DNA of 64,000 nt, taken from contig OZ244070.1 of NCBI GenBank assembly GCA_965215605.1, forward strand, positions 352,001 through 416,000. Direction: 5' to 3'. The stretch comes from an uncultured Candidatus Binatia bacterium. Its GTDB lineage: Bacteria > Desulfobacterota > Binatia > UBA9968 > JAJDTQ01. The notes below the pieces were generated by a model. The model searched no databases. It saw nothing but the letters and a program-made list of their open reading frames with translations, and was not told the origin of the DNA. The position numbers and the translations under genes are program-made. Of this stretch, positions 1 to 64,000 are shown in pieces. Each line of letters starts with the position of its first letter. The first letter of the stretch is position 1.

Positions 1-142
1 GCAGAGTGACACCTGTCCTTGGAGGTAGATGGAATCACGGAAAGGGTCGATCCATGGCGGAGTCGTTTCGGCACCCGGGCCGCTCGCGACCTGCCGCCGC
101 CCGTAAAACTGAACCGGTGAAGGAATCCACAGAGGAGACATC

Positions 143-1117
143 ATGGAAGAGCTGCCCCCAGCGCTGGACCCCGCGGCATGGAAGCCTGACGACCTCGCCC
201 GGTCCGAAGCATGGCGCCGCACGTTCACCGGACGCGAGTTGGCGGAGTTGCTGGCAGTGGCGAGGGACAACAATGGAACCGAAGAGCCGCCGGCGCCGCC
301 TCCCTTGCCCGTTCTCGCGCCCGAGATCGAAAAGACCGCCAACGAGTTGAAGTTGGGCCTGGGCTTCCGCATCCTGCGGGGCCTGCCGGTCAAGGAACTC
401 GGCAAGGATGGCGTGGGCCCGGCCTTCATGGCGTTGAGCCGCCGACTCGGCACTCCCATGGAACAGCCTGGAGGCGTCAAGCTCGCCCACGTGCGCGCCG
501 AGCCCCAGGGAAAGGGCAAGGGCCGCTACGGCTTCCGGGCCACCGCCGAGCTTCCCTTCCACGCCGACCTCGAGGACGTCATCGGTTTTCTGTGCGTAAG
601 ATCCGCTTCCCAGGGAGGAACCCGCAAGTTCGCCAGCGCCGCCACCGTTTACAACGTCATGAGAGAGGAATGCCCCGACCAGTTGCGAGTCCTCACCCAA
701 CCCTTTCACATGGCACTGCACAGACCGCACCCCGACCACGGCAACAAGTGGACCCGGCTCCCCTTCCTGTGCGTCACGGACGGCCTGTTCAACGCCTGCG
801 CCTACAGGGTCCATATCAAGCGGGCCCAAGGCCTCCCCGGAGTTCCGGATCTGACCCCGGCGCAGAACAATGCGCTGGCGGCCTTCAACGACGTGGCCGA
901 CCGTGTATCGGTATCCGTGGACCTCAAGCCGGGTGACATCGAGTACTTCAACAACCACGTCGTCCTGCACACCCGGACACAGTTCTCCGTGGACGGCAAC
1001 GGACCCGGCCGCCATCTTCTGAGGGTGTGGCTTTCGATGACAAATTTCCGAAGGCTCAACCCGGAGCATCACATCAGCCTGAGGGCCAGGATACAGGGTA
1101 ACGAGCAGAGCGCGTAG
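143..1117 (+). CDS. TauD/TfdA family Fe(II)/2-oxoglutarate-dependent dioxygenase (copy 1)
   Basis: HxD motif (FHADLED), distal His in NNHVVLHTRT, RHLLRVWL; RBS GAGGAG upstream; paralog of 56523-57497. Confidence 0.88.
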   Translation: MEELPPALDPAAWKPDDLARSEAWRRTFTGRELAELLAVARDNNGTEEPPAPPPLPVLAPEIEKTANELKLGLGFRILRGLPVKELGKDGVGPAFMALSRRLGTPMEQPGGVKLAHVRAEPQGKGKGRYGFRATAELPFHADLEDVIGFLCVRSASQGGTRKFASAATVYNVMREECPDQLRVLTQPFHMALHRPHPDHGNKWTRLPFLCVTDGLFNACAYRVHIKRAQGLPGVPDLTPAQNNALAAFNDVADRVSVSVDLKPGDIEYFNNHVVLHTRTQFSVDGNGPGRHLLRVWLSMTNFRRLNPEHHISLRARIQGNEQSA

Positions 1118-1162
1118 CACAGGCGTGTACCGGCTTCAAACCGGAGGAAATCTCAAGTCGTC

Positions 1163-1918
1163 ATGGATCTCGGCATCAAGGGCAGGCGGGCGCTGATATA
1201 CGGAGGCTCCAAAGGCATCGGACGTGCCGTCGCCGAGGCGCTGGCGGCCGAAGGCGCGGAGTTGGCGGTCTGCGCCCGCAAGGAGTGGGCGGCGCAGAAG
1301 GTCGCGGCCGAGGCGGCGGAGAACAGCGGCGTCAGGGCCAGGGGCTACGGGATCGACGCTTGGGACGAGCAATCGACCGTTGCCCTCATAAGCCGTATTG
1401 TCGAAGATTTCGGCCCCATCGATATCTTGTTCGGGGTCGCCCGGCGGCCGGCGTTGGAGGACAGGAACGCACTCCCTCCGAGTGGCTGGCAAGCCCAACT
1501 CGACAGGGGATTCCTTCGCTTCAAGGCCGCCACGGAAGCGCTTCTCCCTGGCATGCAGGAGCGGCATTGGGGCCGCATCCTCTGGATGATCCCGTGGCGG
1601 GCCGCGGGAACCAGCGTCGAAAGACAACTCTACTCCGTCATGACCGCGGCATTGTCTGCCTGGGTCGAGTCCGCCGCCACGGACCTCGCCAAGGACAATG
1701 TCACCATGAACCTGCTGAGGCCGGCACCGGTGTCGCGGACGGCAGGGATTGGCACTGCTTCCACGCACCACGAGTTTCGGCAGGGCGCCGCCCCCGCGCA
1801 GGCGGACACGACTCTTTCCGTCAGCCAAATCGCCTCCGCGACGGTTTTCCTGCTTGGTGACCCGGCAGGTGCTCTTTGCGGCAAAACCATCGAGCTTGGC
1901 ACCCGCGGGGCCGGCTGA
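1163..1918 (+). CDS. Atypical SDR family oxidoreductase (copy 1)
   Basis: MDLGIKGRRALIYGGSKGIG Rossmann motif; no NNAG or YxxxK visible; paralog of 57501-58220. Confidence 0.82.
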   Translation: MDLGIKGRRALIYGGSKGIGRAVAEALAAEGAELAVCARKEWAAQKVAAEAAENSGVRARGYGIDAWDEQSTVALISRIVEDFGPIDILFGVARRPALEDRNALPPSGWQAQLDRGFLRFKAATEALLPGMQERHWGRILWMIPWRAAGTSVERQLYSVMTAALSAWVESAATDLAKDNVTMNLLRPAPVSRTAGIGTASTHHEFRQGAAPAQADTTLSVSQIASATVFLLGDPAGALCGKTIELGTRGAG

Positions 1919-2087
1919 CCCAACGAAGCCGGGGAACGCCGAATCACGCGAACCTGCGTATCCGTTGCCTCGTGAACGGAGTCCCCGTCTTGAGCTTGCC
2001 GGGACAAAGTGGTTAACTCCCCGGGTACTCGAACTTGGGACAAATCAATGGGGTCTGTGAACACCCTGTGTCCTCGCGGCTGTTACC

Positions 2088-2978
2088 ATGGCCACCCCTG
2101 AACAAAGCTACTTCGACCCGGCGGTGCTGGCGAGGCTCTCGAACCTGCACCTGAAGGCGCGTTGGGTCGTGGAAGGCGTCATGGCCGGGCTCCACCGGAG
2201 CCGCGCCAAGGGCTTCAGCGTCGAGTTCGAGCAGCACCGCGAGTACGCCCCCGGCGACGAAATCCGGCGCATCGACTGGAAGGCCTTGGGCAAGTTCGAC
2301 CGCTACTTCATCAAGGAATTCGAGGACGAGAGCAACCTCAAGACCCACCTGCTGCTGGACGTCAGCGGCTCCATGGACTACGCGTCGGGCGAGGTCACCA
2401 AGTTCCAGTACGGCTGCATCCTGGTTGCGTCGCTGGCCTACCTCATCCTCAGGCAGCAGGACGCTGCCGGCCTGATCACCTTCTCCGACCGCATCGACTC
2501 GCAACTTCCGCCCAAGGCCACCCGCGGCTACATGGTGGAACTGCTGCAACAGCTCGAAGGCGAGACCACCCGGGGCGAGACCGCGGTGGGCAGGATCCTG
2601 CGGGAGGTGGCCGGCGGCATCCGGCGGCGGGGCCTGGTGGTGCTGGTTTCGGACCTGCTGGACGACGCCGAGTCGGTGCTGCAGGGGTTGCGCCTGTTCC
2701 GCTACAAGGGCAACGACGTGCTGGTCTTCCACGTGATGGACGAGGCTGAGCGGACCCTCCCCTTCTCCGGCAACACGCGGTTCGAGGACATCGAGGACTC
2801 CAGGCTCCGGGTCACCGCCGATCCCAAGGCCATTCAGGCCGAGTATCGCCGGGTGGTGGAGAACCACATCGACACCCTCCGGTCGGGCTGCCACGAGTAC
2901 GCCATCGACTACCAACTGGTCTCCACGGCCACGCCGCTGGACCAGGCGCTGGTGAGCTATCTGAGCTGGAGGAAGTAA
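2088..2978 (+). CDS. DUF58 domain-containing protein (MoxR-associated)
   Basis: GLHRS...GFSVEFEQHREYAPGDEIRRIDWK...LLLDVSGSM, typical DUF58 motifs. Confidence 0.92.
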   Translation: MATPEQSYFDPAVLARLSNLHLKARWVVEGVMAGLHRSRAKGFSVEFEQHREYAPGDEIRRIDWKALGKFDRYFIKEFEDESNLKTHLLLDVSGSMDYASGEVTKFQYGCILVASLAYLILRQQDAAGLITFSDRIDSQLPPKATRGYMVELLQQLEGETTRGETAVGRILREVAGGIRRRGLVVLVSDLLDDAESVLQGLRLFRYKGNDVLVFHVMDEAERTLPFSGNTRFEDIEDSRLRVTADPKAIQAEYRRVVENHIDTLRSGCHEYAIDYQLVSTATPLDQALVSYLSWRK

Positions 2979-2980
2979 CC

Positions 2981-5080
2981 CTGGCGTTCCTCTACCCACT
3001 GTACCTGGCGGCCTTGGCCGCCGCCGTGATTCCGCTGGCGATCCACCTGCTCAACCGGCGGCAGCAGAGACGCCTGCGCTTCCCGGCGGTGCGCTTCGTG
3101 CTCATCTCGCAACGGCGCGTGGCGCGCACCTACAACCTGCGCAACTGGCTGCTGCTGGCGGTGCGGACGTTGGCGGTCATCTTCCTGGCGCTGCTTCTGG
3201 CGCATCCCCTGTGGGAAACCGGGGCGGGTCTGTCGGCCCGCGGGGCGCCGCTCTCCACCGCCATCATCGTGGACAATTCCCTGAGCATGCAGGTACGCGA
3301 GGAAGGCGCGCCGTTCAGGGAAGCAAAGCAGGCCGCGGGGCGGATCCTGGCAGCGCTGGGCGACCGCGACCGGGCGGCGGTGATCGCCACCAACCCGGTG
3401 GGACGGCGAGAGCCACGGCTCAAGGACTCGCGGGAAACCGTCCTCAAGGACCTCGATCCGCTGGCGGTCACGGCCGGCGCCGCGGACTTCACGGCCGCGC
3501 TTCGCACCGCCTACGGACTGCTGCGGGAGACCGGGGGCCAGAAGGCCCTGTGGGTCGTCACGGACCTGGGATTGTCCGGATGGGACCGCCTGTCGCTGCC
3601 GGCCGTAGGCGAGTACGATCCCACCGTCCCGGTAAAGATCATCACCGTGGGCTCGTCCGAAGCCGGACCCGGCGCCACCATCGACGCCCTCGCGTCCCCG
3701 GCCCTCAACATCGCCCCCGGACTGGACATCGGACTGGTGACTTCCCTCGGGGCCTCCGTCGCGGGAGCCGGCCTGCCGGTGGCCGCCCGGCTCCACATCG
3801 ACGGCAAGGTCCGGGACGAGAAGCAGGTGACCTTGTCGGGGGACGCCGAGTCCACCGTGGACTTCCAGTTCAAGCTGGACCGGCCGGGCAGCCACTCCGG
3901 CTACGTGTCGCTCCACGGGGAAGGCTTGTCGGAGCACCTGCGGCACTACTTCACCCTCCACACTCGGGACCGGTTGAACGTGCTGCTGGTGGACGGCGAC
4001 CCCCAACGGGCGCTGGTGGCCAGCGAGACCTTCTTCCTGAGCCGGGCGCTGAACCCCACCGGTGACGCGGCAAACTCGGTGCTGCTGCCGGAGGTGATCC
4101 TTTCCGGCGCGGTGGGACAGGTCGATCCGGAGGGCTACCAGGCCCTGGTGCTGGCCAACGTCGCCACCCTGCCGCCGCCTTTCGTGGCCAGGCTGGACGC
4201 CTTCGTGGAGGGAGGCGGGGGCCTGTTGCTATCACTGGGCGACCAGGTCGTGGCCGAGGACCACAACCGGGCGCTGTGGAACAACGCCTCGCCTCTCCTT
4301 CCCGGCCCGCTCGGAGAACGCCGGCGGGTGCCCTTGGACCAGAGCGTCACCGTCGGCGAGGTGGATCTCTCGCACCCGGCGCTGGAAGCCTTCGGCGACC
4401 GGCGGCTGCTTGATTCGTTGCGGTCGGCGAAGGTATCGTCGTATTTCCAGGTGTCCCCGGTCGGCGGACGCACCCTGATGCGGCTGAGCAACGGCGACCC
4501 GCTGCTGGTGGAGAAGGAAGTCGGCAAGGGCCGGGTCCTGCTGTGGACCTCCACCGCCGACAGCGCCTGGAACAACCTCCCGCTCAAGACCGGCTACGTG
4601 CCCTTGGTACAGTCCCTGGTGACGCACATGGCGGGCGGAAGCAGCGGCTCCATCGATACCGGGATCATCGCCGGGACGGAGAAACGGTGGTCCACGGAAA
4701 CAGTCCACGCGGGCAAGCGGTTGCGGGTGGTGGACCCCCGCCGGACGGAACGGGAAGTCACGCTGGTGGCCGCCGGCGGAAAGGCTTCCGGGTCCTTCGA
4801 CGGGAACCACTTTGCGGGAGTCTACCGGGTGGTTTCTCCCGGCGGTGACCTGGACATTCCCTCCCTCTACGCGGTGAACCCGCCGCCCATGGAAACGCGC
4901 CTTGGGCGCATGGACGGCGACGAGCTCGCGCGGAAGTTCGGGCCGGTGGACCACGAGGTCCTGTCCGCCGGGGCCCTGTCCGACGGGGGAATCCGCACCG
5001 ACCTCGCGCTGGCCCTGGTGGTGGTGCTGATCCTCACGCTGCTGTTCGAGGGCTGGCTGGGGCAACGGAACTATGAATAG
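2981..5080 (+). CDS. BatA N-terminal / vWA domain membrane protein
   Basis: (L)AFLYPLYLAALAAAVIPLAIHLLNRR...RFPAVRF BatA signature, vWA DNSLSM, C-terminal TM; the BatA motif extends to an in-frame CTG at 2981 preceded by GGAGGA (ORF track start 3014). Confidence 0.85.
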   Translation: MAFLYPLYLAALAAAVIPLAIHLLNRRQQRRLRFPAVRFVLISQRRVARTYNLRNWLLLAVRTLAVIFLALLLAHPLWETGAGLSARGAPLSTAIIVDNSLSMQVREEGAPFREAKQAAGRILAALGDRDRAAVIATNPVGRREPRLKDSRETVLKDLDPLAVTAGAADFTAALRTAYGLLRETGGQKALWVVTDLGLSGWDRLSLPAVGEYDPTVPVKIITVGSSEAGPGATIDALASPALNIAPGLDIGLVTSLGASVAGAGLPVAARLHIDGKVRDEKQVTLSGDAESTVDFQFKLDRPGSHSGYVSLHGEGLSEHLRHYFTLHTRDRLNVLLVDGDPQRALVASETFFLSRALNPTGDAANSVLLPEVILSGAVGQVDPEGYQALVLANVATLPPPFVARLDAFVEGGGGLLLSLGDQVVAEDHNRALWNNASPLLPGPLGERRRVPLDQSVTVGEVDLSHPALEAFGDRRLLDSLRSAKVSSYFQVSPVGGRTLMRLSNGDPLLVEKEVGKGRVLLWTSTADSAWNNLPLKTGYVPLVQSLVTHMAGGSSGSIDTGIIAGTEKRWSTETVHAGKRLRVVDPRRTEREVTLVAAGGKASGSFDGNHFAGVYRVVSPGGDLDIPSLYAVNPPPMETRLGRMDGDELARKFGPVDHEVLSAGALSDGGIRTDLALALVVVLILTLLFEGWLGQRNYE

Positions 5081-5831
5081 ACGGAGCTTCCTGCAATGCC
5101 TCCTGGGGGCCGCCGCCTGGGGGTTGCCCGCGGCGCTCCCGGCGGCGGAGCCCGGGCGGCGCATTCAGTTCGTCTTCGCGCAAGTGCGCTACCGCGGCGG
5201 CGACTGGGACCCGCGTCCCCGCGCCGTGACCCCGCTCATGGAAGAGCTCATGCGCCGCACCAGCGTCACGGCAGCCCCGGAACGCCGGGTGGTGAGACTG
5301 ACCGACCCCGAGCTGTTCTCGCACCCGTTTCTGTACATGGCCGGAAAGTACGACTTCCAGCCGTTCTCCGAGGAGGAGGTCCGGAACCTGCGGCGCTTCC
5401 TCTCCTTCGGCGGGTTCCTGCTGGCCGACAACACCCTCGGGCAGCTTGGATACGGCTTCGACCGGCGCTTCCGGGCGGAGATGCAACGGGTTTTGCCCGG
5501 ACGGGAGATGCGGAAGATCCCCTTGACCCACGCGCTGCTGCGGAGCTACTACCTGCTCCGCCGGGTGGGCGGGCGGACGGCCACCAGCTCCTACCTCGAG
5601 GGAATCCAGCTCGGCGAGACCACGCCCGTGGTCTATTGCCACAACGACCTGGCCGGCGCCTGGGAACGGGACGGGCTCGGACGCTGGAGCCACCCCTGCG
5701 TTCCCAACGGCGAGGAGCAGCGGCGCGACGCCTTCCACCTCGGGGTGAACCTGATCCTCTACTCCATGACCGGTAACTACAAGCAGGACCTGATCCACGT
5801 GCCGTTCATCCGCCGGCGGCTCACGCAGTAG
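5073..5831 (+). CDS. DUF4159 domain-containing protein, Tat-like signal
   Basis: MNRRSFL twin-arginine-like start; PFLYMAG, GGFLLAD, NDLAGAW, GVNLILYSMTGNYKQD. Confidence 0.87.
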   Translation: MNRRSFLQCLLGAAAWGLPAALPAAEPGRRIQFVFAQVRYRGGDWDPRPRAVTPLMEELMRRTSVTAAPERRVVRLTDPELFSHPFLYMAGKYDFQPFSEEEVRNLRRFLSFGGFLLADNTLGQLGYGFDRRFRAEMQRVLPGREMRKIPLTHALLRSYYLLRRVGGRTATSSYLEGIQLGETTPVVYCHNDLAGAWERDGLGRWSHPCVPNGEEQRRDAFHLGVNLILYSMTGNYKQDLIHVPFIRRRLTQ

Positions 5832-5837
5832 GATGCC

Positions 5838-8075
5838 ATGACGGGACTCTCGGACATCGTTCTCGGCGGCGGCGTTCCCTGGTGGTTGGCCGCGGCACTG
5901 GCGCTGGCCGCCGCGGGCTTCCTGACGCACCAGTTCCGGTTCCTGTACCGGAGCCTGGGACCCGGCAAGGCCTCGCTGCTGACGCTGCTGCGCGGCGTGG
6001 TCTACCTCCTGCTGCTGCTTTTTCTGCTGGGACCCGTGCGCACGGTGGAGGCGCCCACGTCCTTGCGGCGCCCGCTGGTGGTGCTGCTGGACACCTCCGA
6101 GAGCATGGCGCTCCCTTCCGGGAGCGGCGAGACCAGCCGGCTCGAGGCCGCAAAGGAAGTGCTGGCGGCCCCGGGCCTCGCGCTGGGACTGGCCGGGAAG
6201 TACGACCTCAAGCTCTACTCCTTCGACCGTGAAGCCGCCGCGCGGGAACCGGGCGGGCTCGCAGCCCTGGCGCCGGCGGGCGACGCCAGCCGGCTCTTCC
6301 ATGCCCTGGAACAGGTGACGGAACGTGAACCGGAAGCCGCCGGCGTGGTCGTGGTGTCCGACGGCATCGTCAATCCCGCGGATGCTCTCGAAGCGTTTCC
6401 GGGCCATCCCAAACCGGTCTTCGCCGTGGCGGTGGGACAGGCGGACGGCTTCAGGGACCTGCGCATCGCCGGCCTGCGGGTCCCGGAGCTGGCTTTCCGC
6501 GGCCGCGCCACCACCGTCGACTTCACCATCCAGGCGTTCGGCATGGCCGGCGTCCAGGTACCCCTCTACTTCAACCTCGGCCGGAATCTCATCTCCACCC
6601 ACCCCATCACCATCGACCGCGACGTCTACGAGAACCGCATCACCCTCAACTACACCCCGCGGGAGCTGGGCGCCCACGGCTTCACCCTGACGCTGCCCGA
6701 ACAGGGGGACGAAAGCATCGCCGGGAACAACCGCAAGGCGTTCCGGATGGAGGTGCGGCGCGACAAGATCCGGGTGCTGACCCTTTCGGGGTCACCCTCG
6801 TGGAACTACCGGTTCCTGCGGTTCGCGCTGAAGCAGGATCCGTTCCTGGATCTGGTGTCGTTCGTCTTCCTGCGCACCCCCAGCGACGTGGTGGACGTGC
6901 GCGAGAACGAGCTGAGTCTGATCCCGTTCCCCATCGACGAGATCTTCGTCGAGGAGCTCAAGAACTTCGACGTGCTGATCCTCGACGACTTCTCGCACCG
7001 CAACTACTTCAACCCGCTCTACTTCGAGAACATCCGGGATTTCGTGCGGGACGGCGGCGGCATCGCCATGCTCGGCGGAGCCCGGGCCTTCGACCGCGGC
7101 GGTTACCACGATACCGCCTTGAACCCGGTGCTGCCCGTGAAGCTCGACGGCCGCGGCGCCTTCCGGACCGGCGTGGCCGCCCGCGCCAGCCTGACGTCCG
7201 CCGGGAAGGCCCATCCCTTGACCCGGGTGTTCGCGGACCCCCAGGCCAACGAGGAAGCCTGGAGCGCCCTGCCGCCTCTCACCACCCTCAACGAGGTGGC
7301 GCAGGCCAACGGCGAAGTGTTGCTTTCGGCCCGGGTGGACTCCCGTCAGGCTCCCCTGCTCACGGTCGGCCGGTACCACGAGGGCCGGACGCTGGCTTTC
7401 GCCAGCGACGAGCTCTGGCGCTGGAACTTCGACGCGGTGGGCCGCAACCAGAACCCCCAGATCCATCTGAAGCTCATTCGGAACGGCGTGCGCTGGCTGG
7501 CGCGGGAACCCGCGTTCGACCAGGTGCAGATACTGGCGGTGGGGGGTTCGCGCCGGCCCGGAGAACCGATCGAGTTCCGCATCCGGGTGCTGCAGGACAA
7601 CCATGGACCAGCCGCGGACCCGATTCTCCAGGTGGTGGTGACGGGGCCGGAGGGCGAAGGGACGCCGCTGGAGGCCGCGGCCACCGGACAAGCCGGCGAG
7701 TACCGGGTCGAGTTCACGCCGCGCCTGGAAGGCCCCCACCGCATCGAGGTCCGGGCGGCATCGTCGACGAAGCCCTTGGGGAGCGCCGCCGCCAACTTCC
7801 TGGTGGCACTGCCGTCGGAGGAAAACGATGACGGCCGGCCGAGACCGGAGCTGCTGGAAGCCGTGGCAGCGCGCAGCCAAGGCCTGTTCACCCCGGTCGG
7901 TTCGTTGACGGACGCCCACTGGTCGGAGTTCGAGGAACGGATGGAACGAGCCGCTCCCTCCAGCATCGTTGCCCGAAGCCGCGTGGCCCTCTGGAACGAA
8001 CCGCTGCTGTTTACGCTCGTGCTGCTGCTGCTGGGAGCGGAGTGGTGGTTGCGCCGGACCTGGGGGCTCGTGTGA
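5838..8075 (+). CDS. vWA / glutamine-amidotransferase-like membrane protein
   Basis: N-terminal TMs, LDTSESM vWA motif, GGGIAMLGG GATase-like region, EWWLRRTWGL C-terminus; same operon as DUF58/BatA. Confidence 0.8.
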   Translation: MTGLSDIVLGGGVPWWLAAALALAAAGFLTHQFRFLYRSLGPGKASLLTLLRGVVYLLLLLFLLGPVRTVEAPTSLRRPLVVLLDTSESMALPSGSGETSRLEAAKEVLAAPGLALGLAGKYDLKLYSFDREAAAREPGGLAALAPAGDASRLFHALEQVTEREPEAAGVVVVSDGIVNPADALEAFPGHPKPVFAVAVGQADGFRDLRIAGLRVPELAFRGRATTVDFTIQAFGMAGVQVPLYFNLGRNLISTHPITIDRDVYENRITLNYTPRELGAHGFTLTLPEQGDESIAGNNRKAFRMEVRRDKIRVLTLSGSPSWNYRFLRFALKQDPFLDLVSFVFLRTPSDVVDVRENELSLIPFPIDEIFVEELKNFDVLILDDFSHRNYFNPLYFENIRDFVRDGGGIAMLGGARAFDRGGYHDTALNPVLPVKLDGRGAFRTGVAARASLTSAGKAHPLTRVFADPQANEEAWSALPPLTTLNEVAQANGEVLLSARVDSRQAPLLTVGRYHEGRTLAFASDELWRWNFDAVGRNQNPQIHLKLIRNGVRWLAREPAFDQVQILAVGGSRRPGEPIEFRIRVLQDNHGPAADPILQVVVTGPEGEGTPLEAAATGQAGEYRVEFTPRLEGPHRIEVRAASSTKPLGSAAANFLVALPSEENDDGRPRPELLEAVAARSQGLFTPVGSLTDAHWSEFEERMERAAPSSIVARSRVALWNEPLLFTLVLLLLGAEWWLRRTWGLV

Positions 8076-8142
8076 ACGAAGATCCCCGGAGGGCTGCGCA
8101 TGACGCTCCCGGTGCGGGCCACTGGATACTGGAGTTTCGGTC

Positions 8143-9066
8143 ATGACCACACACGTCTTTTCCGGCAATCCTCTGGACCGCGGCGACGTACAGCGTCGGG
8201 ACGAGGACTGGCTCACGCGGGCGGCCCGGGACCCCCGTTCCCGCTTCCTGCCGCTGTGGCAGCTCGACATCCTCCTGCGGAGCGGCGACCGGGCCGAGCT
8301 CGGTTGGGTGAAGCCCGCGAACATCGAAGGGATGGGGCTCGACGCCCCGCCGGTGTTTCTCGGCCTCATGGACGGCGCCGCCCACTTCGCGGTGGACGTC
8401 TCGGCGGTCTCCGAGCCGCTCCGGGAGCTGAACCTGGAGGAGCCGTGGAGCTTCGTGGAGGCCCGGGCCGCGGCCGCCCAGCTCAAGCCCCAGGAGGTGG
8501 GCATCCTGGCCCAGAGCAAGGCCCAGGTGGACTGGCATCGACGGCATCGCTTCTGCGGCATGTGCGGCGGCGCCACCGAGCAGGGGCGCGGCGGCCAGGT
8601 GCGCAAGTGCACCGCCTGCAACGCCGAGCACTTCCCCCGCACGGACCCCGTGGCCATCATGGTCGTCACCGACGGCGAACGCGCCCTGCTGGGCCAGTCC
8701 CGCGGACGCTTGGCGCGCTCCGGACGCTACTCCGCCCTGGCGGGCTTCATCGACCAGGCCGAGTGCATCGAGGAAGCGGTGCGCCGGGAAGTGAAGGAGG
8801 AAGCCGGCATCACCGTGGGCGAGGTGCGCTATCACTCCTCACAGCCCTGGCCCTTCCCCTCGTCGCTGATGATCGGCTGCCACGGCAAGGCGCTGACCAC
8901 GGACATCGCCATGGATGACGAGGAGATGACCGACGTACAGTGGTTCACGCGGGAGCAGGTGGTCTCCTCCCTGGCCGGCAAGAATCCGAACCTGCGGCTG
9001 CCGGACCCCGTGGCCATCGCCCACCACCTGATCCGGGCGTGGGCGGAGGGACGGGTGGTGTTCTAA
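8143..9066 (+). CDS. nudC: NAD(+) diphosphatase
   Basis: Zn ribbon CGMC...CTAC, Nudix box GFIDQAECIEEAVRREVKEEAG, SQPWPFPSS signature. Confidence 0.95.
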   Translation: MTTHVFSGNPLDRGDVQRRDEDWLTRAARDPRSRFLPLWQLDILLRSGDRAELGWVKPANIEGMGLDAPPVFLGLMDGAAHFAVDVSAVSEPLRELNLEEPWSFVEARAAAAQLKPQEVGILAQSKAQVDWHRRHRFCGMCGGATEQGRGGQVRKCTACNAEHFPRTDPVAIMVVTDGERALLGQSRGRLARSGRYSALAGFIDQAECIEEAVRREVKEEAGITVGEVRYHSSQPWPFPSSLMIGCHGKALTTDIAMDDEEMTDVQWFTREQVVSSLAGKNPNLRLPDPVAIAHHLIRAWAEGRVVF

Positions 9067-9115
9067 CGGCCTGCCGGACCGACCGGACGGCGCATGCCCA
9101 CAGGGGGACGATCCG

Positions 9116-10708
9116 ATGTCCAAGCCACGCATAGCGGTGTTTTCGGGCCCGCGGGCCACCATCGCCAACACGCCACCGCTCGTGACCAGCAACAAGGCCC
9201 GGGCGGCAGGCGAACGGCAATTGGACGGGCGGTTCGACCACCTCGTTCCGCAACGCCTGCACGAGCCGGTGCGGGTGCGCATCCAGAAGTTCAGCGCGCA
9301 CCCGCTGGAATCCGACGCCGCCGAGGTCTACCACGACGACGGGAAGCCGTACTACGAGGTGGAGTTGCGCCCGGAAGACGGCGCGTATCCGCTGCCCTAC
9401 ATGGCGCGGCGCGGCGACGGCTCCGAGGACGGCACGCCCTTCGAGGACAGCGACCAGCGTGACGCCAGCATCCGCTACGGCGGGAGACAGTCGTACTTCC
9501 CCGATGCGTCGCGGCTGTTCGAGGAGATCGACCGAGGGTTGAGCGGGCGCGGCCACGACGGCGCCGCCAGCGAGCTGGACCGGCTCGCCGAGTTCGACTT
9601 CGTGCGCGTGCTGCCCCCGTCAGGCTACACCAAACAGGGCGAGGTGGGCGGGCGCGACTTCTTCCCGTACAGTCCCAGGCCCCTGGGCAAGTTTCCGCCC
9701 AATGCGGCCATGGCCCGCGCGCTCAACATCGTCCAGCAAACCGTCGACTCGGGCCGCTACGACGGCTTCATCTGGCTGGAGGGCAGCCCGCACGTGGAGG
9801 AGACGCTCTACTGGCTGAGCGTCGTCGTGGACACGGACCTGCCCTTCGTGGGCATATCGTCACAGCGTCCCCACGGCGCGCTCGCCAACGACGGCGACCG
9901 CAACATCGTGGATGCGACGCGCTACATCGCGTCGGGCCTGGGCGCGGGCCTGGGCGCCGTCGGCATCGTCGACGAGCAGATCTTCGCGGCGCGGGCGTTC
10001 AAGAAGGGCGACGCCCGGCCGGGCGGCTACCGCGCCACGGGTGGACACGGCGGGGTGCTCGGCAGCGCGGGCCACGAGGTGCGCGTGTGGTTCCGCCCCG
10101 CCTACCGGACCACGGGCACGTCCGCACTGGCGGTGGCAAGCCTGCCCGCCGCGGTCACCTTTCAGGAATACGGCGACAGCCCCGGGACGGCGACCATCCC
10201 GATCAAGGATGCCGGCGGCTCGCTGCGCGGCGATGTCATCGCGCCGGTGCACGTGGTGAAGTACGGCCACTACATGGCAGAGGAAGACACCGCGGATCCG
10301 GAGGTGGAAGTGGATATCATGGCGCGCATCGAACGCGGGCTCGCGCAGGAAGCGTCTCCGGAACCCGGCGCGCCGAGGTTCCATGGCTTCGTATTGGAGG
10401 GGGCGGCGGGCACCGGCTCGGCGCTCCACAGCCAGATGGCAGCCCTCGCCGTCGCCGCCTGCAACGGCATGCCGGTGGTGCGGGTGAGCCGCGGCGACCC
10501 GGAGGGTGCCCTGCCCTCCAACCCCAACGATCTGACCATCGAAGGCAGCAACCTGGACGCCACCAAGGCGCGCGTGCTGCTGCGCGCGGCCATGCTGCGC
10601 CTGGGACGTTTGCCCAAGGCGCGGGACCCCCGCAAGCCGACGGCGCAAGAGCGTGAGGCGTTGCTCGCGGCGATTGCGCGCTACCAGGAGATATTCGACA
10701 CGCACTAG
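9116..10708 (+). CDS. Asparaginase-domain-containing protein (divergent)
   Basis: YDGFIWLEGSPHVEETLYWL, SSQRPH...DGDRN, GMPVVRVSRG, NLDATKARVLL resemble the asparaginase fold with altered active-site motifs. Confidence 0.72.
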   Translation: MSKPRIAVFSGPRATIANTPPLVTSNKARAAGERQLDGRFDHLVPQRLHEPVRVRIQKFSAHPLESDAAEVYHDDGKPYYEVELRPEDGAYPLPYMARRGDGSEDGTPFEDSDQRDASIRYGGRQSYFPDASRLFEEIDRGLSGRGHDGAASELDRLAEFDFVRVLPPSGYTKQGEVGGRDFFPYSPRPLGKFPPNAAMARALNIVQQTVDSGRYDGFIWLEGSPHVEETLYWLSVVVDTDLPFVGISSQRPHGALANDGDRNIVDATRYIASGLGAGLGAVGIVDEQIFAARAFKKGDARPGGYRATGGHGGVLGSAGHEVRVWFRPAYRTTGTSALAVASLPAAVTFQEYGDSPGTATIPIKDAGGSLRGDVIAPVHVVKYGHYMAEEDTADPEVEVDIMARIERGLAQEASPEPGAPRFHGFVLEGAAGTGSALHSQMAALAVAACNGMPVVRVSRGDPEGALPSNPNDLTIEGSNLDATKARVLLRAAMLRLGRLPKARDPRKPTAQEREALLAAIARYQEIFDTH

Positions 10709-10782
10709 CGCCCCACCGGGTTTGCATTGATAGTTCCACCACATCTCAATTATCATTTTCACCGAAACTCTAGTGTTCTCTT

Positions 10783-11304
10783 TTACCCCGGAGGCGCGCC
10801 GGCACCCGCGAGGATGTCCATGACCTCGGTGAAGCCGTACGACTCAGCCAACTCCAGAGGGGTGCGACCATACACCTTGTCGCGCGCATCCAGATCGGCG
10901 CCGGCGGCAAGCAGGACTCGAATGACCGCGGCGCGGCGTTCGGCGCAACGTTCCAAGTCTCGGTCCGAACAGACCGACCAATATCGGACAGCCTCGTGCA
11001 GTGCGGTGGCCTGAAACGGACAGCACCCGGGAACCCACTCACCGAACGCGTTCACGTCCGCGCCGGCGGCAAGCAGAGCTTCGATGACTTGGACAGTGCC
11101 ATTCCATACCGCGAGTTGCAGGACGGGAAATCCATCCATCCTGTCGTTCGGGTCTGCGCCGGCGGCAAGCAGGGCTTCGACGGCGCTGAGGTCCCCACGT
11201 TCGGCGGCATCGAACAACTCGCGGTCAGAGATACCAGGGTCACCACCAAGACTGGCAGGAGCCACGAAGACGAGCATAAGAACAATGGCGGCAAGAGCCT
11301 TCAT
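10783..11304 (-). CDS. Secreted ankyrin repeat protein
   Basis: Signal peptide MKALAAIVLMLVFVAPASLG; repeated LLAAGADPN/LLAAGADVN/LLAAGADLD and GRTPL; RBS GAAGGAG. Confidence 0.88.
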   Translation of the reverse strand: MKALAAIVLMLVFVAPASLGGDPGISDRELFDAAERGDLSAVEALLAAGADPNDRMDGFPVLQLAVWNGTVQVIEALLAAGADVNAFGEWVPGCCPFQATALHEAVRYWSVCSDRDLERCAERRAAVIRVLLAAGADLDARDKVYGRTPLELAESYGFTEVMDILAGAGAPPG

Positions 11305-11391
11305 GGAGTACTCTCCTTCTCCAAAGCGAACCACATCTATCCTTGTCGGCAAACGTCCCGCAAACTATAGTTGAGGCGCAGGAGGTTAACC

Positions 11392-12324
11392 ATGACCACC
11401 ACGCTCCGTTTCAGCGGCGCCATCCCGGCCAATCTGCTTCCCTTCAACGAGGACCTTTCCTTCGACGAGTTCAACTACCGGAGACATCTCTCATGGCTCG
11501 CGTCCGTGGACGGCGTCGACGCCATCGTGTGCAACGGTCACGCGGGCGAGGTGTCGTCGCTGGACCGGGAGGAACGGCGCCGGGCACTGGCCATCGCCGT
11601 CGACGAGGTGGGCGACCGGGTGGACCTCATCTCCGGCATCTACACGGACAACACCCTGGAAGCCGCCCAGCTCGCCAGGGACGCCAAGGCCGACGGCGCC
11701 GCCGGGCTGCTGATCTTTCCGCCGACGCTGTTCATGTGGGGCGCCCGGCTCCGGCCCGAGATGGCCGTCACCCACTTCGAGACCATCGCCGAAGCCACCG
11801 ACCTTCCGCTCATCGTGTTCGAGTATCCGCCCGCAAGCGGCATCGGCTACGCTCCCGAGACCCTGGCGCGTCTGGCGGAGATCGATCACGTGGTGGGGGT
11901 CAAGGACTGGAGCAACGACATGGTGGCCCTGGAGGCCAACCTGCGGGCGCTGCGCGGCACCGGCCGGCCCGTGGCCATGCTGAGCAGCTACACCATGTCC
12001 ATGTTCGCGAGCTACGTGCTGGGGGCCGACGGCTCCATCTCGGGAATGGGAAGCGTCACCGCGGACCTGCACGCCGACCTCTTCCGCGCGGTCCGGGACG
12101 GCGACCTGGAAGCCGGACGTCAACTCAACGACCGCTTGGCGCCGCTGGTGGAGGTGTTCTACGCGCCGCCCTTCGTGGACATGCACAACCGCATGAAGGA
12201 AGCGCTGGCAATGCTGGGACGCATCGACAAGGCGGTGGTGCGGCCGCCGCTGAAGCGCATCACGGACGAAGAGCGGGAGCGCATCCGCCGGGCGCTGCTC
12301 AAGTCGGGGCTGCTGCTACCGTAG
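11392..12324 (+). CDS. Dihydrodipicolinate synthase family aldolase
   Basis: NGHAGE, VVGVKDWS Schiff-base Lys region, RPPL C-terminus; RBS GGAGG. Confidence 0.88.
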   Translation: MTTTLRFSGAIPANLLPFNEDLSFDEFNYRRHLSWLASVDGVDAIVCNGHAGEVSSLDREERRRALAIAVDEVGDRVDLISGIYTDNTLEAAQLARDAKADGAAGLLIFPPTLFMWGARLRPEMAVTHFETIAEATDLPLIVFEYPPASGIGYAPETLARLAEIDHVVGVKDWSNDMVALEANLRALRGTGRPVAMLSSYTMSMFASYVLGADGSISGMGSVTADLHADLFRAVRDGDLEAGRQLNDRLAPLVEVFYAPPFVDMHNRMKEALAMLGRIDKAVVRPPLKRITDEERERIRRALLKSGLLLP

Positions 12325-12353
12325 AAATCCGGTGGACCTGCGGCTGACTCCGG

Positions 12354-12384
12354 CCCCCTCTTTGGGAGGGGTTTGGGGTGAGGG
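12354..12384. repeat. REP-like palindrome (CCCTCACCCC...CCCCTCCC type) between convergent genes
   Basis: CCCCTC-TTTGG-GAGGGG hairpin followed by TTTGGGGTGAGGG. Confidence 0.4.
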
Positions 12385-12390
12385 CACCGC

Positions 12391-13038
12391 CTACGACCAG
12401 CTATCCTGGTACACCCAGCGGTCGAGATTGTCGAAGAACTGGCGCCGCAACATGAGGCTCATCTCCACGGCGCGCACGATGCGGTCCTGGGTCTCGGGGT
12501 CGGTGGCGTACTTGACGAGCAGCTCGAAGGGATAGTTGCCGTGCTCTTCCTCGTCGTCGTGGATCTTCTGGTAGGGGCCGGTGACCCACTCGGGAACGGT
12601 GCCGGCCTCGAGGCTCTTGCCGATGAGGTAGTCGGCCACGCCCTCGCCGGCGAAGGGAAACGCGGCAATGCGCTCACAGGTACTGGTCAGCGCCTCGAAG
12701 CCGTTGAACATCGCCATCTGGGCGGGTAACGGCTTGTAATCGTAGGGCACCGCTCCCTTGCTCTTCAGGGCTTCGGAAAGATACTCGGCGTGGACGAATT
12801 CTTCGTAAATGGCTTCCGCCAGAATCGCCTTGACCTCGAGCTCCGGGGTGGTCTTGAGCCAAGTGCCGAAGACCTCGGCGGCGCGCACCTCGTTGAAGAG
12901 CCGGCTCTGCATCACCTTGATGCGCATCTCGTCGGTGGTAAGCGGGATGTAGCTGTAGGCAGGCAGGTTGTCGTCGAGGCCCTTGCAGAACTCGACCACC
13001 CGCGACTGTACCTTCTTGGCAAACTCGTGACTGTCCAT
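12391..13038 (-). CDS. Ferritin-like diiron domain protein
   Basis: Two ExxH motifs (EEFVH, EEEH) and additional Glu (FNE, GEG) in a helical protein; ATG at 13038 with GGAG RBS. Confidence 0.7.
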   Translation of the reverse strand: MDSHEFAKKVQSRVVEFCKGLDDNLPAYSYIPLTTDEMRIKVMQSRLFNEVRAAEVFGTWLKTTPELEVKAILAEAIYEEFVHAEYLSEALKSKGAVPYDYKPLPAQMAMFNGFEALTSTCERIAAFPFAGEGVADYLIGKSLEAGTVPEWVTGPYQKIHDDEEEHGNYPFELLVKYATDPETQDRIVRAVEMSLMLRRQFFDNLDRWVYQDSWS

Positions 13039-13172
13039 GAATGCTCCCTGTCCGGAACGCTCCGGCTCGGTTTGATTGCCGGAAATTGATAACAACCGAT
13101 AGGGCCAGCGTCAACCAAACCTCATGACGGCAGCGTCCGGGACAGGGGCCGCGGCGTCCTTCCGGCGTCCTG

Positions 13173-13331
13173 CTATTTCTTCAGGCCGAGGAACTTCTTG
13201 TATTGGTCCACGACTTGCGGCGGAGCCCCGGTCATGAGCTCGATGATACGGGCGACTTCCTTCCCCGAACACGGGGCGACCCTGATGCCCTGGCGCTTGG
13301 CTTCGCTGATGAACTTGGGGCTGGCCAAGGC
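13173..13331 (-). pseudogene. 3' remnant of a TctC/Bug tripartite tricarboxylate transporter binding protein
   Basis: Translates ALASPKFISEAKRQGIRVAPCSGKEVARIIELMTGAPPQVVDQYKKFLGLKK*, like Bug-family C-termini; in-frame TGA just upstream, rest of gene absent. Confidence 0.6.
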
Positions 13332-13340
13332 CGGTCAAGC

Positions 13341-13760
13341 TCAGAGAAGCTCTACGGAATTCTGTCGGCAGACATCCGCAAAGTCGGCGGGATTGAAGGT
13401 AAGGAGCGCGGCAACCGCTACGTTGGTGTCCTCGATGACGGAACGGAGCACGGCATCCACAAGGCTCAGCGGACGACCGCGACGGCCCAACTCAACGGTG
13501 GTTCGATAGGCGTCATCCCGATAAGGCGTGTCATCCAGCAGTTTCGTGTCAGGTTGCGTCACGACGGCATCGAATCTGGCCATGATCTCGCGTCGCCGAG
13601 CAAATCGGGTGTTGACAGCCTCGTACAACACCGGCCACGGCAGAACGATCGGCAACTCATCCAGCCACTCCCGTTTTCCTTGGGCGGCGGCATGGTGCAT
13701 GTCTCTCCCCTCATACAATGCAAAGAAGAATCCCGAATCAGGCAGTAACGCGCCCCTCAT
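13341..13760 (-). CDS. PIN domain (VapC-like) ribonuclease
   Basis: LLPDSGFFFAL, VLYE, SLVD, LLTFNPADF acidic PIN motifs. Confidence 0.88.
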   Translation of the reverse strand: MRGALLPDSGFFFALYEGRDMHHAAAQGKREWLDELPIVLPWPVLYEAVNTRFARRREIMARFDAVVTQPDTKLLDDTPYRDDAYRTTVELGRRGRPLSLVDAVLRSVIEDTNVAVAALLTFNPADFADVCRQNSVELL

Positions 13761-14071
13761 GCGACGTCACCGGCATCTTCTTCGTCGTCACCGTTGTTAC
13801 CGAATCCCTCCCACGGCGCACTCTTGCGCCGCCCGAACAGGTAACGCCCCCTGCGATCGTGGATGATGTAGATTCGGGAACGCTTATCGAGCGAAACCGC
13901 GGCCCGTATGTCCTCTTTCAGGGCCGTTGCAAGATCGCCATCATGCGCGTACTTCAGGAAAGCGACGCTGGAACCGCATTCCCTTGCATCGTGGCTATCG
14001 AGCCATGAGTACATCCCCTCGTAATCGCCGTTTACTCCCAAATCATAGCTGAGCCAAATGATGCTTTTCAT
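13757..14071 (-). CDS. Small protein with Cas2/VapD-like N-terminus and acidic tail
   Basis: IIWLSYDL...YSWLDSHDARECGSSVAF pattern; ATGA overlap with the PIN gene. Confidence 0.6.
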   Translation of the reverse strand: MKSIIWLSYDLGVNGDYEGMYSWLDSHDARECGSSVAFLKYAHDGDLATALKEDIRAAVSLDKRSRIYIIHDRRGRYLFGRRKSAPWEGFGNNGDDEEDAGDVA

Positions 14072-14131
14072 TTCCCGTCTCGGAAGCCGAATGAAGATCC
14101 TTGGGTAAGTGTATCCCCTCCGCCAGCGGGT

Positions 14132-14818
14132 TCAAGCGGGGGCTTTCGGCGTCCTCACTACCGCCACGAAGATCTGCGACTGCGGGCGGATCTGGACCGT
14201 GGACACCAGGGAGAACCCGGCTTCGGCCAGCAGCCACTTCCAGTCCTCGGCGGTGTACTTGTTGTGGAACGGGAACATGCGGAGCCAACCGGCGCGCTGG
14301 CCGTCCGGCGGCGCGCCACGGTGGCGGGGCCGGTCCTGGACGTACTGCGCCAGGGGCATGCGCACCCAGTCGTCGAGCAGGAACACGCCGCCGGGGCGAA
14401 GCACCCGTCGTACTTCCGCCAGCACCCCAAAGGGGTCGTCCAGGACGTGAAGCACCCCGGCCATGGAAACGAGGTCCACGCTGCCGGCGGCCAGCGGCAG
14501 CGGCTCCTTTTCGACGTCCTGCACCGTCAGGGCCGGCGGCGAGCCGTGGTAGCGCAACCCGCGGGCGTGCTCGATCATGGCCGCGCTGGCGTCGAAGCCG
14601 TAAAGGCGACTGTCCGGGTGGCGTTCGGAGAGGTCGCGCAGGTACAAGCCCGGACCGCAGCCCAAGTCCGCGATGGCGGGCTCGGCCGGAAGGTGCCGCC
14701 CGACGTTCGCCTTGAACACGGACCAGTACTGGTCGTTGAAGCGTCGCGGATAACGCTCCACCATGCGCTCGACGAACTCCGCGTCGGACGCGCCGCTGAT
14801 CTCCTGTTGGGTCGGCAT
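14132..14818 (-). CDS. Class I SAM-dependent methyltransferase
   Basis: ADLGCGPG motif I, GFDASAAM, EVRRVLRPGG; true start MPTQQ at 14818 within the longer 608-aa ORF. Confidence 0.88.
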   Translation of the reverse strand: MPTQQEISGASDAEFVERMVERYPRRFNDQYWSVFKANVGRHLPAEPAIADLGCGPGLYLRDLSERHPDSRLYGFDASAAMIEHARGLRYHGSPPALTVQDVEKEPLPLAAGSVDLVSMAGVLHVLDDPFGVLAEVRRVLRPGGVFLLDDWVRMPLAQYVQDRPRHRGAPPDGQRAGWLRMFPFHNKYTAEDWKWLLAEAGFSLVSTVQIRPQSQIFVAVVRTPKAPA

Positions 14819-14865
14819 GGATGGTCGCAGGTTCGGGAACGCCGCCCTCGCGGCGTCCTTCCGTC

Positions 14866-15837
14866 TCAGGAGTCCAGCGTCGATTCCACGAACAGCTCGT
14901 CCACCGCCACGGCCTTGTCCATGAGCCCCTGGTCGTGGGAGTAGCCCATGAAGCGCTCCAGGTTGGCGCGGTTGCGCTTCAGGCCGTAGGGCCAGTAGTC
15001 CTGGCCCAGAGCCTCTCTTTCCTCTTCGTAGAGGTGCCGGGTCCACACCAGGCTCGACCAGTTGGGATCCGCGTAATACTCGAAGCAGGCCGCCTTGGCG
15101 TTCTCGAAGGCGTCCATGACGCTTTGCACGGCGAACGGATACTTCTCCAGCACCTCGTTCTTGAAGGCGACCACGTGCATGATGGGGTAGAAGCCGTTCT
15201 TGCGGTAGTACTTGAGCTCTTCGCCGCGGGGGTCGCGGAACAGGCGGCGGATCTTGTCCGAGCCGTCCACCACCTCGTCCGGCGGATGAGGCATCATCAG
15301 GGCGTCGATCTCGCCCCGCTCCAGCATGGCGCCGATGCTCTCGCCCTTCTCGAGGTAGCGGATGCTCACCCCTTCGGCCGTGATGGGCAGCGCCTCGGGC
15401 CGGTCGATGACCCAGTTGATCTCCCGCCAGGACACGTCGTACTCGCTCTGCAGGTCGCCCTTGGCCAGCACGGAGAGGGTCGTCTGGAACGTGCTCAGAC
15501 CCACGGTCCGGCCGACGAGGTCCTTGGGCGACTCGATGCCCGCGTCCACGTTGACCCACATCTGAGACAGGCTGAAAAGCCGCCGCGGGAACACCGGGAT
15601 GGCCTTGATGGGCATGTCGCGGCTCTGGGAGATGAGATACGAAGACAGCGACAGTTCGCCGATGTCGAACTCGCCCTGGAGCATGCGCTCGTGGCGCCGG
15701 GAACCGTGCCTCAGCGGGTGGGATTGGCCGACCTCCAGCACTTCGAGGTCCAGGCCCTCCGCGGTCACGCTTCCGTCCAGCAGCGGCACGTGCCTGTCGT
15801 AGTGGGACACGGCCATGGTCAGCTTGGGATCCGGCAT
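14866..15837 (-). CDS. 4,5-dihydroxyphthalate decarboxylase-like / PBP2 substrate-binding family protein
   Basis: YDRHVPLLDG, EFDIGELSLSSY, IPVFPRR, YPIMH, WPYGL. Confidence 0.82.
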   Translation of the reverse strand: MPDPKLTMAVSHYDRHVPLLDGSVTAEGLDLEVLEVGQSHPLRHGSRRHERMLQGEFDIGELSLSSYLISQSRDMPIKAIPVFPRRLFSLSQMWVNVDAGIESPKDLVGRTVGLSTFQTTLSVLAKGDLQSEYDVSWREINWVIDRPEALPITAEGVSIRYLEKGESIGAMLERGEIDALMMPHPPDEVVDGSDKIRRLFRDPRGEELKYYRKNGFYPIMHVVAFKNEVLEKYPFAVQSVMDAFENAKAACFEYYADPNWSSLVWTRHLYEEEREALGQDYWPYGLKRNRANLERFMGYSHDQGLMDKAVAVDELFVESTLDS

Positions 15838-15956
15838 GTGATCGTCGCTCCTTCCTCGCAAGGGTTGCACCGTGAATTGAAACGAGACTATACACTACCC
15901 CTATCGGCACAGCCAAACCTGACCGGCGCCCACCGCCGCACAGAGGAGGGACGGAC

Positions 15957-16745
15957 ATGGCCAGAATTCGCTACGTGGCCACCTTGAGCCGCGACCCCGA
16001 CGCACTGGCGGGCTTCTACACTCAATACATGGGGATGAAAGAATTGGGCCGCTCGCCGGAGGGCGACGTTTCCCTCACCGAAGGCCTCTACAACCTCACC
16101 CTGTTCCGCAAGCGGCAATCCCTGGGCGAGTTCCACATGCGCCGCGGACTGCATCACATCGGCCTCCAGGTGGAGGAACTCGGCGAGGTCCGGGCGCGCT
16201 ACCAGAGGTTCAACCCCAGGGGCGTGGTGGTGACCGAACCCGGGGGTCTGCACCACGGCGCCATCCGCATCTTCGATCCCGAGTGCAATCCGGTGACGCT
16301 GTCGGAAGGGAGCTTCGGCGTGGAGGAGGAAGGCGGGTACCCGCGCATCGCCCACGTCGCCTTCAACGCCTTGGACCCCGAGGTGATGCTCAACTTCTAC
16401 GTCCAGGTGCTGGGGCTCCGGGAGGTGGAAAGCAGTTACAAGCGGCGGCGCAGCGGCCTGCTCAACCGTTTCGCGGGCGACGGCTCCACCAACCTGGCCA
16501 TCCACCCGTTCTTCAACTCCACCGTGGGCCACGAACGCCGCTTCGGCGTGAACCACATCGGCTTCCTCGTAGACGATCTGGCCCGTAAGCTCGACGACCT
16601 GGGGAGCGTGGTGGCGGTCAAGGCGCGGCCGCCGGACCGGCCCTACGCCGAGTTCCGCTTCCGGGACCCGGAGGGGAACGCACTGGACCTGTCCCAGAAC
16701 AAGGGATGGGAGGTAGACATCGACAAGTGGGAACGGGCCGCCTGA
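15957..16745 (+). CDS. VOC (glyoxalase/extradiol dioxygenase) family protein, two domains
   Basis: GLHHIGLQV...DPECNPV and GVNHIGFLV...DPEGNALD. Confidence 0.85.
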   Translation: MARIRYVATLSRDPDALAGFYTQYMGMKELGRSPEGDVSLTEGLYNLTLFRKRQSLGEFHMRRGLHHIGLQVEELGEVRARYQRFNPRGVVVTEPGGLHHGAIRIFDPECNPVTLSEGSFGVEEEGGYPRIAHVAFNALDPEVMLNFYVQVLGLREVESSYKRRRSGLLNRFAGDGSTNLAIHPFFNSTVGHERRFGVNHIGFLVDDLARKLDDLGSVVAVKARPPDRPYAEFRFRDPEGNALDLSQNKGWEVDIDKWERAA

Positions 16746-16819
16746 CAAATGATTCTACAAAGGCCGTTGCGCCGCAAATTGATGATAAACAAACGCCTTT
16801 TCTGAAAAAGGAGAACGAA

Positions 16820-17248
16820 ATGGCCATCGAAGTCATGGATCTGATGGACAAGGGGCGCAAGGACCTCAAGCGCGAGGTGGTGTTGAACACCAAGCGCTTC
16901 CACACCTGGGTGCACGTCTATCCCGAGCCCGGCGACCGGGACGACATGCACTGCCACAACGCCGACCAGAGCTTCTACCTCATGGAGGGCGAGTGCACCA
17001 TGCACTTTCCGGACGGTGGCAAGGCCGTGATGACGCCGGGCATGGTGGCGCTCATCCACGGCGGCGACTTCTACCAGCTCGAGAACACGGGCGCCGGCCC
17101 GATGATCCTCATGGGCAACCGCTCGGGGCCGTCCGAGGACATCAAGCACATCAACTACGAGCTGCGCAAGGACATCAAGGAGTTGCCCAAGGAAGACCGG
17201 CAACGCATCGGCAAGGGCGGCCCGGTATACGTCACCAAGGCCGGCTAG
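16820..17248 (+). CDS. Cupin domain protein
   Basis: MHCHNADQSFYLMEGE cupin motif 1, YQLENTG motif 2; RBS AAGGAG. Confidence 0.85.
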   Translation: MAIEVMDLMDKGRKDLKREVVLNTKRFHTWVHVYPEPGDRDDMHCHNADQSFYLMEGECTMHFPDGGKAVMTPGMVALIHGGDFYQLENTGAGPMILMGNRSGPSEDIKHINYELRKDIKELPKEDRQRIGKGGPVYVTKAG

Positions 17249-17250
17249 AC

Positions 17251-18045
17251 GTGGCTCTCGACTATCTTCCCATTCTGGCGGAAAACGCGGCCCCCAGGCC
17301 GCCGCGCAAGCTGTACCGCGCACCCCGCATCGGGTGGCAGCCCCTTGCGCGACCGCTGAACGAGATGCGCGTGAGCCTCGTGACAAGCGCGGCCATCCGC
17401 CAGCCCCGCCAGCGTGCCTTCACCGCGGGAGGCGACGCGAGCCACCGCCGCATCGGCGCGGACCCGGGCATCGAGGTCACCGTCGACCATCACTCTCCTG
17501 TCGGCAAGGACGTGCGCAGGGATGCCGAAGTGGTCTTCCCCCGGCGGGCGTTGCGGGAGCTGGCGCGAAAGGGGGTGATCGGCAGCGTGGCTCCGGCTCA
17601 CTTCTCTATCTACGGCGGCATCGGCGACCACGCCGCCATCACCGAAGGGCTCGCGCCCGAGTTGGCGCGGAAGCTCGCGGCCATGCGGGTGGACCTGGCG
17701 TTGATGGTCCCCTACTGACCCTACTGCCACGAGACCGTGAGTCTCGTCGCCAACCTGCTGGAGGCTTCCGGCATACCCACGCTCCTGATCGGCACCGTGC
17801 GCGACATCGTGGAGCGGGTCAAGCCCCCGAGAGCGGTGTGCGTGGACAATCCCGTGGGGCGCACGTTCGGACGGCCGCGGGCGGGGCGCCGGCATGAAGC
17901 GCTGTTGGCCGAAGCCCTTGGGCACACTCCCGCGTTCAAGCGCAAGGGGCGGATCATCGACCTCCCGGGAAACTGGACCGACCGTCCCGGCGCCTCATGG
18001 CCGGACATGGTGCGGCGGGAGATCCTGCGGCTGAAACGACGGTGA
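17251..18045 (+). CDS. Glycine/sarcosine/betaine/D-proline reductase selenoprotein B-like protein (Sec at TGA 17716-17718)
   Basis: Reading through TGA gives ...SLVTSAA...DAEVVFP...LMVPY-U-PYCHETVSLVANLLEASGIPT...PPRA, a UxxC GrdB/PrdB-type motif; both halves are in one frame; hairpin right after the UGA. Confidence 0.85.
17726..17750 (+). promoter_or_regulatory. Putative bacterial SECIS element
   Basis: ACGAGAC-CGTGA-GTCTCGT 7-bp stem plus GC/GC extension; loop begins 17 nt after the UGA with G at loop position 2. Confidence 0.72.
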
Positions 18046-18100
18046 GATTCCTTTGTCGGCGGGACCAGGCACCGCGCCCCGAACCCCGCCCTGCCCCGCA

Positions 18101-19051
18101 CTAGATCCGCTGCCCCGACGCCGAGTCCTTCAACACCTCGTAGGCCCGCAGCCCCACTGCCAGGTCCATGATTCCCAACCCTTGAAGCTTGAACAACGTG
18201 ATCTCCTCGGGCGTCGTCCGTCCCGGGGCGTTTCCGAGGATCACATCCCCCAGCTCGCACACGCCGTCCCAAGTGAGCACGCCGTCCCGGACGGCCCGGA
18301 ACACGTCGCTTTCGTTGGCCTCCACGGTCGCCTTCGAGGTGATGCAGACCCGCCCGGACCGGGTCATGGTATCCTGGTCGATCTCTTCCCGCACCCGGGT
18401 GCTGTCACCGTTGGCGATGGAGGTGACGTGCATGCCGGGACGGAGGCGGCGGCCATCGAACACCGGGGTTTGCGCGTTGGTGGCCGTAATCACGATGTCC
18501 ATTCCCTCCAGCGCGTCTTCGGGACTGTCCGCCACCGTGACCTCCACTTCCAGTGCATCGCGGACGCGGTCTGCGAATCGGAAACGATGCTCCGGGGCGC
18601 GGCTGAAGACACGGACGGTATCGATGGGTCTCACCGCGCACACCGCCTGGAGCTGGGTGAAAGCGTGCTTCTCGCTGCCGATGACCGCCACCCGGCTGGC
18701 GTCCGGGGGTGCCAGGTGCTTGGCGCCGACGCCGCCGGCCGCGCCGGTGCGAAGCTCGTTGATGGCGCAGTCCTGGAACAGGATCAGCGGTTCGCCGGTC
18801 TCGACGCTGTAGAGGATCACGGTCTCGTGGTGGATGGCGCGGTCCCGATCGGTCTGCAGGTAGGCCCCCATGACCCCCTTGAAGGAACCCGGCAGCACCC
18901 CGAACAGCATCCGGTTGGCGTGATGGATGCGCCGGCGCGGCAGCACCACGGCGTTGCCGCGGGAGGTCTCGGCGAGGCTCTCCTCCACCGCCTCGATGGC
19001 CTGGACCATGGGAATGATGGTCTCCACCGGCGTCTCTTCAAGGAACAGCAT
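18101..19051 (-). CDS. Ornithine cyclodeaminase / mu-crystallin family protein
   Basis: NELRTGAAGGVGAKHLA, DIVITATN, GRTTPEEITLFK..GLGIMDLA. Confidence 0.9.
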   Translation of the reverse strand: MLFLEETPVETIIPMVQAIEAVEESLAETSRGNAVVLPRRRIHHANRMLFGVLPGSFKGVMGAYLQTDRDRAIHHETVILYSVETGEPLILFQDCAINELRTGAAGGVGAKHLAPPDASRVAVIGSEKHAFTQLQAVCAVRPIDTVRVFSRAPEHRFRFADRVRDALEVEVTVADSPEDALEGMDIVITATNAQTPVFDGRRLRPGMHVTSIANGDSTRVREEIDQDTMTRSGRVCITSKATVEANESDVFRAVRDGVLTWDGVCELGDVILGNAPGRTTPEEITLFKLQGLGIMDLAVGLRAYEVLKDSASGQRI

Positions 19052-19270
19052 GGATGGGTCTCCCGTTTCCGTATGCGAGCCGCCGTCAGCACTGGGACCG
19101 CGGCCCGCGGGCCTGTCCGGCGCAGTCTGCCATCCCTTGAACTGCCCGTCCAGGAGCGCTATTCAAGACCTTGACCGCTTGTCGTTTCGGCGCACCGTCG
19201 AGTCCGGGCCATCGCCACGGCCCGTCCGCTGTCGGGCTGGTGCCGCTGCCATCCATACAGGAGGAATCCC

Positions 19271-20353
19271 ATGGCCATTAACGGTACCAAGGTCATCGAC
19301 CTGGACAGCCATCTGGTGGGAGACGTGAGCAACTGGAAACACTGCATCGAGGAGGAGTGGAGGGATCAATTGCCCCGGCCGCTTCCGACCAGACCCGACG
19401 AAAGGCGCAAGACCCTGGTGGGATCCCGCATCATGGTGGGCTCGGAGGTGACGCGGCAGAGCGGCGAAAAGCCCCAGTGGCACAAGGCGGAGGATCTGGC
19501 GGCCGGAGGCCGGGTGCGGAACCTCGACAAGGACGGCATCGACGTGGCCGTGCTCTCGCCCAACTCACCCGCGCTGGACCTGGTTTGGTTTCCGGAAGAC
19601 CCGGAGCTGGCGGCGGCCTATTGCCGGGCCCAGAACAACTACATGCGGCAATACGCCGGCGAGTTTCCGGAACGGCTGCAATGGGCGGGCGTCATCCCTT
19701 GGCAGGACGTGGACCTGGCGGTCAAGGAACTGCACCGGATGGCGGACATGGGCAACCAGGCCCTCAACATGAAGGCGGTGCCGGTGGCCGGACGCCTGTG
19801 CTGGGACCCCTACTACGATCCCATCTACGCCGAACTGGAAAACCTGAACTGGCCGATCATCGTCCACGACACCAAGCACGAGTCCATGGGCCAGGAACGG
19901 TTCGCCGACAACTTCTTCTTCTCGCACATGGTCGGGCGTGTCTTCGAGTCCATGGTGTGCATGATGTCGTTCATCTGCGGCGGCGTGCTGGAACGGTTCC
20001 CGAAGCTGAACCTCGTGTGCCTCGAGACCGGCGCCTCCCAGATGCCGTGGTGGCTGGGGCGCATGGACGAGCACCATGAGAAGCTGCCGCACCTGGTGCC
20101 CTGGCTCAAGATGAAGCCCAGCGAGTACTTCATGCGGCAGGTGTACGTCGGCTGCGAGCCGTTCGAGGACGAGCACTTCGAGGTGGCGGTGGAGATGCTC
20201 GGCGATGACAACCTCGTGCTGGCCACGGACACGCCGCACTGGGACTCTTCTCCTCCCGGCACGGTGACCCGGCCAATCCTGGAGAGCGACAAGCTCACCG
20301 AAGAGAACAAGCGCAAGATCCTGGGCGCCAACGCGGCCCGGATATTGAACTGA
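19271..20353 (+). CDS. Amidohydrolase family protein (Amidohydro_2)
   Basis: IDLDSH, GGVLERFPKL...LETG, ATDTPHWD, ILGANAARI. Confidence 0.9.
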   Translation: MAINGTKVIDLDSHLVGDVSNWKHCIEEEWRDQLPRPLPTRPDERRKTLVGSRIMVGSEVTRQSGEKPQWHKAEDLAAGGRVRNLDKDGIDVAVLSPNSPALDLVWFPEDPELAAAYCRAQNNYMRQYAGEFPERLQWAGVIPWQDVDLAVKELHRMADMGNQALNMKAVPVAGRLCWDPYYDPIYAELENLNWPIIVHDTKHESMGQERFADNFFFSHMVGRVFESMVCMMSFICGGVLERFPKLNLVCLETGASQMPWWLGRMDEHHEKLPHLVPWLKMKPSEYFMRQVYVGCEPFEDEHFEVAVEMLGDDNLVLATDTPHWDSSPPGTVTRPILESDKLTEENKRKILGANAARILN

Positions 20354-20405
20354 ACCAGCACCCTGAATCAGCATTCACGCAACGCGAACCAACCGGAGGT
20401 GAACC

Positions 20406-22652
20406 TTGGCCTATCAGACAGTCGGAAAGCCCATGCCCCGCATCGAGGGCGCGGATAAAGTCACCGGCGCCACCCGCTACGCCGCCGATCTGCCCATCCC
20501 CGAATCCCTTTACGCCAAGGTGCTCCGCAGCCCGCTGGCCCACGCGCGAATCCGCAAGATCGACACCGCCCCGGCCAAGGCGCTACCGGGCGTCCACGCG
20601 GTTCTGACCGGCGCCGATCTGCCCGAGGTGTACGTCGGACTGCGGATGAAGGACATGCCCGTGCTGGCAACGGACAAGGTGCGGTTCGTGGGCGACCCGG
20701 TGGCCGCGGTGGCCGCGGATACGCCCGAGATCGCCGAGGCGGCGCTGGGCCTCATCGAGGTCGACTATGAGGAACTGCCCGGGGTGTACGACCCGCTGGA
20801 GGCGGTCAAGCCCGGTTCTGCGGCGCTCCACGACGCGCCGCGCGACTACAAGAACGCGCCGCCGCTCGCGGAGGGCGTCGACCCGGACCGGCCCAACGTC
20901 CAGTCCCACAGCATCTGGCAGAACGGCGATACCGACGGCGGCTTCGACAACGCCGACCGGGTGTTCGAGGGCACCTTCGCCACGCAACTGGCGCACCACG
21001 GTTACCTGGAGCCCCACTCCTGCACCGTGGCGGTGGACGATTCGGGCAACGTGGAGGTGTGGGCCTCCAACAAGGGGCCGTTCGCGCTCAAGAACCGGCT
21101 TGCCCAGGACCTCGGAATCGAGCCCGAGAAGGTCAACGTCCACATCCTTTCGGTGGGTGGGGATTTTGGCGGCAAGGCTTCCATGATCGACACCCCGGTG
21201 TGCTACTTCCTGGCCAAGGCGACGGGCCGGCCGGTACGGTTGGTGCTCACCTACACCGAAGAGATCGCCACCGCGGCCCACCGCCATCCGGCGGTGGTGA
21301 CGCTGCGGGCAGGGGTCAAGAACGACGGCACCCTCACGGCCATCGAAGGCATGGTCACATTCGCAGGCGGCGCCTACGCGGCCTGGAAGGCCAACCCCGA
21401 GATCACGGTGATGGGCGCAAAGCGACTGGCCAGTTACTACCGGGTGCCGGCCATCCGCATCGAGACGGTGTGCGCCTACACCAATCAGGTCCCGTGCACA
21501 CAGACCCGCACCCCGGGGAGCCCGCAGATCGTCTTTGCCGTGGAATCGCTGATGGGCCAGATCGCCAGGGAAATGGACATCGATCCCGCAGACTTCCGGC
21601 TGCAAAACCTGTTGGACCCCGGCGACACGTCGCCCCTAGGGGCCAAGTGGGACGGCATCCTGGCCAAGGAAACCCTTGAGAAGGCGGTGGAGGCGTCGGG
21701 GTGGCGCACCAGCCCGCCGGGACCCAACCGGGGCCGCGGCATTGCCCTCTATGAACGCGGCGCCGGCGGCGGCAACGCCAACGCCGGCATCGATCTGGAT
21801 GAAGACGGCACGGTGACGGTGCGCGTCGGCGTGCCGGACGTAGGCCCCGGAATCCATACCGCCATCGTGCAGATCGTCAGCGAGACCTTGGGCACCGAAC
21901 CCGAAACCATCCGCATCCAGGTGGAGGACACCGACAACTCGCCCTGGGATCCCGGCACCGGCGGCAGCAAGTCCACCAACACCACCGGACACGCCGCCCA
22001 CAAGGCCGCCCGGGAGGTCCACGAGCAACTGATGGCGTGCGCCGCCCGGAAGCTCGGCTGCGAGCCCGACCAGGTAGGCCGGGTGGACGGACGCTTCGCC
22101 GCCCCCGAGGGCGGCGAGATGTCGTTCGCGGAGGTGGCCCAGGCCGCCATCGCCGACGCCGGCGGGTCGTTCCACCACGATACCGTCTTCGCGCCCGAAG
22201 GTCAGCCTCCCATCACGTCGTTCGCCGCCCAGATCGCGGAGGTAGAGGTGGATCCCGAGACCGGCCAGGTCACGGTCACCCGCATGACCACCGCCCACGA
22301 TTCCGGCAGAATACTGAATCACCTGACCTACCAGGGCCAGATCGACGGCGGCGTGGTGAACGGCGTGGGCTTCGCGCTGATGGAAGACAACCCCATGTCC
22401 GACGGCAAGATCACCACCCTGAACCTCGGCGACTTCAAGCTGCCCTGCGCCAAGGACATCCCCCGGCTCGACACCGTGTTCGTCGACCAGGGCGAAGGCC
22501 CCGTCCCCTTCCAGGGCAAGGCCATCGGCGAGCTCCCCAACGTCCCCACCGCCGCCGCCATCGCCAACGCCGTGGCCGACGCCACCGGCGCGCGGGTGTA
22601 CGACCTGCCGCTCACGGCGGAGAAGGTGTACGCGGCGCTGCACGAGTCGTAG
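20406..22652 (+). CDS. Xanthine dehydrogenase family molybdopterin-binding subunit
   Basis: KVTGATRYAAD, GGDFGGK, EVEVDPETG, GQIDGG, KAIGE; TTG start with GGAGG RBS. Confidence 0.93.
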   Translation: MAYQTVGKPMPRIEGADKVTGATRYAADLPIPESLYAKVLRSPLAHARIRKIDTAPAKALPGVHAVLTGADLPEVYVGLRMKDMPVLATDKVRFVGDPVAAVAADTPEIAEAALGLIEVDYEELPGVYDPLEAVKPGSAALHDAPRDYKNAPPLAEGVDPDRPNVQSHSIWQNGDTDGGFDNADRVFEGTFATQLAHHGYLEPHSCTVAVDDSGNVEVWASNKGPFALKNRLAQDLGIEPEKVNVHILSVGGDFGGKASMIDTPVCYFLAKATGRPVRLVLTYTEEIATAAHRHPAVVTLRAGVKNDGTLTAIEGMVTFAGGAYAAWKANPEITVMGAKRLASYYRVPAIRIETVCAYTNQVPCTQTRTPGSPQIVFAVESLMGQIAREMDIDPADFRLQNLLDPGDTSPLGAKWDGILAKETLEKAVEASGWRTSPPGPNRGRGIALYERGAGGGNANAGIDLDEDGTVTVRVGVPDVGPGIHTAIVQIVSETLGTEPETIRIQVEDTDNSPWDPGTGGSKSTNTTGHAAHKAAREVHEQLMACAARKLGCEPDQVGRVDGRFAAPEGGEMSFAEVAQAAIADAGGSFHHDTVFAPEGQPPITSFAAQIAEVEVDPETGQVTVTRMTTAHDSGRILNHLTYQGQIDGGVVNGVGFALMEDNPMSDGKITTLNLGDFKLPCAKDIPRLDTVFVDQGEGPVPFQGKAIGELPNVPTAAAIANAVADATGARVYDLPLTAEKVYAALHES

Positions 22653-22666
22653 AGGGACTCCACTCC

Positions 22667-22694
22667 GGACCCTGTGCCGCTCGGCGCAGGGTCC
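22667..22694. terminator. Strong GC-rich hairpin after the XDH gene, at the left edge of the defence island
   Basis: GGACCCTGTGCCG...CGGCGCAGGGTCC inverted repeat; no clear U-tract. Confidence 0.45.
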
Positions 22695-22783
22695 CACTTC
22701 ACAGCCGTATTCTCGAGCGATCCGTAGGTCGGATTCCCGGAGCGTAATGTCGGCAACGGCCCGGGGTGCCTTCCACCTGCGCC

Positions 22784-23101
22784 TCATCTGATTGCTTGAA
22801 CCTTCAGTTGTAACCCCTCGTGCTTCTGAAACTGGCCGATGATCTCACACAGAGCACGGGCTCGGGGGTTGCCTCCAGGGCCGAACATACGCATCAGGCT
22901 CTTCGGCGATTTGTCGGCAAGCCCACCGAGTTTCTGAAAGCCAATGATTGCGTTGATGCAGTCGCGCAAGACGGCCTTGCCGGTGTCAATGTCGCCGGCG
23001 AGCAAACATTCAATTCCTTCGGTGAACAGTGCCTCCCGAAAGGCTGGGTCCCGTTCAACACGCTCTCGGATGGCTTCTCGTGAATCTCGTGTCAGCACCA
23101 T
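22784..23101 (-). CDS. Addiction-module antidote / HTH transcriptional regulator (orphan antitoxin)
   Basis: MVLTRDSRE...RDPAFREAL...GKAVLRD.INA.IGF...KSLMRMFGPGGNP pattern; RBS GGGAGG. Confidence 0.78.
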   Translation of the reverse strand: MVLTRDSREAIRERVERDPAFREALFTEGIECLLAGDIDTGKAVLRDCINAIIGFQKLGGLADKSPKSLMRMFGPGGNPRARALCEIIGQFQKHEGLQLKVQAIR

Positions 23102-23168
23102 CGAATCCTCCCGTGATTTGCGCTTCATTGTACTCCCGCCAGAGTTCTTCGTACCTCTTGGACCAAAC

Positions 23169-23378
23169 TCACGAACGCCAGGCTTTCGCCATGACTGCCT
23201 TGTTGAGGAGGTCCAGCCCGTCCATTTTCGCAAGCACCCTGACTTCCTGCCGGCGGGCGTCGGCGGACACGACTTCACGTAACGCGGCCTCGATTATCTC
23301 TTCGACGGAGGGCAGCCCGAGCGTGCGACGCGCCTCCTGAATCAGACTCTCATCAATGTCAACGGTGATCCTGGGCAT
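23169..23378 (-). CDS. VapB-family antitoxin (orphan)
   Basis: MPRITVDIDESLIQEARRTLG...IIEAALREVV RHH-type VapB pattern ending AWR. Confidence 0.75.
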   Translation of the reverse strand: MPRITVDIDESLIQEARRTLGLPSVEEIIEAALREVVSADARRQEVRVLAKMDGLDLLNKAVMAKAWRS

Positions 23379-23668
23379 ACGGCCATTTTATATCATTCGA
23401 ACAATAATTTATCGATCAGGGCGCAAGTGTATCGTCGGATACGGCCCCGACCAATGTCGACACGGAATCCCTGCTTGAAGACCCTAGCTTCGGCGGCCGG
23501 TGGCGTAGTTCCGTTTCTCGCGACTGACCGGCCAAGATTCCACGAGACGAAACTTCGGATCGTCAAGGTTTTGTCATTCTGGGCTTTCCTTGGTAACTGC
23601 TTGTCCATCGTTTTACGTATGAAAACCAGCGGTCACCAAGAACTCACGGCAAGGAAGGATAGCCCGGA

Positions 23669-26600
23669 ATGACGGCACCCGACTCCCTGTTTCAGGACAC
23701 CATCTTCAGGGTCCTCGAAAACGCACCGCGCGGGCTGACCGTCGAACGCATTCGTACACAGTTGGCTGAGGCGGGAGCGACGATCGGCAAGGACGAAGTC
23801 GTACGGGCTCTGGCACACATGAACGAACGCCAACTGGTCCAGTTCGGTGCGGCGCGACGTTGGCATGTCCGCCGGCAAGGGAACAAAACTGCGGAAGATA
23901 CCGTCTCTGGCAGACCAGACGAATACTTGGTTGCAGTCCCTTGCCAAGCCACCGCTGGTGAGGCGGCCGTGGTGGGGCCGGACATGCAAGGCGGGCGCAT
24001 CGACGCCAGCATGGACCTCTTGCAACGCCTCCTGCCTTACTATCAGGATGCGTTACGACACGGTGACGGCGGCCAGCCTCAAGCCTTCGCAAACCAGTAC
24101 GGGGAGAATTTCGTGCTGCTGGAGCCGGACAAGCCCTGGTGGCCGAAGGTGGAGCGGGGTCGCACGTTGGTCGTTCCACTCTCGCGAATGCCGGACGGCG
24201 CGCGAACGCGTTTGGCGAGACAAAACACACGGCACCTCCTGTTGGGTTATCCACTACATGTGGTAGCGCCCCGTAACGGGGAGACCGACGCCTCCGTTCG
24301 TCCTGTTTCGGTCTTCCGTTGCCGTTACGATCAGACAGAGACGCATCTACTGATTCGCGTTCCGGTGACCAGACCCATAATCGTTCGAGACTGGCTGCGA
24401 GATCAAGTGAGGTACAGCGGGTGGAATGCTGCGCGTTTGTTGAGCTGGTTGCTGATCGAAGATGAGACCGCAGATCTGGACACCGAGGATGAAGCCGAGA
24501 GCCCGGAATTCCTGGAGATTCCCACTTTCGCCGCTCGGCTGGAATCCGCTGCCGGCAAGAGGTTGCACCAGAGGCTTCTTCCAGACGCAGTGGCCGGCCG
24601 CGTGCCTCGTGGTGGCGTGACCGGGTTCTATAACGGTCTGGCCTTATTCCCGGAGGCCATCGGGAACTACGTCCGCTCCGCCATCAGGGACTATGACCGG
24701 CTTTGCCAGGAACCCAGGGAACGGCTAGAGGGCAGTGCGATCGGCACGCTGTTCGGGACAGAGCGGCCTGCTTCCCCGGTTCCGGCCATCGTGCATCCGT
24801 TCCCCCTCGGCGAGGCCCAATTGTTGGCAGGGCGGGCCGCCCTATCCCAACCCCTGACCGTGATCACCGGCCCGCCGGGAACAGGCAAGTCGCAGGTCAT
24901 CGCTTCGATCATGCTCAGCGCCGCGGCCGCCGGACGTTCCGTACTGCTGGCGGCACGCCAGCATCGTGCCATCGACGCTGTGAAAGAGCGTATGGAGTCT
25001 CTGACCGAAGATCGGGTTCTGCTCGTTCGAGCCAACGAATCCCAAGGATTCGGAAAGTTCACGTTCGCTGACGGTCTGCGTGCCCTGCAGACCCGGGCGG
25101 GTGGCCCGGACGCAACTCAGCGTTTCGCCAGACGTTTAAGCCGTTTGGCGGAAGTTGATTCGCAGCGCTGGAATCTACTGGAGAGATGGCTGAGCCTCAA
25201 GTCTCTGGGGGAAACCGGCGCCCATCTGTTGGCAGACCTGGAACGGCTGGGAGCCGAACGGGCGAAGCTATCGGAGGCGGTGGGACCTACGCCCAACAAG
25301 TCCCGTTTTTTCGTCGGGCTTCTCCACACGCTGGCCCGCTTTCTCCGCTTTCCGGTCGGTAGGGATATTCCGCTCGGTGCCGAATTTCGTCAAGCGCGTT
25401 TCGACCGTGAGGTGATCCGGTTAGAGGCTACTCTGGGCGAGTTGGAAGATCGGATCCAAACGCTTCGGAAGGAGTTGGAGGGCCAGGCCGAGAACCCGGT
25501 TACTATAGGGGAGCAAGTTCAGACACTCAGCAGCGAAATCATGGAGCCGCTCCTCGACCACCTCGACGCCGTGTCTCAGGATGACAGGCAGGTGCTAGCG
25601 GCTATTGCCGGCGATGCCGCCATCATGGGACAGAGAGATATCGACAGCGATGCGTACCGGCTGATTTTGAAGTACATGCCGCTCTGGGCAGTGACGACCC
25701 TCGCTGCCGGCAGCCGGATACCGCTGGAGGCGGGCCTATTCGACTATGTCGTGTTCGACGAAGCCGGCGTGACGGACATCGCATCCGCCCTCCCTCTCCT
25801 GTTCAGGGCCAAATCGGCAGTCATCGTGGGCGATCCCATGCAGCTTGGCATGATCAGCAACCTCGACCCACGTGAGGAGCGCCTGATGCTGAGCCGGCAT
25901 GAGCTCTTGGGGCCCGGCATCGGGCGTTTCGCCCAAGGACAGACCGACCTCTTCCAGCTTGCGGCGTCAGCCATCCAAGGCGCACCATTTTTGTTGAATG
26001 AACACTACCGCTGTCATCCGGATATCGCCGCATACTTCAACGAGGCCTTCTATGGCCGCCGTTTGACCGTCCTGACGGAGGCGGACAGACTGCGCGTTCC
26101 CAAGGGCTTCAAGCCGGGCCTTCACTGGACCGACGTACAGGGCTCAGTCTCCACGGGCCGTGACATTGGGATGGGAGGCTCCGCGTATTCCGACGCGGAG
26201 GCGAAAGCCGTGGTGGATATGCTGAAGGCGTTGGAGGCGCTAGGTTTTGAAGGAACCGTGGGCGTCGTTACCTTCTTTGCGCCGCAGGCCAGGCACATCA
26301 ATGAACGCGCAAGCCGCGAGATCGGCGCCGACAAGCTCAATCGTCTGAACGTCAAGATATTCACTGCCAACAAGTTCCAGGGCGATGAACGCGACGTAAT
26401 GCTGTTGTCGCTCTGCCTGGCTCCAAACATGCCGGACGGCGCGCGGAACTTCCTGATGAGAGAGAAGCGCCTGCTAAACGTCGCGGTCAGCCGGGCGCGC
26501 GCGGTCTGCCACGTCTTCGGTAACAGGGGGTTCGCCGCATCCTGTGGCATTCCACACATTGAGACCCTGGTCCGCCGAGTGAATGAAGCCGCCGTGCCGC

Positions 26601-26944
26601 CCGACGCCAAGTTCGACGATCGCTTCGACAGCCCTTGGGAAAAGCGACTTTACGAAGCGCTGATCGAGCGTGGGGTCGACCCGATACCGCAGCATCCGGT
26701 TGCGGGGCGCTTCCTGGACTTGGCGGTAGTAGACGACACACGCTGGCCGCCTGTGCGCCTGGACATCGAAGTGGACGGTGTCACTTACCACACAGATGAC
26801 GACGGCAACCGCCTCCAGACGGATCTGTGGCGTGACCGTCAATTGCGGGGGCTGGGTTGGAAGGTCCTACGTTTCTGGGTCTACGAGTTGAGGGACGACA
26901 TGGAGGGGTGTCTTGAGCGAGTGGAACAAGCCATCAGAGACTGA
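23669..26944 (+). CDS. SF1 (UPF1/DNA2-like) helicase with N-terminal wHTH-like region and C-terminal DUF559/Vsr-like nuclease (CnuH-like)
   Basis: GPPGTGKS, FDEAG, VGDPMQL, LNEHYRC, KFQGDERD, LNVAVSRAR; C-terminal DSPWE...IEVDG..YH...RDRQLRGLGWKVLRFW. Confidence 0.9.
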   Translation: MTAPDSLFQDTIFRVLENAPRGLTVERIRTQLAEAGATIGKDEVVRALAHMNERQLVQFGAARRWHVRRQGNKTAEDTVSGRPDEYLVAVPCQATAGEAAVVGPDMQGGRIDASMDLLQRLLPYYQDALRHGDGGQPQAFANQYGENFVLLEPDKPWWPKVERGRTLVVPLSRMPDGARTRLARQNTRHLLLGYPLHVVAPRNGETDASVRPVSVFRCRYDQTETHLLIRVPVTRPIIVRDWLRDQVRYSGWNAARLLSWLLIEDETADLDTEDEAESPEFLEIPTFAARLESAAGKRLHQRLLPDAVAGRVPRGGVTGFYNGLALFPEAIGNYVRSAIRDYDRLCQEPRERLEGSAIGTLFGTERPASPVPAIVHPFPLGEAQLLAGRAALSQPLTVITGPPGTGKSQVIASIMLSAAAAGRSVLLAARQHRAIDAVKERMESLTEDRVLLVRANESQGFGKFTFADGLRALQTRAGGPDATQRFARRLSRLAEVDSQRWNLLERWLSLKSLGETGAHLLADLERLGAERAKLSEAVGPTPNKSRFFVGLLHTLARFLRFPVGRDIPLGAEFRQARFDREVIRLEATLGELEDRIQTLRKELEGQAENPVTIGEQVQTLSSEIMEPLLDHLDAVSQDDRQVLAAIAGDAAIMGQRDIDSDAYRLILKYMPLWAVTTLAAGSRIPLEAGLFDYVVFDEAGVTDIASALPLLFRAKSAVIVGDPMQLGMISNLDPREERLMLSRHELLGPGIGRFAQGQTDLFQLAASAIQGAPFLLNEHYRCHPDIAAYFNEAFYGRRLTVLTEADRLRVPKGFKPGLHWTDVQGSVSTGRDIGMGGSAYSDAEAKAVVDMLKALEALGFEGTVGVVTFFAPQARHINERASREIGADKLNRLNVKIFTANKFQGDERDVMLLSLCLAPNMPDGARNFLMREKRLLNVAVSRARAVCHVFGNRGFAASCGIPHIETLVRRVNEAAVPPDAKFDDRFDSPWEKRLYEALIERGVDPIPQHPVAGRFLDLAVVDDTRWPPVRLDIEVDGVTYHTDDDGNRLQTDLWRDRQLRGLGWKVLRFWVYELRDDMEGCLERVEQAIRD

Positions 26945-28628
26945 TCGAGAGTCTTCCGAACTGCCCAGCGGATCGTCACGCCTGCGCAGCGAGTCACCTG
27001 AACCACCCCAAACGACGTCCGCGCCGGTCGGCTCGGCCCGCCAGCAGGCGAAGACCCGTCCGCGCCTGCTGCCGCTGGGGCTCGTCACGTTGATCGGTTT
27101 GGGCGCCGTGGTGTGGCTTGCGTTCGCCGTAGTGGAAAGCGTCATCAGCAGAACCGCAAAGAGGGCTGAGATCGAGGCGCTTTCCGCGCGACTCGGACCA
27201 TTGCGGGCTGAAGTGAGCAGGACCGAAGTCGCAAGGGACGAACTCCGCGCCGACCGCGACGTATTGCAACGGGAGGTGGACGGCCTGAGCGCTCGCCAGC
27301 AAGCGCTGGCTGGAGGTCTTGCAGACGCCCACGCGGTCATCGAACGGGGAGAACTGGCCCAACGTCGACAAGCCGAGTTGGACCGCGCCCTCACTGAAGA
27401 TCGGCGCAAGTTGGAAGAGCTGGAAAGGCGCCGCAATCAACTCGCCACCGAGGTCGCCTCCGTAGGGGAACGCAGAGACGACCTGAATACTGCCTTCAAC
27501 GCCGAAGCGGATCGTCTGAAGGTCATGCGCGGTGACCTCCAAACCCTTCGCGCCCAGCGACAGCGGACAGCGGACGAACGCCGCGCCGACCGCGATGCAT
27601 TGCAACGGGAGATGGACGGCCTGAGCGCTCGCCAGCAAGCGCTGGCTGGAGATCTTGCGGAGGCGCACGCGGTCATCGAACGGGCAGAGCTGGCCGAACG
27701 TCGACAGGCCGAGATGGACCGCGCCCTCACTGAGGATCGGCGCAAATTGGAAGAGCTGGAAAGGCGCCGCAATCAACTCGCCACCGAGGTCGCCTCCGTA
27801 GGGGAACGCAGGGACGACCTGAATATTGCCATCAACACCGAAACCGATCATCTCAAGGTCCTACGTAGCGACGTCCAGACCCTTCGCGCTGAGCGGCAAC
27901 GAGCCGAACAGGAGCGGGAGAAGGCCGAGAGTGAATTAGCGCGTGTGCGCACAGCTCTTCGCCATATCGAGGCCAAACGCGAAGCGGCACGTGTCCAGGA
28001 GCGAATGCTGGCGGGTCGCGTCCGCGAACTTGCGGCCGAGCAGTCGGGCCTCGAACCCGTGCAGAAACAGATTGCCGAGACGAAGCAGACACTCGCGAAC
28101 GTCCGCCAGGAGTTGGATGCGGTAAGCCTTCAGCTCGCGGAAACGCGCGCGGACGCGGCCCAGACTCGAACGTTGGCCGACCAGCTCCCCCTTCTGAAGG
28201 AGGAAACACAAGCCCTGGAAGCGCGCAGAAAGGAAGCCGTCCGTGACATCGCCGATCTGGAGGGGAAGCGGGCCGAGAGAATCCGCGTCGCTGGGGAGAT
28301 CAGTGTTGCACAGGGCAGGCGGAATGGGTTGTTGAAGGACGAAGCGGAACTCCGCGCACGGATCGACACTCTCGAAATGCGGCGAGACTCTCTCGGTGGG
28401 ACGATTGCGGAACTGGAGAAGGAACGGGTCGGACTTGTTGGTCAGATCAAGAGACTTCACGAAGACCGCAGGCTCGCGGACAACGCGCGTATGGACGCTC
28501 AGAGTGACTTGGCGAAGCTCCAGGATCAAAACGAGAAGGAACAGCAGCGCCTGACCGCCGTAAGGCGCGAACTCGGTACGGCCGGCCAACGGTTGCAGGC
28601 GATCCAACCTGACCTGGAAGCAGACTGA
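26913..28628 (+). CDS. Membrane-anchored long coiled-coil protein (CnuA-like)
   Basis: Hydrophobic LLPLGLVTLIGLGAVVWLAFAVV followed by about 490 aa of heptad-rich sequence; start codon uncertain. Confidence 0.78.
   Translation: MSEWNKPSETDRESSELPSGSSRLRSESPEPPQTTSAPVGSARQQAKTRPRLLPLGLVTLIGLGAVVWLAFAVVESVISRTAKRAEIEALSARLGPLRAEVSRTEVARDELRADRDVLQREVDGLSARQQALAGGLADAHAVIERGELAQRRQAELDRALTEDRRKLEELERRRNQLATEVASVGERRDDLNTAFNAEADRLKVMRGDLQTLRAQRQRTADERRADRDALQREMDGLSARQQALAGDLAEAHAVIERAELAERRQAEMDRALTEDRRKLEELERRRNQLATEVASVGERRDDLNIAINTETDHLKVLRSDVQTLRAERQRAEQEREKAESELARVRTALRHIEAKREAARVQERMLAGRVRELAAEQSGLEPVQKQIAETKQTLANVRQELDAVSLQLAETRADAAQTRTLADQLPLLKEETQALEARRKEAVRDIADLEGKRAERIRVAGEISVAQGRRNGLLKDEAELRARIDTLEMRRDSLGGTIAELEKERVGLVGQIKRLHEDRRLADNARMDAQSDLAKLQDQNEKEQQRLTAVRRELGTAGQRLQAIQPDLEAD
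27245..27916 (+). repeat. Intragenic tandem duplication, 2 x 336 bp (112 aa)
   Basis: CCGCGCCGACCGCGA at 27245 and 27581, CCTTCGCGC at 27545 and 27881; the block RADRD.LQRE.DGLSARQQALAG...ATEVASVGERRDDLN occurs twice. Confidence 0.9.
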
Positions 28629-28670
28629 ATGGCGAGCAGACGCGAACTTGCGTGGTGGGGGGAATAGACG

Positions 28671-30791
28671 ATGAATTGGGTCCTGTATCCTGAAGTGCTC
28701 TCGATCATGATCGCGGTCCTGGCCTTGGTTGGGGTGTTGGGACTCGCATTCATCTATGGAGTACACCATCGTCTGGCTTGGGCGCAGTTGCCGGCCGCGG
28801 CACGCGACGCGGAGTTGGCAACCCGTGTCATGCAGCGCGAGACCGACCTTCTGGACAAGGAGCAAAGGCTGGAGCGGCTCGACGAACAGATTCGCGACCG
28901 TGAAGCCAAGCTGCTGGAGCGCGACCAGTTGGAAGCTGAGGCGGCCTATTGGAAGTCTCAGATAGAGGCTGTGAAAGCCGAGTATGCCGGGCTCGATGCG
29001 TTGCGGACCGAAATCGAGGAAGTGCGAGAGTCGTATCGCCAGGAGATGGAGAGTCTGGCCGATGCGGAAAGACAAACCCGCGAGGCGAAGGGCGAGTGGG
29101 AGGATGCGTGCACACGTGTGGTCAAAGCCGAGCGGTGCCTGGCCGCGCTTGCCGGTAAGGCGGACCGGCTGCGCGAGATGCTCCAGGAGTTGGCGGAGAC
29201 GGAAGCCCGGCTCACGAAAACGAAGGCTAAGCACAAAGACGTGCTCACGGCATTGGAAGTGGGTCAAGACCGTCTCTCCCGCGTCGAGCGCGAGGTGGAA
29301 TCGCTTCACGCACGGCAGCAGAACCTGCTTTCTGAGCTTCGTGGCCACGAAGAGCGACTGGAAACTGTCAAGGCCGAACTGGCCGGTTTGGCTCCCGCGC
29401 GCCAAGAGTTGACCGTGGTCCTAGAGTCGTTGCACTCGGCCGAAGAAGACTTGAAGGACAAACGCGAATCACTCTCGCGTCTTACATCCGACGAAGCGTG
29501 GCTTCACGCTCAGATTGCGCGGTTGCGGGGCGAACTCGACGAAGCTGCCGCAAAGAACTACGAGGGCGACTCGGCTGAATCGCTCGCCGACCTTCTCGTG
29601 CCGCCCTCGTGTCTCGCGCGCACTGATGATGACGGTCACATCGCTGTCTTGCCGGGCGAGCGGCCCGCCGTACGGGAGTTGGACGCCCTACAACGGGTCC
29701 GGCAGCACCTAAAGGAATGCGGGCTTATCTTCGATGAACGCGTGACCAACGCTTTTCACACGAGTCTGAAGACCGCGGTGATTTCGCCACTGACGGTGCT
29801 GGCTGGCGTCAGCGGCACCGGCAAGAGCCAGTTGCCGCGCTTCTATGCGGACGCCATGGGGATGCATTTCCTGAAGATACCGGTCCAGCCCCGTTGGGAC
29901 GGCCCGCAGGATCTCTTCGGCTTCTACAACTACATCGAGAAGCGCTACAAGGCGACGGACCTCGCCCGGGCGCTGGTTCATCTGGACAACTACAACTGGC
30001 CCGATCAGGCAGAGAGGTTCCATGACCGCGTGCTGCTCGTGCTGTTGGATGAAATGAACCTCGCCCGCGTGGAGTACTATTTCTCCGAGTTCCTGAGTCG
30101 CCTTGAAGGACGCCCCCTTGACAGGGAGGCGGGCACCCCCGATATCCGGCGTCCGACGGAGATCGAGATCGACATCAGCCGAAAGGAGCGGTCTCAGGGT
30201 GTCTACGTCGGTCAGAACGTCCTGTTCGTAGGCACGATGAACGAGGACGAATCCACATTGTCCCTGTCGGAAAAGGTGTTGGACCGAGCCAACGTGCTGC
30301 GCTTTCCGAAACCAAAGGAGTTGAGATCGGATCTTCTCACGATGGACGAACGGTTTAAAGCCGCGGGTTATCTTCCCAGGAGACGATGGACGGAGGAGTG
30401 GCCTCGCCGCATCGGGGACATGGACAACGCCGCCCTTGACCGTGCGACCGAGACCGTGTCGGCCATCAACGCCATCATGGACGAAATGGGACGGCCGTTC
30501 GGTCACCGCATGGGACAGGCGATGCTTTACTACGTGGCAAACTACCCGTCTCAACCGGACCGAACCGACGAGCCGGAATTGATAAACAACGCGCTTGCCG
30601 ATCAGATCGAGTTGAGGTTGCTTCCGAGGCTGCGCGGGGTCGGAGTGGACGAGAATCGGAACTCCCTGTACCAACTGGCCGAAAAGGCGAGATCACTGGG
30701 TGACGAGGCGCTTGGGAACGCTATCGACAACGCCGTTCAACGTTCGCACGACACCGGCCTGTTCGCTTGGCGCGGTTTCACCAGGGAGTAG
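28671..30791 (+). CDS. McrB-family AAA+ GTPase with N-terminal TM and coiled coil (CnuB-like)
   Basis: GVSGTGKS Walker A, VQPRWDGPQDLFGFYN, LDEMNLARVEYYFSEFLS, GTMNEDES (NxD), KVLDRAN. Confidence 0.9.
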   Translation: MNWVLYPEVLSIMIAVLALVGVLGLAFIYGVHHRLAWAQLPAAARDAELATRVMQRETDLLDKEQRLERLDEQIRDREAKLLERDQLEAEAAYWKSQIEAVKAEYAGLDALRTEIEEVRESYRQEMESLADAERQTREAKGEWEDACTRVVKAERCLAALAGKADRLREMLQELAETEARLTKTKAKHKDVLTALEVGQDRLSRVEREVESLHARQQNLLSELRGHEERLETVKAELAGLAPARQELTVVLESLHSAEEDLKDKRESLSRLTSDEAWLHAQIARLRGELDEAAAKNYEGDSAESLADLLVPPSCLARTDDDGHIAVLPGERPAVRELDALQRVRQHLKECGLIFDERVTNAFHTSLKTAVISPLTVLAGVSGTGKSQLPRFYADAMGMHFLKIPVQPRWDGPQDLFGFYNYIEKRYKATDLARALVHLDNYNWPDQAERFHDRVLLVLLDEMNLARVEYYFSEFLSRLEGRPLDREAGTPDIRRPTEIEIDISRKERSQGVYVGQNVLFVGTMNEDESTLSLSEKVLDRANVLRFPKPKELRSDLLTMDERFKAAGYLPRRRWTEEWPRRIGDMDNAALDRATETVSAINAIMDEMGRPFGHRMGQAMLYYVANYPSQPDRTDEPELINNALADQIELRLLPRLRGVGVDENRNSLYQLAEKARSLGDEALGNAIDNAVQRSHDTGLFAWRGFTRE

Positions 30792-30794
30792 AGT

Positions 30795-32432
30795 GTGGCG
30801 ACGCCCGATCTGATTCTCCTGCGCGTCCCCTGGGGTCTGATCGGGCCTTCCCGAACGAGACTGGAAATTGCGGAGCCCGTACCCGAATCGGATACAGACG
30901 GTTTGGACCTGGACGGCTGCGTGTCTCCTCTCCTGTTCAGTCGCGACGATAAGCCGGTTCCGCTCAACGAAGACGATAGGGTCCTGGAGAGGTTCGTCGA
31001 ATTCCGGACACGTCTCGACGAACGGCAACGAGCCTGGGACATTCCGGTTCCACTGCACGGAAGCGAACTGCAGAGCCTTCGGTTCCATTCCTGGAAGCGG
31101 TCCAGGAAATTCACTTGGTCCGGAGGCGTCGATCGCCCCCCGACCGCCGGTTCGGGCGACGGGGAAGAGCAGAACCAGCCGGGAGCGCGCCTCCATCGTT
31201 TTCTGCGCACCATCCGCGCGCGTATGCAGGACTTCGAGACGGTTCTATCGGAAGGGCTGGAGCCGTGGGACCACGTCCCCGTCTTGTGGCTCGACCCGCA
31301 TGCCCCGCGTGACCCTACCATGGATGTCCTGGTGCGACATGCGCGTGAACACCGGACTGCCTGGGGTCATCTCGCCGAACACCCGCGACGCCTGCTCAAC
31401 CGCAGGCGCGAGTTGGTCACGCTACCCCGTGTAGAGGAACTGGACGTTCCGTGCATGCAGTGGTTGTCGCGCCAGCCGGGACAGACGCTTGCAGAACGGG
31501 CCGGCGGGCGCCAGCGCATCATGGCGCTCGCGCGCTACGAGAACCGGAACACCCTGGAGAACCGTGTCTTCCTGGACCTCATGGCGCGTAGCGTCGCTGC
31601 GGCACGCGACTACGACGCCATGAACAAGGGACGAGAGGGACGTACACGGCAACGGGGTAGCCTGCGGATCGAGTCCGTTCGGGCATACAGCCGAGAATGC
31701 CGTCGCATTCACCAGGAACTGGACATGCAGGGTGTTCTGCGCCCATCCGAACCGGTCCAACCCAATCATGTTCTGCTCGACGACATGCGCTATCGCAGTG
31801 TCTGGGCAGCGCGGAAGGAGATCATCCGGCGCGAACGGGCGATCGACGACCTTTGGCGTTGGCAACGCAGGGCCTGGACGGAGTTCTGCAAGGCAACGGT
31901 CGCCGTCAGCTTGGTCTGGCTTGACGGAGTCCAGCGTTTCTTCAGTGCACCGATGTTCGTAACAGACGAACACAGACGCGGATGCTTCCTGATTCACGAT
32001 GACCCCATGATCGTTGTTGCCCATTGGAAACGTGGTTGGGTGGCCGAACTCTTGTCCGGGAACTCGGACGTTGTGTCACCGAAGCACCGCGAGCTGTGTG
32101 CTTCCTTCTGGCTGCGCTGTGCCGATCTGGACGGCGGAGACTATGTCTACATCCCGGTATGGACGGTCCACGCCATCGGTGAGCAATGCCGTCTCCGAGA
32201 ACTCGTGAACTCGGCCAACACGGCGTTTCGCATGCTCCGTGATCGAGACCAACTCGCTGGCGGTATCGTGTTGGTCTCGCAAGTCGATGCGTCGGGGGAA
32301 ACAGGAACTGAACGTGCGGAGTTCGTATTCGGCTGCCAGTTCGGCCCCTATGACAAACTGCTTCCCGACGCGGTGCAGCGTTTGGGCGAGGATATACGCG
32401 CCAGGATCGAGGATTCGTTGTGGGCCCGTTGA
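30795..32432 (+). CDS. DUF2357 McrC-like protein (CnuC-like)
   Basis: Follows McrB; LPRVEELD..C..WLSRQPG, NTLENRV, PNHVLL.DMRYRSVW are DUF2357-type motifs. Confidence 0.82.
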   Translation: MATPDLILLRVPWGLIGPSRTRLEIAEPVPESDTDGLDLDGCVSPLLFSRDDKPVPLNEDDRVLERFVEFRTRLDERQRAWDIPVPLHGSELQSLRFHSWKRSRKFTWSGGVDRPPTAGSGDGEEQNQPGARLHRFLRTIRARMQDFETVLSEGLEPWDHVPVLWLDPHAPRDPTMDVLVRHAREHRTAWGHLAEHPRRLLNRRRELVTLPRVEELDVPCMQWLSRQPGQTLAERAGGRQRIMALARYENRNTLENRVFLDLMARSVAAARDYDAMNKGREGRTRQRGSLRIESVRAYSRECRRIHQELDMQGVLRPSEPVQPNHVLLDDMRYRSVWAARKEIIRRERAIDDLWRWQRRAWTEFCKATVAVSLVWLDGVQRFFSAPMFVTDEHRRGCFLIHDDPMIVVAHWKRGWVAELLSGNSDVVSPKHRELCASFWLRCADLDGGDYVYIPVWTVHAIGEQCRLRELVNSANTAFRMLRDRDQLAGGIVLVSQVDASGETGTERAEFVFGCQFGPYDKLLPDAVQRLGEDIRARIEDSLWAR

Positions 32433-34972
32433 TCGGTATCGATTTGAACGGCATCCGCGACACGCTGGCAAGGTGCGATGGAGCGGGCGAAGCCGACCCG
32501 GAATTCATCGACTTGGGGGTTCGCAGCGGCTTCATTCGCCTGCAGTCAGGTGATGACGGGGTGTGGCTCGGGGGCGAGCAGACAGAGTTGGCCCCGCATG
32601 GCCGCGGCCCTGGATGGGGACCCATCGGTGTCGCCGAGAGTCGTATGGACTGTCTGGACATCCTACAAGAGATCCAGGACGGCAACCCCCGTGATGCGAC
32701 ACGCCAGGCATTGGGGTCCGCACTGCCTAGCCTCTTGGGTAAGACCGACTCGGCGGTCTTTGCGGTTCCCGACGCCCCCACGTATGACGAGGCCTTCCGC
32801 GACCGGTTTCTGGGTTTGCTCAAACGAGTGGACGGACTCCGCCCCCTCCTGCTCTGGCGACCTGTCGCCGCGCTTCTGGGCTGGATGGATACGGAACCGC
32901 CGGACGCTCGTCCCGGTTGTCGTGTCGCCATACTTTCACTTATGGCGGACGGGATTCACCTGTCCGCGTTGTCGCTCAAGCGAGAACGCCATGGCGGCGT
33001 CTCGCTGCTGGTGCCGCAACGAAGCGAGTGCGGGCGGATGGTCGGCGCATCGTTCCGAGGCCGAGCCCTACTGGAGGCGGCTCAGGGCCAACTTGCAGGG
33101 GCGTCCGGCGTGGCCGCACCGGAGGTGAAGGCTGCTGCGCTGTCGCCTTGGCGATTCGCAGCAGGGACGAAACCGCAGCCGGAGATTGCGCGACTCTCGG
33201 GCAACCGGGGTTGGCGGAAGCTACCGCCACTCGACTACGGTTGCCCGCGACCGAACGAAATAGACCTGAGCGAAGGCTTCCTGAAAGGGCTTCGCACGGC
33301 TGACATCTTGTTGGTCGAAGGACCGTTGGCGGGCAACGCAGCTTGGCGCGATGGGGTGTTGAAGGCGTTGAACGCACAGCCGCCGGACGTGACCCTCTGC
33401 CGCAACGCTGTCGCGCGTGGTTGCTTGGCGGCGGCGATTCGCCGCCAGCTCGGCCAACCCATCTATTTCGATTTTCTGCCTCAGCTTCAGATCAACGCCT
33501 TGGTGGGGAGAAATCCGGAGTTCGTGGACCTGATCTCGCGCGGGGCGCGTTGTCAGGGCGGCGAATCGTTCCGCGCCAGTGCGCCTGGCGAGTATGCCGT
33601 CGCCAAGGGCGCCGACGAACTCACCCTTTGGCTGTTCAAGGAGGATTTCGTGCGCGGGCGCAAGGCTTGTGTCAGGCTGCCGACCGTGGCGGATCGGTGG
33701 TATCGCCTGTCGGTGTCTGTCGAGCAGATTCCTGGGCAGGGTTTCGCCGAGGTACGCATTTCCTCGCCCGAGTTCAGCAGTCTCCGGCAGTCCCCCATCA
33801 CGCTCGACTGGGAAGCCATGGAGGAAACGGATCAGCCCCGCGAGGAGATCCTGAGGCAGTTAACGGACCAACACCAAGCTCCACTTGCATGGCCCGAAAC
33901 AGCGGTGAATCCAGGGCACCCGGACTTGTGGCAGAAAGGACATCCTCGAGGCGATCTCGTCGCTCAACTCAGAGCCTATCGTGGCGCCCGGCTACTGTGG
34001 CATGGCAGGATCAACTCGAATACCCGGTCGAAGCTAAAGGTTCTGCTCGAACGGTTCAGGCAGCCGTACACGCCATCTTTCTGGGAGCGAAAGGCGGGTC
34101 TTGAGGGCGGCCAACGGGAAACCTTCCGCGCCCTCCGCAGCGACGGACGCCTTCCCAACCCGATTGGCGCTCATCCCATGCCGGCGAGCGCAGCCGAGGA
34201 ACTCGACCGTACGCTTGAGAAACTGGAGAACGACCTTGCCGCGCTAAAAGGCTACTTTGGCCAGCAGATCGAGTCGAGAGTCCTGGGTGAGGTCCTGGGC
34301 TTCGCCAGTTGGTGTTTCTGGCGTTGCCCACCCAGCATTGCCGATGTGTTCCTGGGAACCTACGAAGGCCGTTACTCCTACGACATCAACGCCACGCTCT
34401 TGTGCGAAGGCGTGGCGCGCGTTGTCGAGGGAGAGAACCAGTTGAGACGGTATTTCGCGGGGTTGGAACAGCGACTCAGACGCAGGAAACGGATGATATC
34501 GCCGGACCGCGCGGGCTTGGCCCGGGTTCTGGGCACTTCGGACAAGGCGGCTGTCAACCTCAACCCCTCGCTCGCTGAGCATATCGTGGAAGCGACCGTG
34601 GAGACTTTGCAGGATGAGAACAGGAGGGCGCCCGCAAGATGTTACAAAATACGGTTCAAGACTGCGCTACGGATGCTGGCGGCGCTGCTACGGCACCGCG
34701 AGGCGCGCCCGAGTTTCCTCGACCCGGATCACGACCCGGCCACAGGACGGCTTCTGGCCGCGCTGGACACGGCCGGGGAACGCAACGTTGACCTCGCTGC
34801 CCACATCGAACAGTCGGCCTCCCTTTACCACGGAACGACTCGTGCGTTATCGCGTGGGGCCAAGCGCTTCCACGCCAACGCCGAAATAATCGGCGACCTG
34901 AAAGGCTTCATCCGTCGCGAAGGCGGCAACCCCAACATCATACAACGCATCGACATGCTCGACGACGAGTGA
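32420..34972 (+). CDS. Divergent Hsp70/actin-fold domain protein
   Basis: N-terminal LIGIDLNG, VFAVPD, LLWRPVAALL, NAVARGC match Hsp70 NBD landmarks; overlaps the McrC-like gene. Confidence 0.7.
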   Translation: MGPLIGIDLNGIRDTLARCDGAGEADPEFIDLGVRSGFIRLQSGDDGVWLGGEQTELAPHGRGPGWGPIGVAESRMDCLDILQEIQDGNPRDATRQALGSALPSLLGKTDSAVFAVPDAPTYDEAFRDRFLGLLKRVDGLRPLLLWRPVAALLGWMDTEPPDARPGCRVAILSLMADGIHLSALSLKRERHGGVSLLVPQRSECGRMVGASFRGRALLEAAQGQLAGASGVAAPEVKAAALSPWRFAAGTKPQPEIARLSGNRGWRKLPPLDYGCPRPNEIDLSEGFLKGLRTADILLVEGPLAGNAAWRDGVLKALNAQPPDVTLCRNAVARGCLAAAIRRQLGQPIYFDFLPQLQINALVGRNPEFVDLISRGARCQGGESFRASAPGEYAVAKGADELTLWLFKEDFVRGRKACVRLPTVADRWYRLSVSVEQIPGQGFAEVRISSPEFSSLRQSPITLDWEAMEETDQPREEILRQLTDQHQAPLAWPETAVNPGHPDLWQKGHPRGDLVAQLRAYRGARLLWHGRINSNTRSKLKVLLERFRQPYTPSFWERKAGLEGGQRETFRALRSDGRLPNPIGAHPMPASAAEELDRTLEKLENDLAALKGYFGQQIESRVLGEVLGFASWCFWRCPPSIADVFLGTYEGRYSYDINATLLCEGVARVVEGENQLRRYFAGLEQRLRRRKRMISPDRAGLARVLGTSDKAAVNLNPSLAEHIVEATVETLQDENRRAPARCYKIRFKTALRMLAALLRHREARPSFLDPDHDPATGRLLAALDTAGERNVDLAAHIEQSASLYHGTTRALSRGAKRFHANAEIIGDLKGFIRREGGNPNIIQRIDMLDDE

Positions 34973-35011
34973 CGGTCCTTGATGCCGTTCAGTTCAGCGT
35001 CTCGTACCGAT

Positions 35012-35842
35012 TCACTGTGATGGGCCAGGACTCACGCGACCCGCCGCTGACAACCGTTCCTTGAGGGACTTGAATCCAGACTCGTTCAGGCCGGTCGCTT
35101 CCTCGATCACGTCCCAACTCACGCCGGCGCGCAAAAAGCCTTCGACGGTTTTCAACTGTCCGAGCCGTTCGCCTTCGACCCGGCCCTTTGCTTCGCCCTC
35201 CGCCAGAAGTTGCTGAGCGTATGACATGATCATTCCTCCCTGCTCGTGTCCGTGTCGCCGCAGCGCATCGTCAAATGCCTCGGTGCCTGCGGTGTCCTGA
35301 GTCGCCATGACGTACAACACGAACAGTTCAAAGTAATCGATCTCTCTCTGCAAACGCAACTGGCGCAACAACTGTGCCGCCATGTCCATCGCCAACGCCA
35401 CGTGTCGCCCATACGCGGCCATCATCAACCACTGCGCGACCCGGCCCCTTGCTGCCCCTTCCACCTCGTCGGGTTTGAGATTGGTCTGGTCCAGCAGCAG
35501 ATGGGCGAACCGGGGAACCCACGGCCACTCCCGCGCCACCTCGGGGAACAGGTCCGCGAACTGGGTGGAATGCGTCCATCCGTCGCGGCCTTGGTAGAAG
35601 ACCATGGGCACGATGGGGCGAAACCAGGATGGTCCGGCGCCGTCCTGTACTCCGGTGTCCCAGTGGCTTTGTCTCAGGTTTTCGTCCACGAAGCTCCCGT
35701 CCAGGAGCTTGAGGCTGGTCCAATCCACGCGCTCCTGGAGAGCACCGGGCAACGCCGTGCGCAACAAGCCGACAGCCTCTCCTACGTCAGAGAACACCTT
35801 GCGAAACAGGCCGTCATGAGGGTGATCGACTTCATTTGCCAA
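35012..35842 (-). pseudogene. Rpn family recombination-promoting nuclease/putative transposase with in-frame internal deletion
   Basis: HPHDGLFRKVF, GSFVDENLRQSH joined directly to WD...PIVPMVFYQG; the SDxL...EHQS catalytic segment is missing; C-terminal EGEAKGRVEG. Confidence 0.72.
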
Positions 35843-35897
35843 GGTTTCTTCCTCCCGCTACTGTCCTGTTCGGCAGTGTCGGGAGGAACTTTAGCTT

Positions 35898-36347
35898 TTA
35901 CGTCAGATTCGCCAGGATCTCCTCGTCGGCTGCGGTGAGATCCACGGGCTTGCGGAACGGCTGCGGCCAGTCGATGCCGGTGGGCCAGTACACTTCGACC
36001 GTGTTGCCGTCGGGATCGTGGAAGTAGATGCCGATGGCGTTGCCGTGGCTGGCAACGCGCTCGATGGGGACGCCGCGCTCGAGGAAATCGCGGTGGAACG
36101 CCTTTAACTCGGCCAGGCTTTCGCACCGGAAGGATATCTGCTGGATCAGGTTCCCGCCGTCTTCCCGGCCCGGGCGCAACTGCAGCTCGTGGTGTTCCTG
36201 GTGGCGTTCCTGGGCGGTCATGAAGACCGTGCCGGTGTCGCTTTCGTCGCTGACGGTCAGGCCCAGCACGTCACGGTAGAAGGCCTTGGACCGCTCGATG
36301 TCGTGGACCGTCAGGCCTATATGGCCCAGTGAAGAGACTTTCGGCAT
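35898..36347 (-). CDS. VOC family protein
   Basis: LGHIGLTVHDIERSKAFYRDVLGL, IYFHDPDGNTVEVYW; true start MPKVSS at 36347. Confidence 0.9.
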   Translation of the reverse strand: MPKVSSLGHIGLTVHDIERSKAFYRDVLGLTVSDESDTGTVFMTAQERHQEHHELQLRPGREDGGNLIQQISFRCESLAELKAFHRDFLERGVPIERVASHGNAIGIYFHDPDGNTVEVYWPTGIDWPQPFRKPVDLTAADEEILANLT

Positions 36348-36391
36348 GATGGGTTTCCTCTTGTGGGCTTCCTCTCCCCCGGCTGCTCTCC

Positions 36392-37420
36392 TCAACCGTT
36401 GTAGAAGCGCTCGGCGTTGGCGTACAGCACCTTGTGTTTCTGCGTGTCCGAGAGGTCCTCGCGGGCGTTCAACTCGTCGATGTCGCCGTAGAACTCCCCC
36501 TTGTGGCGCTCGTGGGGATAGTCCGAGGCGAAGAGGATCCGGTCCTCGCCCACGAGCTGCAGCGCGGTGGGCAGGGTCTTCTCTTCCACCTCGCAACTGA
36601 AGTAGATGTTGCCGTCGCGCACATAGTCGCTGGGGCGCTTGGTCAGCACCGGGCACCACCGCCTTCTTCGCTCGTAGTTCTCGTCCATGCGGTCCATCAT
36701 GTAGGGGGCCCAGCCGGCGCCCGCCTCCAGGAAGGCGAAGCGCAGGTCGGGAAAACGCTCGAACACGCCCTCGGTCATCATGTCGGTGAACTGGATGAGC
36801 TGGGACAACGGGTGCTCCAGCGTGTGGGTCTTGAAGAGGTTGTCGGAGTTGTCGATGCCGATGCGCTGACTCACGGCGCCGTGAATGGCCAAGCAGCAGC
36901 CGAGGCGCTGGGCTTCCTCGTAGAGGGGGTCGAAGTCGCGGTGGCCGTAGTGCTTGCCGGCGGCGGTGACCGACGGAAGCATGGCGCCGGGCATGCCCAG
37001 CTCGGTCACCACGGCGCGTAGCTCGGTGACCGCTTCCGGTATGTTCTGGGCCGGGATCAGCGCCACCGCGCGCAGGCGGTCGCTGGCCTGCATGAACTTC
37101 GCGTGCACCCAGCGGTTGTAGGCGCGGGCGATGGCCGCGGCGTAGTCCCGGTCCTGGATCATGCCGCTGGCCAAGCCCACCGACGGATACAGGTAGGAGG
37201 TCTCGATGCCGCAGCGGTCGAGAAACTCCACCCAACGCTCGGCGTTGGGATCGTCGTCTTCGGTGAGACGCGAGAAGCCCCGGACGAAACCGTCCACGCT
37301 GGGGAACAACGAGTAAACCGTCCAGGGCAGTTGATTGTAGGGCGGGTCGAAGAACTCCTTGATCTCTCCGGGATGCTCCATCACGTGGCCGTCCGCATCG
37401 ACGGCGCGGTAGTTGCTCAT
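36392..37420 (-). CDS. Amidohydrolase family protein (Amidohydro_2)
   Basis: VDADGHVME, GVFERFPDLRFAFLEAG, FASDYPH, NAERFY. Confidence 0.92.
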   Translation of the reverse strand: MSNYRAVDADGHVMEHPGEIKEFFDPPYNQLPWTVYSLFPSVDGFVRGFSRLTEDDDPNAERWVEFLDRCGIETSYLYPSVGLASGMIQDRDYAAAIARAYNRWVHAKFMQASDRLRAVALIPAQNIPEAVTELRAVVTELGMPGAMLPSVTAAGKHYGHRDFDPLYEEAQRLGCCLAIHGAVSQRIGIDNSDNLFKTHTLEHPLSQLIQFTDMMTEGVFERFPDLRFAFLEAGAGWAPYMMDRMDENYERRRRWCPVLTKRPSDYVRDGNIYFSCEVEEKTLPTALQLVGEDRILFASDYPHERHKGEFYGDIDELNAREDLSDTQKHKVLYANAERFYNG

Positions 37421-37544
37421 CTTCCCTCGTCTCCTTCCGTAAACACTGCCGCTTGGGGCTTTCGTTCATCGTAGTACCCCGTCCTTACCTTGACAAGGTC
37501 TAGCTCATGTGGCCATCTAGCAGCCACCAAAGGAGGTTTCTTAC

Positions 37545-38798
37545 ATGGCACCACAGTACGCATCCAAGCTCATCTACGGCAACGAGGTATCGGACTGGCA
37601 GGAGCGGCTGAACACGGACCGCATGCGCCGGGAGCGGGCCGAGCGCGCCAAGCGGATCATGCGCGAGCATGGGATCCCGGCGCTCCTGGAAGCCAACTCG
37701 GCCAACATCCGCTACCTCACCGGCCTCAAGGGCTTCAACTACCCCATGTGCCGCTACACCCTCTTTTTCGCCGACCACGACCCGATCATGTACGAGCACA
37801 GCGGCCACTTCCACCAGATGCCGGACCAGGCGCCCTGGATCACCGAGTGGCGGCCGGCACGGGCCTGGCTCACCGCCGCCTGCGGCATCGAGGCGGCCAA
37901 GGACGAGGCCCGGCAGTTCGCCGCCGACATTCACGACGAGCTCAAGAGCCGGGGGCTGCTGAACGAGAAGATTGGCTTCAGCGCCTTCGACGGCATCGCG
38001 CGCGAGGCGCTCACCAACGCCGGGGTCAAGAACCTGGTGGACTTCAGCCTGGTGATGAAGGAGATCCGCAAGATCAAGACGGCCGACGAGATCGATTGCC
38101 TCAAGACCGCCGCGGCCATCGTGGAAGGCGTCTGGTACAGCATCTGGGAGGCCGCCAAGCCCGGGGTGCGGGACACCGAGCTCTCGGGCATCGCCACCAA
38201 GGCCGGCTATGACATGGGCGCGGAGTCGGCTCCGCCCGGAGGCTGGCGCTCGGGACCCAGCACCTTCGACCGCGGCTTCCATCAGTCCAGCCGGCTGCTG
38301 CAGACCGGCGACCTCCTGTACGGCTCGCTCTGCGGCCTGACCTATCAGGGATACGCCACCTGCACCTACCGGACCTTCATCGTCGGCCGGAAGCCCAACG
38401 CCCAGGAACTGGACTGGTACAAGCGGGTCAAGGACAGCATCGACGGCGTCATCGACGCCATCAAGCCCGGCGCCACCACGGCCGACGCCGCCAAGCACTT
38501 TCCGCCGGCGTCGAGCTGGGGCTACGACGAGGAGTGCGAGGTGCTGGCCAGCGAGATCGGGCACGGCATCGGCCTCACCCAGGGAAGCACCAACTACGAT
38601 ATCCCCATCATCAACCGGCAGTGGTCCCTCAACTACCCGCAGGTGTTCGAGGAGGGCATGACCATTGCCATCGAGAGCCGCGAGGGCGAGACCCGCGTGG
38701 GCGGCGTGCGGCTGGAGAACATGGTGGTGGTGACCAAGGACGGCGCGGAGATCATGGACCACTTCCCGCGGGCAGAGATTCTGGTGGCGCCGCGCTAG
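37545..38798 (+). CDS. M24 (Xaa-Pro peptidase/creatinase) family protein
   Basis: NIRYLTG, RKIKTADEI, GHGIG, GMTIAIE, GVRLENMVVVT. Confidence 0.88.
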   Translation: MAPQYASKLIYGNEVSDWQERLNTDRMRRERAERAKRIMREHGIPALLEANSANIRYLTGLKGFNYPMCRYTLFFADHDPIMYEHSGHFHQMPDQAPWITEWRPARAWLTAACGIEAAKDEARQFAADIHDELKSRGLLNEKIGFSAFDGIAREALTNAGVKNLVDFSLVMKEIRKIKTADEIDCLKTAAAIVEGVWYSIWEAAKPGVRDTELSGIATKAGYDMGAESAPPGGWRSGPSTFDRGFHQSSRLLQTGDLLYGSLCGLTYQGYATCTYRTFIVGRKPNAQELDWYKRVKDSIDGVIDAIKPGATTADAAKHFPPASSWGYDEECEVLASEIGHGIGLTQGSTNYDIPIINRQWSLNYPQVFEEGMTIAIESREGETRVGGVRLENMVVVTKDGAEIMDHFPRAEILVAPR

Positions 38799-38838
38799 GG
38801 AACGTCCTTCGATCCGGCATTCACGAAAGGAGAAAGCC

Positions 38839-39915
38839 GTGGGTGATTCACTTCGCTATTACGTGGCGTTCAACGGCGGGCTCACCGTATACGAGGACCG
38901 CGGCGGTGGGCTGGAGGCGTGCGCCGAGCATTTTCCCGGACAGACCGTGGACGGCCTGGCCGGCTCAAAGATCCGGCCCGAGCGCGTCTTTGCCGCCGTC
39001 CCCTTCGACGGCGCCTACCGCACCGACGACGCGGGCAAGAGCTGGAAGAGGGTCATCGAAGGCGACGCCCGCTGCTTCGCGGTGGACCCCCACGACGACC
39101 GCGTGGTGTATGCCGGACTCGGTCCGGTGCAGCTCATGCGCAGCGAGGACAGCGGCGACACCTGGGAGAATCTGGAGAGCCTGCAGCAGATGCCCGAGGA
39201 TGTGCAGAACCAGTGGTGCGTTCCGGGACCGTACGTCGGTATACAGTTCCCGCACGTCTGCAACATCTTCATCCATCCGGACGACGCCAACCTCCTGCTG
39301 CTGACGCTGGAGCACGGCGGGGTCGTGCGCAGCGAGGACCGGGGCAAGACCTGGGAGGACGCCAGCGCCGGCATCGACTATCTCGACATGCACCATATCT
39401 ACAACTACCCGGGCAGCAAGGACCGCTACTACGTGTCGTGCGCCCGGGGTTTCTTCCGTAGCGACGACCGCGGACGCCAGTGGCGCAGGGTCGAGGACGG
39501 CATGCCGTGGGGCTACACCGAGAAGTACAGCTACACCCACGACTGGTTCTTTCTACCGGGCGACAATCCGCGGATGATGGTGTGCGGCGGGCGCGGCTCC
39601 CCCGGAGTCTGGCGCGGCGAGAGCACCAACCCCCACGGCGTGATCATGCTGAGCGATGACGAGGGCGGAACCTGGCGCACCGCCACCAACGGCCTGGCCG
39701 AGATGATGCCGTACATGCCCTGGACCCTGCAGCGCCACCCCGAAGATCCGAACACGGTTTTCGCCGCCATGGGCGATGGCTCCCGCGGCTTCGGGTTCGA
39801 TCCCAAGGACCGGGGCATGGGCGCCGTGTACGTGACCCGTGACCGCGGCGACTCCTGGGAGCCGGTGCTGCCGGAGCTGCCGTCCGTGCTGACCACCTGC
39901 GTGACGCCGCAGTAG
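38839..39915 (+). CDS. BNR/Asp-box beta-propeller protein
   Basis: Repeated S/T-x-D-x-G-x-T/S-W Asp boxes (TDDAGKSW, SEDSGDTW, SEDRGKTW, SDDEGGTW, TRDRGDSW). Confidence 0.85.
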   Translation: MGDSLRYYVAFNGGLTVYEDRGGGLEACAEHFPGQTVDGLAGSKIRPERVFAAVPFDGAYRTDDAGKSWKRVIEGDARCFAVDPHDDRVVYAGLGPVQLMRSEDSGDTWENLESLQQMPEDVQNQWCVPGPYVGIQFPHVCNIFIHPDDANLLLLTLEHGGVVRSEDRGKTWEDASAGIDYLDMHHIYNYPGSKDRYYVSCARGFFRSDDRGRQWRRVEDGMPWGYTEKYSYTHDWFFLPGDNPRMMVCGGRGSPGVWRGESTNPHGVIMLSDDEGGTWRTATNGLAEMMPYMPWTLQRHPEDPNTVFAAMGDGSRGFGFDPKDRGMGAVYVTRDRGDSWEPVLPELPSVLTTCVTPQ

Positions 39916-40024
39916 CCAAGCCGGGCAATCCCGGCCTCGTCACCCCGGGCTCCGGGTCGTCAAGGCCGGACCGCCCTCGACGGCGCGCGCTACATCGCCC
40001 GCACGACGCTCATAGACGCACACA

Positions 40025-41035
40025 ATGAAGAAACTCCAACTCAGCCTGGTCTCCTCCCGGTACGAACGCATCGCCCCGCTCCTCGACGGCACCGTGCCGG
40101 TGGAGGGGGCGGAGTTGGTGTGGACCCACTCGAACCCTTCGGAGACCTTTTGGCGACAGCTTAAGTTCGGCGAGTTCGACGTTGCCGAGATGTCCATGTC
40201 CTCTCTGCTCATCGCCAAGGCCCGGGGCCACGACATGGTGGCCATTCCGGTGTTCCCCTCCCGGCGCTTCATGCACGGAGCGCTGTACGTCCAAAAGGAT
40301 TCCGGCATCCATGGGCCCGAGGAGTTGGCGGGGAAGCGCATCGGCGTGGGCGAATACCAGCAGACCGCCGCCCTTTGGACTCGCGGCACTTTGGAACACG
40401 ACTTCGGCGTGTCCCAATACGGCGTCGACTGGCACATGGAGCGGAGCGAGGCGTTGAGCCACGGCGGCGCCACCGGGTTTGCCCCGCCGGAAGGCATCCG
40501 CTTCCACCGGATCCCGGAGGACAAGAGCCTGATCTCCATGCTGGTGGGCGGGGAACTCGACACGGCCATGCTGCTGAGCACCTTCCATGCCGAGCCCAAC
40601 GTCATCGACCGCTCCACCGGCGACCGCCGGGAAGGCGACGAGGACCTGGTCCGGCCGCTGTTCCCGGACCTGATGGCAGAAGGCAAGCGCTACGTGGAGG
40701 CCCACGGCTTCGTCCCCATCAACCACTGTTTCGTGATCCGGGGAGATGTGCACGAGAAGCACCCCTGGCTCGCCTTCAACCTGTTCGCCGCCTTCGCCAA
40801 GGCCAAGGAGCACTGGCTCCGGCAACTGCCGCGGGCCGTCCCGTCGGACCTCTTCTTCGGCCCGCAGTACCTGGAACAGACCCGTTCCATCGTGGGGCGG
40901 GACCCCTTTCCCTACGGCATCAAGGACAATGCCGCCATGCTGCAAACGCTCATCGACTACTCCTTCGAACAGCAGCTCACGCCGCGCAAGCTGGCGCTGG
41001 AAGAAGTCTTCGCCCCGAGCACGCTGGACCTGTAA
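40025..41035 (+). CDS. 4,5-dihydroxyphthalate decarboxylase-like / PBP2 family protein
   Basis: EFDVAEMSMSS, IPVFPSRRFMH, EYQQTAALW.RG, PINH, DPFPYG. Confidence 0.85.
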   Translation: MKKLQLSLVSSRYERIAPLLDGTVPVEGAELVWTHSNPSETFWRQLKFGEFDVAEMSMSSLLIAKARGHDMVAIPVFPSRRFMHGALYVQKDSGIHGPEELAGKRIGVGEYQQTAALWTRGTLEHDFGVSQYGVDWHMERSEALSHGGATGFAPPEGIRFHRIPEDKSLISMLVGGELDTAMLLSTFHAEPNVIDRSTGDRREGDEDLVRPLFPDLMAEGKRYVEAHGFVPINHCFVIRGDVHEKHPWLAFNLFAAFAKAKEHWLRQLPRAVPSDLFFGPQYLEQTRSIVGRDPFPYGIKDNAAMLQTLIDYSFEQQLTPRKLALEEVFAPSTLDL

Positions 41036-41090
41036 GCGGTCAGGTATTGAACAAGCCTGAAGGGTCTCCCGGAAGCACCAGGATCATCCC

Positions 41091-42083
41091 ATGCAAACCG
41101 CGATTTTCGGCAACACGGGCGAGAAGCTGTCGCGCATCGGGCTCGGCTGTTTCTCCATGTCGGGCGCGTACGGCGCGGCCGACGACGCCGAGTCCATCGC
41201 CACCATTCACCGGGCCATCGACCTCGGGGTTACGCTGCTCGACACCTCCGCCAGCTACGGTCAGGGACACAACCACCGGCTCATCGGCCAGGCGCTGAAG
41301 GGCGGCAAACGCGAAAGGGTCTTCATCCACTCCAAGACCGGCACGGTCCGCGCCCACGACGGCTCGTCGGTGGCCCAGGGCAGCGGCGCGCCGGACCGGC
41401 TGCGCCGGATTTGTGAGACGAGCCTCAAGAATCTCGGCATCGAGACGCTCGATGCGCTGTGCATGTCGCGGGTCGATCCCACCGTGCCCATCGAGGAATC
41501 GGTGGGCGCCATGGTCCGGCTGGTGGAGGAAGGCAAGACCCGCTTCATCGGCCTCTCGGAAGCCGCGCCCGGGACCCTGCGCCGGGCCATGAAGGTCCAT
41601 CCGCTGGTGTCGCTGCAGTACGAGTATTCACTGTGGACCCGCGACGTCGAGAGCGGCCACCTTGCGGCGTGCGGCGAACTGGGCCTCGGGCTGATGGCCT
41701 ATGCGCCGCTCGGTTACGGCTTCCTGGCGGGGACGGTGGGCGGCCGCGACGCGCTGGAAGAAGGCGACACGCGTCACAAGTTTCCACGCTTCTCGGACGA
41801 GAACGCCGCCGCCAACCGGGCGCGCGTGGCGGCCATCCGAAGGGTCGCCGACGCCCACGGCGCGACGCCGGCGCAAGTCTGCATCGCCTGGTTGCTGGCC
41901 CAGGGCGGCAACGTGTTCCCCATCCCCGGCTGCAAGCGGCGCACCCACCTGGAAGAGAACCTCGTGGCCATGGACATCATGTTAACCGCGGAGGACTTCG
42001 CCGTGCTGGATGCGGCGTTTCCGCCGGACGCGGCGGCGGGCGACCGCTATCCGCCCGACGGCATGGCGCGGGTCAATCTCTAG
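41091..42083 (+). CDS. Aldo/keto reductase
   Basis: GLGCFSMSGAYG, DTSASYG, GKTRFIGLSE, EYSLW, AYAPLG, PIPG. Confidence 0.92.
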   Translation: MQTAIFGNTGEKLSRIGLGCFSMSGAYGAADDAESIATIHRAIDLGVTLLDTSASYGQGHNHRLIGQALKGGKRERVFIHSKTGTVRAHDGSSVAQGSGAPDRLRRICETSLKNLGIETLDALCMSRVDPTVPIEESVGAMVRLVEEGKTRFIGLSEAAPGTLRRAMKVHPLVSLQYEYSLWTRDVESGHLAACGELGLGLMAYAPLGYGFLAGTVGGRDALEEGDTRHKFPRFSDENAAANRARVAAIRRVADAHGATPAQVCIAWLLAQGGNVFPIPGCKRRTHLEENLVAMDIMLTAEDFAVLDAAFPPDAAAGDRYPPDGMARVNL

Positions 42084-43093
42084 CGGAACGCCGGCATGAC
42101 TTCGCGCGCGAAGAGGCGCATGGACTTCTTCACCTCCTCGTGCGGGAGGCCGCCGAAGTTGAAGTTGTGGGTCAGGGTGTCGAAGTGGTAATGGCGGCGG
42201 GCGTTGTGGATGATCTCGATGCACTGATCCGGAGTGCCGTAGAGGTTGCGGCCGGTCTCCAGCATCTCCTTCCAGGGATAGACGTAACCCGGAGGAGGCA
42301 GCGCCTTGCGCTGGATCCGTGAGATCTCCTCGTAGCGCGCGATCGCGTTTCCTCCGGCCTCGCGCGCCGCCACGGCGTTCTCGTTGACGTAGGTACGCAG
42401 GTGGTACTGGCAGTGGTAGTCCGCGGGATCGCGACCCGTGGCGACGAGCCCCTCGCGCCACGCCTCTACCCCGGCGCCCACCTTGTCGGGCGGATGGGGA
42501 TGTCCCACGGTCATGATGTGGTAACCGTTGCGGCCGGCCCATCCGAGCCCCTCGGGCGAGGTGCCGGCTACCCAGATGGGCGGCAGCGGCTGTTGCACCG
42601 GCCGCGGGTAGAGCGTGATGTCCTCGAACCGCCAGAAGTCGCCCGCGTGGCTGAAACGCTCATGGGTCCACGCCTTGACGATAATGTCGTGGGCCTCCTG
42701 GTAACGCGCGCGTCCCTCGTCTTGCGGCACCTCGTAGACGCGGTAGTCCAGCGCGGTGTTGCCCAGCCCGATGCCGAACTCGAGCCTTCCCCCGGATATG
42801 GCGTCCACCATGGCGTAGTCCTCGGCCACCTGAAGCGGATGGCGCACGCTCAGGATGGCGATGCACGGCCCCAGGCGGATCCTCGACGTTCTCGCCGCGG
42901 CGGCGGCAAGCATCACCGCCGGATTGGCGATGAGGCCGCCATAGCCCAGGAAATGGTGCTCGTTGAACATGAAGCACTCGAACCCCAGCTCCTCGGCCAA
43001 CTCGATCTGTTCCAGCATTTGCCGGTAGTAGACCTCGTAGGGAGGGTCGAGGTCCGGGTAGTAGGTCGAAAGGATGTTTACGTAGAATCGCAT
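42080..43093 (-). CDS. LLM class flavin-dependent oxidoreductase
   Basis: AEELGFE...EHHF, RTSRIRLG, AEDYAMVDAISGGRLEFGIG, PRPVQQP; start MRFYV at 43093. Confidence 0.92.
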   Translation of the reverse strand: MRFYVNILSTYYPDLDPPYEVYYRQMLEQIELAEELGFECFMFNEHHFLGYGGLIANPAVMLAAAAARTSRIRLGPCIAILSVRHPLQVAEDYAMVDAISGGRLEFGIGLGNTALDYRVYEVPQDEGRARYQEAHDIIVKAWTHERFSHAGDFWRFEDITLYPRPVQQPLPPIWVAGTSPEGLGWAGRNGYHIMTVGHPHPPDKVGAGVEAWREGLVATGRDPADYHCQYHLRTYVNENAVAAREAGGNAIARYEEISRIQRKALPPPGYVYPWKEMLETGRNLYGTPDQCIEIIHNARRHYHFDTLTHNFNFGGLPHEEVKKSMRLFAREVMPAFR

Positions 43094-43116
43094 CGGCGAT
43101 TTCCACCCGGACGGCG

Positions 43117-44112
43117 CTAACCTCGAAACTCCGGCATCACTTCCCTGGCCAGCGCCTCCACCGTCTCCTCGTACACACTCCGGGCGGGAGTCAGCATGAC
43201 GCGCTCGACGCCGGCGTCGGCCAACTCCTCCAGGCGGGCGATGCACTCTTTCGGAGTGCCGGCGATGGCGAACCGCCGCACGAGGTAGTCGGTCAACAGC
43301 GCGGGATCCGACCGCTCCTCCATGGGTTTGGACTGATCGAAGGCGGCCATGAATCTCTTGACGCTTTCAAGCTCTTCTTCCGGAACGGTTTCCATGGTGG
43401 CCTGGAAGTTGTGGTGGACTCGATTGGCGATGCGGCGGCGCACGAGTTGGCGCGCCTCGTCGCCGTCTTCCTTGATGCACACCATGCCGGCGGCCAAGGT
43501 GGCGATCTCGTCCGGCGAGCGCCCGGCCTCGGCGGCGCCCTCGGCGATGCGCGCCAGCGCCCAACCCACGGCCCGGGGCTCCACTCCGCTCGCGACAAAG
43601 ACGCCGTCAGCCGCCCGCCCGGCCAGCCGCAGGCCCCGGGGCCCCTCCACCGCCAGGTACACCGGCGCCGGCAGGAGCCGGTAAGTCACGCGGACCCGGC
43701 CCGTGGGCGTGACCATCTCGCCGCCCTGCAACAGGTTGCGAATGGTGCGGATGCCCTCCTCGAAGTCCTTCATGCGGGTGGCCTTCCGGCCCAGGGCATA
43801 GACCGGACCGTCGCCGGTGCCGAGGCCGAGGACCGCCCGGCCGTCGGAAATCTCGTTCAGGGTGGCCGCCGAGCCCACCAACACCGTGGGTTCCTGATAC
43901 ACCATGTTGGTCACGCCCGTACCGAGCTTCAGACGGGTCGTGGCCATGGCGCAGGTAGCCAGCACCTGGAAAGGGTCCAGCGTGCTGAGCTGGCTGCAGC
44001 CGAGATAAACCCCCTCGAAGCCGAGCTCCTCCGCGTGGACCACGCGTTCCCGTATCCGTGCCACCTCCTTCACGCCGCCGTTGGGACTGTGGAGACTGAA
44101 CTGCATCTGCAT
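43117..44112 (-). CDS. LLM class oxidoreductase (F420/Mer-like)
   Basis: AEELGFE, TTRLKLGTGVTN, SDGRAVLGLGTGD, GPRGLRLAGRAADG. Confidence 0.9.
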   Translation of the reverse strand: MQMQFSLHSPNGGVKEVARIRERVVHAEELGFEGVYLGCSQLSTLDPFQVLATCAMATTRLKLGTGVTNMVYQEPTVLVGSAATLNEISDGRAVLGLGTGDGPVYALGRKATRMKDFEEGIRTIRNLLQGGEMVTPTGRVRVTYRLLPAPVYLAVEGPRGLRLAGRAADGVFVASGVEPRAVGWALARIAEGAAEAGRSPDEIATLAAGMVCIKEDGDEARQLVRRRIANRVHHNFQATMETVPEEELESVKRFMAAFDQSKPMEERSDPALLTDYLVRRFAIAGTPKECIARLEELADAGVERVMLTPARSVYEETVEALAREVMPEFRG

Positions 44113-44282
44113 GATGGACCTCACGACCGCGGTGTTGAACCTTGAAGTTTCACCCCGACTTTGAAAAGCTCCCCCAAATCGATGGACATTGTCATCCGCG
44201 CATCCGCATCATATCTGCCGCAACGGGCCGATGCAAAAACGCACTTGCGCAAAGAGAAGCGCCGTCACCCTTCACCGCGCAG

Positions 44283-44489
44283 GCGCGTGTTCTCCAGCAT
44301 GCTGGGCACATGCGGGCAGCCGGTGTGCTCGGCGAGCAGATTGCGCAGGAAGGGCTGGCCCACCAGCGCCGGCAGGAGCCAGAGCTACAACAGCGCCGCG
44401 GTCCCGGAGAGGATCGAGACCGCGGCCGCGGCGGAGTATACGGCGAGGAACCACCGGGCTTCCCGCGCCACCGCGTTCCGCGCCGACGG
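44283..44489 (-). pseudogene. Internal fragment of a fatty-acid-desaturase-family gene with an in-frame stop
   Basis: Translates ...VAREARWFLAVY...ALL*LWLLPALVGQPFLRNLLAEHTGCPHVPSMLENTR; TAG at 44385-44387; both ends missing. Confidence 0.65.
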
Positions 44490-44525
44490 CGCCCGCCGGG
44501 AACCAATATCACGGAGGAACCCACC

Positions 44526-45518
44526 TTGGGAAATCTCTCACTGACCCTGGCCACCGGCCCGTATGACCGGGTCGAAGCCATCGTCAAGGGCGTGGTCCGG
44601 CCCGAAGGAATCGACGTCACCTGCCTGCAGATCCAGTCGCCGCCGGAGATCTTCACCCGCATGATGAAGACCCGGGCCTTCGACCTGTGCGAAATGTCAC
44701 TGTCCACCTACCTGACCCGGCGGTCCCGGGGATCGTTTCCGTTCATCGCGTTGCCGGTGTTCCCGTCGCGGCTCTTTCGCCATGCCTACATATACGTGAA
44801 CCGGGACCAGAGCATCGTCGAGCCCGGGGATCTCAACGGCAAGCGCGTCGGGGTCCAGGAGTACGGCCAGACCGCGGCGGTGTGGGTCCGCGGCATCCTC
44901 CAGCACAGGCACGGAGTCGATCTCGCCACCATTCAGTGGGTGGAAGGCGGCGTCAACACGCCGCGGCCGCCTGATGACGAGATGGATCTCCGGCCGGTGA
45001 GCGGTCTGGAGATCGAGCCGGCGCCGGCGGACAAGTCCATCAACGACCTGCTGGTGGAGGGCGGCATAGCGGCCTACCTGGGCGCGCGGCAACCCGACGC
45101 CCTCGGGACGCATCCGGACATCGTCCGGCTGTTCCCCGACTACCGCCGGACGGAACGGGACTATTTCCGGGAAACCGGCATCTTTCCCATCATGCATACC
45201 ATCGTCATGCGGGAGGAGCTTCACGAGCGGCACCCGTGGATCGCGGAGAGCATGTTCAAGGCGTTTGAAGCAGCCAAGGCATGGGTGCTGGAGCACATGC
45301 GCTTCACCGGTGCCATGATGTACATGGTCCCGTGGCTCAACGCCGAGGTGGACGAGATCCGCGAGCTGTTCGGCGGCGACCCCTACCCCTACGGCGTGGA
45401 GGCCAACCGCAACAACCTGGACACGTTCATGCAGTATCTCGTGGAGCAGGGGTTCGTGGCGGAGCCGAGGCCGGCGCTGGAGGATCTGTTCACGCCCATC
45501 GTGGGATGGGCGGAATAA
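44526..45518 (+). CDS. 4,5-dihydroxyphthalate decarboxylase-like / PBP2 family protein
   Basis: TTG at 44526 after GGAGG; YDRV, FDLCEMSLS, LPVFPSRLFRH, EYGQTAAVWVRG, FPIMH, DPYPYG. Confidence 0.85.
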   Translation: MGNLSLTLATGPYDRVEAIVKGVVRPEGIDVTCLQIQSPPEIFTRMMKTRAFDLCEMSLSTYLTRRSRGSFPFIALPVFPSRLFRHAYIYVNRDQSIVEPGDLNGKRVGVQEYGQTAAVWVRGILQHRHGVDLATIQWVEGGVNTPRPPDDEMDLRPVSGLEIEPAPADKSINDLLVEGGIAAYLGARQPDALGTHPDIVRLFPDYRRTERDYFRETGIFPIMHTIVMREELHERHPWIAESMFKAFEAAKAWVLEHMRFTGAMMYMVPWLNAEVDEIRELFGGDPYPYGVEANRNNLDTFMQYLVEQGFVAEPRPALEDLFTPIVGWAE

Positions 45519-45673
45519 CCGGGCGGCCTGCTACGAGTCCCCGTCCCACCGCCGCCCCTGGAGACCTGCGACCCGCCTTGACACCTTCGCGACGGAAGGC
45601 GTAGAAGGATTCCAACATGCGGGTTCCCGTATTCTGCGGCGAACCCAAACCCTGTTTCCGAAGGAGTCGTATC

Positions 45674-46174
45674 ATGAGCCACACGTTAGAGCAGTTCGCG
45701 GCAGACTGTCACCGCATCCTCAAGGCGGAGCCCGGCCCCGAAGGACGCCAGAAGGTCGTTTCGCTGGTCGAGGAGATATGCCAGGACGAGGAATTCATCA
45801 ACACGCATGTTGAAGAGGACCAACCGGAGCGGAAAGTGATCTATGAGGATGACGAGCTCGGGTTCTGCATACTGGCCCACCACAACAAGGGCTCCAAGGG
45901 GAGCAATCCCCACGACCACGGCCCGGCCTGGGCCATCTATGGCCAAGCCTCGGGCGAGACCGAGATGACCGACTGGGAGAAGGTCGAGCCCGCGGAGGAA
46001 GGCAAGAAGGGCAAGGCCCGCAAGCTGCGCACCTATACCCTCAAACCCGGCATGGCCCATCTGTACAATGAAGGAGACCTTCACTCGCCCTGGCGCGCGG
46101 ACACCACCAAGCTGATCCGCATCGAGGGCAAGAACATGGCGAAGGTGAAACGTTATCCCTACGAGGCGATCTGA
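45674..46174 (+). CDS. Cysteine-dioxygenase-like cupin protein
   Basis: PHDHGPAWAIYG, GDLHSP; RBS AAGGAG. Confidence 0.72.
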   Translation: MSHTLEQFAADCHRILKAEPGPEGRQKVVSLVEEICQDEEFINTHVEEDQPERKVIYEDDELGFCILAHHNKGSKGSNPHDHGPAWAIYGQASGETEMTDWEKVEPAEEGKKGKARKLRTYTLKPGMAHLYNEGDLHSPWRADTTKLIRIEGKNMAKVKRYPYEAI

Positions 46175-46222
46175 CCGTTCTTTTCGGGGAGAAGGTTCCC
46201 CACATACCGCTGGAGGTGTCCT

Positions 46223-47239
46223 ATGCGTATGAAGTCCTTTCCAGGCGTTTCGCTGCTCGCCCTGTTGCTGGCCGTGCCCCTGTGGACCCTCACCGCCGCC
46301 GCGCCGGCCGGCGCCAAGGAGGTGGTGATCCGCGCCATCTCCGCCTGGCCGCTGAGCATAGACGGCAACACCTGGTACAAGAACTACATCAAGGAAGTGA
46401 ACAAGCGTGGCAAGGGCGTGGTGCAGATTCGGCTCCTGGGCGGAAACGAGGTGGCCTCCGCATTCGAGCAGTTCCAGTCCCTGCGTACCGGCATCGCCGA
46501 CATGACCAACTCCGCGCCCGCCTACTACGTGGGCGAGACGGTCGAAGCCGCAGCCATGAGCCTGATCGCGCCCGACAGCCTGGAGAAGTACCTGGAGGCC
46601 CTGCGCAAGAGCGGCGCCATGGCGATCATCAACAAGGCCTACCGTGAGAAGTCGGAGATGCGCTTCCTGGGCATCACCGTGGCCGGCACCGGCTTCCGCT
46701 TCCTCATGGCCAAGCCCGTCAAGGACCTCGACGGCATCAAAGGCAAGCGGATCCGGGCCTCGGGCGCCCAGGACGCCGCCGCCATCCAGGCCCTCGGCGG
46801 CTCGCCCCAGACCCTCCCGGCCAACGAGCTGTACACGGCGTTGCAGCGCGGCGTGGTGGACGGCGCCTACCGCGCGCCCAACGACGCCTGGAGCTTCGGC
46901 GAGCACAAGGTCTACAAGGCCATGATCGCCACCCCTATCCAGTTCGCGCCGGGCGGCGTCTACATGCCAACGCGGGCATGGGACAAGCTGGCGGACAACG
47001 TGAAGAAGGTGCTGGAGGGGACCATCATCGACATGGAACCCGGGATCCTCAAGTACTTCCAGACCAACGACAATGCCGCGATCAAGAGGCTTGAGAAAAA
47101 CGGCATGAAAGTCATCGAGGTGGACGACGCCGCCAAGAAGCGGCTGTCCGACGCCCGCAACGCCTACTGGCCGGAGCTGCTCAAGCAATCGCCCAAGTAC
47201 GGCGCGCAGATCCAGAAGGCCCTGGCGCCTTACAACTGA
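46223..47239 (+). CDS. dctP: TRAP transporter substrate-binding protein
   Basis: Signal peptide; KGKRIR, LGGSP...ELYTALQRGVVDG. Confidence 0.9.
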   Translation: MRMKSFPGVSLLALLLAVPLWTLTAAAPAGAKEVVIRAISAWPLSIDGNTWYKNYIKEVNKRGKGVVQIRLLGGNEVASAFEQFQSLRTGIADMTNSAPAYYVGETVEAAAMSLIAPDSLEKYLEALRKSGAMAIINKAYREKSEMRFLGITVAGTGFRFLMAKPVKDLDGIKGKRIRASGAQDAAAIQALGGSPQTLPANELYTALQRGVVDGAYRAPNDAWSFGEHKVYKAMIATPIQFAPGGVYMPTRAWDKLADNVKKVLEGTIIDMEPGILKYFQTNDNAAIKRLEKNGMKVIEVDDAAKKRLSDARNAYWPELLKQSPKYGAQIQKALAPYN

Positions 47240-47323
47240 TCCGGGTTCTCCGGACCCGAGACACGGCGGCTGCCGGCCTTGTGTGACAAGGCACTCGGCG
47301 GCCGCCGTCCTTGACCCCACTCG

Positions 47324-47839
47324 ATGCTGAATACGCTGAACCGCGCATTCGACAGGACGAACCGCGTGCTGGGATACGTATCCGCCGCGTTCGTCGTGGT
47401 CATGGCGGTGACCGTCTTGTACGACGTGCTCGCCCGCATGCTCTTCGCCGCGCCCACCATCTGGGTTCTCGACATCAACGAATACCTGCTGGTGTACCTC
47501 TGCTTCGTTCCATCCGCCTGGATCCTCATGAACGACCATCACGTGAAGGTGGAGATCGTAACCGCACGGCTCAGACCGGCATCGCAAGGCAGGCTGCGCG
47601 TCGTCACCGACTTCCTGGGGCTTATCTACTGCATCGTCCTCGCCTGGCAGGGCTGGGTGGTGGCTTGGCACGCGTTCGAGAACGGCTACCGGTTCTCCAC
47701 CGCGCTCAACCTGCCGAAGTTCCCGGTGCTGGTGATCATCCCCATCGGGGCCGCGTGGCTGGGTCTCGCCTTTGTAGTCAGAATCCTCACTGGATCGCAC
47801 GCGCACGCCGCGGCGACTCCCGAGAAGGGAGGCCTCTGA
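47324..47839 (+). CDS. dctQ: TRAP transporter small permease
   Basis: 4 TM segments, YDVLAR, HVKVEI; lies between dctP and dctM. Confidence 0.9.
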   Translation: MLNTLNRAFDRTNRVLGYVSAAFVVVMAVTVLYDVLARMLFAAPTIWVLDINEYLLVYLCFVPSAWILMNDHHVKVEIVTARLRPASQGRLRVVTDFLGLIYCIVLAWQGWVVAWHAFENGYRFSTALNLPKFPVLVIIPIGAAWLGLAFVVRILTGSHAHAAATPEKGGL

Positions 47840-49152
47840 TCTTCCTCGAGTGGTGGATCGTTCTGGTCATCATGTTCGGCGCCCTGATCGTGCTCATGGC
47901 GTCGGGCATCCCGATCGCGTTCGCGTTCGGCGTGCTGAACCTCGGGTTCCTTTATGTGCTGGTGGGCCCGGGCGCGGTCCAGGCCATCGCCCTCAGCAGC
48001 TTCACGAGCATCGGCACCTTCGCGTTCATCGCCCTGCCGCTGTTCGTGCTGATGGGCGAGTTGGTGCTCCACTCGGGGCTGGCCGCCCTCGCCATCACCT
48101 CCATCGGCAAGTGGCTGGGCCGGGTGCCCGGCCGCCTCGCCGTTCTGGCCGTGCTCGCGGGCACGGCGTTCGGCGCCGGCAGCGGCTCCAGCATGGCCAG
48201 CTCGGCCACCCTGGGCACGATCCTGGTGCCGGAGATGCGCAAGCAGGGCTACGACACAGGCCTGGCCGTGGGCACCCTCGCCACCTCCGGGGGGCTCGCG
48301 GTGCTGATCCCGCCCAGCGCGCTGATGGTCATCTTCGGCGGCATCAGCCAGCTCTCGGTGGGGGATCTCCTGATCGGCGGGATCCTGCCGGGACTGCTGC
48401 TGGCCACGCTGCTGTTCGGCTACATCGTCATCATCTGCTCTGTCCGGCCGGATCTGGCGCCGGCCGTGGAGCTGGAGAAGGTATCCTGGAGCGAGCGCCT
48501 GAATGCGCTCTTGTACTTCCTGCCGCTGGTGGTGCTGGTGCTGGTGGTGTTGGGCTCGATCTTCATGGGTATCGCCACCCCCAGCGAATCCGCCGCCATG
48601 GGCGTGGCGGGAGCCTTCTGCCTGGCCGTGGCCTACCGGCGCCTGTCGCGGGAGATCCTGCGCAAGGCCCTGCTGGGGACCGTGGAGGTTTCGGGATTCG
48701 CTCTGCTCATCGTCACCAGCGCCACCGCCTTCAGCCAGATCCTGGCCCACTCCGGCGCCGCCATGGGCCTTTCGATGTTCGCCACCGAGCTGCCGGTGTC
48801 GCCGTGGGTCATCATCGCCAGCATGCAGATTGTGATCCTCATCATGGGCGCGTTCATGGAGCCCATCTCCATCATGCTCATCACGGTGCCGATCTTCTTC
48901 CCGGTGATCCGCTCCCTGGGACTCGACCCGCTGTGGTTCGCCATCGTCACCATGGTGAACATCGAGCTGTCCCTCATCACCCCGCCCTTCGGCATGAACC
49001 TCTTCGTCCTCAAGGGCGTCTCGCCCCCCGACGTCACCCTTGGCGCCATCTACCGCGGCGTCATCCCCTTTGTGCTCATCAACATCATCGCGCTCGCGCT
49101 GGTGATGCTGTTTCCGCCCATCGCCATCTGGCTGCCGGGGCTGATGGGGTAG
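47836..49152 (+). CDS. dctM: TRAP transporter large permease
   Basis: ALPLFVLMGE, GSGSSMA, LIPPS, ATPSESAA, ITPPFGMNLF; start uncertain (CTG 47836 overlapping the dctQ stop, or ATG 47872). Confidence 0.9.
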   Translation: MIFLEWWIVLVIMFGALIVLMASGIPIAFAFGVLNLGFLYVLVGPGAVQAIALSSFTSIGTFAFIALPLFVLMGELVLHSGLAALAITSIGKWLGRVPGRLAVLAVLAGTAFGAGSGSSMASSATLGTILVPEMRKQGYDTGLAVGTLATSGGLAVLIPPSALMVIFGGISQLSVGDLLIGGILPGLLLATLLFGYIVIICSVRPDLAPAVELEKVSWSERLNALLYFLPLVVLVLVVLGSIFMGIATPSESAAMGVAGAFCLAVAYRRLSREILRKALLGTVEVSGFALLIVTSATAFSQILAHSGAAMGLSMFATELPVSPWVIIASMQIVILIMGAFMEPISIMLITVPIFFPVIRSLGLDPLWFAIVTMVNIELSLITPPFGMNLFVLKGVSPPDVTLGAIYRGVIPFVLINIIALALVMLFPPIAIWLPGLMG

Positions 49153-49255
49153 CGTCGGCGAAGCGGCCTCGCGCATAAGCGCCGCTCGAGCCAACTGCCG
49201 GAAACCAAACGGTTTGCATCGCCCGATCGCTTGAGGGAAGAGGAGTGCATGCGAC

Positions 49256-50245
49256 TCATACGCTACCAACCTTCGGCAGCACCTCCTCGGCCATCATGGC
49301 CATGGAGTCGAGAATGCTCTTCTGGTCCAGGCCGGCGAAGTTCATGGAAAAGATGACGTAGTTGGCGCCGGTGCCGGCGATCTCCTGGATCTGCTCGATG
49401 CAGCGGGCGGGGCCGCCGACCATGAGCATGCGCTCTTGGTCGAGCTCGTCGTAGCCGCGGGGGCGTACGGACTTGCGCGCTTCGTAGTAACGGCTCATGG
49501 CGGGGCGGGCGCGGCGGCGGGCGGCGGCATCGGACTCGGCCACGTGCGTATGGATGGTCTGGCCCACGTCCAGGGCACCGGGGTCGTGACCTGACCGGGT
49601 CAGCGTCTCCTTGTAGAAGTCCACCTTTCGCTTCACCTCGGCCATGTCCACGCAACTCGCGAAGGGGATGCCCAGGATGGGATATCCCCTCTCCCCCGCC
49701 GCCTGGTAGGAACCCTGGCTCAGGGCGGCGAAGTACACCGGCGGCAAAGGCCGCTGCACCGGCAGCACGTTCAGGGATACGTCGTCGATCTGGTGGAACT
49801 GTCCCCGGTAGGATACCCGGCCGTCCCGCCAGGCCATCTCGACCACCTCCAGGCTCTCCACCAACCGGTCCCGGTTGTCTTCCTTGACGCCGAAGCCCGC
49901 CAATTCCGGCGGGGTACCGCGTCCCACTCCAAAGTCCAGCCGCCCGCCGCTCAGCACGTCGACCATGGCATACTCCTCGGCGGTGAGCACGGGATCGCGG
50001 TACGGCAACAGCGCCACGGCCACGCCCAGCCGGATAGAGTCGGTGCACGCGGCCGCGGCCGACATCAGCACCGTGGGCGACGGGATGACGCCGTGGAAGT
50101 CGAAATGGTGCTCGCCGAACCAGAAGCACTCGTAGCCCAGGGACTCGCCCCAGCGGACCTGCTCCAGCATCCTCTCGTAATAGCCCTTGAGGTCGAGCTT
50201 GAGCTCCGGGTCGTCGTCGCCGATGATGAACAGACCGAATTTCAC
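49256..50245 (-). CDS. LLM class flavin-dependent oxidoreductase
   Basis: WFGEHHF, IRLGVAV, AEEYAMVDVLSGGRLDFGVGRG; GTG start at 50245. Confidence 0.92.
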   Translation of the reverse strand: MKFGLFIIGDDDPELKLDLKGYYERMLEQVRWGESLGYECFWFGEHHFDFHGVIPSPTVLMSAAAACTDSIRLGVAVALLPYRDPVLTAEEYAMVDVLSGGRLDFGVGRGTPPELAGFGVKEDNRDRLVESLEVVEMAWRDGRVSYRGQFHQIDDVSLNVLPVQRPLPPVYFAALSQGSYQAAGERGYPILGIPFASCVDMAEVKRKVDFYKETLTRSGHDPGALDVGQTIHTHVAESDAAARRRARPAMSRYYEARKSVRPRGYDELDQERMLMVGGPARCIEQIQEIAGTGANYVIFSMNFAGLDQKSILDSMAMMAEEVLPKVGSV

Positions 50246-50479
50246 GGATCCCTCTTTCGTTTGGAACGTTGAGCGTCTACCACAAAACCGGATCGCGATG
50301 CACGGCAAGCAGCCGCTTCCAGGCCCCTGACGTCACTTGCCACCGGCTCGACGGGGACGTCTCCCCTCTTTCGTTTCGGGTTTCGAGGGTCTACTATGGA
50401 AATGTATCACAACGCGCCGCGCGCCGTATCCGGCGCGGCCCCCGTGGGCGATTCCGCCCGTGGTGAAGGGAGTTGCACG

Positions 50480-51493
50480 ATGAACGATAACGTGGTCTCG
50501 ACCCCAACCCAGGAACGATGCGTCACCTCCTACGCGGCGCGCACCCAGTACAAGCCGGGAGTAGTCCATCCCGGCCACGTCAAGGTCAAGGACGCCATCG
50601 ACATCCACTGCCACGCCCACGCCGGCCAGCAGGACGCTCTCGACTTGGTGAAGAAGGCGTCCCGGGCCGAAATGAAGGGCATCCTGTTCAAGTCCATCGT
50701 CGGTAACGCGGGGAAGGCGGTCCGAGAGCTCCAGCAGCAGCTCGACGAGTGGGCGGCCCAGGAGGGCGTTGCGTCGGCGGCCCTGTTCGCCGGCTTCGTG
50801 TGCGGCCGGAACGACGATCCGGTGTCGGCCGAGTTGGCCGAGAAGGCCATCGACGGCGGCGTCGTGGCCCTGTGGCTGCCGGTTTTCAATCACGCCAACA
50901 CCATGCACATCGTGGGAAGCCGCCGGGAGCTCATCGAGCACGACATGAACGCCCGGGGCTGGATCGGCCCCCTGTCCTGGGAGAAGGCGCTGGAACACGG
51001 CCGCTACAATCTCGACGACTCGGGTGAGCTGAAGCCGGAGGTGCGCGACATCATCCGCCTGTGCGTGGAACGCGACGCGGCGCTTTTCTTCGGCCATCCC
51101 ACCCACAAGGAGATCTTCAAGATCGCCGAGGAAGGTCACAAGGCCGGCCTCAGGCGGATGGTCATCGACCACCCCTACAGCCCGTTTCTGGACGTCTCGG
51201 TGGAGCAGATGAAGGAGCTGGCCCCGCTGGGGGTGCTGTTCAACTTCACCTTCGACGAGCTATCGCCACTCCTCGGCGTCGACCCCCAGATCATGTACAA
51301 CACCATCCGGGAGGTCGGGGTGGAACACTTCGCCCTTTCCAGCGACGCCGGCGAACCCCTGTTCCCGGACTCCGTAGAAGCCATGCGCCTGATCCGGGGC
51401 TACATGGAAGCCTTCGGCCTGACGCAGGACGAGCTCCACACCGTTTGCACCGTCAACCCCGCCAAGGTGCTCGGCATGGAACTGGATAGCTGA
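50480..51493 (+). CDS. DUF6282-like metal-dependent amidohydrolase-fold protein
   Basis: IDIHCH, LWLP, FGH, IDHP, LSSDAG, NPAKVLG. Confidence 0.72.
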   Translation: MNDNVVSTPTQERCVTSYAARTQYKPGVVHPGHVKVKDAIDIHCHAHAGQQDALDLVKKASRAEMKGILFKSIVGNAGKAVRELQQQLDEWAAQEGVASAALFAGFVCGRNDDPVSAELAEKAIDGGVVALWLPVFNHANTMHIVGSRRELIEHDMNARGWIGPLSWEKALEHGRYNLDDSGELKPEVRDIIRLCVERDAALFFGHPTHKEIFKIAEEGHKAGLRRMVIDHPYSPFLDVSVEQMKELAPLGVLFNFTFDELSPLLGVDPQIMYNTIREVGVEHFALSSDAGEPLFPDSVEAMRLIRGYMEAFGLTQDELHTVCTVNPAKVLGMELDS

Positions 51494-51558
51494 CTTCCGC
51501 CGTATTCCGACCTTCACCGCACCCTCCTGCCCGTCCGCGCCCAAATTGTGCGCCTCCC

Positions 51559-51586
51559 GGGCGCTGAACCCTAAAGTTCGGCGCCC
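51559..51586. terminator. Hairpin separating the DUF6282 gene from the MNIO operon
   Basis: GGGCGCTGAAC-CCTAAA-GTTCGGCGCCC; no clear U-tract. Confidence 0.4.
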
Positions 51587-51717
51587 ACCGACCGATTAGT
51601 ATAGCTGTAGGCGCCGCTGTGGCCTCGACCGCCGAGGCGGCACAGGCAGACGTCCGACACGTGCCGGCTACGGAACTCCGGCGGGCACGGCGGACCGGGC
51701 TCGAGCCGGGAGGTCCC

Positions 51718-52602
51718 ATGAGCATATCGCGTTCTTCCACGCCGCCCCTGATCGGCATCGGTTTCCGCGTTCCCATCGCCAAGTGGACGCTGGCCAACCT
51801 GCACCGTTTCGACGTCCTCGAGATCACCGTGGACCACTACATAAAGGGAGGCGAGCACGCCCGCAAGGCGATCCGCAACCTCGTGGACCGGATACCGCTG
51901 GTGCTGCATGGCGTGGGCCTTTCCATCGGCACCGACGCGCCACTCGACGAGGCGTACCTGGACGGCGTGGCGGAAGCCGTCGAAGACCTGAAGACGCCTT
52001 CCTACAGCGAGCATCTGGCGTGGACCAAGGTGCCGGGCATCGACATTGCCAACCTGCTGCCCGTGCCCAAGACCCGCGCCGCCGCCGACATGCTCATCCC
52101 CAAGATCCGGCAGGTGCAGGCCCGTTTGCCGGTCCCCTTTTCCATCGAGAACATTTCCTACGTCTTCGACTTCCCGGAAGCGGATATGAGCGAGGCCGAG
52201 TTTTTCAACCTGCTGTTCCGGGAAACCGGCGTGGGCATGCTCCTGGATGTCGAGAACCTGTTCGTCAACTCCCGGAACCATGCCATCGACCCGCGGGCGT
52301 TCCTGGACGCGCTGCCCGAGACGGTGGTGACCCACGTGCACGCGGCCGGGGGGCCGCTGATTCGCCGGCCTTACCTGGATGCGCCGTTCCATGCCGACAA
52401 CCACAGCAGTCCGGTACCGGAACAGGCTTTGGACCTGCTGGCGCACGCCCTCCGCCGGCAACGCCCGCGCACGATAATCCTGGAGCGCGACAACGACGTC
52501 GACCGGGGCGACGAGCTTCTGGACGACGTGACGCGCATTCGGCTGCAAGCGGCCAACGCCGGCGGAGAAGAAAGGCCCGACACCCATGAACAAGCTCCTT
52601 GA
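51718..52602 (+). CDS. DUF692 family multinuclear non-heme iron-dependent oxidative enzyme (MNIO; MbnB/TglH/ChrH family)
   Basis: GIGFR, HGVGLSIG, SEHLAW, LLPVP, IENISY, LLDVENL.VN..N, HVHAAGG, DNHS, LERD; ATG 51718 after GGAGG. Confidence 0.93.
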   Translation: MSISRSSTPPLIGIGFRVPIAKWTLANLHRFDVLEITVDHYIKGGEHARKAIRNLVDRIPLVLHGVGLSIGTDAPLDEAYLDGVAEAVEDLKTPSYSEHLAWTKVPGIDIANLLPVPKTRAAADMLIPKIRQVQARLPVPFSIENISYVFDFPEADMSEAEFFNLLFRETGVGMLLDVENLFVNSRNHAIDPRAFLDALPETVVTHVHAAGGPLIRRPYLDAPFHADNHSSPVPEQALDLLAHALRRQRPRTIILERDNDVDRGDELLDDVTRIRLQAANAGGEERPDTHEQAP

Positions 52603-53326
52603 AAGACAGACCCGCCTGCTTCGCCATCTGACCAGCCAAGCCTTCATCTTCGGCACCGACGGGCTTGGCGTAGCGGCCCGGGACCCCGGTCTCCGGGGCA
52701 TGGACATCCGGCGTCTGCGGCTGGAGGCGGAATTCTCCTACAACAAGCGGATCAAGCGGATTCGCCAGACCTTCGAGCGCACCGCCGCCCTGCTCGGTCA
52801 CGGCTTCTCGGCCATCACACGCGAATTTGCCGCGTTGCATCCACCCGAGACCTACGAGCGCCATCCGGACGCACAACGTTTCTTCGACCATTTCATGGAA
52901 CACTGGGCTCGCAAACCGTCCACGCCGGCCTGGGCCGCGGACGTGGCGACGGTGGAGTTGGCCTTGTCCCGTGCCCGGACGCTCCGGCCTACGACCATGG
53001 AGACCGCGGCCCTGGCGGAATGCCCGAGGCCGCCCTCTCTACGGTATCGCACCCATCCATGCGCCCTGTTGGTGCGTTGCGGGCACGACGTGCGGCCCCT
53101 GTTCGAGCCCGGCCGTTCCGGCGCGCCGGTCACACAGCGGCAGGTCTGCCTCGCCGTCCTGACCTCTCGTGGGCGCCGGCGGCCCACGGTCATGGAGCTT
53201 GCGCCGGAAGCCTTTGCGCTGCTGGAACGTTCCACGGAATGGTCGGCGCCGGAACCGGCGGTTGAGGCCATGACCAGGCACCTTGCCGCGCAGGGCCTGG
53301 TACTGGCGTGCGGCAACCATGGCTGA
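52586..53326 (+). CDS. MNIO partner protein (DUF2063/RRE-like)
   Basis: Overlaps the DUF692 gene; FERTAALLG..F....EFAALHPP and WAADVATVELAL resemble DUF2063 partners. Confidence 0.7.
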   Translation: MNKLLERQTRLLRHLTSQAFIFGTDGLGVAARDPGLRGMDIRRLRLEAEFSYNKRIKRIRQTFERTAALLGHGFSAITREFAALHPPETYERHPDAQRFFDHFMEHWARKPSTPAWAADVATVELALSRARTLRPTTMETAALAECPRPPSLRYRTHPCALLVRCGHDVRPLFEPGRSGAPVTQRQVCLAVLTSRGRRRPTVMELAPEAFALLERSTEWSAPEPAVEAMTRHLAAQGLVLACGNHG

Positions 53327-55181
53327 GGTCAACGGGCTGGCGGGCTGGTCCGTGGGGGGCGCCACGCGCCACGCGGAATCCTCAGCGGACGGAGCCTTCA
53401 CTCTCCGTTCCATCGCCGCGCATCTGCTCGCCAACAAGACCGTCTTCGGGCCGTTGGTGGCGGCGTCCTTCTTCATCAATCTGCTGGGCTACATCTACCC
53501 TTTCGCCTTCCTCATCATCATCGACAAGGTCATCTCCAACCGAGGCGCCGCCACCCTCGACGTCATCATCGTGAGCCTGGTCTTCTTTCTGGTCTTCGAG
53601 GCGGTCCTGCGCGGCGCCCGCCACAAGGCCCTGCGCCACGCGGTGCGGGACATGGACCACTCGCTGCTTTCGAGGCTCATCCGCCATTCCCTGGAGTTGC
53701 CGGTCTCCTTCTACTTTCGCAACACCCCGGTGGAGACCCTCTCCCGCATCGAAGAGTTGCGCTATCTGCGGCGCTTCCTTACCAACGCCGTGGTGTTCGT
53801 GTTCGTGGACATCGTCTTCGTGCTGGTGTTCCTGGCGCTGATGCTGAACTTCAGCTTCGCCCTGTCCATGATCATCCTGGGCTGCCTGCCGCTCTATATC
53901 GCGCCGGCCTTCGTCGTCATGCCCACGTTGCGGCAATGGAGCCAGCGGACCAAGGACAGCCGGCGGGAGAGCAACGAGGCCGTGCTCGACACCTTCAACG
54001 GCATCGAAACGGTCAAGGGGATGCACCGGGAGGAAGCCCAGGAGACGTTCCTGACCCAGCGGGTGGACGACGCCGTATCCTCCGACGACGACGCCCAGGA
54101 CCTGCGCGACTCGATGACCCAGTACAACCAGTTCGTGAACCGCCTGGCCAGCGCAGGCCTGCTCTGGTTCGGCGCCTCCATGGTGCTGGACGGACAACTC
54201 ACCCTGGGACAGCTCGTCGCCGTCAACCTGGTGAACATGCGGTTCTCCCAGCCCATGATGCGTCTTTGCATGTTCACCTATGACTTCTCGCGGCTCCGGG
54301 GCCTCATCCGGGAGGTGGGGACCGTCCTGGATGAGCCCGCGGAGCGGCAGCGCGGCCATCTCGTCACGTTGCCCTCCCTGGAGGGCACAATCCAGTTCGA
54401 CAGCGTCCGTTTCCGCTACCCGGACGCGCGCCGTGATGCCCTGGCCGGTGTGACCTTCGAGATCAAGCCCGGCGAGACCCTGGGAATCGTGGGTCCGTCG
54501 GGCTCGGGGAAGAGCACCGTGGCCCGCCTGATTCAGAGGCTGCATCTGGCCGCGGAGGGGCGTGTTCTGCTGGACGGCGCGGACGCCGCGGTGCTGGACC
54601 CGGCCTGGCTCCGCGGCCACATCGGCGCGGTGGAGCAGGACTATCCGATGTTTCGGCGCAGCATCGCCGAAAACATCGCCCTGGAGCCCGCGGAGCACCA
54701 CATGGCCCGGGTGATGGCCGCGGCCAAAGCGGCCTGCGCCCACGAGTTCATCACCCGCACTCCCAAGGGATACGACACCCGGGTCGGCGCCCGGGGCGCG
54801 ATCTTGTCGGGTGGAGAACGGCAACGCATCGCGCTGGCCCGGGCGCTGTTCCACTCCAAGAGCGTGTTGATCCTGGATGAAGCCACCAGTTCGGTGGACC
54901 AGGAGGACGAAGGCCGGATCCAGGAAAACGTCCGGCGGCTCGCCAGCGGACGGACCACCATCATCATCGCCCATCGGTTGTCCGCCCTCCGTTACGCCGA
55001 CCGCATCGTCTGCATGGACCGGGGAGAGGTGGTGGAGCAGGGCGCGCCCGGGGAACTGGTCCAAGGCGACGGATATTTTTCCCGCATGGTACGCGGCGAG
55101 GCCACGCTGCTCCAGGAGTTGGTGCAGAGGCGGCCGGCGGCCGAAGCCACACAAGCCGCCGTGGAGGCGCGGGATGGATAA
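53319..55181 (+). CDS. HlyB-type type I secretion ABC transporter lacking the N-terminal C39/CLD domain
   Basis: IIDKV..NRG..TL, GIETVK, LTLGQLVA; GPSGSGKST, LSGGERQR, ILDEATS, IAHRLS. Confidence 0.9.
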   Translation: MAEVNGLAGWSVGGATRHAESSADGAFTLRSIAAHLLANKTVFGPLVAASFFINLLGYIYPFAFLIIIDKVISNRGAATLDVIIVSLVFFLVFEAVLRGARHKALRHAVRDMDHSLLSRLIRHSLELPVSFYFRNTPVETLSRIEELRYLRRFLTNAVVFVFVDIVFVLVFLALMLNFSFALSMIILGCLPLYIAPAFVVMPTLRQWSQRTKDSRRESNEAVLDTFNGIETVKGMHREEAQETFLTQRVDDAVSSDDDAQDLRDSMTQYNQFVNRLASAGLLWFGASMVLDGQLTLGQLVAVNLVNMRFSQPMMRLCMFTYDFSRLRGLIREVGTVLDEPAERQRGHLVTLPSLEGTIQFDSVRFRYPDARRDALAGVTFEIKPGETLGIVGPSGSGKSTVARLIQRLHLAAEGRVLLDGADAAVLDPAWLRGHIGAVEQDYPMFRRSIAENIALEPAEHHMARVMAAAKAACAHEFITRTPKGYDTRVGARGAILSGGERQRIALARALFHSKSVLILDEATSSVDQEDEGRIQENVRRLASGRTTIIIAHRLSALRYADRIVCMDRGEVVEQGAPGELVQGDGYFSRMVRGEATLLQELVQRRPAAEATQAAVEARDG

Positions 55182-56496
55182 AGGCCGACCGCGCGCGCAA
55201 GCCGTCCTGCTGGTCTCTCTCTGCGCCTTCCTCGTCGGGGCGCTGGCATGGGCCTCCATCGCCGAGGTGGAGCTGGCGGCCATGGCCTCGGGACGCATCG
55301 TTCCGCACGGCCAGGTGAAGACGGTCCGTTCCTTCGAACACGGGAAGATCAAGCAGATCGCGGTGGAGGAAGGGAGCGTCGTCAGCAAGGGCGACGTGCT
55401 CGTGGAGCTTGACGCCACCCTGGTGGACGCGGAAGTCGCCAAGCACGCGTCGGAGCTCGGCACCAAGTCGGTGGAGGCTGCCCGCCTGGAAGCGCTTCTG
55501 GGCTGGCGACGGAGCGAACCGTTCCGGCCGCCTCCGGATGCGCCTGCGGAAATCGTCTCCATCAACGAAAGGCTCCTGGCGGATCAGATTGCCTCCCACC
55601 GAGCGCGCCTCCGCGAGCTGGACGGCATGATCGCGGAACGCCAAGCCCGGCTGCGGACGCTCGGAGCCGGGCTTGCCAAGTACGAACGGCTGCTGCCCAT
55701 CCTGCGCGAGAGGACGCGGATGCGGGAGACCCTCTACCGGAAGGACCACGGCTCCAGGCTCGAGCTCTTCAAGGAGCAGGAGCGGCTGGTGGAGCTCGAA
55801 GGAGACCTGGCCCTTGGCAGGGAGGAGCTGGCCCAGGCCGAAGCCTCCCTCGCCTCCCTTCGGGCGCAAAGGCAACAAACCCGTTCCGAGTTCGACCGGG
55901 AGCACCGTGCGGCCCTCGCCGCCGTGCGGGAAAGAATGATCGTTTTGCGCCAGGACATCCGCCAGGCGCGGGAGCACCGCGCCCGGCACGTCCTGGTGTC
56001 TCCGGTGGACGGGGTGGTGCAGGATCTGGCCGTGCACACGGAGAACGGCATGGTGGAGCCGGGCGCGCGCCTCATGGTCATCGTACCCCGAAACGCCGGC
56101 ATCCGGGTCGAGGCCTTGATTGCCAACGCCGACATCGGCTTCATCAAACCGGGCCAGCGGGTCGCCTTGAGGGTCACCAGCTTCGACTTCCGCCGGTACG
56201 GCGCGCTCCAGGGAACGGTGAGCCACCTGGGCGAGGACGCCGTGAACGCCGGAACGCAAGCCGGCGGCCATTCGCCCGCGGTAGCGGCCGCGCCACCCGA
56301 CGCCCGCGCGACCGGCCCGATGTTCAAGGCCGTCATCGAGCTGGACCAGGACTACATGGAGGTCGAGGGACGGACGATCCCTCTCGTGCCCGGCATGACC
56401 GCGGAAGCGGCGGTGATCCTGGGCAAGCAGCGCGTCATCGACTACGTCCTGTTGCCGCTTCGCGGCTACCGGCAGGACGCGTTCCGGGAAAAATAA
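55174..56496 (+). CDS. HlyD family type I secretion periplasmic adaptor
   Basis: TM then SGRIVP.G.VK.V, VEEG..V.KGDVL.ELD, SPVDGVVQ, DIGFIKPGQ, RYG, PGMTA. Confidence 0.92.
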   Translation: MDKGRPRAQAVLLVSLCAFLVGALAWASIAEVELAAMASGRIVPHGQVKTVRSFEHGKIKQIAVEEGSVVSKGDVLVELDATLVDAEVAKHASELGTKSVEAARLEALLGWRRSEPFRPPPDAPAEIVSINERLLADQIASHRARLRELDGMIAERQARLRTLGAGLAKYERLLPILRERTRMRETLYRKDHGSRLELFKEQERLVELEGDLALGREELAQAEASLASLRAQRQQTRSEFDREHRAALAAVRERMIVLRQDIRQAREHRARHVLVSPVDGVVQDLAVHTENGMVEPGARLMVIVPRNAGIRVEALIANADIGFIKPGQRVALRVTSFDFRRYGALQGTVSHLGEDAVNAGTQAGGHSPAVAAAPPDARATGPMFKAVIELDQDYMEVEGRTIPLVPGMTAEAAVILGKQRVIDYVLLPLRGYRQDAFREK

Positions 56497-56522
56497 CACT
56501 GTCACGCACGGAGGCAACGCTG

Positions 56523-57497
56523 ATGAACGACAAGGTCGAAGAGTTCCCCAGAGCAACGGACCCGGCGGCATGGACGCCGGAGGACATCGAGCGGTCGGCG
56601 GCCTGGCGCCACGCTTTCACCGGGCGCGAAGCGGCCGAGTTGCGGGCGGTGGCAAGAAACGACGCCACCGGAGAGGGACCGCCCCTCCGGGTCCTCGCTC
56701 CGCAGTTGGAGCAGACGGCACGGGAGCTGGCGTCAGGCGTGGGTTTCCGCGTGCTTCGCGGCTTCCCGGTGAAGGAGCTGGGCCAGGAAGGCACCCCAAA
56801 GGCATTCATGGCCCTGAGCCGGGGGCTCGGTTGCCCCATGGAGCAACCGGGAGGAGTCGAACTCGCCCACGTGCGCGCCGACGCCAAGGGACGCAAGGGC
56901 TTCGGCTTTCGCGCCGCCGGAGAGCTTCCTTTCCACGCGGACCTCGAAGACGTCATCGGGTTCCTGTGCGTCAGGCCCGCTTCCGGAGGCGGCACGCGCA
57001 GGTTCGCCAGCGCCGTCACCGTGTACAACATCATGCGGGACGAGCACCCGGACGAGTTGCGGGTGCTCATGCAACCCTTTCACATGGCGCTGCAACAGCC
57101 CCATCCGGACCACGGGCAGAAGTGGACGCGCCTCCCTTTCCTCGGCGTCCGGGAAGGGGTGTTCACTGCCTGCGCCTACCCCGTCCATATCAAGCGGGCG
57201 CAGGCCCTTGCCGGGGTTCCCGAACTGACCCCCGCGCAGACCCAAGCGTTGGCTGCCTTCAACGACGTGGCCGGCCGGGCGGCGGTTTCCATGGAGTTGA
57301 AGCCCGGCGACGTGGAGTATTTCAACAACCACGTGGTCCTGCATACCCGGTCCGAGTTCTCCGAGGACCGTGGACCCGGTCGCCACCTGCTGCGGGTCTG
57401 GCTGTCCATGAGCCGCTTCCGGCCGCTGCATGCAGAGCATCCCATCAGCCTCCGGGCCAGGACTCCGGTTGCCGAGGGCGGGCCGAAGCCAGGGTAA
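56523..57497 (+). CDS. TauD/TfdA family Fe(II)/2OG dioxygenase (copy 2)
   Basis: FHADLEDVIGFLCVR, NNHVVLHTRS, RHLLRVWL, nearly identical to 143-1117. Confidence 0.88.
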   Translation: MNDKVEEFPRATDPAAWTPEDIERSAAWRHAFTGREAAELRAVARNDATGEGPPLRVLAPQLEQTARELASGVGFRVLRGFPVKELGQEGTPKAFMALSRGLGCPMEQPGGVELAHVRADAKGRKGFGFRAAGELPFHADLEDVIGFLCVRPASGGGTRRFASAVTVYNIMRDEHPDELRVLMQPFHMALQQPHPDHGQKWTRLPFLGVREGVFTACAYPVHIKRAQALAGVPELTPAQTQALAAFNDVAGRAAVSMELKPGDVEYFNNHVVLHTRSEFSEDRGPGRHLLRVWLSMSRFRPLHAEHPISLRARTPVAEGGPKPG

Positions 57498-57500
57498 CTC

Positions 57501-58220
57501 ATGGACCTGGGCATCAAGGGCAGGCGGGCGCTGGTCCTGGGGGGCTCCCGGGGCATCGGCCGCGCGGTGGCCGGCGCCCTCGCCGCCGACGGGGCGGAGG
57601 TGGCGGTCTGCGCCCGGAAGGAATGGGCGGCGAAGAGGGTCGCTTCCGAAGCCGCCCAGGACTGCGGGGTCAGAGCTGCGGGCTACCGCATCGACGCTTG
57701 GGACGAGGAGTCCGCCGTTGCCCTCGTCAACCGCATCGCCAGCGACTTCGGCGCCATCGATCTGCTGTTCGGGGTGGCCCGGCGTCCCTCGCTGGAAGAC
57801 AGGCAGCGGCTGTCGTGGAAGCAGCGGCTCGACGACGGCTTCCTCCGCTTCAAGGCAACCACCGAAACCCTCCTGCCGGGCATGCGGGAGCGGCGATGGG
57901 GCCGCGTGCTGTGGATGGTACCGTGGCCCGCGCCGGGGACCAGCTCGGAAAGGCAGCTTCACGCGGTGACCGCCGCCGCGTTGTCGGCCTGGCTCCAGGT
58001 GATGGCCGCCGAGGCGGCCGAGGACAATGTCGTCCTGAACGTGCTGAAGCCCGCGCCGGTGTCGAGGACCTCGGGGCGCGGTTGCGACGAACCGCGGACG
58101 GGCTCCCGCCATCCGGCCCCGGGCGATTCCCTTTCAGTGTCCCAAGTGGCGGCGACAGCCGCCTTTCTACTCGGCGACCCGGCCGGCGCATGGCGCGGCA
58201 AGGTCATCGAGCTCGGGTGA
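57501..58220 (+). CDS. Atypical SDR family oxidoreductase (copy 2)
   Basis: MDLGIKGRRALVLGGSRGIG; no NNAG or YxxxK; paralog of 1163-1918. Confidence 0.82.
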   Translation: MDLGIKGRRALVLGGSRGIGRAVAGALAADGAEVAVCARKEWAAKRVASEAAQDCGVRAAGYRIDAWDEESAVALVNRIASDFGAIDLLFGVARRPSLEDRQRLSWKQRLDDGFLRFKATTETLLPGMRERRWGRVLWMVPWPAPGTSSERQLHAVTAAALSAWLQVMAAEAAEDNVVLNVLKPAPVSRTSGRGCDEPRTGSRHPAPGDSLSVSQVAATAAFLLGDPAGAWRGKVIELG

Positions 58221-58236
58221 GGCGGCCGCGACGGCT

Positions 58237-59097
58237 TCAGTAACCCTGGTCGAGGATCCAGTTGGCGATCTCGATCCTCCTGGCGAACCAGACGTCGGAG
58301 AAGCCCTTGGCGTACTTGATGAACTCGTCGATGATCTTGGTCCGGTAGGGCACGCCGGATACGAACGGATGGAGGTTGAACGCGAAGAACTTCGGCGCTC
58401 CCTGCTCTCCTTCCCAGTACAGGTAGTCGAACTGGTCCTTCATGATCTGGAGGAGATCCCTGGGCGTGCGCCCGCCGCCGTAGGTGGAGTAGTCGTTGCA
58501 GCCAGGCACGTTATAGGGCACCACCGCGACCTTGCGGCCCCCCGCCTCGACGGTATAGGGGACGTCCGAATTCAGAGGATCGGCCCACCACACGAAGCCC
58601 GCTTCCGCCACCAGCTCCAGGGTGTTGTCGGTGGACGCGTGACCCGGCGACAGGTAGCCCGTGGGCGGCGCCCCGAGCACATTCTTGAAAGCGGCAACGG
58701 TGTCCTGGATCGACTTCCGCTCCTCCTCCCTAGTGTACATGAAGGCGTACTCGTGCTCGTAGCACTCCGAGGAGAACTCGTGCCCCTGGGCCTGGAACTC
58801 CTTGCACTCGTCGGGGAACTGCTCGACCTTCTTGCCGTTCATGAGGAATGTGGCCTTGAGGTTGTGCCGCTCGAACATGTCCATGATGCGCCAGATGCCC
58901 ACCCGGTCGCCATACTCGCGCTCGGTCACCGCGGCCATGTTCTGCTTGAAGACCGCGTTCTCCGGCGGCAGCGGATGGCTGACCCGCTGAAGCGAGCCGC
59001 GGGTGGCGTAGTTGTCGGGCCATACTTCCCAGGGGATGATGAAAGTGACGCATATCTTGGCGTTGTCCGGCCACTGGATGGGGCTCGGTCTGGGCAT
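58237..59097 (-). CDS. Polysaccharide deacetylase / PuuE-like family protein
   Basis: WPDNAK, EYGDRVGIWRI, GYLSPG, LKDQFD-like MKDQFDYLY.EG, LHPFVSG.PYR, VWFA. Confidence 0.88.
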   Translation of the reverse strand: MPRPSPIQWPDNAKICVTFIIPWEVWPDNYATRGSLQRVSHPLPPENAVFKQNMAAVTEREYGDRVGIWRIMDMFERHNLKATFLMNGKKVEQFPDECKEFQAQGHEFSSECYEHEYAFMYTREEERKSIQDTVAAFKNVLGAPPTGYLSPGHASTDNTLELVAEAGFVWWADPLNSDVPYTVEAGGRKVAVVPYNVPGCNDYSTYGGGRTPRDLLQIMKDQFDYLYWEGEQGAPKFFAFNLHPFVSGVPYRTKIIDEFIKYAKGFSDVWFARRIEIANWILDQGY

Positions 59098-59314
59098 GGT
59101 GAAATCTCCTCTCGTCCGATGTTGCTGAAATTCGGTGCACAGGCCTGCGGAAGGCAGTGTAGCCCCAACTATAACCAGTGCGGATTTGTGGGGCAAACAG
59201 GTGCCACGACCGCCGCGGTGACAACCGGAAACTGTTGATTTTCATAGCTGCAGCGGTAAAGGTTATCGCCAGGAAACGTACCATGGCGAACGGAATGGAA
59301 GAGCGGATGACCGG

Positions 59315-60574
59315 GTGTCCGTGATGGGCAGCCGGACGAGGACAGGCACGGTGTTGGCGGCGGCCCTTCTCCTGGCCGGCGGCGTCGCCGGCCCTCTGCC
59401 GGGCGCTCAAGCGCTGACATCCAACCAAGCAGCCTACCACAAATTCGTCAAGGAGTTCCGCACGGTTGCCCGTCGCAACGGCATCCCGGGGACGCTCTAC
59501 GACCGCGCGTTCCGCGGCCTGACCCCCGACCCGGAAGTCATCCAGAGGAACGACCGGCAGCCCGAGTTCGTGCTGCCGCCGTCCCACTACGTGGCGCTGG
59601 TGGTCACGGACACGCGCATCAGGGAGGGCCGCCGGAAACTCTCCGAGTACCGCGCCGACCTGGATGAAATCGAACGGCGATACGGCGTGGACCGCCACGT
59701 GCTGGTGGCCGTCTGGGGCATGGAAACGCTGTATGGAGCGCTTCGCGGCAAGCGCAACGTCATTCGGTCGCTCTCCACTCTGGCCTACAAGGGACGTCGG
59801 GCGCGGTTCGGGCGCAAGCAATTGCTGGCGGCGTTCAAGATCCTCAAGACGGGCGACATCACCCTCGACCGGATGACCGGCTCATGGGCCGGGGCCATGG
59901 GCCACACGCAGTTCATCCCCACCAGCTACGAAGCATACGCGGTGGACTTTACGGGCGACGGCCGCCGCGACATCTGGGACACGCCGCAGGACGCGCTCGC
60001 ATCCACGGCCAACTACCTGCGGCGAAACGGCTGGTTGTCCGGACGACCCTGGGGACATCAGGTGGTCCTGCCGGAAGGTTTCGACGCCGGACTCGCCGGC
60101 TCGAAGAACGAAACAGAGCTCCGTCATTGGGCACGTGCCGGCCTTCGGCGCGCCGACAACCGGGTCTTTTCCCATTCCCGGGACTTGGCCTACCTCTACC
60201 TGCCGGCGGGGGCGCGCGGGCCGGCTTTCCTGCTGCGCCAAAACTTCCGGTCGATCATGCGTTACAACCCCGCGCACAAGTACGCGCTGGCGGTGGGGCA
60301 TCTCGCCGACCGGTTGCAGGGCAAAGCGACCGGCCTGACGTGGCCCGACGGCATCGGCCCCATGGCGGAACCGGAACGCAAGGAGTTGCAGCGGCTGCTG
60401 GCGGCGAGGGGATACGACATCGGTGAGATCGACGGGATCATCGGCGCCAAGACCCGCGCCGCCATCCGGGACTACCAACGGAAGACGCGGCTTTCGGTGG
60501 ACGGGTTCCCGCGGCGGGAGATCCTCCGGCTCCTGCGTTCCGACGCCTCCGCCGCCGTGCCGCTCCGCGAATAG
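59315..60574 (+). CDS. Lytic murein transglycosylase (MltB/SLT_2) with peptidoglycan-binding domain
   Basis: QPEF, WGMET.YG, GSWAGAMGHTQFIPTSY, DFTGDGRRDIW, RYN, IDGIIG.KTR.AIR.YQ. Confidence 0.93.
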   Translation: MSVMGSRTRTGTVLAAALLLAGGVAGPLPGAQALTSNQAAYHKFVKEFRTVARRNGIPGTLYDRAFRGLTPDPEVIQRNDRQPEFVLPPSHYVALVVTDTRIREGRRKLSEYRADLDEIERRYGVDRHVLVAVWGMETLYGALRGKRNVIRSLSTLAYKGRRARFGRKQLLAAFKILKTGDITLDRMTGSWAGAMGHTQFIPTSYEAYAVDFTGDGRRDIWDTPQDALASTANYLRRNGWLSGRPWGHQVVLPEGFDAGLAGSKNETELRHWARAGLRRADNRVFSHSRDLAYLYLPAGARGPAFLLRQNFRSIMRYNPAHKYALAVGHLADRLQGKATGLTWPDGIGPMAEPERKELQRLLAARGYDIGEIDGIIGAKTRAAIRDYQRKTRLSVDGFPRREILRLLRSDASAAVPLRE

Positions 60575-60682
60575 GCTTGCGAAACCGCTCAGCGGGTTCT
60601 ATCGTCGCTGGCGGGTGGAACGCGCGGGCATCGGCCTCACCGGGATGCCCGGCACGACGGGGAAAGGAAACGGAGAACGGAA

Positions 60683-61516
60683 ATGCCAATAGCCGAGCTG
60701 GACGGACTGGACATCTACTACGAGCGGCAGGGAGCCGGCGAGCCCGTGCTGTTCGTGCCGGCATCATGGTGGCCGTCGGACCCCTGGAAACTCCAGGTGG
60801 TCCCCACCCTGAGCCAAAACTGGGAGACCGTGATCATGGACTGCCGCGGCACCGGCCGCAGCAGCCAACCCGAGGACGGCTATACGGTCAGCCAATTCGC
60901 CGAGGACTGCGCCGCGCTGCTGGCGCATCTCGACATTTCACGGTGCCACGTGGTGGGCTTCGCCATGGGCAGCCAGGTCCTCCAGGCCCTGGCCATCCAG
61001 CGGCCCGACCTCGTGGCCACCCTCACCATGTCCGCCAGCGGCCCGGGGTCCAGGACCCTCGGCGGCGACCCACGGGAACTGTCTTCCGATGCCGCCGGGG
61101 AGATCCAGGAGATGGGATTCGAGCAATACATACGCTCCCACGTGGACAACGACGGCATGGCGTTCAACCCATCGTTCTATCACGCCAACCGCGAAGCCGC
61201 CGCGGCCCTGTCCGATGCCCTGTGGTCGGGACAGTCCACGGTGGAAATGTTTCGCCGCCACGAGCTCGCCCGTCTGAGCTGGGATGCCCTGGCCAGGTCC
61301 CCGGAGGTCAAGGTGCCGACACTGGTGCTCTGCGGCGAAGACGACGAGGTCGAGCGGCGCGGCAGCACCCCGGTGGGCACCGCGCGGCTACTGGGCCAAG
61401 CCATACCCGGAGCCGAGCTGGCGCTCATACCCGGGGTCCGGCACATGACCTTCTGGGACGGCACCGGCGCGCTGGAGGCACTGAAGGATTTCCTGGCGCG
61501 CCATCCGATCGGATAG
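60683..61516 (+). CDS. Alpha/beta fold hydrolase
   Basis: DCRGTGRS, GFAMG (Ala at the nucleophile position), PTLVLCGEDD, terminal His. Confidence 0.85.
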   Translation: MPIAELDGLDIYYERQGAGEPVLFVPASWWPSDPWKLQVVPTLSQNWETVIMDCRGTGRSSQPEDGYTVSQFAEDCAALLAHLDISRCHVVGFAMGSQVLQALAIQRPDLVATLTMSASGPGSRTLGGDPRELSSDAAGEIQEMGFEQYIRSHVDNDGMAFNPSFYHANREAAAALSDALWSGQSTVEMFRRHELARLSWDALARSPEVKVPTLVLCGEDDEVERRGSTPVGTARLLGQAIPGAELALIPGVRHMTFWDGTGALEALKDFLARHPIG

Positions 61517-61578
61517 GGGCAGCCTGCTTGGTTCCATGGGCAGTTGCCACAGCTCATCCGCATACATTGGAGAACCTG

Positions 61579-63629
61579 ATGCCGTACGTCGTCGCCGTGG
61601 ACATCGGGGGCACCTTCACCGACCTGGTGGCATTCGATCACGAGACCGGCGCCGCGACGTACACGAAAAGTCCAACCACCTACGATGATTTCGTCGAGGG
61701 CATCCTTGACTGTTTCAACAAGGGCAACCTGGCGCCCGCCGATGCCGGCTTCCTCAATCACGGAACCACGCTGGTCATCAACTCGTTGATACAGCGTCGC
61801 GGGGCGAAGTGCGCGCTGGTAACCTCGGCGGGTTTTCGCGATGTTCTGGAAATCGCCCGTGCCAACCGTCCCGACCCCTTCGACCTGCACTATCAGAGGG
61901 ACGAGCCGCTGATCCCGCGCGAGCTGCGCTTCGAGGTGCCCGAACGGATCGACGCCAACGGCACGGTGCTGGTACCGCTGGATCAGGCGTCGCTCAGAGC
62001 GCTGGCGGAGGATCTGAAGCGGCTCAAGATCGAGGCGGTGGCGGTCTTCTTCATGAATTCGTATCTCGATCCAGCCCACGAAGAACAGGCGGCCGCCATC
62101 CTGAAGCGATCGCTCCCCGGGGTCTACGTGACCTACAGCACCGAGCTCACGCGCGAATGGTACGAGTACGAGCGCACCTCCACCGTCGCCGCCAACGCCT
62201 ACGTCGGACCACAGGTCGATGCCTATGTCCGCCGTCTGGAGAATGACTTCCGCGCGAAGGGCCATGACGGCTCGCTTTTCATGATGGGATCGAACGGCGG
62301 ACTGTTGTCGGTGGACCGCACCTGCCGCCACCCCATCGGACTGGTGGAGTCCGGACCCATCGGCGGCTGCATAGGCGCCGGCGCCTATGCCGAGGCCCTC
62401 GGCATCGACAACGTCGTCGCCTTCGACATGGGCGGCACCACGGCGAAATGCGCGTTGGTCGAGAACGGGCGTTTCACCGTCGAATCGGTCTACTACGTGA
62501 ACGGCTACGTCCAGGGCTTCCCCATCAAGTGGCCGGTGATCGACATTGTCGAGGTCGGCTCCGGCGGCGGCTCCATCGCGTGGCTGGACGACCAGGACCG
62601 GCTCCATGTCGGACCCCGGAGCGCCGGCTCGACGCCCGGCCCGGTGTGCTACGAACGCGGCGGGACCGAGCCTACCGTCACCGACGCCAATCTTGTGCTT
62701 GGACGGCTCAACCCCCACCGGTTCCTGGGCGGCGAGTTGACCCTGGGACTCGATTCCGCCCGCCACGCCATCGCCGCGAAGACTGCCGCGCCGCTCGACT
62801 ACCGCGGCGAGGAAGGGTTGATCCGCACGGCCGACGGTATCGTCTCCATCGCCACCGTGCTGATGGCCGGCGCGGTCCGCCAGGTTTCGGTAGAACATGG
62901 ACTCGACCCGCGCGATTTCGAGCTGTTCGCCTATGGCGGCGGCGGGCCGCTGCATGCCTCCGCGCTGGCGCGCGAGCTGTCCATCCCGACGGTCGTCATC
63001 CCCCCGGAACCCGGCAACTTCTCCGCCATCGGCATGCTGTTGGCGGACGCGCGGATCGACACGTCGGAGACCTTTACCGGCATCCTCGACGATGCGCTGA
63101 CAGCCGGGATGGACGCCGGCTTCCGCAAGATGGAGGCCGACGCCGCGGATGCCCTTCGCCGGGATTTCGGCGCCCGCGATGTCTATTTCGAACGCAAGGC
63201 CGAGATGCGCTACCACGGACAAAGGCCAACATTCATGTGCCCATCACCGGCTTGCGCACCGTGACCGAGATCAGAGAGGCCTTCGAGCGCGACTACAAGC
63301 GGCGCTATGGCCACGCCGATTCGAAGGCGGCGACGGAGCTTCAGGCCCTGCACCTGTCAGCCTTCGCCAGACTCCGCCGGCCGGACATCGCCGACCTGCG
63401 GCGCAGGAAACCGTCAGGCGCGCCAACGAGCCCGCATACCCGGCCGGTCTATTTCAACGGCAACGAAGGTGCGGCCGAGACGGCCATCTACGACCGCGAC
63501 GCACTGGAGCCGGGGTTCGCGGCGGAAGGGCCCGCGATCATCGAAGAGTACGGCTCGACGACGCTCATCTGGCCGGGCGACCGCTTCGAAATCGGCCGAA
63601 TGGGCGAAATCCGTATCGGTTGCGGCTAG
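61579..63629 (+). pseudogene. Hydantoinase/oxoprolinase A subunit, frameshifted near 63226 (pseudogene or sequencing error)
   Basis: VDIGGTFTD, HGTT, ESGP, DMGGTT, GGGS, PGP.CY, YGGGG; RYHGQR continues in another frame as NIHVP...GPAIIEEYGSTT. Confidence 0.85.
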
Positions 63630-63636
63630 CCGCGGA

Positions 63637-63703
63637 CCGTCATTCCCGCGAAAGCGGGAATCCAGGAGTTGGGAGGGGATTCCCGCTTTCGCGGGAATGG
63701 CGG
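63637..63703. repeat. REP/dRS3-like nested palindrome
   Basis: GTCATTCCCGCGAAAGCGGGAATCC ... GGATTCCCGCTTTCGCGGGAATGGC, two inverted ATTCCC-N8-GGGAAT units. Confidence 0.8.
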
Positions 63704-63743
63704 AGAGGGACGTGGGAATCACGAGCGGCGCACCCAGAGAAGA

Positions 63744-64000
63744 ATGATGAGCAGCAGAACCGCCACACAAGTCCCGGGAACCTCTTCCCGAATCGACCCC
63801 ATCACCCTCGAGGTGATCCGTTGCGGCGTCGTTTCCATCACCAACCAGATCGACGCCAACATCACGCGCACGGCGTTCAGTTCCTACGTCTACGAGTACA
63901 AGGACTTCGCCGTCGGACTGGTGGACGTGAACGGGCAGCTCGTGGCCCAGTCGACCGGGGGCATGCCGCCCTTCGTCGCCGATGCCGTGGGCACCGCGGT
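63744..64000 (+). CDS. Hydantoinase B/oxoprolinase subunit (partial, runs off the window)
   Basis: IDPITLEVIR...RTAFSSYVYEYKDFAVGL; follows the A subunit; absent from the ORF track. Confidence 0.88.
   Translation, partial: MMSSRTATQVPGTSSRIDPITLEVIRCGVVSITNQIDANITRTAFSSYVYEYKDFAVGLVDVNGQLVAQSTGGMPPFVADAVGTA

Follow-up and report, generated by a model that had tools for sequence, protein, structure and literature searches.

The 64,000-nucleotide stretch of a Candidatus Binatia genome analyzed here (the window) carries a five-gene operon that is, with high confidence, a complete and recently acquired Type III-B CoCoNuT, a predicted anti-phage system derived from McrBC. The CoCoNuT architecture proposed in the original prediction was borne out, with every core III-B component of Bell et al. 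2024 present. The same prediction had considered the subtype not assignable, but the gene set matches the definition given by Bell et al. (eLife 2024), and the operon can therefore be assigned to Type III-B. The identity of the operon is correct but largely already described, as Type III-B was catalogued from sequence in 2024. A role in defense is suggested by homology and context. Within Type IV restriction, CoCoNuTs form a large branch on which hardly any experiments have been done, and no subtype among them has been discussed less than III-B. The operon is convenient to clone because it is intact, compact, and without accessory genes.

Operon structure and subtype assignment

The compact, co-directional five-gene operon described earlier was recovered in full, with all five ORFs on the plus strand at the positions in Table 1 and spacings of -32, +42, +3, and -13 bases between successive ORFs 1 to 5. 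Each of the five reading frames is open and encodes a full-length protein, and the motifs that define the families are intact and do not vary among relatives. In the region upstream of the operon, no sigma-70-like consensus was recognized, and 6 terminator-like sites were seen versus 11.3 expected by chance. A CnuB-profile search of the source genome returned this single copy only. Among the 13 sequencing runs listed, none was marked as RNA.

Table 1. Features of the operon and its surroundings (positions in the window)
Feature	Position	Strand	Description
Five-gene operon	23669-34972	+	Co-directional, tightly packed ORFs; 11.3 kb
Upstream region, presumed promoter/leader, 228 bp	23441..23668	+	Co-occurs with the operon; missing along with it in congener G024
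cnuH (CnuHE), ORF1, 1091 aa	23669..26944	+	Probable winged helix, unassigned region, SF1 helicase, C-terminal nuclease
cnuA, ORF2, 571 aa from TTG	26913..28628	+	~52-aa N-tail, TM helix ~53-75, ~495-aa coiled coil
In-frame tandem duplication within cnuA, 336 bp	27236..27889	+	Found with Tandem Repeats Finder
cnuB, ORF3, 706 aa	28671..30791	+	TM helix ~10-28, coiled coil ~45-300, McrB-like AAA+ GTPase
cnuC, ORF4, 545 aa	30795..32432	+	Ig-like beta-sandwich 1-110, DUF2357 bundle ~124-375, inactivated PD-(D/E)xK fold ~379-545
cnuD, ORF5, 850 aa	32420..34972	+	Hsp70-like NBD 1-~350, beta SBD-like ~356-470, all-helical repeat tail 474-850
Variable island between conserved flanks	22749..35899		Two-gene cassette, operon, and Rpn-like gene

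The core of Type III-B, as set out in PMC11090510 (Bell, Sahakyan, Makarova, Wolf, and Koonin, eLife 2024), consists of a helicase-Vsr fusion, a separate coiled-coil CnuA, an NxD CnuB, a CnuC with an inactivated nuclease, and a separate Hsp70-like CnuD, with neither TerY-P nor a HEPN protein. All five core genes are found here in the same order, including the separate, domain-less coiled-coil CnuA and the separate CnuD, and searches of the operon and neighboring genes gave no match to VWA, PP2C, kinase, HEPN, or PLD domains. The operon differs from the published description in that CnuA has a TM helix besides its coiled coil. It also differs in range, since III-B is described in that source as "primarily" alphaproteobacterial, whereas the nearest named relative (locus L001) is labeled Candidatus Binatia.

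As described in PMC11090510, Types III-A and III-C resemble this operon in three respects: an NxD CnuB that carries a coiled coil, a CnuH that is UPF1-like and has a helical insertion following Walker A, and an Hsp70-like module that bears HEAT-like repeats. Type III-A, however, has the Hsp70 module fused to CnuC, a separate double-HEPN CnuE, and usually TerY-P, none of which is present here. The PLD-nuclease CnuE of Type III-C is likewise absent.

Related loci were gathered by a search with the CnuB alignment, and the order CnuH<CnuB<CnuC<CnuD was colinear in 62 of 80. Among the other 18, 11 were interrupted by contig ends, six had room downstream without a detectable CnuD, and one was without CnuH. 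In a quick, midpoint-rooted tree of the GTPase (79 rows), the window grouped with L001 and L006 (support 95) and then with L002 (support 100), and this group nested among loci with the III-B gene order. An Rpn/YhgA-like gene follows cnuD at the 3' side. It was rejected as a sixth component, being downstream of cnuD only in the window and in L001/L083 (identical alignments) of the 84 loci searched.

The McrB-like GTPase and the McrC-like protein

ORF3 had been read as a coiled-coil McrB with the NxD variant MNED. The motif is M523-N524-E525-D526-E527, and this M-N-E-D-E signature was invariant in the aligned relatives of two alignments (29/29 and 21/21). According to PMC11090510, the NxD signature is usually followed by E or D. 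The protein matched Pfam AAA_5 (3.7e-5, 24.2 bits; cutoff, 22), and the PADLOC comparison proposed with the original prediction gave a match to PDC-M26A at 1.8e-40. No mention of the PADLOC candidates PDC-M26 and PDC-S37 was found in a literature search. Walker A lies at residues 379-386, Walker B at D460-E461, and the signature at N524-E-D526-E527. Aligned with hhalign, the CnuB GTPase-domain profile matched E. coli K-12 McrB with a probability of 89.6% (E 1.9e-6) over 167 columns, which take in Walker A, Walker B, and the signature. In this alignment E527, not D526, faces the Asp of the E. coli N-T-A-D motif and a gap is placed later, so that deletion and substitution are alike possible. CnuB is a predicted McrB-type AAA+ GTPase with a shortened N-x-D(E) signature.

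Residues ~45-300 of CnuB matched coiled-coil proteins alone, namely, the SMC, Rad50, and JetC models and, in the PDB, myosin rods. The link of CnuB to canonical McrB is at the level of profiles only, as McrB was not reached when PDB sequences were searched with the CnuB protein, the full-length profile, or the GTPase-domain profile. The search with the full-length profile was swamped by coiled-coil proteins.

The assignment of ORF4 as a DUF2357 McrC-like protein was upheld by its family and its structural model. The DUF2357 match of the protein itself was below threshold (E 0.0036; 17 bits versus 23.3), but DUF2357 was matched by 52/52 aligned CnuC family members at E<=0.01 (best, 1e-13). In the AF2 model (pLDDT 92.9, pTM 0.91), a beta-sandwich (residues 1-110) is followed by a helical bundle and then by an alpha/beta domain (residues 379-545), and there is no long coiled coil. 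The best Foldseek match was McrC (6hz4_M; E 1.9e-5, probability 1.00), followed by 6ut7_G and 6ut6_G, and VIA placed the model with McrC at Z 9.3 and 9.2. No match between the CnuC family and E. coli McrC was found with hhalign (probability 4%), so the link between CnuC and McrC rests on DUF2357 and structure. For the C-terminal domain, VIA gave BpuSI (Z 7.4), BsoBI (6.7), and BsaWI (6.7), the same restriction enzymes as those listed in supplementary file 1 of PMC11090510. A conserved D...(D/E)xK was not found in this domain across 52 sequences. CnuC is thus homologous to McrC but keeps the nuclease fold without the catalytic triad.

Compared with canonical McrBC (E. coli K-12; 6hz4, 6ut6), the AAA+ GTPase core and the McrC fold are shared. 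The canonical signature is N-x-x-D, whereas it is N-E-D-E here, and the N-terminal DNA-reader domain of canonical McrB is replaced in CnuB by a TM helix and a coiled coil. The canonical McrC nuclease is active, in contrast to the inactivated nuclease of CnuC, and the operon has three extra genes.

The combination of TM helix and coiled coil at the start of CnuB raises the alternative that the operon is not a CoCoNuT but belongs to a neighboring NxD clade such as CoCoPALM, with its fusion of McrB to an FtsB-like TM/coiled-coil segment. CoCoPALM is the only system for which the text of PMC11090510 gives both elements on McrB. However, neither the operon nor its immediate surroundings contain a gene for a signal peptidase or for pilus assembly, and no DivIC or FtsB family match was obtained with Pfam or NCBIfam. 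Coiled coils would be expected in both the McrB and the McrC homologs, but the CnuC model has no long one. The operon also has CnuH and CnuD, which, as far as that source describes them, define Types II/III and III, respectively. We regard the CoCoPALM reading as extremely improbable and retain the assignment to Type III-B.

The helicase-nuclease

ORF1 had been described as an SF1 helicase with a DUF559 nuclease, in agreement with its Pfam matches to AAA_11 (1.6e-15), AAA_12 (7e-26), MTES_1575 (8.8e-16), and DUF559 (2.9e-6). The last two, both nuclease models, cover residues 991-1089. The best PDB sequence match of CnuH was UPF1 (4e-17), and SEN1, NAM7, SMUBP-2, and DNA2 were also matched. Walker A (401-408) and the DEAG motif (697-700) are separated by ~290 residues, and a helical insertion of ~250 aa follows Walker A in this UPF1-like helicase. 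Across 62 aligned homologs, the invariant residues were G401-K407, D697, E698, G721, D722, Q725, Q904, G905, and R942 in the helicase and E991, D1017, E1034, D1036, and H1041 in the nuclease. The Vsr-like domain on CnuH is predicted to be the sole catalytically intact nuclease of the operon.

The N-terminus of CnuH is probably a winged helix. Residues 11-60 gave sub-threshold winged-helix Pfam matches alone (FUR, 0.031; HTH_12, 0.04), and an Atlas feature search with residues 1-380 reached at most 0.77, which is at lead level. PMC11090510 assigns to III-B CnuH a wHTH resembling Sul7s at the N-terminus and an OB fold that lacks a stalk.

The C-terminal module of CnuH matched PADLOC models PDC-S37 (1.2e-46), MkoA (3.1e-42), and Hhe (1e-21) and NCBIfam models ProA (1.7e-47) and Hhe (1.4e-29). 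The Hhe, ProA, and Mokosh MkoA models match the RecA2 and Vsr/DUF559 module, residues ~684-1090, and all of these scores are far under the full-length cutoffs (ProA, 161.7 bits versus 1,500). Unlike CnuH, the Hhe, ProA, and MkoA proteins stand alone or work with different partners.

The Hsp70-like protein

The Hsp70-like nature of ORF5 was borne out by structure alone (AF2, Foldseek, and VIA); no match to CnuD was found in Pfam, PADLOC, or NCBIfam. The AF2 model (pLDDT 90.7) matched DnaK in Foldseek (4b9q_A, E 1.5e-13), and VIA gave Ssz1 (Z 23.4), Sse1 (Z 22.1, residues 2-465), and BiP (Z 21.3). These Z scores of 21-23 to Hsp70s exceed those to actin, MreB, and ParM (<=19.7). The tail, residues 507-844, matched the ARM/HEAT-like IFRD2 at Z 13.1, which may reflect just a common helical-repeat arrangement.

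Residues G6, D8, N10, G11, and D14 of CnuD are invariant, and the second phosphate motif is degenerate. The hhalign match to E. coli DnaK was weak (probability 24%), with the motifs AVxAVPD and LLWRPVAALLG aligned, and a near-invariant Arg occupies the position aligned with the DnaK motif NEPTAA. CnuD is a degenerate Hsp70 look-alike.

Substrate and mechanism

The original prediction took the helicase/Hsp70-containing systems to target RNA. For III-B this needs correction: in PMC11090510 an RNA target is just "perhaps inferred" for III-B, from its likeness to III-A. The sole intact nuclease here is a Vsr-like PD-(D/E)xK domain, so a DNA target is no less likely than an RNA one.

In the same system aimed at DNA, CnuH would unwind incoming or replicating phage DNA, ssDNA intermediates, or plasmids and nick or cleave them as a Vsr-type endonuclease, much as classic Type IV restriction does, and we give this reading somewhat less than an even chance. 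No HEPN or other dedicated RNase is encoded in the operon, and the only intact nuclease is of the Vsr/DUF559 type, a fold whose members are generally DNA specific according to PMC11090510. In the same source, the N-terminal wHTH of CnuH from III-B is compared with Sul7s, which binds ssDNA, and the UPF1-like helicases include DNA2 and SMUBP-2, both among the matches of CnuH. On the other hand, the CnuD-type Hsp70 and the descent from HEPN-bearing CoCoNuTs argue for RNA in that source. The best structural match of CnuD is the ribosome-associated Ssz1, although this is a fold match only. A Type II relative was reported to be protective against RNA phages besides a DNA phage (bioRxiv 10.64898/2026.04.06.716636). 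Either DNA or RNA may be the substrate, and direct restriction or abortive infection may be the outcome, as the sequence is compatible with each.

The view that such systems are largely uncharacterised experimentally held for III-B, no experimental test of any Type III-B system having been found in literature searches. More recently, a 2026 preprint reported that a Type II CoCoNuT-like locus protected Pseudomonas aeruginosa against RNA and DNA phages (bioRxiv 10.64898/2026.04.06.716636).

For the preferred reading, a Type III-B CoCoNuT with either substrate, the known structures of McrBC complexes, together with the CoCoNuT analysis of 2024, suggest a mechanism. CnuB would form a GTP-driven hexameric ring, plugged and stimulated by CnuC, whose own role, its nuclease being dead, would be to bind nucleic acid or to serve as an adaptor. 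CnuD, probably a weak ATPase, would be the sensing or targeting module, and what it recognizes could be RNA, a phage protein, or a nascent chain. Once activated, the assembly would license CnuH, with its helicase and nuclease, to unwind the nucleic acid of the invader and cut it. At the inner membrane, the coiled-coil scaffold would be kept in place by the membrane anchors, with the CnuB GTPase in the cytoplasm. The operon raises the questions of whether a system with a dead McrC nuclease acts through a helicase-fused Vsr nuclease, whether the target is DNA or RNA, and whether the conserved membrane anchors are needed.

Coiled coils and membrane anchors

ORF2 had been called a coiled-coil protein, and its matches in Pfam, PADLOC, and NCBIfam were of the coiled-coil type alone. 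The TTG at 26913 is the sole start codon 5' of the CnuA hydrophobic segment, and the ORF from it overlaps the end of cnuH by 32 nt. The duplication in cnuA (1.9 copies of the 336-bp unit, 90% matches) adds 112 aa to the coiled coil, and the repeat is also apparent in the translation. The CnuA gene of L006 has an unrelated array (156 bp x 3.3), and no tandem array was found in that of L001. A CnuA-equivalent ORF was present in 70 related loci between the cnuH and cnuB positions, and across relatives the coiled coil after the anchor ranged from 347 to 1,031 residues. No correlation was seen between the length of the CnuA coiled coil and that of CnuB (Spearman 0.13, P = 0.31, n = 65 loci), and in-register pairing of the two is therefore unsupported.

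An N-terminal TM segment was present in 28/29 CnuB relatives and was flanked on average by 0.17 K/R residues toward the N-terminus and 2.24 toward the C-terminus. The predicted topology of CnuB is N-out/C-in, which would place the GTPase in the cytoplasm. An N-terminal TM-like 19-mer (Kyte-Doolittle, >=1.6) was present in 69/71 CnuA-position ORFs. Its flanks averaged 2.86 K/R on the N side versus 2.35 on the C side, with N higher in 34/69, the two equal in 21/69, and N lower in 14/69. From these flanking charges, no topology could be called for CnuA. Because CnuA and CnuB each have a conserved N-terminal TM helix, the Type III-B machine is probably membrane tethered. Neither the main text of PMC11090510 nor its four supplementary files, as far as covered here, mention these helices, although its figures or the III-B sheet of supplementary file 3 may show them.

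Type III-B CoCoNuTs may be inner-membrane surveillance machines in which the CnuA coiled coil is an adjustable spacer or a periplasmic antenna, a speculative idea that we consider unlikely. If it is true, the TM helices of CnuA and CnuB would set the assembly of GTPase, Hsp70, and helicase-nuclease at the membrane, where it would encounter either the phage genome as this enters the cell or translating ribosomes bound to the membrane. The coiled coil would serve as a spacer that is adjusted as it grows by independent in-frame tandem duplications or, if CnuA is N-in/C-out, as a periplasmic antenna for envelope breach. The anchors, if essential, would put III-B among the few immune systems that act from the membrane.

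Membrane-anchored coiled coils occur in other defense proteins, such as the tail of ZorA in Zorya. ShdA of Shield has a single N-terminal membrane anchor and then a long coiled coil, as cited in PMC11090510. Both have an anchor and a long coiled coil leading to or working with a nuclease, and the likeness is an analogy in how they work.

Horizontal acquisition

The operon had been judged by eye to be less GC rich than its flanks. Its GC content is 0.621, compared with 0.663 in the rest of the window, and the lowest value of 57 operon-length segments outside the island was 0.651. Its GC3 is 0.69-0.74 versus 0.89-0.94 in three flanking genes. The island is flanked by a xanthine-dehydrogenase-family gene on the left and a glyoxalase-domain gene on the right, and the flanks match in 27 congeners up to ~22748 and again from ~35900.

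A query with the CnuD protein matched 6/24 same-genus genomes and 0/16 genomes from other families of the order. The six congeners comprised three with full-length copies elsewhere in the genome, one with a split copy (93-95% identical, spread over contigs), and two with C-terminal fragments. The island junctions were mapped in four congeners. In one of them (G024), 23441-34968 was absent as one block between conserved neighbors, an empty site; in another (G021), a deletion remnant with the last ~200 codons of cnuD was left at the same site. The operon is a horizontally acquired unit of ~11.5 kb, as supported by its low GC and GC3, minority carriage, differing sites, the empty site, and the G021 remnant. 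The block boundaries showed no direct or inverted repeats longer than 9 bases, no tRNA gene was found in the window, and no integrase adjoins the operon. No other recognizable defense system was found within the window, which is therefore not a defense island.

The same distribution bears on whether the operon might be a housekeeping, membrane-associated machine for RNA or protein quality control rather than an immune system. Such a role would suit a UPF1-like helicase encoded with an Hsp70-like protein whose best fold matches are ribosome-associated or noncanonical Hsp70s, and it would suit the membrane anchors. It is very improbable, however, given a CnuD query that matched a minority of congeners and none of the genomes from other families, sites that differ between congeners, a foreign composition, and rapid length evolution via tandem duplications. 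Patchy carriage, differing sites, foreign composition, and rapid length change are what is usually seen in accessory conflict systems and not in housekeeping genes.

That the operon persists only as a passenger, decaying or already inactive and with no present function, is very improbable. One congener (G021) retains only the end of cnuD at this site, the adjoining Rpn-like gene is internally deleted relative to its L001 homolog, and cnuA has undergone a recent duplication. Nevertheless, this duplication is in frame, the five frames are open and full length with the invariant catalytic and signature residues retained, and a 96% identical copy is present in another congener.

Operon structure and assignment

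The five co-directional open reading frames of the original prediction were all present on the plus strand (see table). Adjacent genes overlap or are separated by 3 to 42 bases, which is the pattern expected for a single operon. The GC content of the operon is 0.621 compared with 0.663 in the remaining window, and the minimum among 57 equal-length windows outside the variable island (22749 to 35899) was 0.651. Third-position GC was also lower, at 0.69-0.74 in the operon genes against 0.89-0.94 in three flanking genes, so that the earlier, uncomputed impression of a low GC content was right.

Positions of annotated features in the window
Feature	Coordinates	Strand	Size	Remarks
cnuH	23669-26944	+	1091 aa	
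cnuA	26913-28628	+	571 aa	start TTG 26913
In-frame tandem duplication in cnuA	27236-27889	+	336 bp	1.9 copies, 90% matches
cnuB	28671-30791	+	706 aa	
cnuC	30795-32432	+	545 aa	
cnuD	32420-34972	+	850 aa	
Small ORF downstream of VapB-type antitoxin	22784-23131	-		no family match, no PIN domain
VapB-type antitoxin	23169-23378	-	69 aa	Pfam PF09957, 1.9e-8
Rpn/YhgA-like (Transposase_31) gene	35012-35842	-		convergent with cnuD; Pfam match in two pieces
Generic PADLOC match, methyltransferase	14132-15958	-		mad2-type domain, 1.8e-13
Generic PADLOC match, ATPase	53283-55181	+		mad3/mad8-type, 3e-31

The gene set fits the definition of Type III-B coiled-coil nuclease tandems (CoCoNuTs) in the available text of Bell et al. 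(eLife 2024, PMC11090510). That set comprises CnuHE (wHTH, OB, UPF1-like helicase and Vsr), a separate CnuA consisting of a coiled coil alone, an NxD CnuB, a CnuC with an Ig-like domain and an inactivated nuclease, and a separate CnuD with an Hsp70-like NBD/SBD and HEAT-like repeats. The TerY-P triad and the HEPN protein are absent from Type III-B according to the same text, and neither was found in or near the window operon. The predicted CoCoNuT architecture is thus supported, and the subtype, previously considered not assignable by eye, can be assigned by gene set. The comparison supports the operon as a further putative member of Type III-B, a class already described computationally.

CnuB relatives numbered at least 544 in a scan with one genome per species. 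Of the 80 best loci, 62 have the order cnuH, cnuB, cnuC, cnuD on one strand; the remaining 18 are cut by a contig end (11), lack a detectable CnuD (6) or lack CnuH (1). An ORF at the CnuA position between cnuH and cnuB was present in 70 loci. CnuD was undetected by tblastn in L046, L053, L057, L061, L069 and L080 (Thermodesulfobacteriota/Planctomycetota records), with at least 4.4 kb available 3' of cnuC, and CnuH was undetected by tblastn in L065. These loci may have a variant architecture or a very divergent partner. In a quick CnuB tree with a midpoint root only, the window formed a group (support 95) with L006 and with L001, whose record carries the label Candidatus Binatia. L002 joined this group next (support 100), and all four were nested in a clade mostly of alphaproteobacterial loci. 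L047 is a 4-kb contig from a MAG with the label Thermoanaerobaculia. Its CnuB has a very short branch within a Roseobacteraceae/Paracoccaceae clade, suggesting that it was transferred very recently or that the contig was mis-binned.

Helicase-nuclease and McrC-like protein

Pfam matches confirmed an SF1 helicase (AAA_11, 1.6e-15; AAA_12, 7e-26) with a C-terminal DUF559-type nuclease (MTES_1575, 8.8e-16; DUF559, 2.9e-6) in CnuH. The nearest solved proteins by sequence were UPF1 (4e-17), SEN1, NAM7, SMUBP-2 and DNA2, so the helicase is of the UPF1-like type. About 290 residues separate Walker A (401-408) from DEAG (697-700), and this stretch is the large insertion after Walker A described for CnuH (Bell et al. 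2024, PMC11090510, available text). Across 62 aligned homologs (the window and 61 loci), the helicase motifs and the nuclease residues E991, D1017, E1034, D1036 and H1041 were 100% conserved. The C-terminal module also matched the defence models Hhe, ProA, Mokosh MkoA and PADLOC candidate PDC-S37, all far below full-length cutoffs, and winged-helix matches of the N-terminal ~60 residues were all sub-threshold.

The DUF2357 match of the window's CnuC was below threshold. A search of cluster representatives gave 902 relatives of the protein at E<=0.001, and DUF2357 was matched by 52/52 aligned family members (best 1e-13). In the AF2 model (pLDDT 92.9, pTM 0.91), residues 1-110 form a beta-sandwich, 124-375 a helical bundle and 379-545 an alpha/beta domain. 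The model's top Foldseek matches were the McrC chains 6hz4_M (E 1.9e-5), 6ut7_G and 6ut6_G, with VIA-align Z scores of 9.3 and 9.2 against McrC; hhalign of the family with E. coli McrC gave no match. The family-wide DUF2357 matches and the structural likeness to McrC bear out the McrC-like fourth gene.

The C-terminal domain of CnuC was similar to the restriction enzymes BpuSI (VIA-align Z 7.4), BsoBI (6.7) and BsaWI (6.7), which are listed for 'inactivated PD-DxK' domains in supplementary file 1 of Bell et al. (2024, PMC11090510, available text). No D...(D/E)xK triad was conserved across the 52 sequences, but E392, R395, G396, W398, W456 and H459 were, indicating that the nuclease is dead yet the domain is constrained. 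The CnuH nuclease is the sole predicted intact nuclease of the operon.

GTPase, coiled-coil and Hsp70-like proteins

CnuB has an N-terminal hydrophobic helix, a coiled coil of about 250 residues and, by Pfam, an AAA_5-type domain. It is matched by PADLOC candidate PDC-M26A (1.8e-40), and its relatives are named 'McrB family protein' in public sources. Walker A (G379-S386), Walker B (D460/E461) and M523-N524-E525-D526-E527 were invariant in 29/29 full-length relatives and in 21/21 GTPase domains. McrB was not reached by PDB searches with the sequence and profiles. When profile was compared with profile, E. coli K-12 McrB was matched with a probability of 89.6% (E 1.9e-6) over 167 columns that take in both Walker motifs and the signature. 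In this alignment, N524 is opposite the Asn and E527 opposite the Asp of E. coli N-T-A-D, with a gap a few residues later. The motif fits the signature 'NxD, usually followed by E' (Bell et al. 2024, PMC11090510, available text), although the alignment alone does not prove a deletion. The coiled-coil McrB with the NxD variant (MNED) was recovered as originally described.

CnuA had coiled-coil-type matches only, in agreement with its original description. Its reading frame shares the first 32 bases with the end of cnuH, and TTG is the sole start codon found upstream of the hydrophobic stretch (residues ~53-75). The tandem duplication in cnuA lengthens the coiled coil by 112 residues, and the CnuA gene of L006 contains an unrelated in-frame array (9228-9745; 156 bp, 3.3 copies, 95% matches), indicating independent duplications. 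CnuA coiled coils thus seem to change length via recurrent tandem duplication. Across related loci, CnuA extends 347 to 1031 residues after the anchor and the CnuB anchor-to-Walker A distance is 235 to 611 residues, with no co-variation of the two lengths (Spearman 0.13, p 0.31, n=65 loci).

CnuD had no match in Pfam, PADLOC or NCBIfam, and the 81 relatives found are all unnamed or 'hypothetical'. The N-terminal G6-x-D8-x-N10-G11-x-x-D14 was invariant in the alignment. The AF2 model (pLDDT 90.7) matched full-length DnaK in Foldseek (E 1.5e-13). VIA-align gave Z scores of 23.4 for Ssz1 (residues 1-384), 22.1 for Sse1/Hsp110 (2-465) and 21.3 for BiP, above those for actin, MreB and ParM (<=19.7), so that the Hsp70-like assignment of the fifth gene held at the level of structure. 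The helical tail (507-844) resembled ARM/HEAT-like IFRD2 (Z 13.1), which may reflect a common arrangement of helical repeats. In a weak hhalign with E. coli DnaK (probability 24%), AVxAVPD and LLWRPVAALLG aligned with the corresponding DnaK motifs, a nearly invariant Arg was opposite the Glu of 'NEPTAA', and the second phosphate motif was degenerate. Both features would agree with the proposal that CnuD hydrolyses ATP poorly (Bell et al. 2024, PMC11090510, available text).

Predicted membrane anchors

In 28/29 CnuB relatives, a 19-residue segment starting at residues 9-16 reaches a Kyte-Doolittle hydropathy of at least 1.86, and no comparable segment follows downstream (maximum 1.35). Lys/Arg residues beside the segment averaged 0.17 N-terminally and 2.24 C-terminally, a charge pattern by which the short N-terminus is predicted to lie outside the cell and the coiled coil and GTPase in the cytoplasm. 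For CnuA, 69/71 ORFs have such a segment (hydropathy >=1.6; exceptions L077, 0.83, and L079, 1.59), and the flanking charges (2.86 vs 2.35) do not decide the topology. 'Transmembrane' occurs six times in the available main text of Bell et al. (2024), never for III-B, and is absent from the searchable part of four supplementary files. The conserved membrane anchoring is the sole point going past the published text.

Proposed mechanism and target

By analogy with solved McrBC complexes and the 2024 analysis, CnuB would form a GTP-driven ring that CnuC, having lost cutting, would plug and stimulate. CnuD would be the target-sensing component and CnuH the executor, and the anchors would hold the scaffold at the inner membrane. 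An anti-phage role is predicted, as for the described class.

RNA had been named as the predicted target of CoCoNuTs with a helicase and Hsp70. For III-B, RNA targeting can only 'perhaps be inferred' according to the paper itself (Bell et al. 2024, PMC11090510, available text). The putative sole live nuclease, that of CnuH, belongs to a mostly DNA-specific fold, and DNA rather than RNA as the substrate is given slightly less than an even chance.

A seven-gene Type II CoCoNuT-like locus protected Pseudomonas aeruginosa against PP7 and LeviOr01, both RNA phages, and also against the DNA phage MPK7 (bioRxiv 10.64898/2026.04.06.716636, available text); the literature search found no other experimental data on any CoCoNuT. 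Druantia I and II were renamed 'Type IV CoCoNuT' in a 2025 preprint, and III-B is the subject of neither preprint as far as their available text goes. As far as the literature search goes, the description 'largely uncharacterised experimentally' holds for III-B.

Genomic context and history

Metabolic genes lie on both sides, with a xanthine-dehydrogenase-family subunit on the left and a glyoxalase, an M24 peptidase and others on the right. The window contains no tRNA genes and no other recognisable defence system. The genes behind the two generic PADLOC matches most likely encode an ordinary ABC-type ATPase and an ordinary methyltransferase rather than defence proteins.

CnuD was matched in 6/24 same-genus genomes and in 0/16 genomes from other families of the order. 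Full-length copies occur in G005, G011 and G012, a 93-95% identical copy in G015 is split over contigs, and G021 and G014 have C-terminal fragments only. DNA comparison with 27 congeners showed flanks conserved to ~22748 and from ~35900. In G005, G011 and G012 the operon lies elsewhere in the genome. The flanks of G014 are ~1 kb apart, and exactly 23441-34968 is missing from G024. G021 (locus L087) kept just 34374-35663, joined ~100 bp from 22937 at the same chromosomal site and containing the Rpn-like gene and the ~200 3'-terminal codons of cnuD, indicating a deletion remnant of a window-like arrangement. The differing sites, the absence in G024 and this remnant indicate that the operon with 228 bp upstream behaves as a transferable, losable unit. 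No repeats were found at the block boundaries, and no obvious mobility gene accompanies the unit.

The antitoxin gene and adjacent small ORF form a two-gene cassette (22784-23378) between the left flank and the operon; G014, G022 and G024 carry it at the same site with its orientation to the flanks reversed. Relatives of the Rpn-like gene occur at several places in congener genomes, and behind cnuD only in the window and L001/L083. The window's copy is shorter than the 57%-identical L001 homolog, 266 of its residues being spread over 313 alignment columns, and may thus have undergone an internal deletion.

Follow-up and report, generated by a model that had tools for sequence, protein, structure and literature searches.

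An MNIO enzyme cassette with a type I exporter and candidate Cys-Gly-repeat substrates in a genus of Candidatus Binatia

A six-gene cassette of an uncultured Candidatus Binatia bacterium places an MNIO (DUF692) enzyme and its partner protein together with a type I exporter, a 2-oxoglutarate dioxygenase and a degenerate SDR, and we consider it probable that the cassette matures bacteriocin-like proteins with long Cys-Gly repeats, modified by the MNIO, and exports them by type I secretion. What the analysis shows is the gene content, how it is conserved, where the genes co-occur or adjoin one another, and the protein folds. The likely substrate in this genome is a Cys-Gly-repeat protein encoded 344 kb from the cassette.

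Organization of the cassette

The window (the whole stretch of 64,000 nucleotides analyzed, GCA_965215605.1 OZ244070.1:352001-416000) carries the six genes on the + strand from 51718 to 58220, with all reading frames intact (Table 1). Consecutive genes overlap by 17, 8 and 8 nt and are then separated by gaps of 26 and 3 nt, and these junctions, together with the profile matches, bear out an earlier note on this DNA that had described six tightly packed or overlapping genes. The same note had seen neither a precursor ORF nor a TolC gene beside them. Both are indeed lacking: the 224-nt gap upstream of the MNIO gene contains no precursor-like ORF of at least 20 aa, there is no precursor gene within the window, and the candidates for a TolC-like channel are two OEP genes elsewhere in the genome, neither linked to the cassette. 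Full operons also carry an S9 peptidase gene, of which no homologue above 80 bits is found in this genome (tblastn, E<=1e-10). A second TauD-SDR pair in the window (143..1918) adjoins an IS integrase and is probably the remnant of a mobile cassette copy.

Table 1. Genes of the cassette and related genes in the window
Feature	Coordinates	Strand	Evidence
MNIO (DUF692) enzyme, 294 aa	51718..52602	+	PF05114 E 4.4e-75, 252.8 bits (cut-off 25)
MNIO partner, helical domain and RRE-like domain, 246 aa	52586..53326	+	Weak DUF2063 match; AlphaFold model resembles TglI/NGO1945
HlyB-type ABC exporter without N-terminal C39-like domain, 620 aa	53319..55181	+	ABC_membrane 1.4e-35; ABC_tran 6e-30
HlyD-family type I secretion adaptor, 440 aa	55174..56496	+	TIGR01843 341 bits (cut-off 208.65)
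TauD/TfdA-family Fe(II)/2-oxoglutarate dioxygenase, 324 aa	56523..57497	+	PF02668 5.3e-31, 108.9 bits (cut-off 27)
SDR-fold protein without catalytic Tyr/Lys, 239 aa	57501..58220	+	adh_short 3.9e-22
Second TauD paralogue, intact, 71% identical	143..1117	+	81-83% DNA identity to mobile cassettes L020 and L071
Second degenerate-SDR paralogue, intact, 65% identical	1163..1918	+	Same remnant as TauD paralogue

The MNIO gene begins with an ATG that has GGGAGG 5' of it and encodes the only MNIO of the genome. The closest solved relative is 3bww (E 3.5e-35), and the His, Glu, Asp and Asn positions common to 3bww and TglH, which we take to include the iron ligands, are invariant in all 14 relatives aligned, so the metal-ligand motifs are intact, as had been noted. 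Against NCBIfam the enzyme scores 210.6 bits with BufB (cut-off 310), 188 with HvfB (cut-off 360) and 43.8 with MbnB; it falls under the BufB and HvfB equivalog cut-offs, and indeed under every curated equivalog cut-off, and its chemistry may therefore differ from theirs. The partner matches Pfam DUF2063 below threshold (E 0.0018, 19 bits, cut-off 27.2), but its AlphaFold model (pLDDT 83, pTM 0.81) gives just three Foldseek matches at E<=0.001, to TglI (8hi7_A, 8hci_A) and NGO1945 (3dee), and it is this fold that upholds its earlier description as DUF2063-like.

The exporter had been called HlyB-like, and it differs from classical HlyB in its domain structure. The best NCBIfam model is the HlyB-type TIGR01846 (541.5 bits, under the cut-off of 725.55), and the homologue in L019 has E. 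coli HlyB as its top solved match (8.5e-120); because the alignment to TIGR01846 starts only at model position 115, however, the protein lacks the N-terminal C39-like domain of classical HlyB. An alternative start codon, TTG, is present at 53283. Most ABC homologues retain the domain, being about 750 aa long and matching Peptidase_C39 weakly (E 2.8e-4), but when they are aligned to HlyB the His of its C39-like domain falls opposite a gap; the domain-less layout and tight junctions recur in L002, L022, L024 and L029 (81-93% protein identity). The HlyD protein is the sole TIGR01843 match above cut-off, and the genome encodes no other T1SS adaptor. TauD H-x-D ... H ... R motifs are present, by eye, in 10/10 homologues. 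Among 23 aligned SDR homologues the glycine-rich nucleotide-binding motif is retained, and in the YxxxK column, placed by eye, Lys occurs in none and Tyr in four, with His and Ala at these positions in the cassette's own copy; the gene is absent from 3 of 25 cassettes. The HlyD adaptor, the TauD-family dioxygenase and the degenerate SDR of the earlier note thus all stand.

A family of Cys-Gly-repeat proteins

A clue to the substrate is provided by MNIO-partner pairs in metagenomes, 52-59% and 28-41% identical and without an ABC gene, whose upstream ORFs end in Cys-Gly repeats with W ... H-x before the repeat. The Candidatus Binatia genome contains only one long ORF with such a repeat, outside the window at G000:C1:748277-748948. 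This gene has an AGGAGG ribosome-binding site and encodes an acidic protein of 223 aa, in which a conserved leader of 32 residues precedes (Cys-Gly)12-Cys-Ser-Cys-Ser-Cys and the C-terminal domain has no family match. The repeat codons are mixed (10 TGC, 5 TGT and four different Gly codons), which indicates that it is the amino acid sequence of the repeat that is maintained.

Related precursors number one to four per genome and are very acidic proteins of 122-270 aa. Each has a leader of about 32 residues with the motif P-W-x-L-D ... D-L-D-L-E-[IV]-H-G, and a core whose 10-16 close-set Cys form first Cys-Gly and later Cys-Ser dyads; the core leads through an acidic linker into a C-terminal domain that differs among members, and the first Cys is residue 33 in 28 of 29 members. 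None of the precursors has a Sec signal or hydrophobic N-terminus, none of the 29 matches a Pfam or NCBIfam family, and no HemolysinCabind match to RTX repeats is found anywhere in the Candidatus Binatia genome. With RTX repeats lacking and the C-termini variable, a classical C-terminal T1SS signal is doubtful.

Distribution and gene neighborhoods

The cassette is specific to a single genus of Candidatus Binatia, as judged from the partner gene, which is present in 25 of 27 sister genomes, in none of 33 genomes from other genera of the order and in none of 400 further genomes sampled across the phylum. The precursor has a similar pattern (26/27 sister genomes, 0/33 in other genera), T1SS-type HlyD is found in 26/27 sister genomes, and genome G413 lacks precursor, partner and T1SS-type HlyD alike. 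The MNIO, ABC, HlyD and TauD genes form one operon in 9 of 25 assessable loci and also in L071, and HlyD-TauD is missing from the other 16 cassettes; in 10 genomes with a cassette of the latter type an HlyD gene lies 157-957 nt 3' of a precursor, and all four split loci that were opened read precursor-(membrane protein)-HlyD-TauD.

The relationship between precursor and MNIO is closest in the mobile-type cassettes, four of six of which (L020, L021, L025 from an alphaproteobacterium, and L071) have an intact precursor directly 5' of the MNIO gene or of an S9 peptidase gene and the MNIO gene. In L071 about 7 nt separate the precursor stop from the MNIO gene, and in L020 the interval is about 100 nt; L018 has a 5'-truncated precursor, and L019 has none. 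In the genome containing the window, precursor and cassette are tied by co-occurrence alone; the phyletic pattern and the adjacency in other genomes make the protein 344 kb away the likely substrate, in line with the earlier suggestion of a substrate encoded in trans. MNIO homologues thus do travel with the T1SS and TauD genes, in one operon or split, and this co-travel and the candidate substrate support the dedicated pathway that the note had proposed, in which a ribosomal peptide or protein is oxidized and exported by type I secretion. We found no characterized cluster of this make-up in the literature searched, which agrees with the note's impression of an unfamiliar gene combination. Neither of the observations that the note had named as refuting it was therefore made.

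Could the Cys-Gly-repeat proteins be merely ABC/HlyD cargo, with the MNIO and partner acting elsewhere, or catalyzing not heterocycle formation but, for instance, cleavage or the excision of a beta-carbon? The MNIO scores below all equivalog cut-offs, MNIOs catalyze very diverse reactions, and in the split arrangement the precursor accompanies HlyD-TauD rather than the MNIO. Nonetheless, we regard this as quite improbable, given the short distances between precursor and MNIO genes in L071 and L020, the Cys-Gly-ended ORFs upstream of exporter-less MNIO-partner pairs, and the lack of any other conserved ORF in the 7-kb block common to the cassettes. Least probable is that the cassette is a decaying relic whose pathway no longer works, since the loss of the ABC N-terminal domain, the lack of an adjacent precursor and S9 peptidase and the reduction of a second cassette to TauD-SDR beside an IS integrase are outweighed by six intact reading frames and an intact precursor, by the same domain-less layout in four relatives and by an HlyD that is the genome's only T1SS adaptor.

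Toxin- and immunity-like features

In the precursors the N-terminal part is conserved and is joined to C-terminal domains that are interchangeable. In six representatives this domain resembles the Hedgehog-N/LAS zinc-peptidase family (PDB profile E 4e-5), the only C-terminal class with a recognizable enzyme fold and one not seen in the host genus; in many members the C-terminal part is hydrophobic, rich in Gly and Ala, and contains two Cys. The neighboring gene varies with the C-terminal type among 26 chromosomal precursors: a Sel1-repeat gene with a hydrophobic N-terminus follows the type of the window's genome in 7/7, one small protein with multiple hydrophobic segments follows a second type in 4/4, and another such protein is downstream of the remaining precursors in 13/15 and upstream in 2/15. 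From this polymorphism and gene co-variation, the basis for both roles, the precursors look like bacteriocin-like toxins, and the small membrane or periplasmic proteins encoded after them like cognate immunity proteins.

These features also bear on whether the product is instead a secreted peptide binding copper or another metal, like a captophorin, bufferin or chalkophore, that serves homeostasis or acquisition, with C-termini and neighbors unrelated to toxicity. The nearest characterized MNIOs, BufB and HvfB, make copper-binding 5-thiooxazole peptides (PMC13097082, PMC12452194), the core offers up to 16 potential thiolate donors, and the product is very acidic. On balance we think this unlikely. 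The precursor has no Sec signal, neither its surroundings nor the cassette contain DoxX, DUF2282 or copper genes, and polymorphic C-termini that include a LAS peptidase-like domain, a downstream gene that strictly co-varies with them, and one to four copies per genome form a pattern unexpected for a housekeeping metallophore.

A proposed pathway

A plausible scenario for the maturation and export of bacteriocin-like proteins is that the partner, having bound the leader through its RRE-like domain, offers the core to the MNIO, which would oxidize each Cys with O2, most likely to 5-thiooxazole, as its nearest characterized relatives BufB, HvfB and FonB do on Cys-Gly dyads; FonBC, a 5-thiooxazole-forming MNIO, prefers this dyad (PMC13097082). 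TauD would then add a hydroxyl to the product, and the SDR would have a non-catalytic role. We infer both the two oxidations of the substrate and the chemistry itself. The ABC and HlyD proteins, with a TolC-like channel encoded elsewhere, would export the product in one step, and in full operons the S9 peptidase may trim the leader.

The modified stretch could act as a metal-binding or uptake module. By analogy with siderophore-microcins, it is conceivable, although we hold this no more than tentatively, that these are secreted polymorphic bacteriocins in which an N-terminal (Cys-Gly)n stretch becomes 10-16 consecutive thiooxazole or related units, a ribosomally encoded, built-in metallophore by which a toxin domain hijacks the metal uptake of its target, with the genes for maturation, export, substrate and immunity free to lie in one to three loci. 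For the maturation and export module itself, the literature searched contains no description.

Comparison with known systems

The MNIO is closest to those of the captophorins, bufferins and oxazolin (BufB, HvfB, FonB, with PME-type 1 partners), although it does not reach the curated BufB and HvfB cut-offs. The partner shares the NGO1945 fold, and the core, too, is a Cys-rich repeat in which Gly follows each Cys. Modification at multiple sites is expected. The differences are a leader without a Sec signal and export by ABC/HlyD rather than Sec, a dipeptide repeat rather than EGKCG, no DoxX or DUF2282, the additional TauD, dead SDR and S9 peptidase, and polymorphic C-terminal domains.

Methanobactin (MbnA/MbnBC) shares with the proposed pathway an MNIO and partner acting on Cys, a leader-bearing precursor without a signal and an exported metal binder. 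The methanobactin operon also includes MbnC, a MATE exporter and a TonB receptor, all lacking from the present cassette; methanobactin precursors are short with two modified Cys, whereas those here have 10-16 core Cys in 122-270 aa, and the similarity of the MNIO to MbnB is low.

Class II microcins and other bacteriocins, siderophore-microcins among them, are exported by ABC-MFP-TolC systems. They resemble the present family in their N-terminal leader, one-step ABC and HlyD-family export, hydrophobic C-terminal part and adjacent small membrane protein of possible immunity function, but differ in that the leader here does not end in Gly-Gly, the ABC N-terminal domain is absent and the HlyB His is gapped in homologues; no precedent for an MNIO-modified repeat was found in the microcin literature searched. 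Microcin B17 is a ribosomal product whose Gly/Ser/Cys-rich core acquires many azole rings through the McbBCD cyclodehydratase/dehydrogenase. Core composition and the many azole rings predicted here are points of likeness, but the enzymes are not MNIOs, the heterocycle is another one, and the peptide is small and lacks a C-terminal domain. The HlyA-HlyB-HlyD-TolC system is matched by an HlyD over the TIGR01843 cut-off and an ABC nearest HlyB among NCBIfam models and solved structures; here, by contrast, RTX repeats are absent from the genome, the substrate C-termini vary, the ABC lacks the C39-like domain and TolC is unlinked.

The putative 'adjamnio-I' precursors of Antoine et al. 2025 (PMC12452194, Table 2) have no signal peptide, 122-293 aa and 8-21 Cys, with the gene order precursor-MNIO-PME type 2. 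They are like the Cys-Gly-repeat family in being signal-less, of similar size and Cys range and encoded before the MNIO; by this comparison of descriptions, identity of the two is unlikely, because 'adjamnio-I' has 100 members in NCBI nr whereas only 2 of 37 clusters here have an nr record.

Significance

The MNIO enzymes, a rapidly expanding source of unusual peptide chemistry, have until now been associated for the most part with Sec-exported peptides that buffer copper and with a few small natural products. In the present cassette one of them is combined with a type I exporter, a 2-oxoglutarate dioxygenase and a dead SDR. A concrete, testable candidate for its substrate can be named, a protein in which up to 16 Cys-Gly/Ser dyads stand in an unbroken row, which, if all were modified, would be the densest MNIO target among those we found described in the literature. 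Clusters with an MNIO but no precursor can evidently be solved by first inspecting distant relatives for one and then looking for its counterpart elsewhere in the genome. If the proposed pathway is correct, MNIO chemistry would reach beyond metal homeostasis into interbacterial competition, and the family would be a rare case of a post-translationally heterocyclized protein toxin.

Organization of the cassette

Although a G+C content of ~65% gives rise to many spurious ORFs in the window, all six cassette genes are backed by profile matches, and the earlier description of six tightly packed genes on the + strand is borne out by these matches and by the junctions, which are in order overlaps of 17, 8 and 8 nt followed by gaps of 26 and 3 nt. 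On the upstream side 224 nt separate the end of a DUF6282 gene from the MNIO gene, a polysaccharide deacetylase gene on the opposite strand is next 3' of the cassette, and a scan for promoters and terminators gave no signal exceeding that of shuffled sequences.

Cassette genes and their positions in the window
Gene	Coordinates	Strand	Profile match
MNIO	51718-52602	+	PF05114, E 4.4e-75
Partner	52586-53326	+	DUF2063, below threshold only
ABC, HlyB-type exporter	53319-55181	+	
HlyD	55174-56496	+	TIGR01843, 341 bits, above cut-off
TauD	56523-57497	+	
SDR	57501-58220	+	

Judged by its modelled fold the partner is a genuine MNIO partner, with TglI and NGO1945 accounting for the only three Foldseek matches of its AlphaFold model (pLDDT 83) at E<=0.001. 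The iron-binding motif of TauD is retained in 10/10 homologues. Degeneracy of the SDR holds family-wide, with the Lys of the YxxxK motif present in 0/23 homologues and the Tyr in 4/23, in an alignment whose motif column was set by eye.

The ABC protein matches the HlyB model from position 115 onward only, and is without the N-terminal C39-like domain, which is retained in most homologues (~750 aa). The window's clade (also L002, L022, L024 and L029) has undergone a clean loss of this ~140-residue domain, the regions set side by side being window 53283-53330, L005:11626-12100 and L019:11632-12180. Homologues with the domain have a gap opposite HlyB's His in the alignment to HlyB, and the N-terminal domain of the L019 protein, searched alone against the PDB, had no match.

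Distribution and mobile copies

Close relatives of the MNIO are found at 27 places, nearly all in Candidatus Binatia MAGs, and the partner is present in 25 of the 27 other genomes of the genus, in 0/33 genomes of other genera in the order and in 0/400 other genomes sampled across the phylum. The association of homologous MNIOs with the secretion and dioxygenase genes stands up in that, among the 25 assessable loci, MNIO, partner and ABC are constant, HlyD and TauD are present in nine and absent from 16, and the SDR is present in 22. The organism's own genome (4.06 Mb in 8 contigs; completeness 97%) contains one MNIO, one HlyD above the T1SS cut-off and two OEP genes; both of the latter are unlinked, in agreement with the observation that no TolC gene is adjacent. 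No RTX repeats are present in this genome.

Additional cassette copies in some genomes adjoin phage, integrase or transposase genes and have an S9 peptidase gene at one end. The DUF6282 gene upstream and the deacetylase and transglycosylase genes downstream are rejected as cassette components, since these neighbours are conserved at the chromosomal site only and are absent from the mobile copies. The conserved block 5' of the cassette (window 47311-51493) contains genes for a DctM-type TRAP transporter, a luciferase-like monooxygenase (minus strand) and DUF6282, and most sister genomes have ~4 kb of other genes between the last two. In one sister genome the intergenic region 5' of MNIO (L007:9338-9817) contains a tandem repeat that yields repetitive minus-strand ORFs.

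A second intact TauD gene and degenerate SDR gene (window 143-1117 and 1163-1918, + strand) are 71% and 65% identical to those of the cassette and 81-83% identical at the DNA level to the mobile cassettes. No MNIO, partner, ABC or HlyD lies alongside, an IS-type integrase gene is immediately upstream beyond the window edge (L072:10621-11697), and the pair appears to be a remnant of a second, mobile cassette.

A candidate substrate encoded in trans

A precursor gene beside the chromosomal cassette is rejected, as no precursor-like ORF of at least 20 aa is present in the 224-nt gap upstream of MNIO and DNA homology between cassette copies spans only the MNIO start to the SDR end. Likewise, no conserved small ORF is present in the gaps 5' of the cassette at six related loci, which agrees with the earlier note that none is adjacent. 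Nor is there a precursor gene in the ~450 bp that separate partner and ABC in relatives, a stretch that encodes the exporter's N-terminal C39-like domain.

A search of the own genome for Cys-Gly repeats yields a single long ORF, at G000:C1:748277-748948 and 344 kb from the MNIO gene, a candidate that supports the earlier suggestion of a substrate encoded in trans. It has a good ribosome-binding site and its 223-aa product is strongly acidic, has no hydrophobic N-terminus, and begins with a 32-residue leader followed by the core (Cys-Gly)12-Cys-Ser-Cys-Ser-Cys, which is not a simple DNA repeat because synonymous codons are mixed.

Scanning metagenome contigs with the partner alignment reveals distant MNIO-partner pairs without an exporter, and in four of these an upstream ORF ends in Cys-Gly repeats with W ... 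H-x before them. The distant pairs L035:8792-12060, L026:10001-15257, L037:1688-4622 and L038:2369-5483 originate in metagenomes of soil type and in a MAG assigned to Xanthobacteraceae; the precursors of L035, L037 and L038 are short and terminate in the repeat itself, and a GT4 glycosyltransferase gene lies 3' of the partner in L035 and L026. They may constitute a sister pathway without type I export, possibly glycosylated.

Linkage of precursor and cassette

The precursor family is present in 26 of the 27 sister genomes and in 0/33 genomes outside the genus, HlyD is also present in 26/27, and precursor, partner and HlyD share the same phyletic pattern, with one genome (G413) lacking all three alike. 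An intact precursor gene is located directly 5' of MNIO (or of S9 peptidase and MNIO) and on the same strand in L020, L021, L071 and the alphaproteobacterial L025, and L071 has all eight genes in one complete operon (precursor, MNIO, partner, ABC, HlyD, TauD, SDR, S9 peptidase); among other mobile-type cassettes, the L018 precursor is 5'-truncated and L019 has none. Ten genomes in which the cassette lacks HlyD-TauD have an HlyD gene 157-957 nt 3' of a precursor gene, and all four of the split loci that were opened have the order precursor-(small membrane protein)-HlyD-TauD. The same parts thus occur in three arrangements, which are hard to explain unless the cassette parts and the precursor work together. 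A predicted complex of MNIO, partner and precursor residues 1-64 scores 0.62, as compared with 0.60 when MNIO is replaced and 0.02 and 0.01 when the precursor is replaced, and is counted neither for nor against the linkage. The earlier reading of a dedicated pathway in which a modified peptide or protein is exported by type I secretion is supported, and is extended by a candidate substrate family linked by phyletic pattern and adjacency.

The precursor family

Against 1.84 billion proteins the leader-plus-core profile retrieves no more than 31 representatives, of which five are false or dubious and are rejected as members, four being fn3-repeat proteins and one an amino-acid-permease fragment. 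In the large non-member proteins P0023, P0033, P0035 and P0037 the leader profile matches fibronectin type III repeat strands, in 5-9 stretches each, and these matches hint that the leader consists of beta-strand-forming segments. A word-based search recovers 37 precursor clusters, two of them with an nr 'hypothetical protein' name, and no Pfam or NCBIfam model matched the family. Conservation of the leader is strong, as all 29 sequences share W17, L28, E29 and G32, and 28 of them have their first Cys at residue 33.

The C-terminal parts are divergent. That of six representatives matches the Hedgehog-N/LAS zinc-peptidase family, a fold used by peptidoglycan peptidases; many Binatia precursors have a Gly/Ala-rich hydrophobic stretch flanked by two Cys; and the own-genome type has no match to anything. 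The predicted fold of the own precursor (mean pLDDT 42.8) is too poor for structure searching.

The gene 3' of the precursor co-varies with C-terminal type. In 7/7 instances of the own-genome type the gene immediately 3' encodes a Sel1-repeat protein whose N-terminus is hydrophobic, and in 4/4 of a second type it encodes one particular small protein that has several hydrophobic segments. Another small protein, likewise of several hydrophobic segments, accompanies the remaining precursors, 3' in 13/15 and 5' in 2/15, and Pfam has no family for either small membrane protein. Co-variation of this kind is the signature of toxin-immunity modules, a role that is inferred here.

The own trans precursor (within L040:6841-10124, which is G000:C1:746841-750124; other loci L042-L069) is at a conserved chromosomal site 3' of an MFS transporter gene, with matches in 18 loci including L041, the own-genome copy. 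At this site the precursor C-terminus and the following gene differ from genome to genome, and the precursor is 57% G+C within a 66% stretch, which fits a replacement hot spot.

Comparison with published systems and proposed pathway

The earlier note did not recognize this gene combination among characterized MNIO pathways, and full-text literature searches for MNIOs with type I secretion, bacteriocin/immunity or Cys-Gly repeats found no such system described. By word search, the main text of the MNIO landscape (PMC12452194) has no mention of HlyD, type I secretion, ABC, TauD or short-chain, and where bacteriocins appear in that text it is in general terms only; the captophorin paper (PMC13097082) contains no transporter or secretion words. 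Adjamnio-I (PMC12452194) is similar in length and Cys counts, as compared by description only, but is probably not the precursor family because it comprises 100 nr sequences. The nearest known kinds are MNIO RiPP pathways and ABC-MFP-exported bacteriocins.

A plausible pathway is that the partner would bind the leader, MNIO would oxidize core Cys residues and TauD would hydroxylate the product somewhere, with export through ABC/HlyD and an unlinked TolC-like channel and trimming by the S9 peptidase where present. The MNIO scores below the curated BufB/HvfB cut-offs, and a different reaction is therefore possible. By analogy the MNIO product would most likely be 5-thiooxazole, because BufB/HvfB are the best-scoring characterized relatives and FonBC, according to the captophorin text (PMC13097082), prefers Cys-Gly dyads. 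The cassette makes up half or a third of a dispersed system whose substrate is likely a new family of bacteriocin-like Cys-Gly-repeat proteins.
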